DNA of 41,655 nt from a virus (taxonomy: Duplodnaviria > Caudoviricetes). This document shows, piece after piece, positions 1 through 41,655 of this stretch (position 1 is the stretch's first letter; every line of letters begins with the position of its first letter). The DNA is taken from IMG/VR virus record IMGVR_UViG_3300046779_000350, positions 1 to 41,655 of that record. One strand, written 5' to 3'. The translations under genes were made by a program, and so were the position numbers. Below the pieces are notes generated by a model. That model did not search any database, was not told where the DNA came from, and saw only the letters and a program-made list of their open reading frames with translations.

Positions 1-187
1 TAGTTAAAAACCTTGGTGGATGGAGACCATATCATGACGAAGACACTACTCAATCAGAGTCACAAGAAGAAAGCGGAAGCGACGATGATTAGTACCTATC
101 TTGAATGGTTGACTCAGCATGAGTTCGAAGCAGATGAATGACCTACGTGGCGAACCAACGTTCGCTTGCATATGTGGTTGTCTCATG
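1..187. repeat. Terminal direct repeat (left copy), circularisation overlap
   Basis: 1..187 is identical to 41469..41655 except T at 60 versus C at 41528. Confidence 0.97.
85..141 (+). CDS. Possible 18-aa micropeptide MISTYLEWLTQHEFEADE
   Basis: ATG overlaps the end of the sigma-factor gene and TGA overlaps the next start; it fills the gap in a tightly packed operon, but has no homology support. Confidence 0.3.
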   Translation: MISTYLEWLTQHEFEADE

Positions 188-316
188 TTTGAAGTTACTG
201 TAATGTGGGACCAAGAGACAAGGGAAGTATCATGGTATGACCTTGCTCAGAAGTGTAAGGAATGTGGCACAATAACAACTGCGCCTACACCGATTGATTG
301 GATGGACTGCGACTAA
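134..316 (+). CDS. Small Cys-rich putative Zn-binding protein
   Basis: CICGC and CKECG motifs; start at 134 (MNDLRG) or 119. Confidence 0.75.
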   Translation: MNDLRGEPTFACICGCLMFEVTVMWDQETREVSWYDLAQKCKECGTITTAPTPIDWMDCD

Positions 317-540
317 TGACTCACGATGAATTGTTAGCAGATATAGATAAAAAGATTTTGCTATCAGAACATACAATCTACCCTATTTATATGCAAGCAT
401 TTCGTGCAATAGTGGAATTGCATAAGCCACAACCTGACCATTGCCCGTGTTGCCCACCAGTCCTATGTGAATGTGCAGAAGTTTATCCTTGCCCAACTAT
501 CAAGGCTATTGAGAAGGAGTTAGATAGTGCCACTATATGA
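316..540 (+). CDS. Hypothetical Cys-rich phage protein
   Basis: TAATG coupling to the upstream gene; ELHKP...C.EC...YPCPTI pattern typical of small actinophage proteins. Confidence 0.7.
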   Translation: MTHDELLADIDKKILLSEHTIYPIYMQAFRAIVELHKPQPDHCPCCPPVLCECAEVYPCPTIKAIEKELDSATI

Positions 541-688
541 TTTTAAATGCAACACCTGTAGTGAGGTTATAGAAACAAATGAAAACATACCACCGATTTG
601 TTCTACTTGCAGTGGAACTATGCAGCGCATATGGTCTGCTCCAGGGATTAAGTTTAATGCACCAGGCTTCTACTCAACAGGAGGATGA
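527..688 (+). CDS. FmdB-family zinc-ribbon protein (53 aa, absent from the ORF track)
   Basis: GTG start after AAGGAG; MPLYDFKCNTC...CSTCSGTMQRIWSAPGIKFNAPGFYSTGG matches the FmdB CxxC..CxxC..F.G.GFY.T pattern. Confidence 0.85.
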   Translation: MPLYDFKCNTCSEVIETNENIPPICSTCSGTMQRIWSAPGIKFNAPGFYSTGG

Positions 689-969
689 TGAACCTATCGT
701 ATGAGTTAATGTGGACAGACCAAGCAAACTGTGCTGGTCTAGATACAAACGACTTCTTTGTCGAAGATGGTAGTAAGAGATACGACAACGAACAGATACT
801 TGCTCGCATATGTAAGGGTTGTGTAGTAAAGACAGAGTGTCTTAACTATGCATTACACAATAATGTGACAGGATATTGGGGCGGTACAACAGAAAAGACT
901 AGGCGCAGTCTGCGTCAGAAGTATGGCATCATAGCCAAAGGACTAGCATTCGAAGGGTTATATTCATGA
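685..969 (+). CDS. whiB: WhiB-family Fe-S transcription regulator
   Basis: W...ANC...FF...ICKGCVVKTECLNYAL...GYWGG: four Cys plus the G[VY]WGG turn. Confidence 0.95.
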   Translation: MMNLSYELMWTDQANCAGLDTNDFFVEDGSKRYDNEQILARICKGCVVKTECLNYALHNNVTGYWGGTTEKTRRSLRQKYGIIAKGLAFEGLYS

Positions 970-1118
970 CAGCAGGAGATTTATTTATTGCACTACTTGG
1001 AGCATTGGTAATCAAGGATATTATTATCCGAGCACTTGATGACCTATCATGGCGACTTCACAAGAAGAAGCATGGTTCTCTTATTAAACTTCTTGGCAAG
1101 GCAGAAGACGTAGAATAA
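966..1118 (+). CDS. Small membrane-associated protein (50 aa)
   Basis: ATGA overlap with whiB; MTAGDLFIALLGALVIKDII hydrophobic N-terminus; stop just before the terminator. Confidence 0.65.
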   Translation: MTAGDLFIALLGALVIKDIIIRALDDLSWRLHKKKHGSLIKLLGKAEDVE

Positions 1119-1122
1119 AAAC

Positions 1123-1172
1123 AAAAAAGACCCCCGCCTGGTAGGTTAAATTACCAGAGCGGGGGCTTTTAA
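1123..1172. terminator. Bidirectional intrinsic terminator between the converging arms
   Basis: A-tract, CCCCCGC-CTGGTA/TACCAG-A-GCGGGGG hairpin, then T-tract. Confidence 0.9.
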
Positions 1173-1182
1173 TTTATTAGTG

Positions 1183-1374
1183 TTACTTAGTGCGTCCAAA
1201 TTCAGGCGCTGACTTATCAAGTGCCTTCATAACTGGACCTACAAGACCTGCAACAAACGCAGTAGCCAAGACCTTTGGGTCATGCTGACCAGCAGTGTAT
1301 AGAGCAACTACTGATGCAGCAGCAGCACGTAGGTATGACAATCCGATTTGCTTTGCTTTTTCTTTGTCGAACAT
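1183..1374 (-). CDS. Putative holin
   Basis: 63 aa with two hydrophobic segments, directly after the endolysin; AGGAG RBS. Confidence 0.7.
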   Translation of the reverse strand: MFDKEKAKQIGLSYLRAAAASVVALYTAGQHDPKVLATAFVAGLVGPVMKALDKSAPEFGRTK

Positions 1375-1383
1375 TTGTTCTCC

Positions 1384-1893
1384 TTATGATTTGAATACAG
1401 GCTTGCCAAAGCCTACGATATAAACTGGCAGTGACTTCTTTAGTGCTGGTCCATTCTTGACCTTATATGCACGCTTCTTCAAACAGACCTGACCACCATT
1501 GCGCTGGTCTCCCTTTTTATCTGGGCTAGTATTGCCTTCGATACAAGTTACAGTTCCGTCTCCGTTGTCTTTAGCCACGATTCCAACGTGACTAATGCGG
1601 TCAATACCATCGTTGGGAAAATCAAAGAAAACAATATCCCCAGGTAGTGGAGTCGCTTCATCTACTTTCTCCCATTGTCCTTTCTTAATGAACGCTTGGG
1701 CTCCAGCAAGTGTGCTAACGCAGTTAGGAACTTTAAGCCCAACTTCGTTCGCGCACCACATGACAAACGAACCACACCACGGTAGGAAGTTTGCCTTAGT
1801 GAACGCACCATATTTAGTTTCATTATCTTTTGGTCCCTCGATTACGCCGATTTCTGCTCGGGCTGCCATTACAAATTGATTACGCTGTCCCAT
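1384..1893 (-). CDS. Endolysin, CHAP/NlpC-P60 amidase-peptidase
   Basis: PWCGSFVMW catalytic Cys, PGDIVFF, SHVGIV catalytic His, CIEGNT. Confidence 0.92.
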   Translation of the reverse strand: MGQRNQFVMAARAEIGVIEGPKDNETKYGAFTKANFLPWCGSFVMWCANEVGLKVPNCVSTLAGAQAFIKKGQWEKVDEATPLPGDIVFFDFPNDGIDRISHVGIVAKDNGDGTVTCIEGNTSPDKKGDQRNGGQVCLKKRAYKVKNGPALKKSLPVYIVGFGKPVFKS

Positions 1894-2135
1894 TATTCAC
1901 TCGCCTTCTTGTCTACTTTTGCAAATGCTGCGTTGATTTCATCTGAATCTAACTTGCCATCTGCAAGGAAGAATCTTGCTAGGGCTTCTAGTACTCGCGC
2001 TGCGCCTAGAGCGCCAGCGAGTACGGCTGCCTGCCATACTTCAATACCTACCAATGAGCCAGCACCGATAACTCCAAGTGCTTCGGCTGCAATGACTGCA
2101 AGTATTCGCATCATTACATTCTTAAATGTATCCAT
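1893..2135 (-). CDS. Small membrane protein (holin-like)
   Basis: Two hydrophobic helices then DGKLDSDEINAAF; located in the lysis cassette. Confidence 0.75.
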   Translation of the reverse strand: MDTFKNVMMRILAVIAAEALGVIGAGSLVGIEVWQAAVLAGALGAARVLEALARFFLADGKLDSDEINAAFAKVDKKASE

Positions 2136-2308
2136 TATTCATCGTCCTTTAGATTGCGTAGATTAAGCGTGACTGTCCAGAGAACTAGACATGCCACGAT
2201 TGCATAACCAACAACTGTCTTAGCAGACCCCTCAAGGACTACCCAAGCGACGAACATTCCAAGGAGTGTCCATAGTTGATTGGCAATATCTGATAGTAGT
2301 TTTTTCAT
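2135..2308 (-). CDS. Two-TM membrane protein (57 aa, absent from the ORF track)
   Basis: MKKLLSDIANQLWTLLGMFVAWVVLEGSAKTVVGYAIVACLVLWTVTLNLRNLKDDE; TAATG coupling at both ends. Confidence 0.85.
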   Translation of the reverse strand: MKKLLSDIANQLWTLLGMFVAWVVLEGSAKTVVGYAIVACLVLWTVTLNLRNLKDDE

Positions 2309-3780
2309 TATGGCTTTCTCCTATATGCTGCAGTCGCAGCAGCGCCTGCTGCTGCCTGTGTTGCTACACCACCTGCAATAATCGCAGAGACAACTACTTC
2401 TTCTGCTGTCTCACGTACTTCTGGTGGGAGGTCCGCCCCTACATTTCCGATGGCTGCAAGTGCAGCACCAGGGTCTGTAAACATTTCTTGCAGCAATGCT
2501 GCTGGGTCTTGCAATAAAGCCACAGCAATTGCAACTTCTGCTGTAACAACTACACCGTTATCTAGTTCTACGGGAGTAGATGGTGCTAGACTTTCCAGAT
2601 TAACACTGTGAACACTAGGAGGTTCAGGTGCAGTATCAGGTACTGATGGTTGTGAAGGTTCTGGAGTTGGCTGTTGCAAAGGCTCAGGACTTGGTTCGTT
2701 CTGTTCCTCTTGGACAGGCTCAGGTTGAGGTTCAGGTTGAACTTCTTCTACAGGAACTGGTGAAGGTTCTTCGACAGGCTCTGGCGCTGGAGCAGGAGGC
2801 TCTTCGGCTGGCTCAGGAGGGGCTTCAGGAGCCTCTGGAGGGGTCTCTGGGGCAACTTCTGCCTCCGCTGGTGGGATTGGCGGCTCTTCCGCAACTGGAG
2901 GTGCTGGTTCAGGAACAACTACAGAAGCAGGTGGACTTGGCACTGGGTCTGGAGCGGGCGCTGAAGGCGCAGGAGCAGGGGCTGGCTGAGGTTGAGGCTC
3001 AGGTTGAGGTGCTGGCTGCGGAGCAGGTGCGGGAGTTGGTTCAGGTTCCACTGCTGGAGGCGGAGTAGGCACACTTGGTGCTGGCTCTACTGGTACAGTA
3101 GGTTCGCTAGTAGCGGTAGTTGTATCTAAAACTGTAGGGGTGTCAGATGGAGTTGTTGATACTGTTGGGGTTTCTGACGGGTTGGTTTGTGTGTTGGATG
3201 CAGGAGTCGTCGTCTCGACGGAAGTTGAAGCAGATGGAGACGGACTTGGAGCAGGTTGCTCTACACTTGCAGTCTCACTTGGAGTTGGAGAAGCCTCTGA
3301 TGTTGGAGTTGAGGTCTCGCTTGGCTGAGGACTTGGAGAAGTGGTCGCGGTATTTGTCTCTTGCGTACTCTGAGTCGGCGAAGGAGATGGCTCAGGAGAA
3401 GGTGAAGCAGTTGCAGTCTCAGTTGGAGTCGGTGACGGCGATGGTGCAGGAGTAGGTGCTACTCCATTGTAGTAACCTAAAGAACTGTCAGTAAGGTCAT
3501 CACTAATGTAAGTAGTAAATCCTTGTGCATATCCACCTTCACAGAACAAACGTGGAATGTATCCACGGTTAGCAAAGAACTGATTGCTGTTATCCCAACC
3601 AATCTGAAAAGATTGCTGAGTGGTATCAGGTTTAGCACAGATTACATTTGCATTGACTTGAACTGCGCTAGCAGTAGGACTCCAAAAGAAAGAAGTACCT
3701 AGAACTAAAAAGAATACTGCGTACTTACTTGCCTTTACTCTCAGAGAGTATGAGGTAAATCTGGTCAACGCGTTGTTCAA
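2308..3780 (-). CDS. Exported Pro/Ser/Thr/Glu-rich stalk protein with C-terminal hydrophobic segment
   Basis: Signal-like KYAVFFLVLGTSFFWSPTASA, small Cys-pair domain, ~280-aa low-complexity stalk, hydrophobic C-terminus ending YRRKP; exact start uncertain. Confidence 0.85.
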   Translation of the reverse strand: MNNALTRFTSYSLRVKASKYAVFFLVLGTSFFWSPTASAVQVNANVICAKPDTTQQSFQIGWDNSNQFFANRGYIPRLFCEGGYAQGFTTYISDDLTDSSLGYYNGVAPTPAPSPSPTPTETATASPSPEPSPSPTQSTQETNTATTSPSPQPSETSTPTSEASPTPSETASVEQPAPSPSPSASTSVETTTPASNTQTNPSETPTVSTTPSDTPTVLDTTTATSEPTVPVEPAPSVPTPPPAVEPEPTPAPAPQPAPQPEPQPQPAPAPAPSAPAPDPVPSPPASVVVPEPAPPVAEEPPIPPAEAEVAPETPPEAPEAPPEPAEEPPAPAPEPVEEPSPVPVEEVQPEPQPEPVQEEQNEPSPEPLQQPTPEPSQPSVPDTAPEPPSVHSVNLESLAPSTPVELDNGVVVTAEVAIAVALLQDPAALLQEMFTDPGAALAAIGNVGADLPPEVRETAEEVVVSAIIAGGVATQAAAGAAATAAYRRKP

Positions 3781-3949
3781 CTCGGTCCAATCGTTCGGTG
3801 TTGATATTAACTGCGTCCCTCATGCTGCTCCCTGAATTAGGTTTCAGTTCGCTTAAGTAATGCTGAACTAACCAGCGAATTGCTGCAGTAAATCCAACAA
3901 TCAAGGTCATTACGGCTACGGCAAAGCCAGCCCACTCTGTTGCTGTCAC
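3725..3949 (-). CDS. Single-TM membrane protein (DUF2746-like, lysis-cassette associated)
   Basis: N-terminal TM then ELKPNSGSSMRDAV and a coiled coil, as in actinophage lysis-region proteins. Confidence 0.75.
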   Translation of the reverse strand: MTATEWAGFAVAVMTLIVGFTAAIRWLVQHYLSELKPNSGSSMRDAVNINTERLDRVEQRVDQIYLILSESKGK

Positions 3950-5952
3950 TATACCGTCCTCACCACAATTGTAATAATTCCACCGTAGCCACTAAACTTA
4001 TCTGGCGGTGTACTTCTCTTCAAAGATATTGCTTCAATCTGTACTTGGCGTAGTTCTTGTGTATTCAAATCCTGCCATAACACAACGTCTCCGCTTTCTT
4101 CAATTGACTCTAACTGCAGTACGCGCTCATGCGCTCTACCTTTATAGCCAGTAGTCACACCATTACGGTCTGTCTCTGTGTCAAAGCAGTAGACAGGGAA
4201 CTGAATTAAACGCTGACGAGGCGTAGCGATAGTAGCCTTAGCCTGATAGCCCTTGAATACAGGACCAAGTGAAGTTGTAGTTGCATCACGAACAAATAGA
4301 AACTTGTAAGCAAGATACTCACGGGCTACTGATGGCTGGTTAGTACCCACTTCAACAGATGGAACTTGTGAGTCGTATGTAATATGGTCATACTCAACAC
4401 CATCCATATCAACAGTAAGCAAACCTAGTGAGCCATACGCAAAGTCACCGCGCCCAATAAGGCGCTTAAAGTTCTTAGGTTCTAGTGTGCCGTAGCGAAT
4501 ATTACCTGTCTTTAAGTAGCCAGTTGAGCGTAAAGTTGATGCATCTTCTACATAAACATGACCATCTACTCCATCAGCATGGGCTGTGCAGAATGTAAGG
4601 CGGTTAGTGCCATCAGCAAAAGCACATGCAGTTGTATGATGACCACTAACTCCTTCTACATAAAGGTCATTTGCGTATGCAAAGCGTAGTGTTTCAATCT
4701 CATTACTAAGGTCAATACGAATAACACCTGGCTCACCATCAACGCTAGTTGCACACCATATATAATGGTTACGTGCAGCAAAGTCATAGCAAGGCTGGCT
4801 GGTCTCCACGATAAGTGGACCATAAGTTATAGAACCATCTGTATCGTTAACGACAGCAGCACGAATACCCTTGTTTGTGCCAATCATCATATAACCAAGA
4901 TAGTAATAAATCTTGTGGACAATCTCGCCTACTGGTAGTTCTGCTGCAACAACAGCAGATGTAAGTGTAGGCATAACACCAGTAGTGCTAAGTGTAAACT
5001 TTTGAATAGTAGACTGAATGCCGTTATATCCTGCAATGTAGATAGCAGGACCAGATGCTGTTATAGATGTATATGTATGGCTAGATACTGGGTGTGTATA
5101 CAAAGCCGTTGGCATAGCCACGGCAGATGCAGCAAATTCATAGACCTTGTTGTCAGCACACATAACAATGCGGTCTTTAACATAGTCCATAGTTGCATTT
5201 GAGATAGTACCAATCTCATCAAACATTGGAGTACCAGGTGTTGATGAGGTAAGAGTCAAAGCCTTTTTGTATACAGTCTTTTTTGTGGCTGTATTTGTAA
5301 TCCAATATGCAGTTGTACCGTCATCGCAGATAGCATAAACAGGTGAATCAGTACCAGAAATATAGTCAATAAAGTGAACTGGATTTGTAGGGTCATCTGC
5401 TGGAATCTTGTCTACGTCATACTCATCATGTAGCAATACGCCAGAAGTAGAGTTCCATTTAATAGAACGCATAGTTTGAAATGGACGACCAGTTGAGCGA
5501 ATAGCACCAGTAGTAACGTGTCCCTGTGTTGCGTTCTTAAGTAGTGTTACTTGTCCCTTAGTCCAGACATCTACGCCTTTGCTATCGGCAAAGCGGTAGT
5601 GTCCTGCTTCATCATTAGTAGCAGGGTCAAAGAAGTTAATGCCAGCACCAGAGTGGAAAGACATCTGACTACGTAACCACCAACCAGTGAGCGACTGCTC
5701 ACCAGGTTCATTGCCATTATCAAACTGGTCTTTACGAAACGGAGCAGTCTGACGAGTAGCCTCATCTTTATCTGAGATTGCAGATATAAACGGCATACCA
5801 CCAATGGCTGTATCGTAAGAGATATTAGTGTTCTGCCAGACAGCATCTGTAGAAACAATACCAATGTCAGCAGTACCACGGGCAATAGGTAGTCCATCGC
5901 CTGCTAACGCCCAGACATTGCCATCACCCTCTGTTATGTCGCGACCAGCCAC
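3949..5952 (-). CDS. Tail protein, probable nozzle/stabilisation (beta-propeller-like) protein
   Basis: 667 aa, beta-rich; AAGGAG RBS and GTG start; size and position are consistent with a podovirus tail tubular B-type protein (inference). Confidence 0.6.
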   Translation of the reverse strand: MAGRDITEGDGNVWALAGDGLPIARGTADIGIVSTDAVWQNTNISYDTAIGGMPFISAISDKDEATRQTAPFRKDQFDNGNEPGEQSLTGWWLRSQMSFHSGAGINFFDPATNDEAGHYRFADSKGVDVWTKGQVTLLKNATQGHVTTGAIRSTGRPFQTMRSIKWNSTSGVLLHDEYDVDKIPADDPTNPVHFIDYISGTDSPVYAICDDGTTAYWITNTATKKTVYKKALTLTSSTPGTPMFDEIGTISNATMDYVKDRIVMCADNKVYEFAASAVAMPTALYTHPVSSHTYTSITASGPAIYIAGYNGIQSTIQKFTLSTTGVMPTLTSAVVAAELPVGEIVHKIYYYLGYMMIGTNKGIRAAVVNDTDGSITYGPLIVETSQPCYDFAARNHYIWCATSVDGEPGVIRIDLSNEIETLRFAYANDLYVEGVSGHHTTACAFADGTNRLTFCTAHADGVDGHVYVEDASTLRSTGYLKTGNIRYGTLEPKNFKRLIGRGDFAYGSLGLLTVDMDGVEYDHITYDSQVPSVEVGTNQPSVAREYLAYKFLFVRDATTTSLGPVFKGYQAKATIATPRQRLIQFPVYCFDTETDRNGVTTGYKGRAHERVLQLESIEESGDVVLWQDLNTQELRQVQIEAISLKRSTPPDKFSGYGGIITIVVRTV

Positions 5953-5978
5953 GTTACTCCTTAGATAGAAAAATTAGT

Positions 5979-6006
5979 TGAGCAGTTTGAATCCGTGCTC
6001 AGGGAT
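5979..6006 (-). promoter_or_regulatory. 28-nt H-type pseudoknot, copy 1
   Basis: Minus strand ATCC-CTGAGCAC-GGAT-TCAAAC-TGCTCA, 26 nt upstream of the GTG at 5952. Confidence 0.75.
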
Positions 6007-6013
6007 AAGTTAA

Positions 6014-6949
6014 TTAGAAACGAAGTACGTAAAGAACTCCAGGACGACCATTGGTTCCTGAAATAATTGCGGATTGGCTTTGTTGTGATTCAACTCCACC
6101 ACCACCAGCGCCGTATCCTGTTGCTTGTACTTCTCCATCTTGATAGTAACCCTTACCAACGCCACCAGTGCCAATAGTTGCACCAGATACAAATTGCCAA
6201 GTTACGGTTGGGGCAATTCCTGTTCTGCCGCTAGTTCCAGCACCAGGCGAGTTGATGTCTCCACCTGTTGCAGTACCACCAACAGAAGCAGCACCATTTT
6301 GAGAGTAACTAATGTTGAAACCTTTTTTACCTGGTCCTCCACCGCTTGCTGTCATTCCAGCAAACGTAGAGTCTCCTCCAGCGGTAGCGTTTTCAGTATC
6401 GCCTGCGCCACCTACACCAGCAGCACCAATTGTTACTGGCATAGAACCAGTTAATTGAACAAGTTTGTTACATACTGCACCAGAAGCGCCACCTGTGCCG
6501 TATCCAACGTTCCATTTAGCACCACCGCCACCTCCACCGCCACCAACAAGTACTGCGTATCCATAACCAGATGCAGATGTACCTGTATAAGTTCCAGATG
6601 ATGTAATTGTATCTAGTGTCCCACTAAAACCATTAGTTAACGCTGCTGCAACCTTTGTAATAGTAACAACAACATTAGAACCAGTATCAGTCCACAAACG
6701 AACTCTATCAACTGTAGAACCAATTTGAATTGTTGCTATTCCAGATACTGTTGTAGCGGTAGTAACAAGATTTGTTAATGAAGAATAAAAATAAACTTTT
6801 GCTACAGTTGTACTTGCACAAGTAACTGTATAAATAGCAGGTTCAAGAGATAACGCAGACGCATACATTGTGTTTGCAGTTGCCGCTGTAATAGAACTTG
6901 CATTAATAGAAGATGCTGCTACTGCAGGCGCTAGTTTGCTAATAGCCAT
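6014..6949 (-). CDS. Tail fibre tip protein with glycine-rich domain
   Basis: LVGGGGGGGG...GGASG...VTIGAAG.GG...GDSTF...GYGAGGGG...G.PGVLYV pattern of phage Gly-rich fibre domains. Confidence 0.8.
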   Translation of the reverse strand: MAISKLAPAVAASSINASSITAATANTMYASALSLEPAIYTVTCASTTVAKVYFYSSLTNLVTTATTVSGIATIQIGSTVDRVRLWTDTGSNVVVTITKVAAALTNGFSGTLDTITSSGTYTGTSASGYGYAVLVGGGGGGGGAKWNVGYGTGGASGAVCNKLVQLTGSMPVTIGAAGVGGAGDTENATAGGDSTFAGMTASGGGPGKKGFNISYSQNGAASVGGTATGGDINSPGAGTSGRTGIAPTVTWQFVSGATIGTGGVGKGYYQDGEVQATGYGAGGGGVESQQSQSAIISGTNGRPGVLYVLRF

Positions 6950-7251
6950 TAGGAAATCTCCACGCCTGAGATATGAAAGTTAATTGTTGTAGCAGATGCA
7001 GAGCCTGCAATAATTTTTGTAGTAGCAAGAGTCTGCTTAAGGTCAATTACTACTGTGTCATTTGCACCGATAGCAGTACCAGACGCAAGTGCAACGCCAT
7101 CAAAAGTAAGCGTGTATGTACCTGCAGTTGCTGCTGTATTAGTCACCACAATGTTAGTTACTACCGTAGTAGTAGATGATGGGACTGTGTAAAGGGTTGT
7201 GCTTGATGTTGCTGCTGCTGTTCTAGCCAGCGCTTTAGATGTTGTAGCCAT
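6949..7251 (-). CDS. Small virion beta-protein, paralogue of 10012..10341
   Basis: Shared MATT.K...TTLYTVPSST..VV..I.V.N and C-terminal G.EI. Confidence 0.8.
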   Translation of the reverse strand: MATTSKALARTAAATSSTTLYTVPSSTTTVVTNIVVTNTAATAGTYTLTFDGVALASGTAIGANDTVVIDLKQTLATTKIIAGSASATTINFHISGVEIS

Positions 7252-7271
7252 TAGTTACTACTTCCTATTCT

Positions 7272-7406
7272 TTACTTTGAATCCATGATGTCTTCGATGA
7301 CAAGTGGAGTAAGGTCTACTGCAGCCACTGCTGCAGATACTTCTGAGTCTGTAGCCAATGTTGTGGCTGTTGAGCCTAGGTTTGCTAGGTCACGTGCTTT
7401 AGTCAT
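7272..7406 (-). CDS. 44-aa mini-fibre/anchor peptide (absent from the ORF track)
   Basis: MTKARDLANLGSTATTLATDSEVSAAVAAVDLTPLVIEDIMDSK; AAGGA RBS; the M.KARDLA start resembles phage fibre N-termini. Confidence 0.75.
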   Translation of the reverse strand: MTKARDLANLGSTATTLATDSEVSAAVAAVDLTPLVIEDIMDSK

Positions 7407-7415
7407 TAGTTATCC

Positions 7416-7649
7416 TTACTTAGATAGTGCTGCGATTTCATCAGCAGACAAGCCTAGTTCTGACAACTTAGCCTGTGCTGATGCTTTGGCTGCAGCAAGT
7501 GCTTCTGCTGCTGCTTCACGTTCTGCTTGCTCTGTAGCGAATGCTGCTGCATCTGCTTCACGCTGAGAAATTTCCTCTGCTGTAAGAGGACGAACAGTTA
7601 CTTCGCCTGTCTCGCAGTTAACTTCTGTTGTTGTTAGTACTTCTGTCAT
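7416..7649 (-). CDS. Small helical protein, possible fibre assembly chaperone
   Basis: EVNCETGEVTVRPLTAEE...AKLSELGLSADEIAAL; directly follows the adhesin paralogues. Confidence 0.7.
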   Translation of the reverse strand: MTEVLTTTEVNCETGEVTVRPLTAEEISQREADAAAFATEQAEREAAAEALAAAKASAQAKLSELGLSADEIAALSK

Positions 7650-7660
7650 TTGTTTTCTCC

Positions 7661-8182
7661 CTATGAGTTCTTGATGCCATATAAATAAAAAGATGAATTT
7701 GTTGCAAAAGAATTTCCACTATCTAATGTAAATACAAGTGAAGAAATTGCAGATGTTGATGCATATAAAGTTCCACTTAACCAGGCTAGACCAGCAGTAA
7801 CGTTATTTTCACTTACACTATCTACAGAATACGATTTTTCGTAAGATGTATTTGCATAATTAGGTAAATACACATTAAAATTTCCAAACGTTGATGTAGT
7901 TGCATTAGCGCCTGGAGTGTAACCAATTAAACCACCAACACCTCCGTAACTTGCTTGAGTATAAGATTGCGGGGTTCCATCTTCATTAACTAAAACTTTG
8001 AATGTTAGTGAAGATGAATTATTTGGTTTCATTATTATTTTATCCGAAGTAGCAGAAGCACCAGACCTAGCAGATATAAAAACTAATAAATCTGTATATG
8101 TAGATGGAATTGAGGAAAAAGTTACGGATGATGCTGTTGTCGATAACGTGTTTGAAGTTATTAATTTATAAGTATTTGGCAT
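7661..8182 (-). CDS. Virion adhesin-like paralogue 4
   Basis: SVTFSSIPSTYTDL ... FYLYGI. Confidence 0.8.
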   Translation of the reverse strand: MPNTYKLITSNTLSTTASSVTFSSIPSTYTDLLVFISARSGASATSDKIIMKPNNSSSLTFKVLVNEDGTPQSYTQASYGGVGGLIGYTPGANATTSTFGNFNVYLPNYANTSYEKSYSVDSVSENNVTAGLAWLSGTLYASTSAISSLVFTLDSGNSFATNSSFYLYGIKNS

Positions 8183-8191
8183 AGTTTCTCC

Positions 8192-8710
8192 TTAAGCAGC
8201 AGTAATTCCGTAGAGGGTAAAAGTGGTGTTAGAACTATAATTTGTTCCATCTGCTGCAAAAATCTGAATGGTATTTATTGCAGCGGTTGAGCGCCATACA
8301 TTTACCATAGCGCTAATATCTTGCGATGCTGTTTGACCTAAAGAATTACCTCTTGAAATAAAAGTTTTATAGGTTGTAGTATTAGCATAATTCATTATGT
8401 TAGTAATTACAGTTCCAACTTTTTCAGAAATAACTCCAGCAAAACAATAAGCCTCATTGCTTCCACGACCTGAATACGCGCTAGTTCCATTTCCTGCAAG
8501 TTGAGTATTAGAATAATTTGTTCCAGAGTCTACAGAACCATTACCCACTCTAATTAAGAGAGAACATCTATTTGCTGAACCGCTTAGATTACCGTTTTCT
8601 ACTATAACTAAATCAGTGTACGTTGTTGGTATAGACGAAAATGTAATTGTACTAACAGAACCACTAGCAGTAGTTGTTGCAATTGGTGTATATGTTGGAC
8701 CTGCTGCCAT
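8192..8710 (-). CDS. Virion adhesin-like paralogue 3
   Basis: TITFSSIPTTYTDL ... FTLYGI. Confidence 0.8.
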   Translation of the reverse strand: MAAGPTYTPIATTTASGSVSTITFSSIPTTYTDLVIVENGNLSGSANRCSLLIRVGNGSVDSGTNYSNTQLAGNGTSAYSGRGSNEAYCFAGVISEKVGTVITNIMNYANTTTYKTFISRGNSLGQTASQDISAMVNVWRSTAAINTIQIFAADGTNYSSNTTFTLYGITAA

Positions 8711-8716
8711 TAGTTG

Positions 8717-9532
8717 TTACCCCTTTATTCCGTATAATGCAAAATGACTATTTGCAACAAAACTTCCTTCTGCAAGGAAAGTCAAAGATGTTACAGCAGC
8801 AGTATTGCGCCAGTTTCCAGAAGCAAAAGTAATTGCACCAGAACCATTGGCATCATAACCAAAAAGACTGCGTGTTGTTTTGTATTTATTGGTATCAGTA
8901 TAATCTAAAATATCCCAAACAGATGCGTTAAATACATTTGCTGCAGTTTGTGCATCTGCTCCAGAGTATGCACCAACTATAGCAGTGCCATTAGAACTAG
9001 CATTTGTTGATATACCAGAACCATTTCCTTGCAAATAATGACTAGAGTAATTTGTAGAAGTATCGCTGTTTATTCGCAAGTAAATACCATCTACTGATGC
9101 ATCATTACGAGTTGTTCGTGAAATAAGACGAACTTGCAAATGTTTATATGTTTGTGGAATTGATGAGAATGTTATTGAAGTTCCACTTGGAGTTATAGTA
9201 GCAATAGATTCAAATACTGTTGCTTCTGTTGGTGTAACAGAACCAGATGCAGAACTGTACTCACCACTACCAGTGGCATTATTACCACGTACAGTAAATG
9301 TGTAAGCAGTTCCTGCTGTAAGCCCTGATACTGTGATAGGGCTAGATGAGCCAGTTCCAGTAAAGGAACCAGGATTAGAAAGTGCAGTAAATGTAGTTGC
9401 AGGTCCACCTTTAGTTGCTGCTGTGTATTCTACAGTTGCTGATTCAGCACCAGCAGTAGCAGTACCAATAGTTGGCGCATCAGGAATGTCTACAACTTTA
9501 CCCTTCTTGGGAGATGTTCTATTAATAGCCAT
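8717..9532 (-). CDS. Fibronectin type III domain plus adhesin-like paralogue 2
   Basis: PDAPTIGTATAG...ITVSGLTAGTAYTFTVRGNNATGSGEYS (FN3), then SITFSSIPQTYKHL ... FALYGI. Confidence 0.85.
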   Translation of the reverse strand: MAINRTSPKKGKVVDIPDAPTIGTATAGAESATVEYTAATKGGPATTFTALSNPGSFTGTGSSSPITVSGLTAGTAYTFTVRGNNATGSGEYSSASGSVTPTEATVFESIATITPSGTSITFSSIPQTYKHLQVRLISRTTRNDASVDGIYLRINSDTSTNYSSHYLQGNGSGISTNASSNGTAIVGAYSGADAQTAANVFNASVWDILDYTDTNKYKTTRSLFGYDANGSGAITFASGNWRNTAAVTSLTFLAEGSFVANSHFALYGIKG

Positions 9533-9535
9533 AGA

Positions 9536-10012
9536 TTAAGCCGCAATTCCGTAAAGTTTAATTGTTGCTGTTAGTGTTCCGCTATTTGCTGCAACGGTAA
9601 CTGAACTAATTGCGCTCCCCAGATAAACACCATTTCCAACTGTTGACTTAGAACCCCTAATGGTAATGATTTTAGGAGTTGCAACATCGGCATATTCAAT
9701 AATTGCGCAAGAAACTGCGTTGGTTGTTCCAACGCCAGTATAGCCAAACATTGGAATTCTTGCGTCAGTGTTAGACCAATCACCAAGAGAGGACCAAAGT
9801 ACAGATGCACCACCATAATTACTTGCAGTTGTATCGCTATTAAATGTAAGATTTAAAGCGTAGTCACCTGATATTGTTCCAGAAAAAACTACCATTAATT
9901 TTTTATATCCAGATATAGAAGTAAATGAAGATGATGTTGCAGATGACGGTGTTGCTGTTGCAATTAATTGCCAAACATCATCATTTGCGCTAGATACTGT
10001 ACCTACTGCCAT
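9536..10012 (-). CDS. Virion adhesin-like paralogue 1 (divergent)
   Basis: WQLIATAT...FTSISGYKKL ... IKLYGI. Confidence 0.75.
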   Translation of the reverse strand: MAVGTVSSANDDVWQLIATATPSSATSSSFTSISGYKKLMVVFSGTISGDYALNLTFNSDTTASNYGGASVLWSSLGDWSNTDARIPMFGYTGVGTTNAVSCAIIEYADVATPKIITIRGSKSTVGNGVYLGSAISSVTVAANSGTLTATIKLYGIAA

Positions 10013-10341
10013 TATGCAATCTCGCTTCCGTATGCGTTGAATGAAAGGTTTGCGCTAGATGCATACACTGTCACTACGTCAGTAGTTGCAAGTGTAAGTC
10101 CAACTGTAATCATAGTTGAGTCAGATGCTGGGACTGTTGCACCGTAAACGATGTAGTGCTTTGCTTCTAGCGTTGCACCTGCTGGACGTACAGCAATACG
10201 GAACGTAGCAGCAGAAGATGCTTGGTTACATACCGAGATAGTTGACACTACCGCTGATGTAGAAGACGGTACTGTGTACAGAGTAGTTGCTGTTGTCGCT
10301 GATGGGTTGACTTGCCCCAGGACTTTATAGGTTGTTGCCAT
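10012..10341 (-). CDS. Small virion beta-protein, paralogue of 6949..7251
   Basis: MATTYKVLGQ...TTLYTVPSST...NAYGSEIA. Confidence 0.8.
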   Translation of the reverse strand: MATTYKVLGQVNPSATTATTLYTVPSSTSAVVSTISVCNQASSAATFRIAVRPAGATLEAKHYIVYGATVPASDSTMITVGLTLATTDVVTVYASSANLSFNAYGSEIA

Positions 10342-10344
10342 TGA

Positions 10345-12492
10345 TTATGCTCCCATCAAGAGGAATACGGTTGGTGTAGGGTCTGTTGTAATGGCTCCCC
10401 AAGAGGCTGTTGAACCATCGGTTGTTAGATATTTGCCAGTGTTTCCACTCTGGCTAGGAAGTGGGTCATACGCTGACCACTTCAAACCTGTTGCTGTAGA
10501 TGAGTCAGTCATAAGGACCTGACCATTAGAACCAGCAGTTAACTTGCCTGGTGTGTCAGCAGATGTTGCTACAAGCAAATCACCCTTAGCATCAAAAAGT
10601 GAACGAGCAATTGAGTCTGCAAGTTCAAACGCTGTAAAGGTGATAATTTCTACAATGTCGCTAGCAGCAAGTGCTGCAAGAGACGTAATGCTTGAACCAT
10701 TAGTTGCTGTGTAGTCAGATGTACGAGCAAGTAGGATACCGTTAAGGTATACCTGCTCCTTACCTGGGATATAGGACAGTGTAAGTCCGTTATCATCTAG
10801 ACCAGAGATTGTTGTTTCTCCGCCTGCTGCTGTAAAACGGAAGCGGTAGATGTCAGCAGTAGATGAAATTGAACCCCACTCTGTGCCAGTCCAAGCAAAC
10901 ATCTGATTAGAAGATGAGTTCCAGTAGATAGCACCAGTAACAAGAGCATTGCCATCATTATCTAGTGTAGGGGCAGTTGACTTAGCGCCAAGGTAACGGT
11001 CATCGAATGAATCATATGAAGCAGCAGCGGCGGCAGCGCTGGCTGCAGCGGCTGTAGCAGAACCAGCAACTGTATCTACATATGCTTTTGTAGCGGCGTG
11101 TAGGTTAGAAGTTGGAGCACCTGACAGTGTAAGAGCACCTGTCATTGTAGAACCAGCCTTGAGTACGAATGACTCGTAGACAGTTCCACCTGACTGGATT
11201 GCGCTAGCAATCTCACCAAGTGTATCAAGTGTAGAAGGTGCTGAGTTAACTAGGTCTGCAACCTTTGTGTCTACATACAACTTAGTCGCAGCATCTGCGT
11301 TATCTGTTGGTGTAGCAAGAGAAGTTACTTTCTGGCTGTTCAGTGATACTGAGCCAGTAGGCGCAGCCATCTGGTCTAGTCGGTTAGTACGAACTGCTGT
11401 GTTAAAGTCTGAGATAGTAGATGCAGTCTGTGTGCCAGTGTGATTAGCACGTGCATATGGGTCTGAGACCATCTTTGCTGCAGTGATAGTTCCGTCTGCA
11501 ATATCTGAGGCTACGATAGTTCCGTCAACCAAGTCAGCGGAAGTAATAGTTCCACCAAGGTTCAACTTGGTCTTAGCGATAGCAGCAGTAGCAGATACGT
11601 CACCATCCACGATGGTTCCATCAAGAATCTTGGCAGATGTAACTGCACCATCAGCAAGGTCTCCTGCAACGATAGTGCCATCTAGAATCTTAGCCGAAGT
11701 AATAGCGCCATCTGCAATGTCGCCAGCCACGATAGTGCCGTCAGCAATCTTGGCTGAGGTAATGGCTGAATCTGCAATCTTAGCAGTAGTAACATTTGAA
11801 TCAAGAATCTTAGTTGTAGTTACAGCGTTAGTTGCAATCTTACCTGCAGTTACTGCGCTAGAGCCAATCTTGGCTTCAGTTACAGCAGAGTCATCAATCT
11901 TTGCTGTGCCTACAGCACCATCTAGAATCTTTGCACCAGTGATAGCAGCGTCTGCAATATCTCCAGCGACAATTGTTCCATCCGCAATCTTTGCAGATGT
12001 TACAGCGCTATCAGCCAACTTAGCAGTTGTAACGTTAGCGTCTGTAATTTTGGCTGTAGTAACAGCGTTAGACTGCAACATTGCTGTTGTAATCATATTG
12101 GTGTCTGTAGTCTCAAGGACGTTAGCAATAGTCAAACCATGTGCTGTGGTTACGTTCTCAGCGTGTGTGTTTGCTTCGCGGTAGTCACGACCAATAGCCA
12201 TGTGGCGAACTTCTGCACCAGCAGAGTGAGCCTGTGCTACAGAGCCATCAATGTTTCTCGCAATTGCTAGGGTGTTACCAGAGACTGGGTTTCCGCTAGC
12301 AGAGTAAATATCTACAATTTCTTCAAGGGCTGTATCTGGGTCAATGACAACTGTGTATGTTTCACCAGCAGCAATAGTCACTCCACCAAGGAGGGACGAT
12401 GCAGACACAACTGTAATTGAGTTGTTAGATGATGTAATCGCAGATGCAAGAGTTGTCTTCTGCGAACGGGATGAGTATTTACGGGTTGTCAT
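10345..12492 (-). CDS. Long tail fibre shaft protein with 10-residue repeats
   Basis: About 20 repeats of the AVTSAKIADG/TIVAGDIADG type, plus DAATKLYVD, APSTLDTLGEIA, AATKAYVD and GKYLTTDG fibre motifs. Confidence 0.9.
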   Translation of the reverse strand: MTTRKYSSRSQKTTLASAITSSNNSITVVSASSLLGGVTIAAGETYTVVIDPDTALEEIVDIYSASGNPVSGNTLAIARNIDGSVAQAHSAGAEVRHMAIGRDYREANTHAENVTTAHGLTIANVLETTDTNMITTAMLQSNAVTTAKITDANVTTAKLADSAVTSAKIADGTIVAGDIADAAITGAKILDGAVGTAKIDDSAVTEAKIGSSAVTAGKIATNAVTTTKILDSNVTTAKIADSAITSAKIADGTIVAGDIADGAITSAKILDGTIVAGDLADGAVTSAKILDGTIVDGDVSATAAIAKTKLNLGGTITSADLVDGTIVASDIADGTITAAKMVSDPYARANHTGTQTASTISDFNTAVRTNRLDQMAAPTGSVSLNSQKVTSLATPTDNADAATKLYVDTKVADLVNSAPSTLDTLGEIASAIQSGGTVYESFVLKAGSTMTGALTLSGAPTSNLHAATKAYVDTVAGSATAAAASAAAAAASYDSFDDRYLGAKSTAPTLDNDGNALVTGAIYWNSSSNQMFAWTGTEWGSISSTADIYRFRFTAAGGETTISGLDDNGLTLSYIPGKEQVYLNGILLARTSDYTATNGSSITSLAALAASDIVEIITFTAFELADSIARSLFDAKGDLLVATSADTPGKLTAGSNGQVLMTDSSTATGLKWSAYDPLPSQSGNTGKYLTTDGSTASWGAITTDPTPTVFLLMGA
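11480..12090 (-). repeat. Degenerate 30-nt coding repeat in the fibre gene
   Basis: Recurring (gc/ag)aatctt(a/g)gc and gatagt(g/t)cc(a/g)tc units; boundaries approximate. Confidence 0.8.
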
Positions 12493-12501
12493 TCAGATTC
12501 C

Positions 12502-13425
12502 TTATCGGCTAAAGCGAACGCGTGGAGGATATTGCTGTTGCTGTGCTTGAGTTTCCTCAGCCAAGCGTGCTGCATAAAGTTGATATAGCGCACGTGTTGC
12601 TGTATTCCCAGAACCGTACTGGCGCTTTGTATCTAGTTCATCAGCCTGTGGGCTGGTTAGAGCATTGCGTGCAGGGTCTAGGAATGAGAGCAATCGGTAT
12701 GATGCTCCAAGCACAACTACGTCTTTAACTGATTCAGACAATCCCGTCTGTACTGCAAATGAATCAGTAGATGATGTGCTTAGTGTTGATGGTGCTGTTG
12801 CGTAAGTCACCTTGACTTTACGACCAGTATGTACGTATCTATCATTGATAGTTACAGTTTGTGAGTTAGCACCCCATGTTGTGGTATCTGGTGCTGAGTC
12901 CCAGTCAAAGCGAGAGATTGGAATCCAACGCTTCGCAGGACCAATGTCTTCCCAAGACATACGCAGAATGTTCTGAATGTTTAGGTTTGTAAAAGCATAT
13001 GTATCTACAACTGCGTTGTATGTGAATGAAGTATTCTTAGCAGCAAAGATGCTAGAGCCAATGGCTCGAATAGTATCTTGAATTGCACGCTTAACAGATG
13101 AGCGTGGGAATGTAGGAGTAATAACTACTCGCTCACCAGCCTCATGTGTTACTGCAGTAGTACCCATAAACCCACGACCATATGGTGGGATAGTTGCTGT
13201 CTTAGAGATACGGTCATATGAATCTACCCATAGCAACTCATCACCAATCTCAATAATACCGCTACCAATTTCTTGAGCGTCTAGCGAGAATGTTGTAGGC
13301 GCTGCCAGTGTAGATGTAGTTGTAGTGATTGGAGTAGTCAAGTGTGTAGTACGGTCTTGCTGTAGCGTATAGCCAGCAAGGTTCATGATAACTTCGTCTG
13401 CTAATGTATCAAGCGTTGCTGTCAT
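12502..13425 (-). CDS. Probable head-tail adaptor protein
   Basis: 307 aa between the capsid cluster and the fibre; helical ends (DVVVLGASYRLL, YAARLAEE) typical of adaptors; positional inference. Confidence 0.6.
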   Translation of the reverse strand: MTATLDTLADEVIMNLAGYTLQQDRTTHLTTPITTTTSTLAAPTTFSLDAQEIGSGIIEIGDELLWVDSYDRISKTATIPPYGRGFMGTTAVTHEAGERVVITPTFPRSSVKRAIQDTIRAIGSSIFAAKNTSFTYNAVVDTYAFTNLNIQNILRMSWEDIGPAKRWIPISRFDWDSAPDTTTWGANSQTVTINDRYVHTGRKVKVTYATAPSTLSTSSTDSFAVQTGLSESVKDVVVLGASYRLLSFLDPARNALTSPQADELDTKRQYGSGNTATRALYQLYAARLAEETQAQQQQYPPRVRFSR

Positions 13426-14267
13426 TAGTTATCCTTTGTGTAGTTTTTAAAGCCAGCAACATTGCGCTTTGAATACTTAGGAGCGCGTGTACCTGTCTTA
13501 GGCATATCTGGGCGAGGCTTCTTGCCCTTCTGTAATTTCTTTAGACCTTCAGCAACGCGCTTATCTGCTTCACGTTGTGCAGCATCTTTAGCGCGTGATT
13601 CACCAATACGATTAGTATCAGGACGCTGTTCTAGTTCACGCTGACGTGGAGTTTTATTTCTGTCAGCAGCATCACGCATGCCAACTCTACGACTCTCGTC
13701 AAGACGACGGTCTGCTGGATTAATAAGTTTATTGCGTTCTGCTTGGGGTCCTGGCTTTGCAACCTGAACAGTACGTGGGTTTGTCTTAGGACCTAGCATT
13801 GTCTTGCCACCAGACTTAACGCCACGTGGCTTGATAGGTGTAAGCAATTCTGTAACGCGCTTTGAGCGCTCTGCAGCCATAGCAGCACGACGGTCAGCAG
13901 GTGTGACTCTAGACTGTTGGTAACTTTTTGTTACCTCAGACTTTGTCTTAGTCTTTCCTGCACGCTTCATCGGTGTGCTAACAACTGTCTTCTTATCTGT
14001 AATGCGAACTACTGGACCAGTCTTTGCTCCGCCAACTTTACTTGGTACTCGACCTGTTGGTGTCTTAGCCTTTGGACCTGCAGCACGTTCGGCAATACGA
14101 CGTGCTTCAACATTAGATATTTTATTGATGCCTCGTTTAGCAGCAATCTGTCTAGTAATCTTTTGGGTCTCGGCTATAGATAACCTTTTGACACCTTGTT
14201 TTGCAGCCTGAGAAGCAATGGCTCTGGCAACTGCAACTGCTAATGCTCCTACCAATGGTGCTGCCAT
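13425..14267 (-). CDS. Highly basic low-complexity protein
   Basis: 280 aa, K/R-rich, no aromatic core, Ala-rich amphipathic N-terminus. Confidence 0.75.
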   Translation of the reverse strand: MAAPLVGALAVAVARAIASQAAKQGVKRLSIAETQKITRQIAAKRGINKISNVEARRIAERAAGPKAKTPTGRVPSKVGGAKTGPVVRITDKKTVVSTPMKRAGKTKTKSEVTKSYQQSRVTPADRRAAMAAERSKRVTELLTPIKPRGVKSGGKTMLGPKTNPRTVQVAKPGPQAERNKLINPADRRLDESRRVGMRDAADRNKTPRQRELEQRPDTNRIGESRAKDAAQREADKRVAEGLKKLQKGKKPRPDMPKTGTRAPKYSKRNVAGFKNYTKDN

Positions 14268-14268
14268 A

Positions 14269-14553
14269 TTACCACTTGACCTTATCTGCCCAGTATGCGG
14301 CGCTTAGTTTTCCTTTTGCAATGTTGCTTGCATGGCGAGCCTTAAATGACTTACGACGTGCAGCATATGAAGCAGACTCTCCAGCCTTCTTAGGAGAACC
14401 GCTGACACCCTGCTGTCCAAAACGGATAGTCTTAATAGTCGTGCCTTCCTTGGCTACGACAATATGAGACTTCTTTGGGTGGTTAGGTGTACGCTTTGGC
14501 TTGTTAAAGCCTGATACGCCAGCCCTTGCTAGGCGAGAATCTTTTTTCTTCAT
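14269..14553 (-). CDS. Conserved basic viral protein (DUF5754-like)
   Basis: KKSHIVV...IRFGQQG...RRKSFKARH...SAAYWADKVKW; family name from memory. Confidence 0.7.
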   Translation of the reverse strand: MKKKDSRLARAGVSGFNKPKRTPNHPKKSHIVVAKEGTTIKTIRFGQQGVSGSPKKAGESASYAARRKSFKARHASNIAKGKLSAAYWADKVKW

Positions 14554-14945
14554 CTGAACTTTGCCGTCTTCTTTGCAATAGATTTTGGTTGCTTTACAAA
14601 CTGCTTGCCTTGGCTAGTACCAGCCCGCTTTGCAGCGGTGGTTTTAGCGTACTCAGAGGCTGATAGAGCCTGTCTAGCCTTCTTGGGAAGGTAACGCTCA
14701 CCAGTAGCCTTAGACCCCTGTGTACTAGGCTTACCTGACTTTGTACCCCAGTCCTCTTTAGTCCACTTGGACAGCGAAGATTGAGCCTTGGTCTTAGGAC
14801 CTGAGTAGCCACCGCCTGCTTTCTTGTAAGCCTGCGCTAGCAACTGGGCTTTACGGGCAGACCACTGACCAGGCTTACCGCCCTTAGAGCCAGACATAAT
14901 CTGATTCTTCAGTCGTTCTCTTGTGCTTGCTTTGGTGTAAGCCAT
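14550..14945 (-). CDS. Conserved basic protein (DUF5872-like)
   Basis: GGKPGQWSARKAQLLAQAYKKAGGGY...SLSKWTKEDW...ERYLPKKA. Confidence 0.75.
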   Translation of the reverse strand: MAYTKASTRERLKNQIMSGSKGGKPGQWSARKAQLLAQAYKKAGGGYSGPKTKAQSSLSKWTKEDWGTKSGKPSTQGSKATGERYLPKKARQALSASEYAKTTAAKRAGTSQGKQFVKQPKSIAKKTAKFR

Positions 14946-14955
14946 GGTCTAAGTC

Positions 14956-15204
14956 CTAGTTAGTTCTGTAGTTTGGGTAAACGCCAGTCTTCTTTGCTTC
15001 TGCTAGGCGCTTCTTCATAAGTTTATCTAGAGCGTCTGCTTGACGCTGTGCTTCTGTCATAGGCTTCTTAGTAGCCTTGCCTGTTGGCAGTGGACGAGCA
15101 GTCTTCTTAGAACCAGTTGCAATGTTGCCTGGCTTCTTAGGCATTGCTACTGGAGTTCCGCGCTTTGTAGCACGTGATGTTGGCATTGCTGGTTTCTTTG
15201 GCAT
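14956..15204 (-). CDS. Small K/P-rich basic protein
   Basis: MPKKP repeated twice; TAATG coupling. Confidence 0.7.
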   Translation of the reverse strand: MPKKPAMPTSRATKRGTPVAMPKKPGNIATGSKKTARPLPTGKATKKPMTEAQRQADALDKLMKKRLAEAKKTGVYPNYRTN

Positions 15205-15404
15205 TACTTCTTCTTCCCCATCTTCTTGGCTACAGCCTTCTTAGCGGACTTCTTGACTACCTTCTTCTTTGCACCAAAGAGACCGCCGTACTCAACAGCA
15301 CGTTCCATCTTGCCTTCAGTCTTTTCATGCTTCTTGCTGGCTTTCTTTGCAGCCTTGATTCCTGCTGGTGTGTATGGGAATTTCTTTCCTTCGACCATTG
15401 GCAT
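15204..15404 (-). CDS. Small Lys-rich protein with histone H1-like tail
   Basis: KKFPYTPAGIKAAKK...AKKKVVKKSAKKAVAKKMGKKK. Confidence 0.75.
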   Translation of the reverse strand: MPMVEGKKFPYTPAGIKAAKKASKKHEKTEGKMERAVEYGGLFGAKKKVVKKSAKKAVAKKMGKKK

Positions 15405-15850
15405 TAGATTGCTCCTACTTCTGTGAGTGACTTTACTGATTGCTTTGTAATTGATTGTGCTGTAGTGCCAGCAGTATCTGCATCAAAGGCTTTGCCCATT
15501 GTGTTAGATGCTTCTACTGCTGCCTTGACATGTGCCATGCTGGTTCCAGCAGGTTGGATACCCTGCGCACGTGCTGCGCGATAGGCGTCTAGTTCGCTGT
15601 TCCACTTTTTATTTGACATTTGCTTTTGTGAGTTAGCGTCACCAGTATTCAACTGAAGGCTACGAGCCTTGCAACCAAAGCAATCGTCATCACAATTAGT
15701 GTGGTCAATATTTATATCACGCTGGTCATCTTCGAATGGAACAGGCGATACTTTTCCACATAGAACGCAGTCATACTCTGTCACCTTAAAGTCATGGGAT
15801 TCTGTAAAGCCCCATTCTTTTACCCTACTAATATGGCTGCAGTTGCTCAT
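15404..15850 (-). CDS. Hypothetical Cys/His-containing head-region protein
   Basis: C.H, CVLC, H..C...CFGC motifs; ATGA coupling. Confidence 0.75.
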   Translation of the reverse strand: MSNCSHISRVKEWGFTESHDFKVTEYDCVLCGKVSPVPFEDDQRDINIDHTNCDDDCFGCKARSLQLNTGDANSQKQMSNKKWNSELDAYRAARAQGIQPAGTSMAHVKAAVEASNTMGKAFDADTAGTTAQSITKQSVKSLTEVGAI

Positions 15851-16101
15851 GTAGTTATTACCTCATATCCCGCTGCTTCTAAATCTGCTTTTTCTTCTGC
15901 GCTTACTTCGTGGCTAGTGCCACCAAGATAAGCAATGTCCGCTGCTTCATATTCCTCAGAAGATGGGTAACGAACTTCGTAGTACTCACCATCAATCTTT
16001 AGGACTGTTATGCCTACTGGGATTTTAATCTGCGAAAATAGTGGATGGTATTCTCCACCAGGGTTTTCCAGAATTGTTGGTGTCTTGAATATGTAAGCCA
16101 T
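15847..16101 (-). CDS. Hypothetical acidic head-associated protein
   Basis: GGAGG RBS before the ATG at 16101 (MAYIFKTP); the longer ORF start runs through a hairpin. Confidence 0.8.
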   Translation of the reverse strand: MAYIFKTPTILENPGGEYHPLFSQIKIPVGITVLKIDGEYYEVRYPSSEEYEAADIAYLGGTSHEVSAEEKADLEAAGYEVITT

Positions 16102-16115
16102 TGTTCCTCCAATAG

Positions 16116-16160
16116 GTTTACTGATAGACAGGGACTTGCGCCCCTGCCTATCCGTCAAAC
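16116..16160 (-). terminator. GNRA-capped hairpin after the major capsid gene (terminator, processing or stability element)
   Basis: Minus strand GATAGGCAGGGGC-GCAA-GTCCCTGTCTATC; no U-tract. Confidence 0.7.
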
Positions 16161-16166
16161 TACTGA

Positions 16167-17174
16167 CTAAGCGTTTGGACGACCTGATGCAGCGGTTTCG
16201 ATACGAACCAATGCTGGTGTGCGGTAAAGCGCCCAGTTGATGATTCCGTACCAGCCGACTGGATTGAAACGGTTGAAGCGGTCTTCAATCTTTCCAATTT
16301 CCATTCCTGGTTCCTTCCAGACAGCCTCAGCAAGTGCCTGAGCACCTGTGACATATGTGTTGTAAACACGTGTCTGAGTTGTTGAAGAGCCAGAACCTGA
16401 CTGTGTGTTTGTAGCGTTTGCTGTTTCGATGAAACGAACGCCTTCCCATGAGCCGAGTTCTCCACCGAATAGTGGTGATACTGCCTGGTACTCATGTGGT
16501 GTACGCCATACGTTGTTACCTGTCTCTGTACGGAGGTCAGCAGAAACTTCTGGGTGGATGTATGCAACATACATTCCAGCAGCCTTGTACTGAACACCAG
16601 CAGCACGCATCTTTGTAACAGCGCGGCGGATTGCATCAGACTTAATTGTGTCTGCAGATGTGATTGCTGTCTTAGCAGCAACTGAGCCAACACCTTCGTA
16701 GACGTTTGTTACTGACTGTGTACCTGAAGTTGTTGAGACACGAACGATGTTCGCACCTGCATCCAACTTAGCAACAACAGCGTTGTCAAGTGTCTTTGTC
16801 ATGTTGAAGCCAACTGCGTTAGCAACCCATGGGTCAATGTTAGCGATTGACATAAGGTTAATCTTCTTAACTGGAAGCACTGAGCGTCCGAGTTCTAGTT
16901 GTGCGACATCAATGTATGTTGTCGCTGGAAGTGCAACTGAATCTGTATCAACAGTCTCTTCTAGAGTTGCTGAAGCAACTGAAGTTTCTGCAATATCAGT
17001 GTTGAACTGGAAGCGGATTGATGAGCCGTTGTGAGTAAGTGAGCCGACCTTCTTGTCAGCAATCTCACGAAACTTTGGCAATACGCGGAGGTTGGTTTCA
17101 ATCAACTTATCGTATGCTAAAGTTACAAGGTTAGTACCTAACCCACTACCTGTGGTTGTAAAAGCATCTGCCAT
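16167..17174 (-). CDS. Major capsid protein (HK97 fold, N4-gp56-like)
   Basis: 335 aa following the scaffold; YVAYIHPEVSADLR, GELGSWEGVRFIET, DRFNRFNPVGWYG. Confidence 0.9.
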   Translation of the reverse strand: MADAFTTTGSGLGTNLVTLAYDKLIETNLRVLPKFREIADKKVGSLTHNGSSIRFQFNTDIAETSVASATLEETVDTDSVALPATTYIDVAQLELGRSVLPVKKINLMSIANIDPWVANAVGFNMTKTLDNAVVAKLDAGANIVRVSTTSGTQSVTNVYEGVGSVAAKTAITSADTIKSDAIRRAVTKMRAAGVQYKAAGMYVAYIHPEVSADLRTETGNNVWRTPHEYQAVSPLFGGELGSWEGVRFIETANATNTQSGSGSSTTQTRVYNTYVTGAQALAEAVWKEPGMEIGKIEDRFNRFNPVGWYGIINWALYRTPALVRIETAASGRPNA

Positions 17175-17195
17175 TTGGCAAGCCTTCTTTCTGAA

Positions 17196-17687
17196 TTATT
17201 GTATCTTGTTAGAGATACTTTGGATTATGGATAGTAATTCTTCTTCAGAGTTTCCGTTATAGTTTTGTAACATATCAACATATTCATCTGAAACGTCGGG
17301 AGTCGCAGCAAACTGAGTTGCACCATCCTGTCGAGAGAACTCTCGAACATTAGGCTTTGACTCTTCTTGTGCTGCTTCGGTATATCCGACAATGTCTCCG
17401 TTATCACGAAGCCAGTTTGAAACTGAGTCTTCGCTGACTTCATCTAAATCCTTAAGGATTAGACGGGCAGCCTTGGAGTTGACTCCCTTAGATTCTAGGA
17501 CTGACTTAACTGTTGACTCACGCTGTTGGCGTTCGAACATCTCCAACTTCTCAGTCAATTCTTTGATACGTTTTTCGTCTGCTCGCTTTGCTCGACGAAG
17601 GTCTTTAATACCATTCGTCTCATCACTGCTTACCTCGTTATACATATCAAGGTCATCGTCATTATCCCAGTTGTTATTGTTGCTCAT
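17196..17687 (-). CDS. Capsid scaffolding protein
   Basis: Acidic N-terminus, coiled coil (IKDLRRAKRADEKRIKELTEKL), immediately upstream of the capsid gene. Confidence 0.8.
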   Translation of the reverse strand: MSNNNNWDNDDDLDMYNEVSSDETNGIKDLRRAKRADEKRIKELTEKLEMFERQQRESTVKSVLESKGVNSKAARLILKDLDEVSEDSVSNWLRDNGDIVGYTEAAQEESKPNVREFSRQDGATQFAATPDVSDEYVDMLQNYNGNSEEELLSIIQSISNKIQ

Positions 17688-17807
17688 GCAACCTCACCCT
17701 TCTATTGTTGTTAGTTTCGTAGACCACAGTATCCATTCGGGGAAATGGGCTGGCTTCTACTCCTAGTCTTTTACGCCTGACGGGGCTAGTCGGTCCGTCT
17801 AGGGATT

Positions 17808-19037
17808 TTAAAATGCGCCAGCGTTACCTGACGACTGTCCTGTTCTCAAGCGACCAGAAGAGCCACCGAACTGTGCTTCTTCAAGTGCTGCCAATCTTTC
17901 GCGCTTACGCTTCTCAGATGCAGTGCCTTTGAATACTTCAGCCTCTGCTGCTGTGCGGTCATACTTGATACCACTCTCGTCATATATCTGACCAAGGAAT
18001 TCAGCCTGTGGTAGATAGCCAGAGATAGTTCCGTAACCAGCAATTGCCTCAGCCTTATCAACACCAAGTCTTGCAAGTTCTTCTGCAGTACCAAGTGATG
18101 TTCCAGATAGACCAGCACTTACTGCAGCACCGCTAATTTCAGCAGCGGTAGCCTTTGTCTTAAGTTGTTCTGAACCCTGTGTAGGGTCTAGGAAGTACTT
18201 AACTAGGTCTGTGTCATTAATTCCATATAGTGCTTTAAATGCATCCTTAGTATTAGCATCTGCATTTTGGACGCGTGATACGGCGGTTGAGATGCGTGAC
18301 TTGAATTCAACCGCAGATATGTCATTACCAATTACGTCAGCCATTTTCTGTTGGCGAGCAAGGCGAGATGTAGAATCTACAGCCACTCCAAAGTAATCTG
18401 ATAAACCATATGCACGAAGAGTCTCAGAGTAATCATTCTCTAGTTCTAGGTATGAAGCCTCATCAAGAACATTGAGTCCTTTAGATAGACGTAGGTCATT
18501 GCCCTTGAATCTATCCTTATAAGCCTGCTCTGTCTTCAACTTCAACTTAGCCTGCTCAACACCAAGGTCCTGCTCCATATAACCACGGATTACAGGAACA
18601 AGAGTCTCTAGACCATATGAACGAAACACTTCTTCTAGAAGTGCATAAGCATCTTCTGTTTCTTTAGAACGTGTCTTTTGGGTAACGGGAGTAAGCGGTG
18701 TCCATGGCTGTCCACCCATTGACTTAGAGATGTCTCCAGCGGCTTGACCAGCAACGTTTACATTAACAATATTCTGGTTAATCTCACCAACCGTTGTATC
18801 AATAGACTTAGAAATATCCTGAGCCTCTTTGATAATCTGAGCATAGTCAATAGCAGGAGACTGTGCAGAAACCTTGGCAGTATATGCATCTTTAACTGCA
18901 TTCTTATTTGCCTGTGTAGGATTCTTTTTAGCCGCATTTGCTGCACTTGTGTATGCAGCATCTGCTGCTATCTGCTGTGCAGACTTAGTTGCATTAAGTG
19001 AAGTGGAACTACCACCATCCATTGCTAAACGTGCCAT
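17808..19037 (-). CDS. Putative internal virion/ejection protein
   Basis: 409 aa, helical, one of three large genes between portal and scaffold; positional inference. Confidence 0.55.
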   Translation of the reverse strand: MARLAMDGGSSTSLNATKSAQQIAADAAYTSAANAAKKNPTQANKNAVKDAYTAKVSAQSPAIDYAQIIKEAQDISKSIDTTVGEINQNIVNVNVAGQAAGDISKSMGGQPWTPLTPVTQKTRSKETEDAYALLEEVFRSYGLETLVPVIRGYMEQDLGVEQAKLKLKTEQAYKDRFKGNDLRLSKGLNVLDEASYLELENDYSETLRAYGLSDYFGVAVDSTSRLARQQKMADVIGNDISAVEFKSRISTAVSRVQNADANTKDAFKALYGINDTDLVKYFLDPTQGSEQLKTKATAAEISGAAVSAGLSGTSLGTAEELARLGVDKAEAIAGYGTISGYLPQAEFLGQIYDESGIKYDRTAAEAEVFKGTASEKRKRERLAALEEAQFGGSSGRLRTGQSSGNAGAF

Positions 19038-20539
19038 TATGCCATCAATCCGAATGACTTAAGGATGTCTGTTGCATAGTTTGCAGCCTCTTCCTTAGCA
19101 TTCTTTGTTTTAGCCCATGCTGGGTTCTGACGTAGTTTCTTATTAAAGTCTGTCATTGTCATGTTGCCGTTAACAGCATCTTGAATATCGGCATCAAAGA
19201 CATCCATTGTGTCCTCTGATAGTTCAAGTGTCTTAGCCTTTTGCCATAAATAATTGCCAGCAAGTTCCTTAACGCTGACGTTCTCGCTAATCTTGTCAGC
19301 GATACCCTTGTAGTTGGACTTAGCAATCTCAACAATCTTCTGCTTTGTTGACTGAATATCTTGACCAGTACGTAGGTTGTTGGCTACATAGTTAATAGCC
19401 TGCTCGCGTGATAGACGGATGCCGTACTGGTTTGCAGTCTCCATAATGTAATCAACATTCTGTGATGCAGCAGCACCGCTCTTCATGAGCGTATCTAGGT
19501 CTGTTCCCTTAAGTGCATTACCAGCAACCTTACCCATAATAAGAGTACGGTCTGTATCTGTAAGCAACTGTCCCTTGGTTACTTGACCAGATTCAGTTGT
19601 TGTTGTGTATCGAATAGCCTTTGACTCAGCAGCATGGAGCATCTTGTAGTACTCATCATGCTCTGCCTTTGTCGCACCGCGACCAAAGTACTGCATAAAA
19701 AACTGGTTAGCCTCATCTGCAGCATCCTGACGTGTGGTCTGAACCATGTCATATGTGGTCTTAGATGTCTTGCCGCTCTTAAACTCTGTATCAAGAAATG
19801 TACTAAATGTTAGTGGTTCTGTTTTACCATATACCTTGTAATCATTTACAGCCTTAATTGAATACTGGTCAACTAGGTACTTAAGTGACTTACCAAAGTC
19901 TGGAGCAGAGATGTTCTTAGCATCATATGTTTCTTTGCTGATTCCTCCAGTGTTGTATAACTTTAGGAATAGCGCGTCTAAACCGCCAGGTGTAACACGT
20001 GCATCAAGAAGAATCTTGTCGCGCACAGCATTGTAATCTGCAGAGATAGAGATATTATTGTCTGTCTTTACAGCCTTGCTTGGTCGTCCCAAACCAGTAG
20101 GTTTATTAAAGTTAACGCCAGAAGACATGTAGATATACATAGGAACTGCTTCATTTGAACCAGTCTGCATTCCACGCACTTCTTGTGCGCCATTCTCATC
20201 TGTATCAACACCCAAGGTGTATTTTTTAATATTAGAGCCAAATGGGTCATTGATTGCTTCTGCTTCCGCAGTAGTTGCATCAGCCTTCTTTTGCTTTGCA
20301 GCATCGCTCTTAGCCTTAATAGGAGCAATCTGGCGTGCTTCTTCTACCGTAGCACCTTTAGAAATGTAATTACTATAAGCAGCATCATAGACTTCTTGCC
20401 ATGTTCCATACTTGCCAATAGGAATTGGAGCATTTGCTTTATCCCAAGCAGAAGGACGACTGTTGCCACCATTGGCTGCAAGTTGCCTATCAGCCCACTG
20501 AAGCGCATTAGCCGCAGTTGTTTTATCTATAGTTGCCAT
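19037..20539 (-). CDS. Putative internal virion/ejection protein
   Basis: 500 aa, helical, translationally coupled to the next gene. Confidence 0.55.
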   Translation of the reverse strand: MATIDKTTAANALQWADRQLAANGGNSRPSAWDKANAPIPIGKYGTWQEVYDAAYSNYISKGATVEEARQIAPIKAKSDAAKQKKADATTAEAEAINDPFGSNIKKYTLGVDTDENGAQEVRGMQTGSNEAVPMYIYMSSGVNFNKPTGLGRPSKAVKTDNNISISADYNAVRDKILLDARVTPGGLDALFLKLYNTGGISKETYDAKNISAPDFGKSLKYLVDQYSIKAVNDYKVYGKTEPLTFSTFLDTEFKSGKTSKTTYDMVQTTRQDAADEANQFFMQYFGRGATKAEHDEYYKMLHAAESKAIRYTTTTESGQVTKGQLLTDTDRTLIMGKVAGNALKGTDLDTLMKSGAAASQNVDYIMETANQYGIRLSREQAINYVANNLRTGQDIQSTKQKIVEIAKSNYKGIADKISENVSVKELAGNYLWQKAKTLELSEDTMDVFDADIQDAVNGNMTMTDFNKKLRQNPAWAKTKNAKEEAANYATDILKSFGLMA

Positions 20540-20548
20540 TTAGTCCTC

Positions 20549-23500
20549 TTATGATGTGTATGAATCGCGTGAATAGTAATCAAGAATTGCACTAAATATA
20601 GCGCGGTTTGCTTCTTTAACGCTTAGGTCTTGTGTTGCAAGTTGAGCAATCATCTGCTCAATAGCCAACTTACGGTCACGCTTTAGTTGTGTGAAGTTTT
20701 CTGCATTACGAGCAGCAGGGTCCTTTGACATATTGACAAACGAACGCATCTGATTTGTAAGAATCAGCAACTTGGAACGTGTTCCAGGTTTAACTTCAAT
20801 GCTTGTGTTTGCCAACATCTCTTCAAGACTATCAAGCATCTCTTCTTCAGTAGCAATCTCGTTGCCACCTGCAGTAAGCGAAGCCTCAAGTAATGGATTA
20901 GATGCCTTAAGCATCTTACGCTTTGCTGTAGCCTCTTCAATAATAGCCTTACGTGCTGTGCTGCTTATAGTCTGACCAAGTAAACGCTTTTCGTCACGTG
21001 CAATGTTGTAGTAAGCCTGCTTATCTTGACCCACCATTACGTCAACAAAGTACTTTTCAACTGTCTTATCCTGTAATAGGTCTGCAGCCTCTAGCCAAGC
21101 ATATGTAGCGGCATCAAATTCACCAGTACGTGGTGCAAGAATAAATGCAGCCTGACCATACTTGTCGATTAGACCCTTGTTTCCAATAGCCCAATCCTTC
21201 AAAGCCTTAGTCTTTTGAATCTGTACCTTAGTTGTCTTCTCATCACGGGCAATTGTATATACCAACTTACCTGGATACTTACCCATGAATGTAGCAAGTG
21301 CTAGTTCATATGGGTCCTGTACATCTCCACCATACTTCTTTGTTACTGCATCTACTAGGTCAAAGAACTCTGCACGTAGTGTAACAATTCCGACTTCCTT
21401 AAGATAGTCTGGAACGCCTACACTCTCTTGCATTGTAGGAGCAATTGGAGCAAATAGTCCAAGTGCTGACTTCATAGCAATGATGTTGTGAGCAGAGATA
21501 CGGATATTCTTTAGGTATTCGTACTTCTCTTCCTGTGTTGCATTAGGTCCAAGCATGCGTCCTTGAGACGCATTGTAAGCAATAGCCTGCATAGCAGCAG
21601 TTGATTCTTGCTTATCCTTTTCGTTTGCATCTACAATCTTCCAGACCTTCTGCAATGAAGATGGAACAAGAGCACGAACAATATCCATGCCTTCGCCAAT
21701 GTTTCCAAGAGCAAGGTTGTCTAGTTCTTCTGCAGCCTTCTGTCCAGTTGCACCAGTTCTGCCTAGAACCGACTTCATTCCAAGCACACCAAGTGCAGCA
21801 ATTGGACCTGACAATGTAGGTAAACCCGCATCTGGTGAGAATGATGGGTTAGCAAGTTTCAACTTAAGTGTGAAGTCATTAAAGATTGGCTGCTGGAATG
21901 CACCTTCACCAGTAAGGTTACGGATAGTTCCATCAACTGTCTTAAAAATAATGTCATCCATAGGCATCATTACATATGGGTCGCCCTTGGCATCTGAATA
22001 AATCATGCCAGCAGAGTTAAGACCAAGATGCGCTAGGCGCATACGGTATAGAACGCGTGGTGCTACATCCTGTAGACGGTATGTTCTGCGCCAGAAGTCT
22101 TCTGTTGCACGATAGAAGCGACCTACGTTACGAGCAGATAGAGCAAAGTTAGTTCTGATAAGTGGGTTATCTGCGTACTTTAGAACTGTATCTGTAGCCT
22201 GATTGATAGCAATCTCGACATACTTACGAGTAACCTGTTCTTTAATATCTTCTTTAAGCGCATCAATACCACGACGACCAGTACCACCATTGTTCTTAAT
22301 AAACTGTGCAAGAACCTTGGCTTCTTCTTCTGCCTGTAGTTTAGATAAATTCTTACGAATGCGTGTGTATGCAATCATAACTGCTGGCTGACGGAACATC
22401 TCTGTAACCTGGCTATCCATAAACTCAAAAGCCTTGTTACCTAGACGCTTATAGACGTTCTCCATATCAGTCAAACCTTCAATATTTAACTGAGAGTACA
22501 TACGACCTGTTGGCTGGAATCCCTTAGTAGCCTTTTCAAACTCGTCAAATGTAAGAGACTTGGTTGCTCGACGCAACTTATCTGGAACAGTTACAAGTTT
22601 TTCTACTTCTAAATCTGTCAAGTCTTTCTGACGTGACTTGATAAGGTTATATAGACCAGTATTAAAGTTATCTGAAGAACCATGGAATGTCTGATACAGG
22701 TCAAGAAGAATACGGTCTACTTGGTCAGCAACAATCTCTGCGCGTGGAACACCACGCTGCATAAGTTCGCTTGAGCGAGAAGACATCTTAATGAATTCAT
22801 TAACAGCATCTGCGTCTTTGATTACCCATGCTACGTTTTTAGATACTGAATCTAGGCTTTCATCGCCAATAACACGTGCCAAATCATCATTGCGTTCTAC
22901 GCCAATTGCAGATAGTGCCTGCTCTTTAGCGCGGCGGAAGTCAGCAGTTGTTTCTAGTGCGTTATTTTCTAGGAAGTTACGGGCTGGGTCAAATGTTCTA
23001 TCACCATTTGTTCCCTTTAACTCTTTGCGATTCCCATAGAAACGCTTAATAAAGTTCTCAAAGTGAACTACCGCTACACCACGACCATTAAGGATAGATG
23101 CTCTATCTAGGTCATATGTGCTAAGTACGTTATCTGTTTTGCCAGATACAATGTCAAGGTCCTTGAGCATCAAATCAAAGTTGTTCATATCAATTAGATT
23201 CTCAACAACATCATCAGCCATACGACCTGTTAGTGATGCTGAACCAGCCATAGAACGTGCTGTAGAACTAAGGATATGGGCTCCATGAGCAAGTCCTTCT
23301 ACAAGATACTGTGCCTCTTCTGAGTCAGCACCATGGAATAAACGTGTTGCTTCCTTAGCAGTTGCAGTAGCAACGTCAACTTTGCTTAGAAGGTCTTCGC
23401 TAATGCCTTTGCTTTCAGCAAGTTCGCTGCGAATCTGTAAGCGACGTTCAATTGATAGCGCATCAGATGCGCGAGTACCAGTTACACCAGCAAGAGTAGA

Positions 23501-25624
23501 ACGTAGACCTTCAGCATGCTTGCTTCCAGTGTGTGCTGTAGCAATCTTGCCTAGTTTATGTCCCTGACGTGTAGCATATCGGAATATATCAGCACCTGGT
23601 GCTGTAAGCAGGAACATAATTCCTTCATCAATACCACTTCGAATACCCAAACGTGGGAATAGCGTCAGCAATGACCAAGCATTTACGAATTCACCAGCAG
23701 TATGTGACTGTGTAGCACCGCCCATAGCCATAAGCAAGTTCTTTTTGCTCTTAATATTAGCAACAGTCTCTGCAATCTCCATAAAGTCTAGAGATGCAAC
23801 ACCCTTTGCTTCTTGGAATGGATGAATAATGCCAGAAGTTTCGTACTCTAGTCCAGAATCATGGCGCTTAAGTCCAGTTAGTCCTACTTCATCAGCAAAC
23901 TTAGGGTTTACTTCTAGTTTAGATACAACTGCTAGACCCTCTTTGTCACCGAACTTGCTCTTGAGAGTCTTCTCAATAAGTTCCATGCCCTTTGGGTGTC
24001 CATCAAGACCATACTTCTGCATAATTGCAAAGTAGGTATTACGCAAAATAATAATCTGGTCATTAGCATCTGCACGAACAAACTTGTAAGTCAGAAAATC
24101 TGCAACATCTCTAGGAACAACCTGGCGAAATGTGTCACGGACAACATCCGCAGTCTTCATAGAGTCTTCGCCAATCATAATATAGCGACCCTGTGTTGTG
24201 CGACCAAACTTCTGAGCGAGTTTTTCTCGCTTTGACATTTGATTCCAGAACTTCTTTACTTCTGTAATCTCTTCAGGAACAATTGCGTTCTCATCCTTAC
24301 CTACCTTGGTAAAGATTTCCCATGCATCCTTGCCCTGCTTTTCAATTTCATCAACTGATTTTGCTGGATTAAAAAAAGCATCTGCATAACGTGACAAGCC
24401 AGCCTCTAGTCGGCGCTGGTTGCGAGCAGTAGCAATGCCATTACGGAAATACTGAACTCCATCTACCTTGCCAGATAGCAATAGTGGTACGTTCTCTACT
24501 TCAGAGAAGTAGTTAACTGCAGCCTTTGCGTCATAAATTTCATTACGGACAAGCATGTCAATTGCTTCATCGTTGTTGTAACCAGGAAACTTATTACCTA
24601 GTTCACGACGTGCAACAGTTTTTTCTGCCGTAGTAGGGGCATCTGCAATCTTCTTAACAGCCTTGCCAATACCTTCATCCCAAAGTTTGACTACATCTGG
24701 TTCTGTGCGGAAGATTTCACGCACACCAGCAGTGCCACGTTCTGCAACTGTCTGAGCAAGTCTGTCACCGCGTGACATAAATTTAGAACCAAGCATAGGC
24801 AACTTAGATAGACCGCCACTTATGTAAGTAAATGGGTCAATAGCCAACTGATACATAAAGTCAATAGCGCCAGAAACATTCTTTGTCTTGCCATCAATGT
24901 AGTCCTGATGCAAGTTAGCCTTTAATGGCTTGCTGTCAAACATACGAGCAATGTCACGACCAGGTGAAACCTGTGCATACTTAACGCCATCAAGAACTTG
25001 TTTAAATGAATCTGGGTCGTTGTAAGCCTTCTGCAGTGACTTGAGTAGAGCCTGGTCTACTTCACCGTACTGCTCAACAATCTGCCCTGGCTTTAAGCCA
25101 GCAATTAGACCCTGTGCAACTTTAACGTCTGATTCACCAAATGCAGCCGTGGCTTCTTTAAGAGCGCCTTGGTCGTAGATGTTCTTTCCGTCCCAAGCAT
25201 CCTTAAAAGTCTTAATGCTGAATAAATCTTTTCCTTGTGCAACTTGTCGTCCAACCAGATACGGTGTATTGATTACACGGTTATATGCACCCATAACCTT
25301 AAATAGACCAATCAAAGGAGATGCTGCAGTCTTGGCTGTAAAGCCAATAGCACCTACAACTTTGTCGCCAAATGTTTCTGGGTCTTTTGCATAGTCAGCA
25401 TCTGGGTATAGGAACTTAATCTTTTCCTGAACCTCTGGTGCAAGAGAAGCAAACTGCTTACGTCCTTCCTCAGAAGGAAGTTTCATAAGGCTGCGATTCT
25501 TGTCTACAGTCCAGCCAAGTTGTTCTAGTTGTGAAACTTGACCTGCTGGAAGATTAGCCTGCTGTGCTGCTGCATAAATATTAGGGCTAAGTTTGCTTAC
25601 AATGTAATTAACTTTTGTTGCCAT
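20549..25624 (-). CDS. Large putative internal virion/ejection protein
   Basis: 1691 aa, largest ORF, no tape-measure periodicity. Confidence 0.6.
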   Translation of the reverse strand: MATKVNYIVSKLSPNIYAAAQQANLPAGQVSQLEQLGWTVDKNRSLMKLPSEEGRKQFASLAPEVQEKIKFLYPDADYAKDPETFGDKVVGAIGFTAKTAASPLIGLFKVMGAYNRVINTPYLVGRQVAQGKDLFSIKTFKDAWDGKNIYDQGALKEATAAFGESDVKVAQGLIAGLKPGQIVEQYGEVDQALLKSLQKAYNDPDSFKQVLDGVKYAQVSPGRDIARMFDSKPLKANLHQDYIDGKTKNVSGAIDFMYQLAIDPFTYISGGLSKLPMLGSKFMSRGDRLAQTVAERGTAGVREIFRTEPDVVKLWDEGIGKAVKKIADAPTTAEKTVARRELGNKFPGYNNDEAIDMLVRNEIYDAKAAVNYFSEVENVPLLLSGKVDGVQYFRNGIATARNQRRLEAGLSRYADAFFNPAKSVDEIEKQGKDAWEIFTKVGKDENAIVPEEITEVKKFWNQMSKREKLAQKFGRTTQGRYIMIGEDSMKTADVVRDTFRQVVPRDVADFLTYKFVRADANDQIIILRNTYFAIMQKYGLDGHPKGMELIEKTLKSKFGDKEGLAVVSKLEVNPKFADEVGLTGLKRHDSGLEYETSGIIHPFQEAKGVASLDFMEIAETVANIKSKKNLLMAMGGATQSHTAGEFVNAWSLLTLFPRLGIRSGIDEGIMFLLTAPGADIFRYATRQGHKLGKIATAHTGSKHAEGLRSTLAGVTGTRASDALSIERRLQIRSELAESKGISEDLLSKVDVATATAKEATRLFHGADSEEAQYLVEGLAHGAHILSSTARSMAGSASLTGRMADDVVENLIDMNNFDLMLKDLDIVSGKTDNVLSTYDLDRASILNGRGVAVVHFENFIKRFYGNRKELKGTNGDRTFDPARNFLENNALETTADFRRAKEQALSAIGVERNDDLARVIGDESLDSVSKNVAWVIKDADAVNEFIKMSSRSSELMQRGVPRAEIVADQVDRILLDLYQTFHGSSDNFNTGLYNLIKSRQKDLTDLEVEKLVTVPDKLRRATKSLTFDEFEKATKGFQPTGRMYSQLNIEGLTDMENVYKRLGNKAFEFMDSQVTEMFRQPAVMIAYTRIRKNLSKLQAEEEAKVLAQFIKNNGGTGRRGIDALKEDIKEQVTRKYVEIAINQATDTVLKYADNPLIRTNFALSARNVGRFYRATEDFWRRTYRLQDVAPRVLYRMRLAHLGLNSAGMIYSDAKGDPYVMMPMDDIIFKTVDGTIRNLTGEGAFQQPIFNDFTLKLKLANPSFSPDAGLPTLSGPIAALGVLGMKSVLGRTGATGQKAAEELDNLALGNIGEGMDIVRALVPSSLQKVWKIVDANEKDKQESTAAMQAIAYNASQGRMLGPNATQEEKYEYLKNIRISAHNIIAMKSALGLFAPIAPTMQESVGVPDYLKEVGIVTLRAEFFDLVDAVTKKYGGDVQDPYELALATFMGKYPGKLVYTIARDEKTTKVQIQKTKALKDWAIGNKGLIDKYGQAAFILAPRTGEFDAATYAWLEAADLLQDKTVEKYFVDVMVGQDKQAYYNIARDEKRLLGQTISSTARKAIIEEATAKRKMLKASNPLLEASLTAGGNEIATEEEMLDSLEEMLANTSIEVKPGTRSKLLILTNQMRSFVNMSKDPAARNAENFTQLKRDRKLAIEQMIAQLATQDLSVKEANRAIFSAILDYYSRDSYTS

Positions 25625-26046
25625 TAGTATCCTTCGTCAACAAGAGTTCTGTAAATAAGTTCTGTATCTCCACTAGGGTCGAAGCGAATAAGTTCACGTA
25701 AAGTATCAGCAAGTGTCTTGTTATTTGATGGTCGGTCCATCATAACTTCAGACCCTGGTCCTGCACCCATGTTAATACCAGCGGTAATTGGTTCATCTGG
25801 ACGGCTTGTTGGAGCCATCAAAGGTGTAGGCAATTCCATTACTGGTGGTTTAGGTGTTGGTGCTGCTGCAGCCATAGGAGCAGCAGTCTGCTGGTCGTAT
25901 GTTGCGCGACCTTCACCGTAAGGTAGTCCAGAAATATACTTAGCGCCTTGCGCTGGTCCACCATCTGTTCGCTGTGATAGCGAACCAGGACCTGATGTAG
26001 GTGCTGGGTTTGCTGGCTTGCGGTATCCGCCTCTTGTTTCAGCCAT
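25624..26046 (-). CDS. Pro/Gly-rich conserved structural-region protein
   Basis: RGGYRKP.NPAP.SGPG.LSQRTDGGP, RPDEPITAG; coupled to its neighbours. Confidence 0.8.
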   Translation of the reverse strand: MAETRGGYRKPANPAPTSGPGSLSQRTDGGPAQGAKYISGLPYGEGRATYDQQTAAPMAAAAPTPKPPVMELPTPLMAPTSRPDEPITAGINMGAGPGSEVMMDRPSNNKTLADTLRELIRFDPSGDTELIYRTLVDEGY

Positions 26047-26294
26047 TAGTCATCATCCTCATCATCATATGGAATATTATCAATTTTGTTTGGTAGGTCT
26101 GGAATAATCCAGTTAGGGTAAGACTCAACATCCTGAATCATTGCAAGTGCAACTGCCTCTGAGAAACCTGCTACGCGTAGCGCCTTAAAGTATTCATTGA
26201 TTGCAATGCAGTGCTTTTCTAGCGGAGAGTAATCATCATTAAGAACTGTCTGTACTTTTGTCTTACGTACTGGCTTCTTACGTGCTGCTGCCAT
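26046..26294 (-). CDS. Hypothetical protein (basic N-terminus, acidic C-terminus)
   Basis: GGAGG RBS before the ATG at 26294; EYFKALRVAGFSEAVAL. Confidence 0.8.
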   Translation of the reverse strand: MAAARKKPVRKTKVQTVLNDDYSPLEKHCIAINEYFKALRVAGFSEAVALAMIQDVESYPNWIIPDLPNKIDNIPYDDEDDD

Positions 26295-26304
26295 GATTCC
26301 CCTC

Positions 26305-28050
26305 CTATAGTACTTGTTGTTGTCTAATCTGTGCTGAACCTGATGCTTCACCATTTGAACTCAAGCGGCTAAGAAGCATTTGCAAATCTGGTCGCGCCTG
26401 TGCAGGAGCGCCTCCTACTGGAGCGCCAGGAGCAGAGGGGACGGGTTGCTCAACTGCAGCCCCAGCAGGAGGATTCTCTGGTGTAAACACTTCCTCGATA
26501 ACATCCTCAATCTGTCTACCTTCTTTACGTCCCTTGATTGCCATAGCAATCTTCTGAATGATAGGTAGAGGGTCTTGTCCCTGAGAAGCCATCTGTGGAA
26601 TTGTTTGTGTATATGCTTGCAGAGAACCAATGAGAGCCTTACGAAGTTTTTCAACTTCAATCTTCTCTTGTTCCTGTGTGACGTTAATGCCAAACGGCAT
26701 TTCTCGTTGAGCCAAGTCAACTGAGATTAAATCGCCACCCAATGCCTGAAGCATAAAAATAAGTCCCTGTGCTGGATTAAGTCCAGCCAGCATGCCGTAA
26801 CGTACATCTGCAGAATAGTCGCCCTTAATATTCTTAGATGGTGTGTACTCAAGTGCATATGGTGCACCAGCATCTACGCCACGAATTGTTTTCTTTTCAT
26901 CAAATACTGTTTCGTCAACTTCAAAGCAAGTTGAAATAACATTCTTAAGTGCTGAGGCAAAGATAGCCTGAGCAGACTTAACCTGTGTATCGAATCCACC
27001 CATGAGTGCTTGCACACCCTGACCAGTAATAATTGACGCATCAACATTACCAGTACGTGATTCTGGGTAGCGTGTTCCTGTGCGCAGTTCTTGCTGCAGA
27101 ATCTGCTGCTCGTTAAATGCACCAGCAGGGATAGGAAGTTCTACACGGCGAACTCCAGCAGGGTTATTTGTGCGGATGACTCCATCGCCACCAAACTCAA
27201 ACTCCTGCACATCACTAGGCAAGACAATTGGTGACTGTACTGACTTCTCTGCTGCTTCCATTGCAAGTAATGCAAATCGGTTACGAAGCAACTGAATACC
27301 AAGTACATCGTCAAACTGTCCACGCATCTCTCCATCAACAGATGGACGGCGTGCAATGTGTACTAGCATCTTGTTGAGCGGGTTAGCCGCTACAGATACT
27401 GCGTAGTTTCCACGGTCTGGAATATAAATTACAGACTGTTCCTTATCGTAGTATCGAATAACAGTTAGATAACCATTCATGTCCTGGTCATAACCGTCAT
27501 CCCCAAGAATGCCAGCCTCATGCTCAGGGAACTGAGCAATTAGTTCTGCCATTGTCATGCGGTACTTCTTAGCAAAAGCAATGCAGCGCCCATAGCGGTC
27601 ATACTCTGGGTAAGCACCTACAGGGTTTTCTATGCGAATGCGCGGCAGTTTTGCTTCTTCGTCGAACTCAATGATGAATGGGACGAAACCAAATGTGATG
27701 TACCAGTCTGCACCAGTATACATCTGCACCTGTAAATCTGAATTAATGAAGTAGTTAGCAGCAATACGTGTACGTGTATCTGCAAACTTACGAGATTTAT
27801 CTTCTACCTGATTAATTGCAGAGCAGTTAATTGCTGGAAGCGGAGCCATTACTTCCGATAGGTCGCGTGCAACAATATCAATAAAGTTTGCAACTACGTT
27901 TGCATCTACTCCTTCTGGGAAGAAGTCAGGATAAACGCTTGAAATTTGTCCGCGACGTACTGCTAGGACATCTTCATGTCGTGAGTCGCGCTCGCGTGCG
28001 CGGTGTTTTAGCGACTCAACACGCGCCGCAATCTGCTTAACTGATAACAT
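26305..28050 (-). CDS. Portal protein
   Basis: 581 aa downstream of terminase; VVANFIDIVARD, helical clip/crown character, Gln/Pro-rich C-terminus. Confidence 0.85.
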   Translation of the reverse strand: MLSVKQIAARVESLKHRARERDSRHEDVLAVRRGQISSVYPDFFPEGVDANVVANFIDIVARDLSEVMAPLPAINCSAINQVEDKSRKFADTRTRIAANYFINSDLQVQMYTGADWYITFGFVPFIIEFDEEAKLPRIRIENPVGAYPEYDRYGRCIAFAKKYRMTMAELIAQFPEHEAGILGDDGYDQDMNGYLTVIRYYDKEQSVIYIPDRGNYAVSVAANPLNKMLVHIARRPSVDGEMRGQFDDVLGIQLLRNRFALLAMEAAEKSVQSPIVLPSDVQEFEFGGDGVIRTNNPAGVRRVELPIPAGAFNEQQILQQELRTGTRYPESRTGNVDASIITGQGVQALMGGFDTQVKSAQAIFASALKNVISTCFEVDETVFDEKKTIRGVDAGAPYALEYTPSKNIKGDYSADVRYGMLAGLNPAQGLIFMLQALGGDLISVDLAQREMPFGINVTQEQEKIEVEKLRKALIGSLQAYTQTIPQMASQGQDPLPIIQKIAMAIKGRKEGRQIEDVIEEVFTPENPPAGAAVEQPVPSAPGAPVGGAPAQARPDLQMLLSRLSSNGEASGSAQIRQQQVL

Positions 28051-28075
28051 TATTGTCCTAACGATTGATTAAAAA

Positions 28076-28492
28076 TTACTTAGACTTCTTTTTTGCTACT
28101 TTGCTAGCCTTTGTTGGCTTGTTAGCAGCCTTGAGTCCACGGGCATTAGCCTTTACTTCAGCCTTTGACAGGCTAGTTGTAAGTCGAGCATTTTGATTTA
28201 TTACTTGTACTGCACCACCACGAATAAATGATTTACCAGATGGTGAAACAGTATCTTTAATCTTTACATTCTTGCTAATAGATGTGTCTTTTCCATAGCG
28301 ATACTTCATGCTTGGAGACTTTCCTACAACAAGAGAATTTCTTTTTGCGGATGAACCAGAAATTGGTACATCTAAAGATTGACGTGAAGCGTCTTTTCCA
28401 GCGGTCTTCTTACGAATAACCTTGCCAACCATCTTTGATGCACGGCTGATTCCTGAACCACCGCCTACTTCTGAAAGTTTTGAACTGCGCAT
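28076..28492 (-). CDS. Basic K/S-rich protein
   Basis: 138 aa ending KANARGLKAANKPTKASKVAKKKSK. Confidence 0.65.
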   Translation of the reverse strand: MRSSKLSEVGGGSGISRASKMVGKVIRKKTAGKDASRQSLDVPISGSSAKRNSLVVGKSPSMKYRYGKDTSISKNVKIKDTVSPSGKSFIRGGAVQVINQNARLTTSLSKAEVKANARGLKAANKPTKASKVAKKKSK

Positions 28493-28494
28493 AA

Positions 28495-28890
28495 TTACTT
28501 TGCCTTTTTCTTAACAGGCTTCTTCATTCCTGCAGCAGCCTTCTTAGCAGCCGCACGTACTCCAGCGCTTACACCTTTTTTCTTTGGTGTGCCTGATACT
28601 CCAGCGCGAATTGTCTTTTCAGCCATCTTCTTTTCAGTACGATTTGCAATACCAGTTGCACGTGACGCTGTCTTCATAGCATCTGTGCGACGACGCTGCT
28701 GCATGACATTTGCTGCACGTGATTCCGCTGTATCTGCATAACGACCCATTACCTTGTCGAGTCCCTTTGCCTTGCCACGTGTTAAATTCATTACGAGTTC
28801 ATCTGTCTTATATGATGAGCCTTTAGCGTAGTTCTCTTCGCGTGCACGTTCACGTGCCTTGCGTGCCTTATCATTTACTGAATTTGCCAT
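28495..28890 (-). CDS. Basic K/R/A-rich protein
   Basis: AGGA RBS before the ATG at 28890; ends AAAKKAAAGMKKPVKKKAK. Confidence 0.75.
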   Translation of the reverse strand: MANSVNDKARKARERAREENYAKGSSYKTDELVMNLTRGKAKGLDKVMGRYADTAESRAANVMQQRRRTDAMKTASRATGIANRTEKKMAEKTIRAGVSGTPKKKGVSAGVRAAAKKAAAGMKKPVKKKAK

Positions 28891-28898
28891 GTTAGTTC

Positions 28899-30785
28899 CT
28901 AACCGAATCGTTCGTTCCACTGCTCTTGATAGGCAGCGTCGAGGTTTACTGATTGTCTCTTTGATAGTTGTGCTTTAGTTGCCCAACGGTTTTCTTTATA
29001 TCGGCTAGTGAATGAAGCCGCTTGCATTAACTCCTTGGCACGCAATACGCCAAACCATAGCGCCATAACACAGTCAGTCTTACCCTTAGTGTTTGGTTTC
29101 CATGTCATCAATTGCTGAAGCAAGGCTTTCATGCCTTCAGAACCTTCAGTAGATGGGAACTCGATTGAGTTATTATCCTGGAACTTGCCATCACGCAGTG
29201 TTCCAAAGAACGTAGACATAGATGCTACGCCCAAGTTAGTGTCCCATTTATTCTTGCCAGTAAAGTGTGGTTTCAAATCACAACCATACTGGGCAAGCCA
29301 ATTACGTAAATCATCATCTAGGGCATAGCCCTTCTGATGAGCGTTAATCTCAACACGCAATTCATTAGGTCGGTACTTAACAACCAACTCTTCAATCGCG
29401 TCACGAATCTTCTGTGGGCTAGGCTCGGACATGTTTATACAGTCAAGCACATATATACGACCATCTGCTGAGTTATAGTTAATAACCACAAATGCAGAGT
29501 TACCCGTCATCGCAGGGTCAAAGCCAATAATTGTATAACCACTTACACGGCTAGGGTGTCCAAGTTTCTCTGGGTCAAGCGGACCACGCTTACGCATGCC
29601 GTTAACGCAACCTTGCACCAAAGGTGCTGAGAAGATTGCATCCTCAGTAATATCTTCTTGCTGGTAGACCAGCGCCCAAGTAGATGCGGTAACTTCACCG
29701 CGTCGCTTATTGAGGGCTTCACCATTCCACTTAGGGTAAAGACCGTTCTCATCTGGGTTGTCATCATCTCCATCCCAAGGGATGTCAGACTTAGCCCAGA
29801 GAGTCACCCAGTCTTCGACCTTCTCTTTGTACTCAAGGACTGCTGGCATAGCCATATAGGTAAATGGGCTCTTGCCGTTAGACCAGTACTTAGGGTCTCT
29901 TAATTCTCTATAGAAGTCAGTTGCCGCAATTCGCGTTCCCACGATAAGCAACTTACCGTTCTTACCCAGACGGGTGATAACTTCCTTCTGGAGCCAGTTA
30001 ATCTGCTTCTCATACTCATGGGCGTTAGCCGTAGTAATGCAGTCGTCTAGGATAATCAAATCTGCGCGAGCACCGTAAATCTGTCCACCCATACCTAGGG
30101 CTTGGATAGTCGGGTCCTTCTCAGATGAATCACGCGCATCGCCACCAAGGTAGACGGTATCTACACGCCAGGTGTCTGCGTCACCCTTCCAACCGCCTTC
30201 AGGACCGAACGCATTCTGCATCTTGGCGTAACGAGGGTGGGACAACCTGTTCTTAATTGAGTATACAAACTCGCGTGCCTTGTTCAACGTCTTGGAGACC
30301 ACGATGATGCGGACGTTAGAGTTGATGGCGATACGGTAGGTCGAGTAGTTCACGGTCACAACCGTGGACTTAGCGTGCTCAGGAGGCACGTTCACCAGCA
30401 GGCGAGTCTGGTCGCCTGGGTCATAGGTCATAGCAGGGTGGAGCCAGGATGGTTCCTTACCCTCAATCAAATCAATCCAGTCCTGATGGTGGGGGAATAC
30501 CTTCGACCCCAGGAACATCTCAGAGAACTGGGCAAAGGAAATCTCTTCCTTGGGAATCCCTAGCGCCTTGATGGAGTTGCTCTTGGCATCCTCCTTGGCT
30601 TGCTCCAACTTACGGGCAAAGTCTGCATCTCTGTAAATCCAGATGCGGGCGGTATCGGGCTTCGAGCCCACCTTCTCCATAGCCTTGGCGAGGGACATAC
30701 CCTCAGCCACCAGCATAAGAACCTTCTCTTTTGCCTCGTTGGTCTTAGCAGTTTTGGGGTTGGTCGCCCCCTTTTCGAACGTCAT
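28899..30785 (-). CDS. terL: Terminase large subunit with N-terminal HTH-like extension
   Basis: Walker A VPPEHAKST, Walker B LIILDD, coupling motif IVGTR, nuclease IIGFDPA and KTDCVMALW. Confidence 0.93.
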   Translation of the reverse strand: MTFEKGATNPKTAKTNEAKEKVLMLVAEGMSLAKAMEKVGSKPDTARIWIYRDADFARKLEQAKEDAKSNSIKALGIPKEEISFAQFSEMFLGSKVFPHHQDWIDLIEGKEPSWLHPAMTYDPGDQTRLLVNVPPEHAKSTVVTVNYSTYRIAINSNVRIIVVSKTLNKAREFVYSIKNRLSHPRYAKMQNAFGPEGGWKGDADTWRVDTVYLGGDARDSSEKDPTIQALGMGGQIYGARADLIILDDCITTANAHEYEKQINWLQKEVITRLGKNGKLLIVGTRIAATDFYRELRDPKYWSNGKSPFTYMAMPAVLEYKEKVEDWVTLWAKSDIPWDGDDDNPDENGLYPKWNGEALNKRRGEVTASTWALVYQQEDITEDAIFSAPLVQGCVNGMRKRGPLDPEKLGHPSRVSGYTIIGFDPAMTGNSAFVVINYNSADGRIYVLDCINMSEPSPQKIRDAIEELVVKYRPNELRVEINAHQKGYALDDDLRNWLAQYGCDLKPHFTGKNKWDTNLGVASMSTFFGTLRDGKFQDNNSIEFPSTEGSEGMKALLQQLMTWKPNTKGKTDCVMALWFGVLRAKELMQAASFTSRYKENRWATKAQLSKRQSVNLDAAYQEQWNERFG

Positions 30786-31362
30786 CTAGCCCCCTAGAAA
30801 GTTATGTGCCCCAGCAATTTGGCGTACCATGGATTGTTCTGGGGCTATTAAAAATGGACAGACTTCACCTGCCTTGTAGCAGATTAGTACAGTCTGTTGT
30901 AACAGATGTGAAGAAGGCTCTAAAAAGACTTCTGAACTATTTTAGTCTCTATATATACTTAATCCGTTCAAATAGGTCAAACGAACATTTCTGACAGAAA
31001 TATTATAAAACTGCAGGTCAGACAGTACTGGGGTCCTACTGTACAGAAATATTTTAGGTAGAGATACACCATATACTCAACTAAACTATTAATAACTGTA
31101 GGGTCAAACAGTTACTGTTACAGACTAAAGACCACTACAGTACAGATAGTCTGCGTGGTTGTAGGCAGTCTCTCTGCCTAGGCACAGACTGAACCTTGTG
31201 CCCAGTATATTTAAACTGTATATACTGCGGTGACATAGTCTGTATCTATAGGTCTCCTTCCTTGTCAAGTCCATAAACGCTACGCATGGACTAGACAATT
31301 CCCTCCGACCTATGATGTTCTGTTTGCTGTAGTTAGAATCTATCTAACACAGAAAGGTAACT
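30786..31362. promoter_or_regulatory. Divergent control region (promoters, possible origin or packaging site)
   Basis: Largest non-coding gap at the strand switch; direct repeats, palindromes, hairpins; TGGACT-18nt-TATGAT at 31287..31316. Confidence 0.7.
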
Positions 31363-31812
31363 ATGTCTCAGTATGAACTCCCTCTCGGCATGAGTCTCAC
31401 CAACCAATGTTATGACTGCATGCAAATGGATTCCCTATGCGACAACTGCCAAGACCTTGCCGACGCAAGGCTTGCTGACCGCGCTCATGAACTGGTAGAT
31501 GAGGGTAATCTCCAGTACGCTCGCCCTTGGTTTGCCACTACGGAACCAAGTGCTCACGATTGGGTAGCACCAGTCACAGCCCTAGTTCGTCCAGCGCATA
31601 TGCCAGACGGAACCATCAGGGTAGAACGGAACGAGTATCTACCTCCCATCACTAACCTCCAAGACGGCGGTGTCTATGAGGAACTGTGGGAGTTGGACGA
31701 CATGCGCCAAAGAGCGCGTGAGACTGAGTGTCAATGGTGTCATCTGCTTACCCCAAAAGCATTCAATGACTGCCAAGCATGTGACAAGCCACTAGAACTA
31801 AACGTAAGGTAA
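31363..31812 (+). CDS. Early protein with two Cys4 clusters
   Basis: CYDC..CDNC and CQWC..CQAC; AAAGG RBS. Confidence 0.8.
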   Translation: MSQYELPLGMSLTNQCYDCMQMDSLCDNCQDLADARLADRAHELVDEGNLQYARPWFATTEPSAHDWVAPVTALVRPAHMPDGTIRVERNEYLPPITNLQDGGVYEELWELDDMRQRARETECQWCHLLTPKAFNDCQACDKPLELNVR

Positions 31813-31816
31813 CAAG

Positions 31817-31853
31817 CAGGTAGCCCCTCTCCCTAGCGGGAGGGGCAACCCGC
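31817..31853 (+). promoter_or_regulatory. GC-rich intergenic hairpin
   Basis: GGTAGCCCCTCTC/GGGAGGGGCAACC stem without U-tract, followed by an A-rich spacer and AAGGAG. Confidence 0.6.
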
Positions 31854-31890
31854 CAGTAAGTAAACTAATCAACTAACTAAGGAGAAGCAA

Positions 31891-32238
31891 GTGAAGAACG
31901 AAGTAACTATCACAGGTACAGTAAAAAACGTAAAGACATATTCAAACGAGCGTGGAACATTACTTACAGGCTGGTTTGACCAACGAGATACATCTCGCAC
32001 CTCAGACGGAACCGCAGACCGTCAGGTCTATGTAGTTGGCATGAATATCGTAGCACTAGATGATTCCACAGTAGGTGAGATTCTAGGTGCAACTAAGGCA
32101 GGAACAGAAGCCTCAATGCCAATCACAATCACAGGACGCATGGTCACTCGCTTTGACCGCCGTCCAAATGTACCTCGCGAGAAACAGTATGCACCAACAC
32201 TCCAGTTGGAAGTACATGCTGTAGAAGTACACGCATAA
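31891..32238 (+). CDS. SSB/PriB-like OB-fold protein
   Basis: NEVTITGTV...NIVA...PITITGRMVTR...QLEVHAVE follows the SSB OB-fold pattern; no acidic tail. Confidence 0.7.
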   Translation: MKNEVTITGTVKNVKTYSNERGTLLTGWFDQRDTSRTSDGTADRQVYVVGMNIVALDDSTVGEILGATKAGTEASMPITITGRMVTRFDRRPNVPREKQYAPTLQLEVHAVEVHA

Positions 32239-32245
32239 AGACCAG

Positions 32246-32289
32246 GTAGGTGGGTGGTTCACCAGAGCCACTCACCTATTTTCTTTTTT
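32246..32289 (+). terminator. Intrinsic terminator
   Basis: TAGGTGGGTGGTTC-ACCA-GAGCCACTCACCTA followed by TTTTCTTTTTT. Confidence 0.9.
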
Positions 32290-32348
32290 CAAGGAGTTAA
32301 GTCGTTGGAACGGCTAACTACAAGTCCACAATTAATCAAAGGAGAATC

Positions 32349-32519
32349 ATGTATCTATCTACATCAGAAGTAATCGGCTTGACCATTGCACTAGCATCAT
32401 CAATCTTTATTATAGTTCTAACTACTATTGCAAACTACCAGTTGCAGCAGGATAATAAATTCCTGCGCCGCAGACTGCGTGTGAACAGAGAGTACTATCA
32501 GAAGGTAGCGAGTAACTAA
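32349..32519 (+). CDS. Single-TM small protein (56 aa, absent from the ORF track)
   Basis: AAGGAG RBS; MYLSTSEVIGLTIALASSIFIIVLTTIANYQLQQDNKFLRRRLR...; TAATG coupling. Confidence 0.8.
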   Translation: MYLSTSEVIGLTIALASSIFIIVLTTIANYQLQQDNKFLRRRLRVNREYYQKVASN

Positions 32520-32737
32520 TGATGAATCTAAAGGAACAGATAGGACAGTACGAAGTATCTACTGTAGCCCTTCCCTTTGCCCATGGTCTAGACCTATATG
32601 AGACCATGGTCTTTGACAAGGACGACCATTCAGTAGAGAATTATACAGCCAGATACAAATCATATGATGAGGCAGAGGCTGGACATGAAAGTACAATAGA
32701 CCTAGTCCGACAACTAATACTGGAGAAACTACGATGA
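32519..32737 (+). CDS. Hypothetical phage protein
   Basis: VSTV.L...YETMVF...RY.SYDEAEAGH motif. Confidence 0.8.
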   Translation: MMNLKEQIGQYEVSTVALPFAHGLDLYETMVFDKDDHSVENYTARYKSYDEAEAGHESTIDLVRQLILEKLR

Positions 32738-32865
32738 GTGAACCAAGAGAAGACGACGACATTGCATTGGATAAAGATGGCGAGTGCGAAGACTGCGGCA
32801 ACTTTATCTTTGAGTGTGTATGTAATATTCCCGACGAACCTTACGACGTAGTCTATGCTGACTAG
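32734..32865 (+). CDS. Acidic Cys4 micro-protein (43 aa)
   Basis: MSEPREDDDIALDKDGECEDCGNFIFECVC...; ATGA coupling. Confidence 0.7.
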   Translation: MSEPREDDDIALDKDGECEDCGNFIFECVCNIPDEPYDVVYAD

Positions 32866-33289
32866 CGCATTCAAGAAATACTATGCCAGCATAAGCATAG
32901 CCATCCTTACATTCGCTAGCATGATAGGCATCCCTATCAAATCGCTAGCCGACAATCCTAACTATGACCCATGCAAGGTTGAGTTAGGTCCAACAGTATG
33001 GAGCAAGCAGAAGGCTAAAGCCTATGCCCTTGCATATATGAAACTACACCACCCAACATGGACTAAGGCTGAGTGGCGTTCACTTAATAAGTTATGGGGC
33101 AAGGAGTCTGCTTGGAATATGTATGCAGATAATCCTGAGTCCAGTGCTTATGGAATCGCACAGATTCTAAACACCAAGCCTGGAACTCCAGCCCCTCTAC
33201 AGATTGAGAAGGGGCTGTCGTATATCGTTCATCGTTACGACAAGCCATCAATCGCATGGGCTCACCATAGAAAGAACGGTTGGTACTAA
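32855..33289 (+). CDS. Secreted lytic transglycosylase-like (SLT/Apf-like) protein
   Basis: Signal peptide; LWGKESAWN..A.NPESSAYGIAQ...QI..GL.YI..RY..P..AW.H....GWY. Confidence 0.88.
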   Translation: MLTSAFKKYYASISIAILTFASMIGIPIKSLADNPNYDPCKVELGPTVWSKQKAKAYALAYMKLHHPTWTKAEWRSLNKLWGKESAWNMYADNPESSAYGIAQILNTKPGTPAPLQIEKGLSYIVHRYDKPSIAWAHHRKNGWY

Positions 33290-33462
33290 TGAACTACATA
33301 GTACAAGTAGAAATCTCAGTCGAAGCAGATGATGATGACGCTGCTTTATTCTGGGTGAAAGATGCAGTACAAATGTATGGCGCAACAATGTCTATTCATC
33401 GGTGGATAGATACACGACTAGAAAGAGAGAGCAACAATGGAACAGACACTAACAATCAATGA
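33289..33462 (+). CDS. Hypothetical small protein
   Basis: TAATG coupling; YIVQVEISVEADDDDAA. Confidence 0.65.
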   Translation: MNYIVQVEISVEADDDDAALFWVKDAVQMYGATMSIHRWIDTRLERESNNGTDTNNQ

Positions 33463-33940
33463 CCAACTCGTAGAGTTAGGTACGCTAGAAGGCAACGAAG
33501 AAACTGCACCTCAGCGTGTAGGTGCACGTCTAATTGAATCCTATTTCAATACATTCAATGATGAGCATGCACTAAGCGTTGAGCAGGCAGCAAACATTCT
33601 CTACTATCTAACAGACATTCAGGTACGTGACTATGCACTTGGCTTACTAGACAAGGACAAGTCAGACCGTCTTGTCCCTGCATTGCTACACTTAGTAGAC
33701 CTAGCCCCAACAGATACCATCTACATCAACGCACCAGCCTCATTGCTGTCAGTTGTATACTATGAGATGCGTAATCCATCAGATTCATTGACCAGCCTAA
33801 GCAATGCAAGTAAAGACTATTCATTGGCTCAGTTGCTACGCCGTGTTTATACAGCAGGCTGGGACCCAAGCACATTTGCTCGTATGCGTGAAGAACTACA
33901 TCCTCAAGTAACAGCAGGTATCTTCGGAGAGGATGCATAG
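33437..33940 (+). CDS. DUF4192-like protein (C-terminal part of the actinobacterial family)
   Basis: LTDIQVRDYALG...APASLL...YSLAQLL..V..AGW.P. Confidence 0.7.
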   Translation: MEQTLTINDQLVELGTLEGNEETAPQRVGARLIESYFNTFNDEHALSVEQAANILYYLTDIQVRDYALGLLDKDKSDRLVPALLHLVDLAPTDTIYINAPASLLSVVYYEMRNPSDSLTSLSNASKDYSLAQLLRRVYTAGWDPSTFARMREELHPQVTAGIFGEDA

Positions 33941-33942
33941 TC

Positions 33943-34299
33943 ATGGGTCTTGACATGTATCTATATCAAAAAGATACACATGAGGTAGCCTATTGGCGTA
34001 AGGCTAATGCTATTCATGGCTGGATTATCGGAACTACTAAGTCAGTAGATGACTGCACACCTATCCATCTCACCAAGATGGACATCGTTCAGTTACGAGA
34101 TGACTGCCAGAAAGTACTAGATGAGGGCACACAAGACATGGCATGGGAACTATTGCCTCCAACCAGTGGCTTCTTCTTTGGTAGCACAGAGATTGACGAG
34201 TGGTACTGGGATGATATAAAATCTACACTTGAAAAACTAAATACAATTATAGATGAAACCAGCGACGATGCTCAGTTTGAGTATCAAGCATCATGGTAA
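33943..34299 (+). CDS. Conserved hypothetical phage protein
   Basis: MGLDMYL, YWRKANAIHGW, LPPTSGFFFGS, YQASW. Confidence 0.85.
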   Translation: MGLDMYLYQKDTHEVAYWRKANAIHGWIIGTTKSVDDCTPIHLTKMDIVQLRDDCQKVLDEGTQDMAWELLPPTSGFFFGSTEIDEWYWDDIKSTLEKLNTIIDETSDDAQFEYQASW

Positions 34300-34309
34300 G
34301 GAGAGAGTA

Positions 34310-35338
34310 ATGCTGCAAGTTAGCGAGTCATATAATAATAAAGCAATCAGCAAACTAAACAAGCAGGCTTGGGTAAAGGCTGGCACAGCAGTAAGTGCTG
34401 GCTCTGCATCAGAGGCTGCACGACAGGCTGGTCTTGACTGGACTGTTCAACTAACAGACATGCAAGCAACATACAAACAGCCACTTGCAAGTGGTGATAC
34501 TTATACACACAGAGTAGAAGTACCACGCAAACAAGCAGTACTTAAGTTTATGCCAGGCTGTGAAGTACCTGAGTCTGTCATTGGTGTAGTCGGTGACAAG
34601 TACAAGGTAGTGCAGAACATGGAAGTATTTAGTGCGCTAGATACACTGGTAGATTCAGGTGACGCACGCTATACAGCAGCAGGTGAGTACAATAACGGCG
34701 CTAACATCTGGATGATTATGGAACTACCTCTAGGTGTAAACGTAGCCAATGACCCACATGCTGCATTCCTGCTAGTGCAATCATCACATGATGGTTCATG
34801 CGCAGTACGCATCCGCCCTATCATTGAACGTTTGTTCTGCTCTAATCAAATCAACGGTATCGTTAAGGGCAAGAAGACAAACGACTTTACTTATGTTATG
34901 AAACATACAAGTAACTCAGAGTTATCTGTCAATGACATTCGTAACATCACACAACTTACATACCAAGCCATTGAAGAGTATGAAGTAACAGCCAATGGTT
35001 TGCTACAGCGTGAGGTATCAGCAGCACAAGTACGTGATTACTTCAAGCGTGTATGGGCATTGCCTTCTACTGTAGAGGACAAGCCATACCACCTACTCAC
35101 ACAGGGTGAGCGCAGACAACAGACCATTGCTATTACTGCACGCGACAAAGCGTGGCAGGTATACAATGAATCAGAAACACAAGCCAACATTCGAGGCACA
35201 GCATTTGGTGCATGGCAAGCAGTGGTAGAATACGCTGACCACCATGCTTCGGGTGGCTCCGAACGGCTCGCCGTTGCCACCCTCAGTGGACGCAATGACA
35301 ACATCAAGAACAAAGCACTAAGCCTAGTGCTTGCATAG
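34310..35338 (+). CDS. DUF932 (TIGR03299-like) protein
   Basis: AGLDWTV, GVVGDKYKVVQN.E.F, SSHDGS, RLFCSNQ, KHT, RGTAFGAWQAVVEYADH; AAGGAG RBS. Confidence 0.9.
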   Translation: MLQVSESYNNKAISKLNKQAWVKAGTAVSAGSASEAARQAGLDWTVQLTDMQATYKQPLASGDTYTHRVEVPRKQAVLKFMPGCEVPESVIGVVGDKYKVVQNMEVFSALDTLVDSGDARYTAAGEYNNGANIWMIMELPLGVNVANDPHAAFLLVQSSHDGSCAVRIRPIIERLFCSNQINGIVKGKKTNDFTYVMKHTSNSELSVNDIRNITQLTYQAIEEYEVTANGLLQREVSAAQVRDYFKRVWALPSTVEDKPYHLLTQGERRQQTIAITARDKAWQVYNESETQANIRGTAFGAWQAVVEYADHHASGGSERLAVATLSGRNDNIKNKALSLVLA

Positions 35339-35339
35339 T

Positions 35340-35468
35340 ATTGGTGCCCGTTACTAGGAGTGATGGGATGTACACACCAATTGGCATAGTGAACCAGCGT
35401 AAGGTCCCGCGTGAAGACTGAGATGCAGGTAGTTTATGCCTCACCTGAGCATGTGATTAAACTGCTCA
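35340..35468 (+). ncRNA. Candidate structured RNA leader ending in pseudoknot copy 2 (35441..35468)
   Basis: Hairpin 35340..35381, GGCATAG/TTATGCC-closed domain 35383..35440, then TCAC-CTGAGCAT-GTGA-TTAAAC-TGCTCA. Confidence 0.6.
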
Positions 35469-35489
35469 TCCAAACAACGAGAGGGAAAC

Positions 35490-35909
35490 ATGAACACAAT
35501 CCAAGTTACAACAGAAGATGGTACTATTAACTATACCGAAGCAGAGGTTCTACATTTCAAGAAGAGAGCGCAGGAAGTAGATGCAATCCAGCAAGCCAGC
35601 GACAATCAATGGAAACAAATCCGTGACATTCGTAATCAGGTCCGTGACTTCTTCAGTGAAGGTGAATGGTCAGACGGTGAAACAGTCTGCAACAAGGGTG
35701 ATGTCAATGCATTACTCGAACGTATCGGAACACACAAACTCACAACCAAGTATCGTGGAACATTCACAGTTACTGGTACATTCGAAATAGATGCAGAAGA
35801 AGAAGATGAAGTCGAGTCAACTATTGCAGATAACCTTTCAGTTGAATGTTATGCTGCAGATATAGACGTAGATAACATTGAGATTCTTGACATCGAAGAA
35901 GACAACTAA
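35490..35909 (+). CDS. Hypothetical acidic protein
   Basis: GAGGG RBS; coiled coil then acidic beta-rich C-terminus. Confidence 0.8.
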   Translation: MNTIQVTTEDGTINYTEAEVLHFKKRAQEVDAIQQASDNQWKQIRDIRNQVRDFFSEGEWSDGETVCNKGDVNALLERIGTHKLTTKYRGTFTVTGTFEIDAEEEDEVESTIADNLSVECYAADIDVDNIEILDIEEDN

Positions 35910-36283
35910 TGTCTTCAGCCTATGTTCCGTATAACGGTACTGCTGGCTGGTCAGGTACGGATACATCTCAGCAGAGAGCGCTAGATAATATCCACTCAGA
36001 ACGGGAAGAAAACAACCAGCAAAAAGCGTTACGTCTATTAAAACTTAGAGGTACAGTAGGCTTAACCTGGAAAGAGTTAAGCACAGAAACAGGTTGGCAT
36101 CATGGCACTGCAAGTGGCATACTGTCAGTCCTGCATATGTCTGGTGCGATTGTTCGCACCTATACAGTACGTAATAGATGTAAGGTCTACGTCCATCAGA
36201 ACTTTAAAGATGACGTTAAGATTGAACCGCGCATTAAGAAAGAAAAACTTTGTCCGCATTGCGGCAATAACATCAACGCATAA
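35909..36283 (+). CDS. Winged-HTH DNA-binding protein with C-terminal CxxC
   Basis: GLTWKELSTETGWHHGTASGILSVLHMSGAI; CPHCG. Confidence 0.8.
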   Translation: MSSAYVPYNGTAGWSGTDTSQQRALDNIHSEREENNQQKALRLLKLRGTVGLTWKELSTETGWHHGTASGILSVLHMSGAIVRTYTVRNRCKVYVHQNFKDDVKIEPRIKKEKLCPHCGNNINA

Positions 36284-36291
36284 CCGTTCTA

Positions 36292-36374
36292 TGCTATGAT
36301 GGGACAACCAGTAGGGCGGTAGGTTTTTGGCTCTCTCCTTGTCCTACCCCCACTGGTATCTTAATCTAAGGAGA
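36292..36374 (+). promoter_or_regulatory. Extended -10 promoter and structured leader of the replication operon
   Basis: TGcTATGAT at 36292..36300; stem 36307..36357 with a CTCTCTCCTT loop; AAGGAGA RBS at 36368..36374. Confidence 0.65.
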
Positions 36375-36377
36375 ACA

Positions 36378-37151
36378 ATGGCAGAAGTAGAAGTACCTAG
36401 AGATAGGTACGGCAGACCAATGATTGTGCCACCGAAGGGTGGCAAGCCAGTTGCATATACAAGAACAACAACAGTTGCAGGTTCATTAGATGATGGCACT
36501 GCATTAGTTGCATGGAAGTTACGTATGGCAGCAACTGGATTAACATTACGCTCTGACTTATTGCTTGCTGCATCTGCAGCACGTGAAGATAAGTTAGAGA
36601 TGGACAAGTTAGTTGAAGATGCAATGGAAGCAGCAGGTGCTACTAAGCAGGCTACTATTGGTACAGCAATCCACTCACTAACAGAAAAGTTGGATAGAGG
36701 TCAAGACCTCGGACCAATACCAGATGATTACGTTGCTGACATACAAGCGTATGCAGAAGCAACTAAGAACTTTACTAACATTCATATCGAACAGTTCTGT
36801 GTGCTAGATAAGTATAAGATTGCTGGCACACCAGACCGCATTGTCGAATACAAAGGTGAGAAGTTTATCTCTGACCTTAAGACAGGAAGCATTAGTTACC
36901 CAAACAAAATCGCTATGCAGTTAGCAGTCTATGCACACGGCTTGCCGTATGACCCTGCTACGGCAACCCGTGGTTCGTGGGGTGACATCAACACAGAGAA
37001 GGGAATCATCGTTCATCTACCAGCAGGTAGTGGACAATGCACTCTTCACTTTGTAGACTTAGTTCATGGTTGGAAAGGTATTGACCTAGCCATGAAAGTA
37101 AGAAAGCACCGCGAAAAGAAAAACATATCTACACCAATACAAGGAGAATAA
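36378..37151 (+). CDS. PD-(D/E)XK exonuclease (Cas4/RecB-like)
   Basis: PRDRYGRP, GTAIHSLTE, IAGTPDRIV, ISDLKTG, MQLAVYA. Confidence 0.88.
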   Translation: MAEVEVPRDRYGRPMIVPPKGGKPVAYTRTTTVAGSLDDGTALVAWKLRMAATGLTLRSDLLLAASAAREDKLEMDKLVEDAMEAAGATKQATIGTAIHSLTEKLDRGQDLGPIPDDYVADIQAYAEATKNFTNIHIEQFCVLDKYKIAGTPDRIVEYKGEKFISDLKTGSISYPNKIAMQLAVYAHGLPYDPATATRGSWGDINTEKGIIVHLPAGSGQCTLHFVDLVHGWKGIDLAMKVRKHREKKNISTPIQGE

Positions 37152-37615
37152 TGTCCAGTACAGAAGCACCTATCAGCATCACCGTTAAGTCACCAGCAGG
37201 TTCACTCGTAACCTTGCGTGCAGAAAACGGAGAAGAACTAGACCAGCGAGTTGCTATGTCTCTCGCATCTATCGTATCTGCTACAGAAGAACTCGAAAAA
37301 GCAGTGCGTGGCACTGGTTTCAGCGCACCTGCAGCAACACCTATGGACCCAGCAGTTGGCTATCTAGCACAGTCAATGGGCGGTACAGTTGTTGCTGAAT
37401 CATTTGCACCAGCAGCAGCACCAGCAGGTGGTGGACAGCGCATGTGTCCTCATGGAACTATGACACGTATTCATGGCATGACTGGAAAGTTTGGTCCTTA
37501 CAAGGGTCACTTCTGTCCAGCAAAGCAAGGCGACCCAACCAAGTGTGCAACACAATATGTTAAGGCTAACTCACCAGAGTTCGCTTCATTCGTAGCAGAC
37601 CAAACAAAGGCATAA
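37151..37615 (+). CDS. Conserved actinophage protein with C-terminal CPHG...FCP...C motif
   Basis: Lies between nuclease and helicase; Ala/Pro linker, putative Zn site. Confidence 0.8.
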   Translation: MSSTEAPISITVKSPAGSLVTLRAENGEELDQRVAMSLASIVSATEELEKAVRGTGFSAPAATPMDPAVGYLAQSMGGTVVAESFAPAAAPAGGGQRMCPHGTMTRIHGMTGKFGPYKGHFCPAKQGDPTKCATQYVKANSPEFASFVADQTKA

Positions 37616-38431
37616 ATGAAAACACTACGCCGTAGCGTAGGCAAGGCAGAGGTAGGTGGCGAACCATTGCCACCACCTTTCCAAGCCTTCGCAAGAGAAG
37701 GAATTATCTTACGGCGTGCAGAAGTAACAGTAATTGCAGGCACTCCTGGTGCAGGCAAGTCAAGTATTGCATTGCATATTGCAGCAAGATTAAAACAACC
37801 AACATTATATTTCTCTGCAGATACCAATGCACATACTATGGCTATGAGATTGCTAGCACTCCGCGCACGCATTCCACAACAGCAAGCAGAACAAATGTTA
37901 AAGACGCAGCCAGATACAGCCGAGTCTATCTTGCGTGAGTATGGGAATATGTATTGGTCATTCGAACCAAGTCCTACTCTCCGCGACTTAGATGAAGAAG
38001 TATCTGCATTTGAAACTATCTGGGGTAGGTCTCCTACACTTATAGTTGTAGACAATCTTATGGATATTGCTATTGATGGACACGAAGAATTCGCAGGCAT
38101 GCGACAAGTTATGAAAGAACTTAAGTACCTTGCAAGAGATACTAACGCAGCCGTATTAGTGTTACACCATACGCAGGAAGGTGCGCCTGGTTATCCGTGT
38201 CAGCCACGCTCTGCGTTGCAAGGCAAGGTTGCACAGATTCCTGCTATGGTGCTAACTGTAGGTCAGATGATGCAGGGACAAGACGCATATCTATGCGTAG
38301 CCCCTGTTAAGAATCGCTATGGCAAGGCAGATGCAACAGGTAATACTTATATCTCATTATCATTTGAGCCTGGCTCAATGTATCTTGAGGACGTAGTAAG
38401 AGACTATAGACAGGTAGAGATGACAGTATGA
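37616..38431 (+). CDS. DnaB-like (SF4) helicase, ATPase domain only
   Basis: Walker A AGTPGAGKS, YFSAD, LIVVDNL, VLHHT, VKNRYG. Confidence 0.9.
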   Translation: MKTLRRSVGKAEVGGEPLPPPFQAFAREGIILRRAEVTVIAGTPGAGKSSIALHIAARLKQPTLYFSADTNAHTMAMRLLALRARIPQQQAEQMLKTQPDTAESILREYGNMYWSFEPSPTLRDLDEEVSAFETIWGRSPTLIVVDNLMDIAIDGHEEFAGMRQVMKELKYLARDTNAAVLVLHHTQEGAPGYPCQPRSALQGKVAQIPAMVLTVGQMMQGQDAYLCVAPVKNRYGKADATGNTYISLSFEPGSMYLEDVVRDYRQVEMTV

Positions 38432-38784
38432 GTAACGCAGCAAAGGCTAAAGGTTCTGGAGCAGAGAGAGATGTCGTTGTATATCTCAAAGAGAATGATT
38501 TTAAATATGCTGATAGACGATTGGCTGGCGCTACGTTAGATAAGGGTGACATCTCAGGTATACCTGGAGTTACAATTGAAATCAAGAATCATGCCAAGAT
38601 GAACTTGGCTGGATGGACAGAGGAATTGCTCATAGAAATGAGCAATGACGGGGCGTGGACAGGCGTGGTGTGGCACAAACGGAAAGGGAAGCGGAGCCCT
38701 AAAGATTGGTACTGCACCATGCCTGGACATGTGTGGTTAGACCTACTAAAGAGAGCCTTAAACAATGGAGAAACCAAGCATTGA
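38428..38784 (+). CDS. Holliday junction resolvase-like PD-(D/E)XK nuclease
   Basis: KAKGSGAERDVVVYL, DKGDISG, TIEIKN. Confidence 0.82.
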   Translation: MSNAAKAKGSGAERDVVVYLKENDFKYADRRLAGATLDKGDISGIPGVTIEIKNHAKMNLAGWTEELLIEMSNDGAWTGVVWHKRKGKRSPKDWYCTMPGHVWLDLLKRALNNGETKH

Positions 38785-39142
38785 GGAATACCTGCGCTAT
38801 ATAGGTGCAGATACACCAGCAATAGGTGCTGGTTGGCGTAAGATGAAGTGCTGCTTTCATCTTGATAGTCACGCATCAGCAGCAGTAAACTACGATAAGA
38901 ACGCCTTTGTCTGCCACGGTTGTGGTGTCAAAGGCGATGTTTATTCTTTAATCATGTACAAAGAGGGAGTCAATTTCCGTGAGGCTAAACAATTCGCAGA
39001 GACAGTTCTTGCTACAGGCAACACAGAGATACGCAGCAGCGATAGAAAGCGCGAGCGCGTATCTGTCAAGCCGTCATCTCTCGGTAGACGAGGCAAGAGT
39101 CTTTCACTTGGGAGTGGTAGAAGACCCGCTTCCAGGGCATGA
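38765..39142 (+). CDS. DNA primase zinc-finger (CHC2) subunit
   Basis: CCFHLDSHASA...FVCHGCGVKGDVYSLIMYKEGVNFREA. Confidence 0.9.
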   Translation: MEKPSIEEYLRYIGADTPAIGAGWRKMKCCFHLDSHASAAVNYDKNAFVCHGCGVKGDVYSLIMYKEGVNFREAKQFAETVLATGNTEIRSSDRKRERVSVKPSSLGRRGKSLSLGSGRRPASRA

Positions 39143-39614
39143 GCCATACAAAGGCAGGCTTGCTATCCCATATATCACGCCATCAGGTGTGGTAGATATT
39201 AGATTCCGTGACTTGACTGGTACTCATGACGCTAAGTACATGGGATTAGTTGGTGCTGAAACTACTATGTTTAATACACAAGCAGTCTTTGCTGCCGATG
39301 GTTACATATGCGTAACCGAAGGTGAGTTCGATTGCATTATGATGGGTACTAAAACACAGCACCCGACAGTTGGAATTCCAGGGGCTAACAACTGGAAGAA
39401 ACACTACTCTAAAATACTAGATGACTTTGAAACAGTCATTGTGCTAGCCGACGGTGATGCCCCAGGCTTAGAGTTTGGCAAGAAGATTAGCCGTGAACTA
39501 GGCAATGTAAACATCATCAGCATGCCAGATGGCGAAGACGTAAACTCTATGATGATAAAGAAGGGGAGTGAGTGGATTGACGAACGAATCCGAGAATGCA
39601 TTGCCAATGGATGA
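38979..39614 (+). CDS. DNA primase Toprim subunit
   Basis: YLSSR, RLAIPY, IRFR, KY, VTEGEFD, GIPGA, LADGDAPG, DVN; GAGGGAG RBS before GTG. Confidence 0.92.
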   Translation: MRLNNSQRQFLLQATQRYAAAIESASAYLSSRHLSVDEARVFHLGVVEDPLPGHEPYKGRLAIPYITPSGVVDIRFRDLTGTHDAKYMGLVGAETTMFNTQAVFAADGYICVTEGEFDCIMMGTKTQHPTVGIPGANNWKKHYSKILDDFETVIVLADGDAPGLEFGKKISRELGNVNIISMPDGEDVNSMMIKKGSEWIDERIRECIANG

Positions 39615-39888
39615 TAGTTTCTGGGAGCATGCAGACCATTTAGATTTTGATATGATTATACAATTGTCAGATACCAAGCATCTCAATATCCTGCATGCTT
39701 TGCATGATGTGTATCTAGCCATAGATGAAGACCCAGATGATGCTAAGTTTCTTATCACTGGTCTTGCAGCCTTAATGCTATCCTCTAAGTATGGCAAGAC
39801 AGACGAAGTATTCAACGAGATTGTAGTGCAGGTAGCAAAAAAAGACATGGACATAGAACTAAGGGAGTTACTCAATGAAGGACAGTAG
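39607..39888 (+). CDS. Hypothetical acidic protein
   Basis: Overlaps the primase stop; start at MDDSFW inferred. Confidence 0.7.
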   Translation: MDDSFWEHADHLDFDMIIQLSDTKHLNILHALHDVYLAIDEDPDDAKFLITGLAALMLSSKYGKTDEVFNEIVVQVAKKDMDIELRELLNEGQ

Positions 39889-40192
39889 ACATGCAGATGG
39901 AATCACAAAAGAACTACTAGGTATTCTTCTTAAGAAGCATGAGGACTACGGTCCAATGAATATTGCAGGTGCACCTGGCGGTCCTATGAACGGACTGCGC
40001 GTCCGCATGTATGACAAGATGGCTAGACTTAACAACCTAATAGACAGCGGCGACACGCCGAACTATGAATCCATTGAAGATACACTAATTGACCTAGCAA
40101 ACTATGCCATAATTGGTCTACTTGTTCAGCGCAATCAGTGGGCTGGCATTCCAAATGGAGACCAACATGAAGCGAGTCGTCGTCCTCAGTGA
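39875..40192 (+). CDS. DUF1599 / nucleotide-modification-associated domain 1 protein
   Basis: KHEDYG, GLRVRMYDKMARL.NL, ESIEDTLIDLANYAII. Confidence 0.88.
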   Translation: MKDSRHADGITKELLGILLKKHEDYGPMNIAGAPGGPMNGLRVRMYDKMARLNNLIDSGDTPNYESIEDTLIDLANYAIIGLLVQRNQWAGIPNGDQHEASRRPQ

Positions 40193-40904
40193 CTTACAGA
40201 TTCCATATCAAGATGATAAAGCAGTAAATGCTGTTATAGATTTTATCGCTGATTACCAACCAGATGAACTCTGGTGTGTAGGTGATGAACTAGATGCACC
40301 AGAACCATCGCGTTGGAATCGCGGTATGGCTGGCGAATATGCAGGCACACTACAGCAAGGCATAGATACAACTAAAGAAATTATTAGTGATTTCAAGAAG
40401 GCACTAGGAAAGAAACCATTCTATATTCAAAGGTCTAATCATACGGACCGCATTGACACTTACATTCGTAAGTATGCCCCAGCGTTCAGCAGTCTCAAGT
40501 CTTTAGAGATTGAAGAACTACTGGGGTATAACTCTTTAGGAGTAACTTACTTGCACAAGATGCATGAGTTACTACCTGGCTGGGTAATGGCACACGGTGA
40601 TGAAGGCAAGTTGTCACAGACACCTGGAAGTACAGCATTGTCATTAGCCAAGCGTCTAGGCAAGTCAGTAGTCTGTGGACACACGCATCGCGTGGGTTTG
40701 CAACATGAAACAGCAGGCTTCTATGGCAAGACACATACACTCTTCGGTCTAGAAGTCGGGCATATGATGGACATCAAGCAGGCGGATTACCTATCTGCAG
40801 GCACTGCTAATTGGCAGCAGGGCATTGGTATCCTAGTAGAGGACAACAAGAAAGTTGTACCATTTGCTGTACCAATCATTGGTGGCGAGGTACGTCTACC
40901 ATAA
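40167..40904 (+). CDS. Calcineurin-like metallophosphoesterase
   Basis: LSDLQIP, VGDELD, SNH, HGD, CGHTHR. Confidence 0.9.
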   Translation: MKRVVVLSDLQIPYQDDKAVNAVIDFIADYQPDELWCVGDELDAPEPSRWNRGMAGEYAGTLQQGIDTTKEIISDFKKALGKKPFYIQRSNHTDRIDTYIRKYAPAFSSLKSLEIEELLGYNSLGVTYLHKMHELLPGWVMAHGDEGKLSQTPGSTALSLAKRLGKSVVCGHTHRVGLQHETAGFYGKTHTLFGLEVGHMMDIKQADYLSAGTANWQQGIGILVEDNKKVVPFAVPIIGGEVRLP

Positions 40905-41560
40905 TGAATTACATTTCAGAATATAATGAGTTAGTTCAGACACTTGCATCTGAGTATGTTCGTAGATACAGCATGCTCGAACGAGATGACATCGCACAGG
41001 AACTATGGGTATGGTTTGTCGGACATCCACGTAAGTACAAAGAGTGGTCAGACCTAGAGCAAAAAGATAGGGACAAGTTAATTGCGAAATCGCTACGTAA
41101 TGCGGCTCTTAAATATTGTGAGAAGGAGAAAGCCAGAAAGTCTGGTTACGATTCATCTGACCTCTACTACTATGATGCATCAGTTGTTGAAGCGTTCCTA
41201 CCATCAATCATTGCAGGAACATATTCAATCCCTGTCAGTATCCAAGACCTCAACGCTAAATTCGGAAGCGGTAACGTATCGGATGGCAACAACTGGCTCG
41301 CTCTACGGAGCGACATTGCTAGAGCATTTGAGAAACTATCAGATGCCAAGCAAAACATTCTTCGTTTACGATTTAGTATAGATTCCCCAGACTGGTCACT
41401 GCTAGCCAAAGACATGGACAGCACACCAGATGGTGCGCGTATGAAAGTACAACGTGCAATGAATTCATTAGTTAAAAACCTTGGTGGATGGAGACCATAT
41501 CATGACGAAGACACTACTCAATCAGAGCCACAAGAAGAAAGCGGAAGCGACGATGATTAG
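40904..41560 (+). CDS. Phage sigma70/ECF-like RNA polymerase sigma factor
   Basis: Region 2 ERDDIAQELWVWF...LRNAALKY; region 4 AFEKLSDAKQNILRLRF...LAKDM...RMKVQRA. Confidence 0.82.
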   Translation: MNYISEYNELVQTLASEYVRRYSMLERDDIAQELWVWFVGHPRKYKEWSDLEQKDRDKLIAKSLRNAALKYCEKEKARKSGYDSSDLYYYDASVVEAFLPSIIAGTYSIPVSIQDLNAKFGSGNVSDGNNWLALRSDIARAFEKLSDAKQNILRLRFSIDSPDWSLLAKDMDSTPDGARMKVQRAMNSLVKNLGGWRPYHDEDTTQSEPQEESGSDDD

Positions 41561-41655
41561 TACCTATCTTGAATGGTTGACTCAGCATGAGTTCGAAGCA
41601 GATGAATGACCTACGTGGCGAACCAACGTTCGCTTGCATATGTGGTTGTCTCATG
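41469..41655. repeat. Terminal direct repeat (right copy)
   Basis: Matches 1..187 with one mismatch. Confidence 0.97.

What the first reader, a model, noticed from the sequence alone, without database searches (positions are those of the whole stretch)
5979..6006. A 28-nt pseudoknot repeated on opposite strands with compensatory stem changes: candidate novel cis-regulatory RNA family
Seen: minus strand 6006->5979 reads ATCC CTGAGCAC GGAT TCAAAC TGCTCA, and plus strand 35441..35468 reads TCAC CTGAGCAT GTGA TTAAAC TGCTCA. Both are exactly 28 nt, intergenic and in the sense orientation. They end 26 and 21 nt before a start codon, followed by an unstructured spacer and an RBS. Stem 1 differs at three of four pairs yet stays fully Watson-Crick (ATCC/GGAT versus TCAC/GTGA), while CTGAGCA and AAACTGCTCA, which form stem 2 (TGAGCA/TGCTCA), are invariant. 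Inference: this is selection on an RNA H-type pseudoknot with a conserved core and an A-rich loop able to form triples. It could be a nuclease roadblock, processing signal, translational enhancer, protein-binding operator or tiny ligand sensor, used in both a late (tail) and an early transcript. I cannot match it to a named riboswitch or ribozyme.
Basis: partly seen in the sequence, partly recalled or inferred. Interest (0 to 1): 0.85.

Follow-up and report, generated by a model that had tools for sequence, protein, structure and literature searches.

The report
Coremin-like phage RNA roadblock pseudoknot
The two 28-base repeats are copies of a tiny knotted RNA fold that thousands of phage contigs and many bacteria carry between genes; its core matches a plant-virus element known to stop RNA-eating enzymes and ribosomes, so it likely shields the downstream gene in the same way, which is untested.

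Summary
Observation confirmed. Both copies are real and belong to a widespread H-type pseudoknot family: about 2,800 IMG/VR stretches hold the exact core and about 240 GTDB stretches a near-identical pattern. Both stems covary. No Rfam family matches.

It is strand-specific. A same-strand stop codon lies 5-12 nt upstream in 190 of 339 copies, 0-4 nt upstream in 3, and in 18 on the antisense control. It also precedes tRNAs (33 sense, 0 antisense).

Its conserved and free positions match the mutational map of the plant-virus coremin/xrRNA-WCC motifs, which block 5'->3' nucleases and ribosomes. It lacks their loop G and second hairpin.

In relatives, copy 2's slot holds either this knot (18 of 59) or an xrRNA-like three-way-junction RNA (30 of 59), never both next to the start codon. 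In bacteria it sits exactly 7 nt behind a conserved 16-codon Cys peptide (83 of 104).

Best reading: a 5'-facing roadblock against RNase J and run-on ribosomes (0.55), untested. This scan noted what reads as the same element on other DNA at least ten times.

The parts
5979..6006 (-). Pseudoknot copy 1 (S1 4 bp, L1 C, S2 6 bp, L2 1 nt, L3 6 nt ending AAAC)
   Evidence: present at 23 of 58 unique orthologous slots
6007..6016 (-). TAA stop (6016-6014) of the glycine-rich tail-fibre-like ORF 6014-6949, plus the 7-nt spacer to the knot
5953..5978 (-). 26-nt U/A-rich leader with Shine-Dalgarno-like AAGGAG (5962-5957); it travels with the knot in relatives
3949..5952 (-). Downstream ORF of copy 1 (667 aa, phrog_11667, unknown function)
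34253..35338 (+). DUF932 gene upstream of copy 2; DUF932 genes precede the knot in many other phages
35340..35381 (+). Predicted hairpin after the DUF932 stop; seen in L796 too, absent from most other relatives read
35383..35440 (+). Conserved stem-loop with internal loops and a variable inner stem, abutting copy 2; 4 nt after a stop codon in most relatives
   Evidence: no Rfam match
35441..35468 (+). Pseudoknot copy 2; its slot holds a three-way-junction pseudoknot RNA instead in 30 of 59 relatives
35469..35489 (+). 21-nt A/C-rich, weakly structured leader with Shine-Dalgarno-like GAGAGGGA, shared by knot and three-way-junction alleles
35490..35909 (+). Downstream ORF of copy 2 (139 aa, no PHROG or Pfam family)

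Best explanation
Each copy is a 28-nt RNA element with two covarying, interlocked stems and a coremin-like core, and it likely acts as a 5'-facing mechanical roadblock that would stop RNase J and run-on ribosomes coming from the upstream gene, so that the downstream gene or tRNA would keep its own protected 5' end.

Shown by sequence and calls: the covarying fold, the invariant junction bases, the strand and position rules, and the swap with another pseudoknotted RNA at the same slot.

Inferred by analogy with coremin and luteoviral knots: C5 docks in the stem-2 groove and A19-A21 in the stem-1 minor groove, giving resistance to unfolding from the 5' side.

Inferred: the knot needs at least 5 nt after a stop codon because a terminating ribosome would otherwise melt it, or because it is meant to meet that ribosome at the mRNA entry channel. 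Decay of the upstream cistron, or a scanning ribosome, then halts at the knot. That leaves a short leader, a Shine-Dalgarno site and the start codon 19-30 nt further on for fresh initiation. Which machine matters more, nuclease or ribosome, is not resolved; the bacterial 16-codon peptide family points to the ribosome.
For: (1) Fold. 93 of 131 unique hits have 4/4 Watson-Crick pairs in the unconstrained stem 1, against a shuffled mean of 6.7 and a maximum of 15. With the two middle stem-2 pairs left free, 36 of 36 non-canonical hits keep them paired, 34 Watson-Crick and 2 with a G-U. In 89 distinct sequences, 88 rows of the 90 aligned found through protein or peptide queries, 90% of cells pair, 8 of 10 pairs change on both sides, 0 of 500 shuffles reach this, and slid controls give 24-37%. 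G is nearly absent at the two bases after the knot (0.04 and 0.03), where it would extend stem 2 and destroy stem 1.
(2) Coremin match (PMC6546385 passages; PMC10321173). There the C-G closing pair, a pyrimidine at loop position 1, the penultimate loop A, the spacer AAA and the following CU are required. The two inner pairs may covary, the outer pair is dispensable, and insertions at the spacer's 5' end are tolerated. Here C4-G13, C5, A11 and A19-A21 are invariant, the inner pairs covary, the outer pair is broken in 42 of 89, and longer L3 loops occur. Coremin stalls Xrn1 and scanning ribosomes (PMC10520033).
(3) The copies travel with the downstream gene. Copy-1 slot: knot-to-start 25-30 nt in 23 of 23, behind many unrelated upstream proteins. 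Copy-2 slot: knot-to-start 19-25 nt in 18 of 18; the nearest long upstream frame ends 12-113 nt before it in 15 of 18.
(4) Copy-2 slot: 18 knot, 30 three-way-junction RNA, 11 neither, 0 both within the proximal slot, about 9 expected if independent. That RNA has a loop-to-3' pseudoknot like PK2 of flaviviral xrRNA (PMC7603331, which also states that xrRNAs resist RNase J1).
(5) Stop codon 5-12 nt upstream in 190 of 339, 0-4 nt in 3, antisense control 18.
(6) 83 of 104 peptide-gene hits, found without any knot letters in the query, carry the knot exactly 7 nt after Cys16; 4 hits fall at any of the 24 other offsets, and the stop codon varies from codon 17 to 31.
(7) Cultured phages with matches infect mostly Firmicutes, Actinobacteria, cyanobacteria and alphaproteobacteria, groups that have RNase J (own knowledge; over or near the cut-off in 6 of 10 such or other genomes tested). 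One query found no match in 5,426 E. coli genomes. In phig1e, StB12 and D6E a close variant sits just before the scaffold-capsid genes.
Against: No experiment and no RNA-end data. Three coremin features are not met: loop position 2 is G in 0 of 359 copies; the last loop base is C in 41 of 359, including window copy 1; and a downstream hairpin, which coremin needs for Xrn1 resistance, is not enriched (67 of 359 against 72 shuffled). Similar-sized frameshift pseudoknots do not stop Xrn1 (PMC10321173), so a knot alone is not enough. Some copies have nothing obvious to protect: 13 of 339 are followed by DnaA-box-like DNA, 6 of 32 DUF932-linked copies have no tRNA or SD-led gene behind them, and 169 of 339 had no downstream class in my crude scheme. 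The peptide-gene copies are often followed by a terminator or a convergent gene. RNase J was not found over the cut-off in 5 of 5 Bacteroidota/beta/gamma bins and 3 of 5 others that carry the knot (incomplete bins). Vibrio, crAss-like, Pasteurella and (imperfectly) E. coli phages carry it. The knot is absent from 35 of 58 copy-1 slots, so it is dispensable there. In L842 and L843 both RNAs occur in tandem.
Confidence: 0.55

Rival explanations
1. 3'-end cap. After RNase P, a ribozyme or an endonuclease cuts just behind it, the knot would be the last structure on the upstream mRNA and would stop 3'->5' exonucleases before they reach the stop codon, preventing non-stop mRNA and tmRNA tagging.
For: tRNA 5' ends lie 1-13 nt behind the knot in 33 of 336 copies, and no tRNA lies directly in front of it. 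A hammerhead-like sequence follows in L526 (read by eye; the Rfam hammerhead hit in that locus lies upstream). The knot hugs stop codons and stays with DUF932 genes while what follows changes. Most earlier scan notes favour this reading.
Against: In this phage group both copies keep a fixed distance to the downstream start, not to the upstream stop, and copy 1 follows unrelated upstream genes. Copy 2 already has two strong stems between the stop and the knot. Peptide-gene copies often have a terminator hairpin behind them and are placed by the start codon, not the stop. The known structural relatives resist from the 5' side, and xrRNAs unzip easily from the 3' side (PMC7603331).
Confidence: 0.2
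2. Protein-binding site or initiation enhancer. The knot would be a docking site for a host factor (ribosomal protein S1, a 30S standby site, or a regulator) that raises or tunes initiation at the next gene.
For: The knot keeps a narrow 19-30 nt distance to start codons at both slots. The junction bases are invariant across phyla. It sits before scaffold-capsid genes.
Against: Many copies precede tRNAs, ncRNAs or terminators rather than start codons. A differently built RNA replaces it at the same slot. The search on S1-binding SELEX pseudoknots returned no consensus I could compare (listing only).
Confidence: 0.12
3. Processing signal or very small self-cleaving ribozyme that would cut polycistronic phage RNA into single genes.
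For: Intergenic, sense-strand placement next to tRNAs and ribozymes; an invariant C and A at the helix junction.
Against: At 28 nt it is shorter than the 50-80 nt expected for self-cleaving ribozymes (PMC10085705 passage). The junction itself varies (A11-U23/C22 against A11.G23/A22 in 19 of 83). All conserved bases are accounted for by a coremin-type tertiary core.
Confidence: 0.05
4. Recoding stimulator: stop-codon readthrough or -1 frameshifting driven by a pseudoknot 5-9 nt downstream.
For: The spacing of 5-9 nt after stops resembles recoding spacers (own knowledge). Coremin-type knots do stimulate frameshifting when given a slippery site (PMC10321173).
Against: Slippery heptamers lie upstream in 11 of 356 copies against 7 in a control window. 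After the stop, the frame closes within 10 codons in 90 of 192 and no spacer phase is fixed. All three stop codons occur.
Confidence: 0.04
5. Ligand-sensing riboswitch, or a DNA operator TGAGCA-N11-TGCTCA.
For: Compact pseudoknots occur in preQ1 and similar riboswitches (own knowledge); the core is palindromic.
Against: Neighbouring genes share no pathway. Covariation of both stems, the strict strand bias and the variable spacer length rule out a DNA operator.
Confidence: 0.03

Closest known systems
Coremin motif (xrRNA-C) of beny-, cucumo- and other RNA viruses (PMC6546385 passages; PMC10520033 parts 1-3 of 6)
   Same: 3-4 bp 5' hairpin closed by C-G, loop starting with a pyrimidine and with a penultimate A, spacer NN-AAA-C-U; the inner pairs covary, the outer pair is dispensable, and tandem copies occur. 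114 of 359 copies have the same GUC/GAC inner stem and 28 the same 11-nt stretch.
   Different: The loop here is 8 nt and forms a 5-6 bp Watson-Crick stem 2. Loop position 2 is never G, the last loop base can be C, and no second hairpin is enriched. Found in DNA phages and bacteria, not eukaryotic RNA viruses.
xrRNA-WCC, the Watson-Crick coremin variant (PMC10321173 parts 1-4 of 6)
   Same: Canonical H-type pseudoknot on the coremin scaffold with a 1-nt L1; the A-U pair next to the junction corresponds to A11-U23. The natural example also starts 8 nt into a 3' UTR.
   Different: xrRNA-WCC has a 3-bp stem 2, needs G at L1 and a G-C pair with the spacer C, and needs hp2 to stop Xrn1. Here L1 is C, stem 2 has 5-6 bp and the spacer C is usually unpaired.
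Ribosome termination structure, RTS (PMC7518266 passages)
   Same: Structure just downstream of stop codons (folding minimum centred 5 nt after the stop), proposed to insulate against re-initiation.
   Different: RTS is a statistical, sequence-free class of folds; this is one defined pseudoknot family with invariant bases, also used away from stop codons.
Luteoviral (BWYV-type) -1 frameshift pseudoknots (as described in PMC10321173)
   Same: About the same size; 1-nt C loop, A-rich long loop.
   Different: Those lie in coding regions behind slippery sites, have a short stem 2 and do not stop Xrn1; no slippery-site enrichment here.
Flaviviral class-1 xrRNA (PMC7603331 passages), for the alternative element at the copy-2 slot
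   Same: Three-way junction with a loop-to-3'-strand pseudoknot like PK2; the P3 stem and the 6-bp pseudoknot covary.
   Different: No PK1 or base triple identified; no sequence similarity tested or claimed; no Rfam match.

Membership tests
Coremin (xrRNA-C) | 3-4 bp hp1 with a C-G (Y-R) closing pair, covarying inner pairs, dispensable outer pair | tested here: met
   C4-G13 in 89 of 89; inner pairs covary; outer pair broken in 42 of 89
Coremin (xrRNA-C) | Spacer with essential AAA followed by CU | tested here: met
   A19-A21 invariant; U23 in 73 of 89, the rest mostly a G23 variant
Coremin (xrRNA-C) | Loop consensus YG(NN)AD | tested here: not met
   Y and penultimate A present, but G at loop position 2 in 0 of 359 and last base C in 41 of 359
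Coremin (xrRNA-C) and xrRNA-WCC | Second hairpin directly downstream | tested here: not met
   67 of 359 against 72 in shuffles; none of useful stability behind either window copy
Coremin (xrRNA-C) and xrRNA-WCC | Stops a 5'->3' exoribonuclease and stalls ribosomes | not testable with these tools
   needs in vitro degradation and translation assays
xrRNA-WCC | Watson-Crick loop-spacer pseudoknot with a 1-nt L1 | tested here: met
xrRNA-WCC | G at L1 and a G-C pair between the last loop base and the spacer C; 3-bp stem 2 | tested here: not met
   L1 is C in 90 of 90; last loop base G in 4 of 296; stem 2 has 5-6 bp
Ribosome termination structure (RTS) | Stable structure beginning just downstream of a stop codon | tested here: met
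   190 of 339 within 5-12 nt; window copy 1 at 7 nt, copy 2 not (102 nt)
Ribosome termination structure (RTS) | Reduces re-initiation on the downstream cistron | not testable with these tools
   needs two-cistron reporters
-1 frameshift or readthrough pseudoknots | Slippery heptamer upstream, or a conserved open frame past the stop | tested here: not met
   11 against 7 of 356; the frame closes within 10 codons in 90 of 192
Any Rfam 15 family | Covariance-model match over the element | tested here: not met
Flaviviral class-1 xrRNA (alternative element) | Three-way junction plus loop-to-3' pseudoknot (PK2) | tested here: met
   15 distinct sequences, all paired over the 6-bp pseudoknot, with compensatory changes; P1 and P2 read by eye
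Flaviviral class-1 xrRNA (alternative element) | PK1 and base triple forming a ring round the 5' end | not tested
   no equivalent identified by eye; needs a structure

The most novel reading that the evidence does not exclude
Phages and bacteria have their own exoribonuclease-resistant RNAs. This coremin-like knot and the three-way-junction RNA that replaces it are two independent xrRNA folds that carve stable single-gene messages out of polycistronic phage transcripts. Bacteria reuse the same knot behind a 16-residue His/Cys arrest peptide to park ribosomes at a defined codon.
Probability: 0.3. Interest if true: 0.9.

Novelty: new variant of a known kind. Interest (0 to 1): 0.74.

Why it matters
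xrRNAs are described from eukaryotic RNA viruses; my searches found no report of a natural one in phages or bacteria. A 28-nt portable roadblock in thousands of phage contigs would explain how compact phage operons give different genes different mRNA lifetimes and keep tRNAs and ncRNAs apart from upstream ribosomes. The coremin structure was unsolved in the 2023 papers I read; this family supplies a fully Watson-Crick, strongly covarying form of the same core, which makes that fold directly testable. It would also be a very small insulator part for synthetic operons. The bacterial peptide-plus-knot gene is a candidate new kind of ribosome-arrest unit.

Tried and rejected
Rfam, gathering and E-value modes, on the window and on 60 fetched loci: no family over the knot, the upstream stem-loop, the three-way-junction RNA or the peptide gene. 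Only neighbours rang (tRNA, tmRNA, DUF2800 RNA, hammerhead), plus sub-threshold miRNA-type chance hits.

Ten paper searches found no description of this element. The supplement of Weinberg 2017 (PMC5737381) could not be read. In Fremin 2023 (PMC10690425) four motif strings gave no hit in the readable files, but the alignment archives, the PDFs and file 4 were not searched. Either paper may hold the motif. The Minerva preprint and PMC10085705, read as passages, do not describe it.

HDV-like ribozyme for the alternative element: considered and dropped, because its pseudoknot strand lies in the P3 loop rather than before P3 (own knowledge of HDV topology).

Selenocysteine readthrough or attenuation for the peptide gene: the UGA is not conserved, and the longest downstream frames are 29 sense and 30 antisense with no shared function. 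NCBIfam gave no family for 16 of the peptides.

Promoter scan of 30700-36400: no excess over shuffles and no site at the knot. No tRNA in the window. No three-way-junction element in the window by my pattern.

The ORF-orientation classes were too noisy to separate convergent from divergent contexts. Single-strand folding cannot show pseudoknots.

Full report
Setting. The window is a complete circular phage genome: it has a 187-nt terminal overlap and encodes terminase, portal, capsid and tail fibres, plus a WhiB gene. The WhiB gene suggests an actinobacterial host (inference). Copy 1 lies in the leftward structural arm, 7 nt after the TAA of a tail-fibre-like gene and 26 nt before a GTG. Copy 2 lies in the rightward arm, 102 nt after a DUF932 gene, directly behind two stem-loops and 21 nt before an ATG. 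A descriptor of the fold finds only these two sites, and none in 60 simulated genomes.

It is a real RNA pseudoknot family. The fixed core alone matches about 2,800 stored IMG/VR stretches (estimate from 3 of 64 parts), and a near-identical pattern about 240 GTDB stretches from many phyla. Among 131 unique viral hits the unconstrained stem 1 is fully Watson-Crick in 93 (shuffled mean 6.7, maximum 15), and all four pair types occur at the inner positions. In the GTDB hits the inner three pairs are Watson-Crick in 112 of 119. Freeing the middle of stem 2 gave 36 non-canonical hits out of 132, all paired there. I aligned the two window copies with 88 of 118 sequences that were found through protein or peptide queries and picked by position and a few core letters, not by pairing. 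In the 89 distinct rows, 90% of cells pair, 8 of 10 pairs show two-sided changes, 0 of 500 shuffles reach that level, and slid controls give 24-37%. Related sequences inflate such counts, but three independent contexts agree. C4-G13, C5, A11 and A19-A21 are invariant in that set, and the outermost pair of each stem is often broken. G is nearly absent at the two bases after the element, as expected if extending stem 2 at the cost of stem 1 is selected against. This disposes of the DNA-operator reading.

Where it sits. A same-strand reading frame of at least 50 codons ends 5-12 nt upstream in 190 of 339 copies, 0-4 nt upstream in 3, and in 18 on the antisense control. The counts peak at 5 nt and fall off (60, 42, 23, 18, 23 at 5-9 nt, of 350). 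With the stop codon in the A site, a 5-nt spacer puts the first pair at about +12, the mouth of the ribosome's mRNA entry channel (own knowledge). PMC8012679 (passages) gives 12-15 nt past the P site as the nuclease-protected length, and PMC7518266 (passages) finds a genome-wide folding minimum centred 5 nt after stops. Behind the knot lie SD-led genes (123 of 339), tRNAs (34), DnaA-box-like DNA (13) or nothing that I could class (169). tRNAs are always downstream and sense (33 against 0). A DUF2800 RNA begins at the next base in L017. Recoding signals are not enriched.

Closest known structure. Earlier scan notes named the coremin motif, and I checked it in three papers: PMC6546385 (passages), PMC10520033 (parts 1-3 of 6) and PMC10321173 (parts 1-4 of 6). 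The positions that coremin needs are the ones invariant here: the C-G closing pair, the first loop pyrimidine, the penultimate loop A and the spacer AAA, followed by a mostly conserved CU. The positions it tolerates changing are the ones that vary here: inner pairs, outer pair, first two spacer bases, and insertions there. Coremin stops Xrn1, stalls scanning ribosomes and promotes frameshifting, the last also in an E. coli screen. This element is not a member: loop position 2 is G in 0 of 359 copies, the last loop base is C in 41, and no second hairpin is enriched (67 against 72 shuffled). It has a 5-6 bp canonical stem 2 instead, which may or may not do the second hairpin's job. Similar-sized frameshift knots do not stop Xrn1, so function cannot be read off the shape.

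What relatives of this phage show. I took the 80 best relatives of each downstream gene (of 88 and 229 found) and dropped 14 short or start-less loci and 7 or 8 duplicates from each set. At the copy-1 slot 23 of 58 carry the knot, always 25-30 nt before the start, behind many unrelated upstream proteins. The spacers of 3 nt there come from a wrong-frame call, and the three 4-nt spacers listed have a broken outer pair. At the copy-2 slot 18 of 59 carry the knot 19-25 nt before the start, and 15 of these lie 12-113 nt after the nearest long upstream frame. Thirty carry a different RNA in front of a similar leader, 11 carry neither, and none has both in the proximal slot, against about 9 expected if they were independent (related loci are not independent samples). 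L842 and L843 have both in tandem. The alternative RNA is a three-way junction whose third loop pairs over 6 bp with a strand 3' of the closing stem, with compensatory changes (15 distinct sequences). It matches about 230 viral stretches, and 75 of 95 unique copies have an SD and a start codon within 60 nt. Its topology is that of flaviviral xrRNA with PK2, a class stated to resist RNase J1 (PMC7603331 passages); I found no PK1 equivalent. Two folds that each resemble a known 5'->3' block, alternating in one slot and anchored to the downstream start, are the main reason I prefer a 5'-facing roadblock to the 3' cap favoured by most earlier notes.

A bacterial family points to the ribosome. In chromosomal loci of Deltaproteobacteria, Acidimicrobiia, Aminicenantes and Clostridia, the knot overlaps the end of a small ORF with no NCBIfam family, M[KR]R[FY]xxPRxAHCSxGC, led by an SD. 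A metagenome scan for the peptide codons alone gave about 660 stretches. Of 104 unique hits with a start codon and Cys16, 83 carry a paired knot exactly 7 nt after codon 16, and 4 hits fall at any of 24 other offsets. Synonymous codons vary freely, peptide conservation ends at Cys16, and the first stop falls anywhere from codon 17 to 31 (residues 7, 8, 10-13, 15 and 16 were largely fixed by the query). The outer stem-1 pair is broken in 51 of 83, which puts the first pair 5 nt after codon 17, the same geometry as after a stop codon. A few genes without the knot have a GC-rich hairpin at about that offset (L646, L723). The transcript often ends in a terminator-like hairpin, and the longest downstream frames are half antisense and unrelated, with some metal-resistance neighbours (merA, arsR, arsM). 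A nuclease block would have little to protect here, whereas a ribosome held at Cys16 explains the spacing (inference).

Hosts. Cultured phages with blastn matches infect mainly Firmicutes, Actinobacteria, cyanobacteria and alphaproteobacteria. I checked 12 of them by sequence: SIO1, Labelle, Molivia, ParMal1, NMeng1, D6E, phig1e, StB12, cr7_1, Vibrio D456 and a Pasteurella phage carry the knot or a close variant, and E. coli phage phiEcoM-GJ1 an imperfect one. One query found nothing in 5,426 E. coli genomes. RNase J (TIGR00649) passed the cut-off in 5 of 15 carrier genomes and came close in a sixth; it was not found in the 5 Bacteroidota, beta- or gammaproteobacterial bins, nor in 4 others, all possibly incomplete. 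The link to RNase J is thus a tendency with exceptions.

Verdict. The element is a real, widespread RNA family with no entry in Rfam 15 and no description in ten paper searches; two supplements that might list it could not be read. It works most likely like a coremin-type xrRNA, as a barrier facing 5' against nuclease and ribosome (0.55). The rivals are a 3' cap (0.2), a protein-binding or enhancer site (0.12), a processing element or ribozyme (0.05), a recoding signal (0.04) and a riboswitch or operator (0.03). No functional step is shown. This scan has reported what reads as the same element on other genomes at least ten times (their letters are mostly withheld, so identity is judged from descriptions).

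Noticed in passing
L643-L761 (e.g. L643:483-565 +); GTDB loci L532, L539, L546, L550, L569, L571, L584, L598: A bacterial small gene with no NCBIfam family, M[KR]R[FY]xxPRxAHCSxGC, with an SD, the knot exactly 7 nt after Cys16 in 83 of 104, a variable stop and often a terminator; about 660 metagenome stretches. Candidate ribosome-arrest or metal-sensing unit.
   Followed up: partly
L806-L875 about 600-680 (+); L965-L1084: A 65-90 nt three-way-junction RNA with a covarying 6-bp loop-to-3' pseudoknot, mostly 17-30 nt before start codons in related phages; about 230 viral stretches, no Rfam match.
   Followed up: partly
window 35383-35440 (+); L764-L804: Conserved stem-loop with internal loops and a variable inner stem, 4 nt after a stop codon in most relatives and followed by either the knot or the three-way-junction RNA; no Rfam match.
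   Followed up: partly
L005, L015, L024, L028 and 28 more; window 34253-35338: DUF932 genes are a frequent upstream partner: 26 of 32 such loci run DUF932, knot, tRNA (mostly tRNA-Asp).
   Followed up: partly
L004, L012, L076, L111-L113, L119, L590, L634: The knot followed by DNA with DnaA-box-like 9-mers, possibly a phage replication origin.
   Followed up: no
L017:285-445; similar text in L542, L556, L592, L595, L600, L615, L622: The knot ends at the base before a DUF2800 RNA (Rfam hit in L017; the others by eye).
   Followed up: no
L565, L653, L685, L753: Tandem double knots, in some cases sharing one base.
   Followed up: no
L637 about 2590-2630 (phiEcoM-GJ1, unannotated): A short frame that reads like a tmRNA tag (ANDSEMRVAA-stop; likeness recalled, no Rfam hit) in a long non-coding stretch upstream of an imperfect knot.
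   Followed up: no
window 38765-39614 (+) and 40811-41560 (+): The primase is in two overlapping ORFs in different frames (zinc-finger part 38765-39142, catalytic part 38979-39614), a possible frameshift; the phage also encodes a sigma-factor-like protein and WhiB.
   Followed up: no
window 1-187 and 41469-41655; 30786-31362: A 187-nt terminal overlap (circular assembly), and a 577-nt region without long ORFs between the divergent arms that is rich in short TACAG/CTGTA-type repeats, a likely origin or control region.
   Followed up: no
L519, L536, L544, L562, L605, L576 (Saccharibacteria): Saccharibacteria assemblies, including a complete chromosome, carry the knot, several at one conserved position before a small gene.
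   Followed up: no
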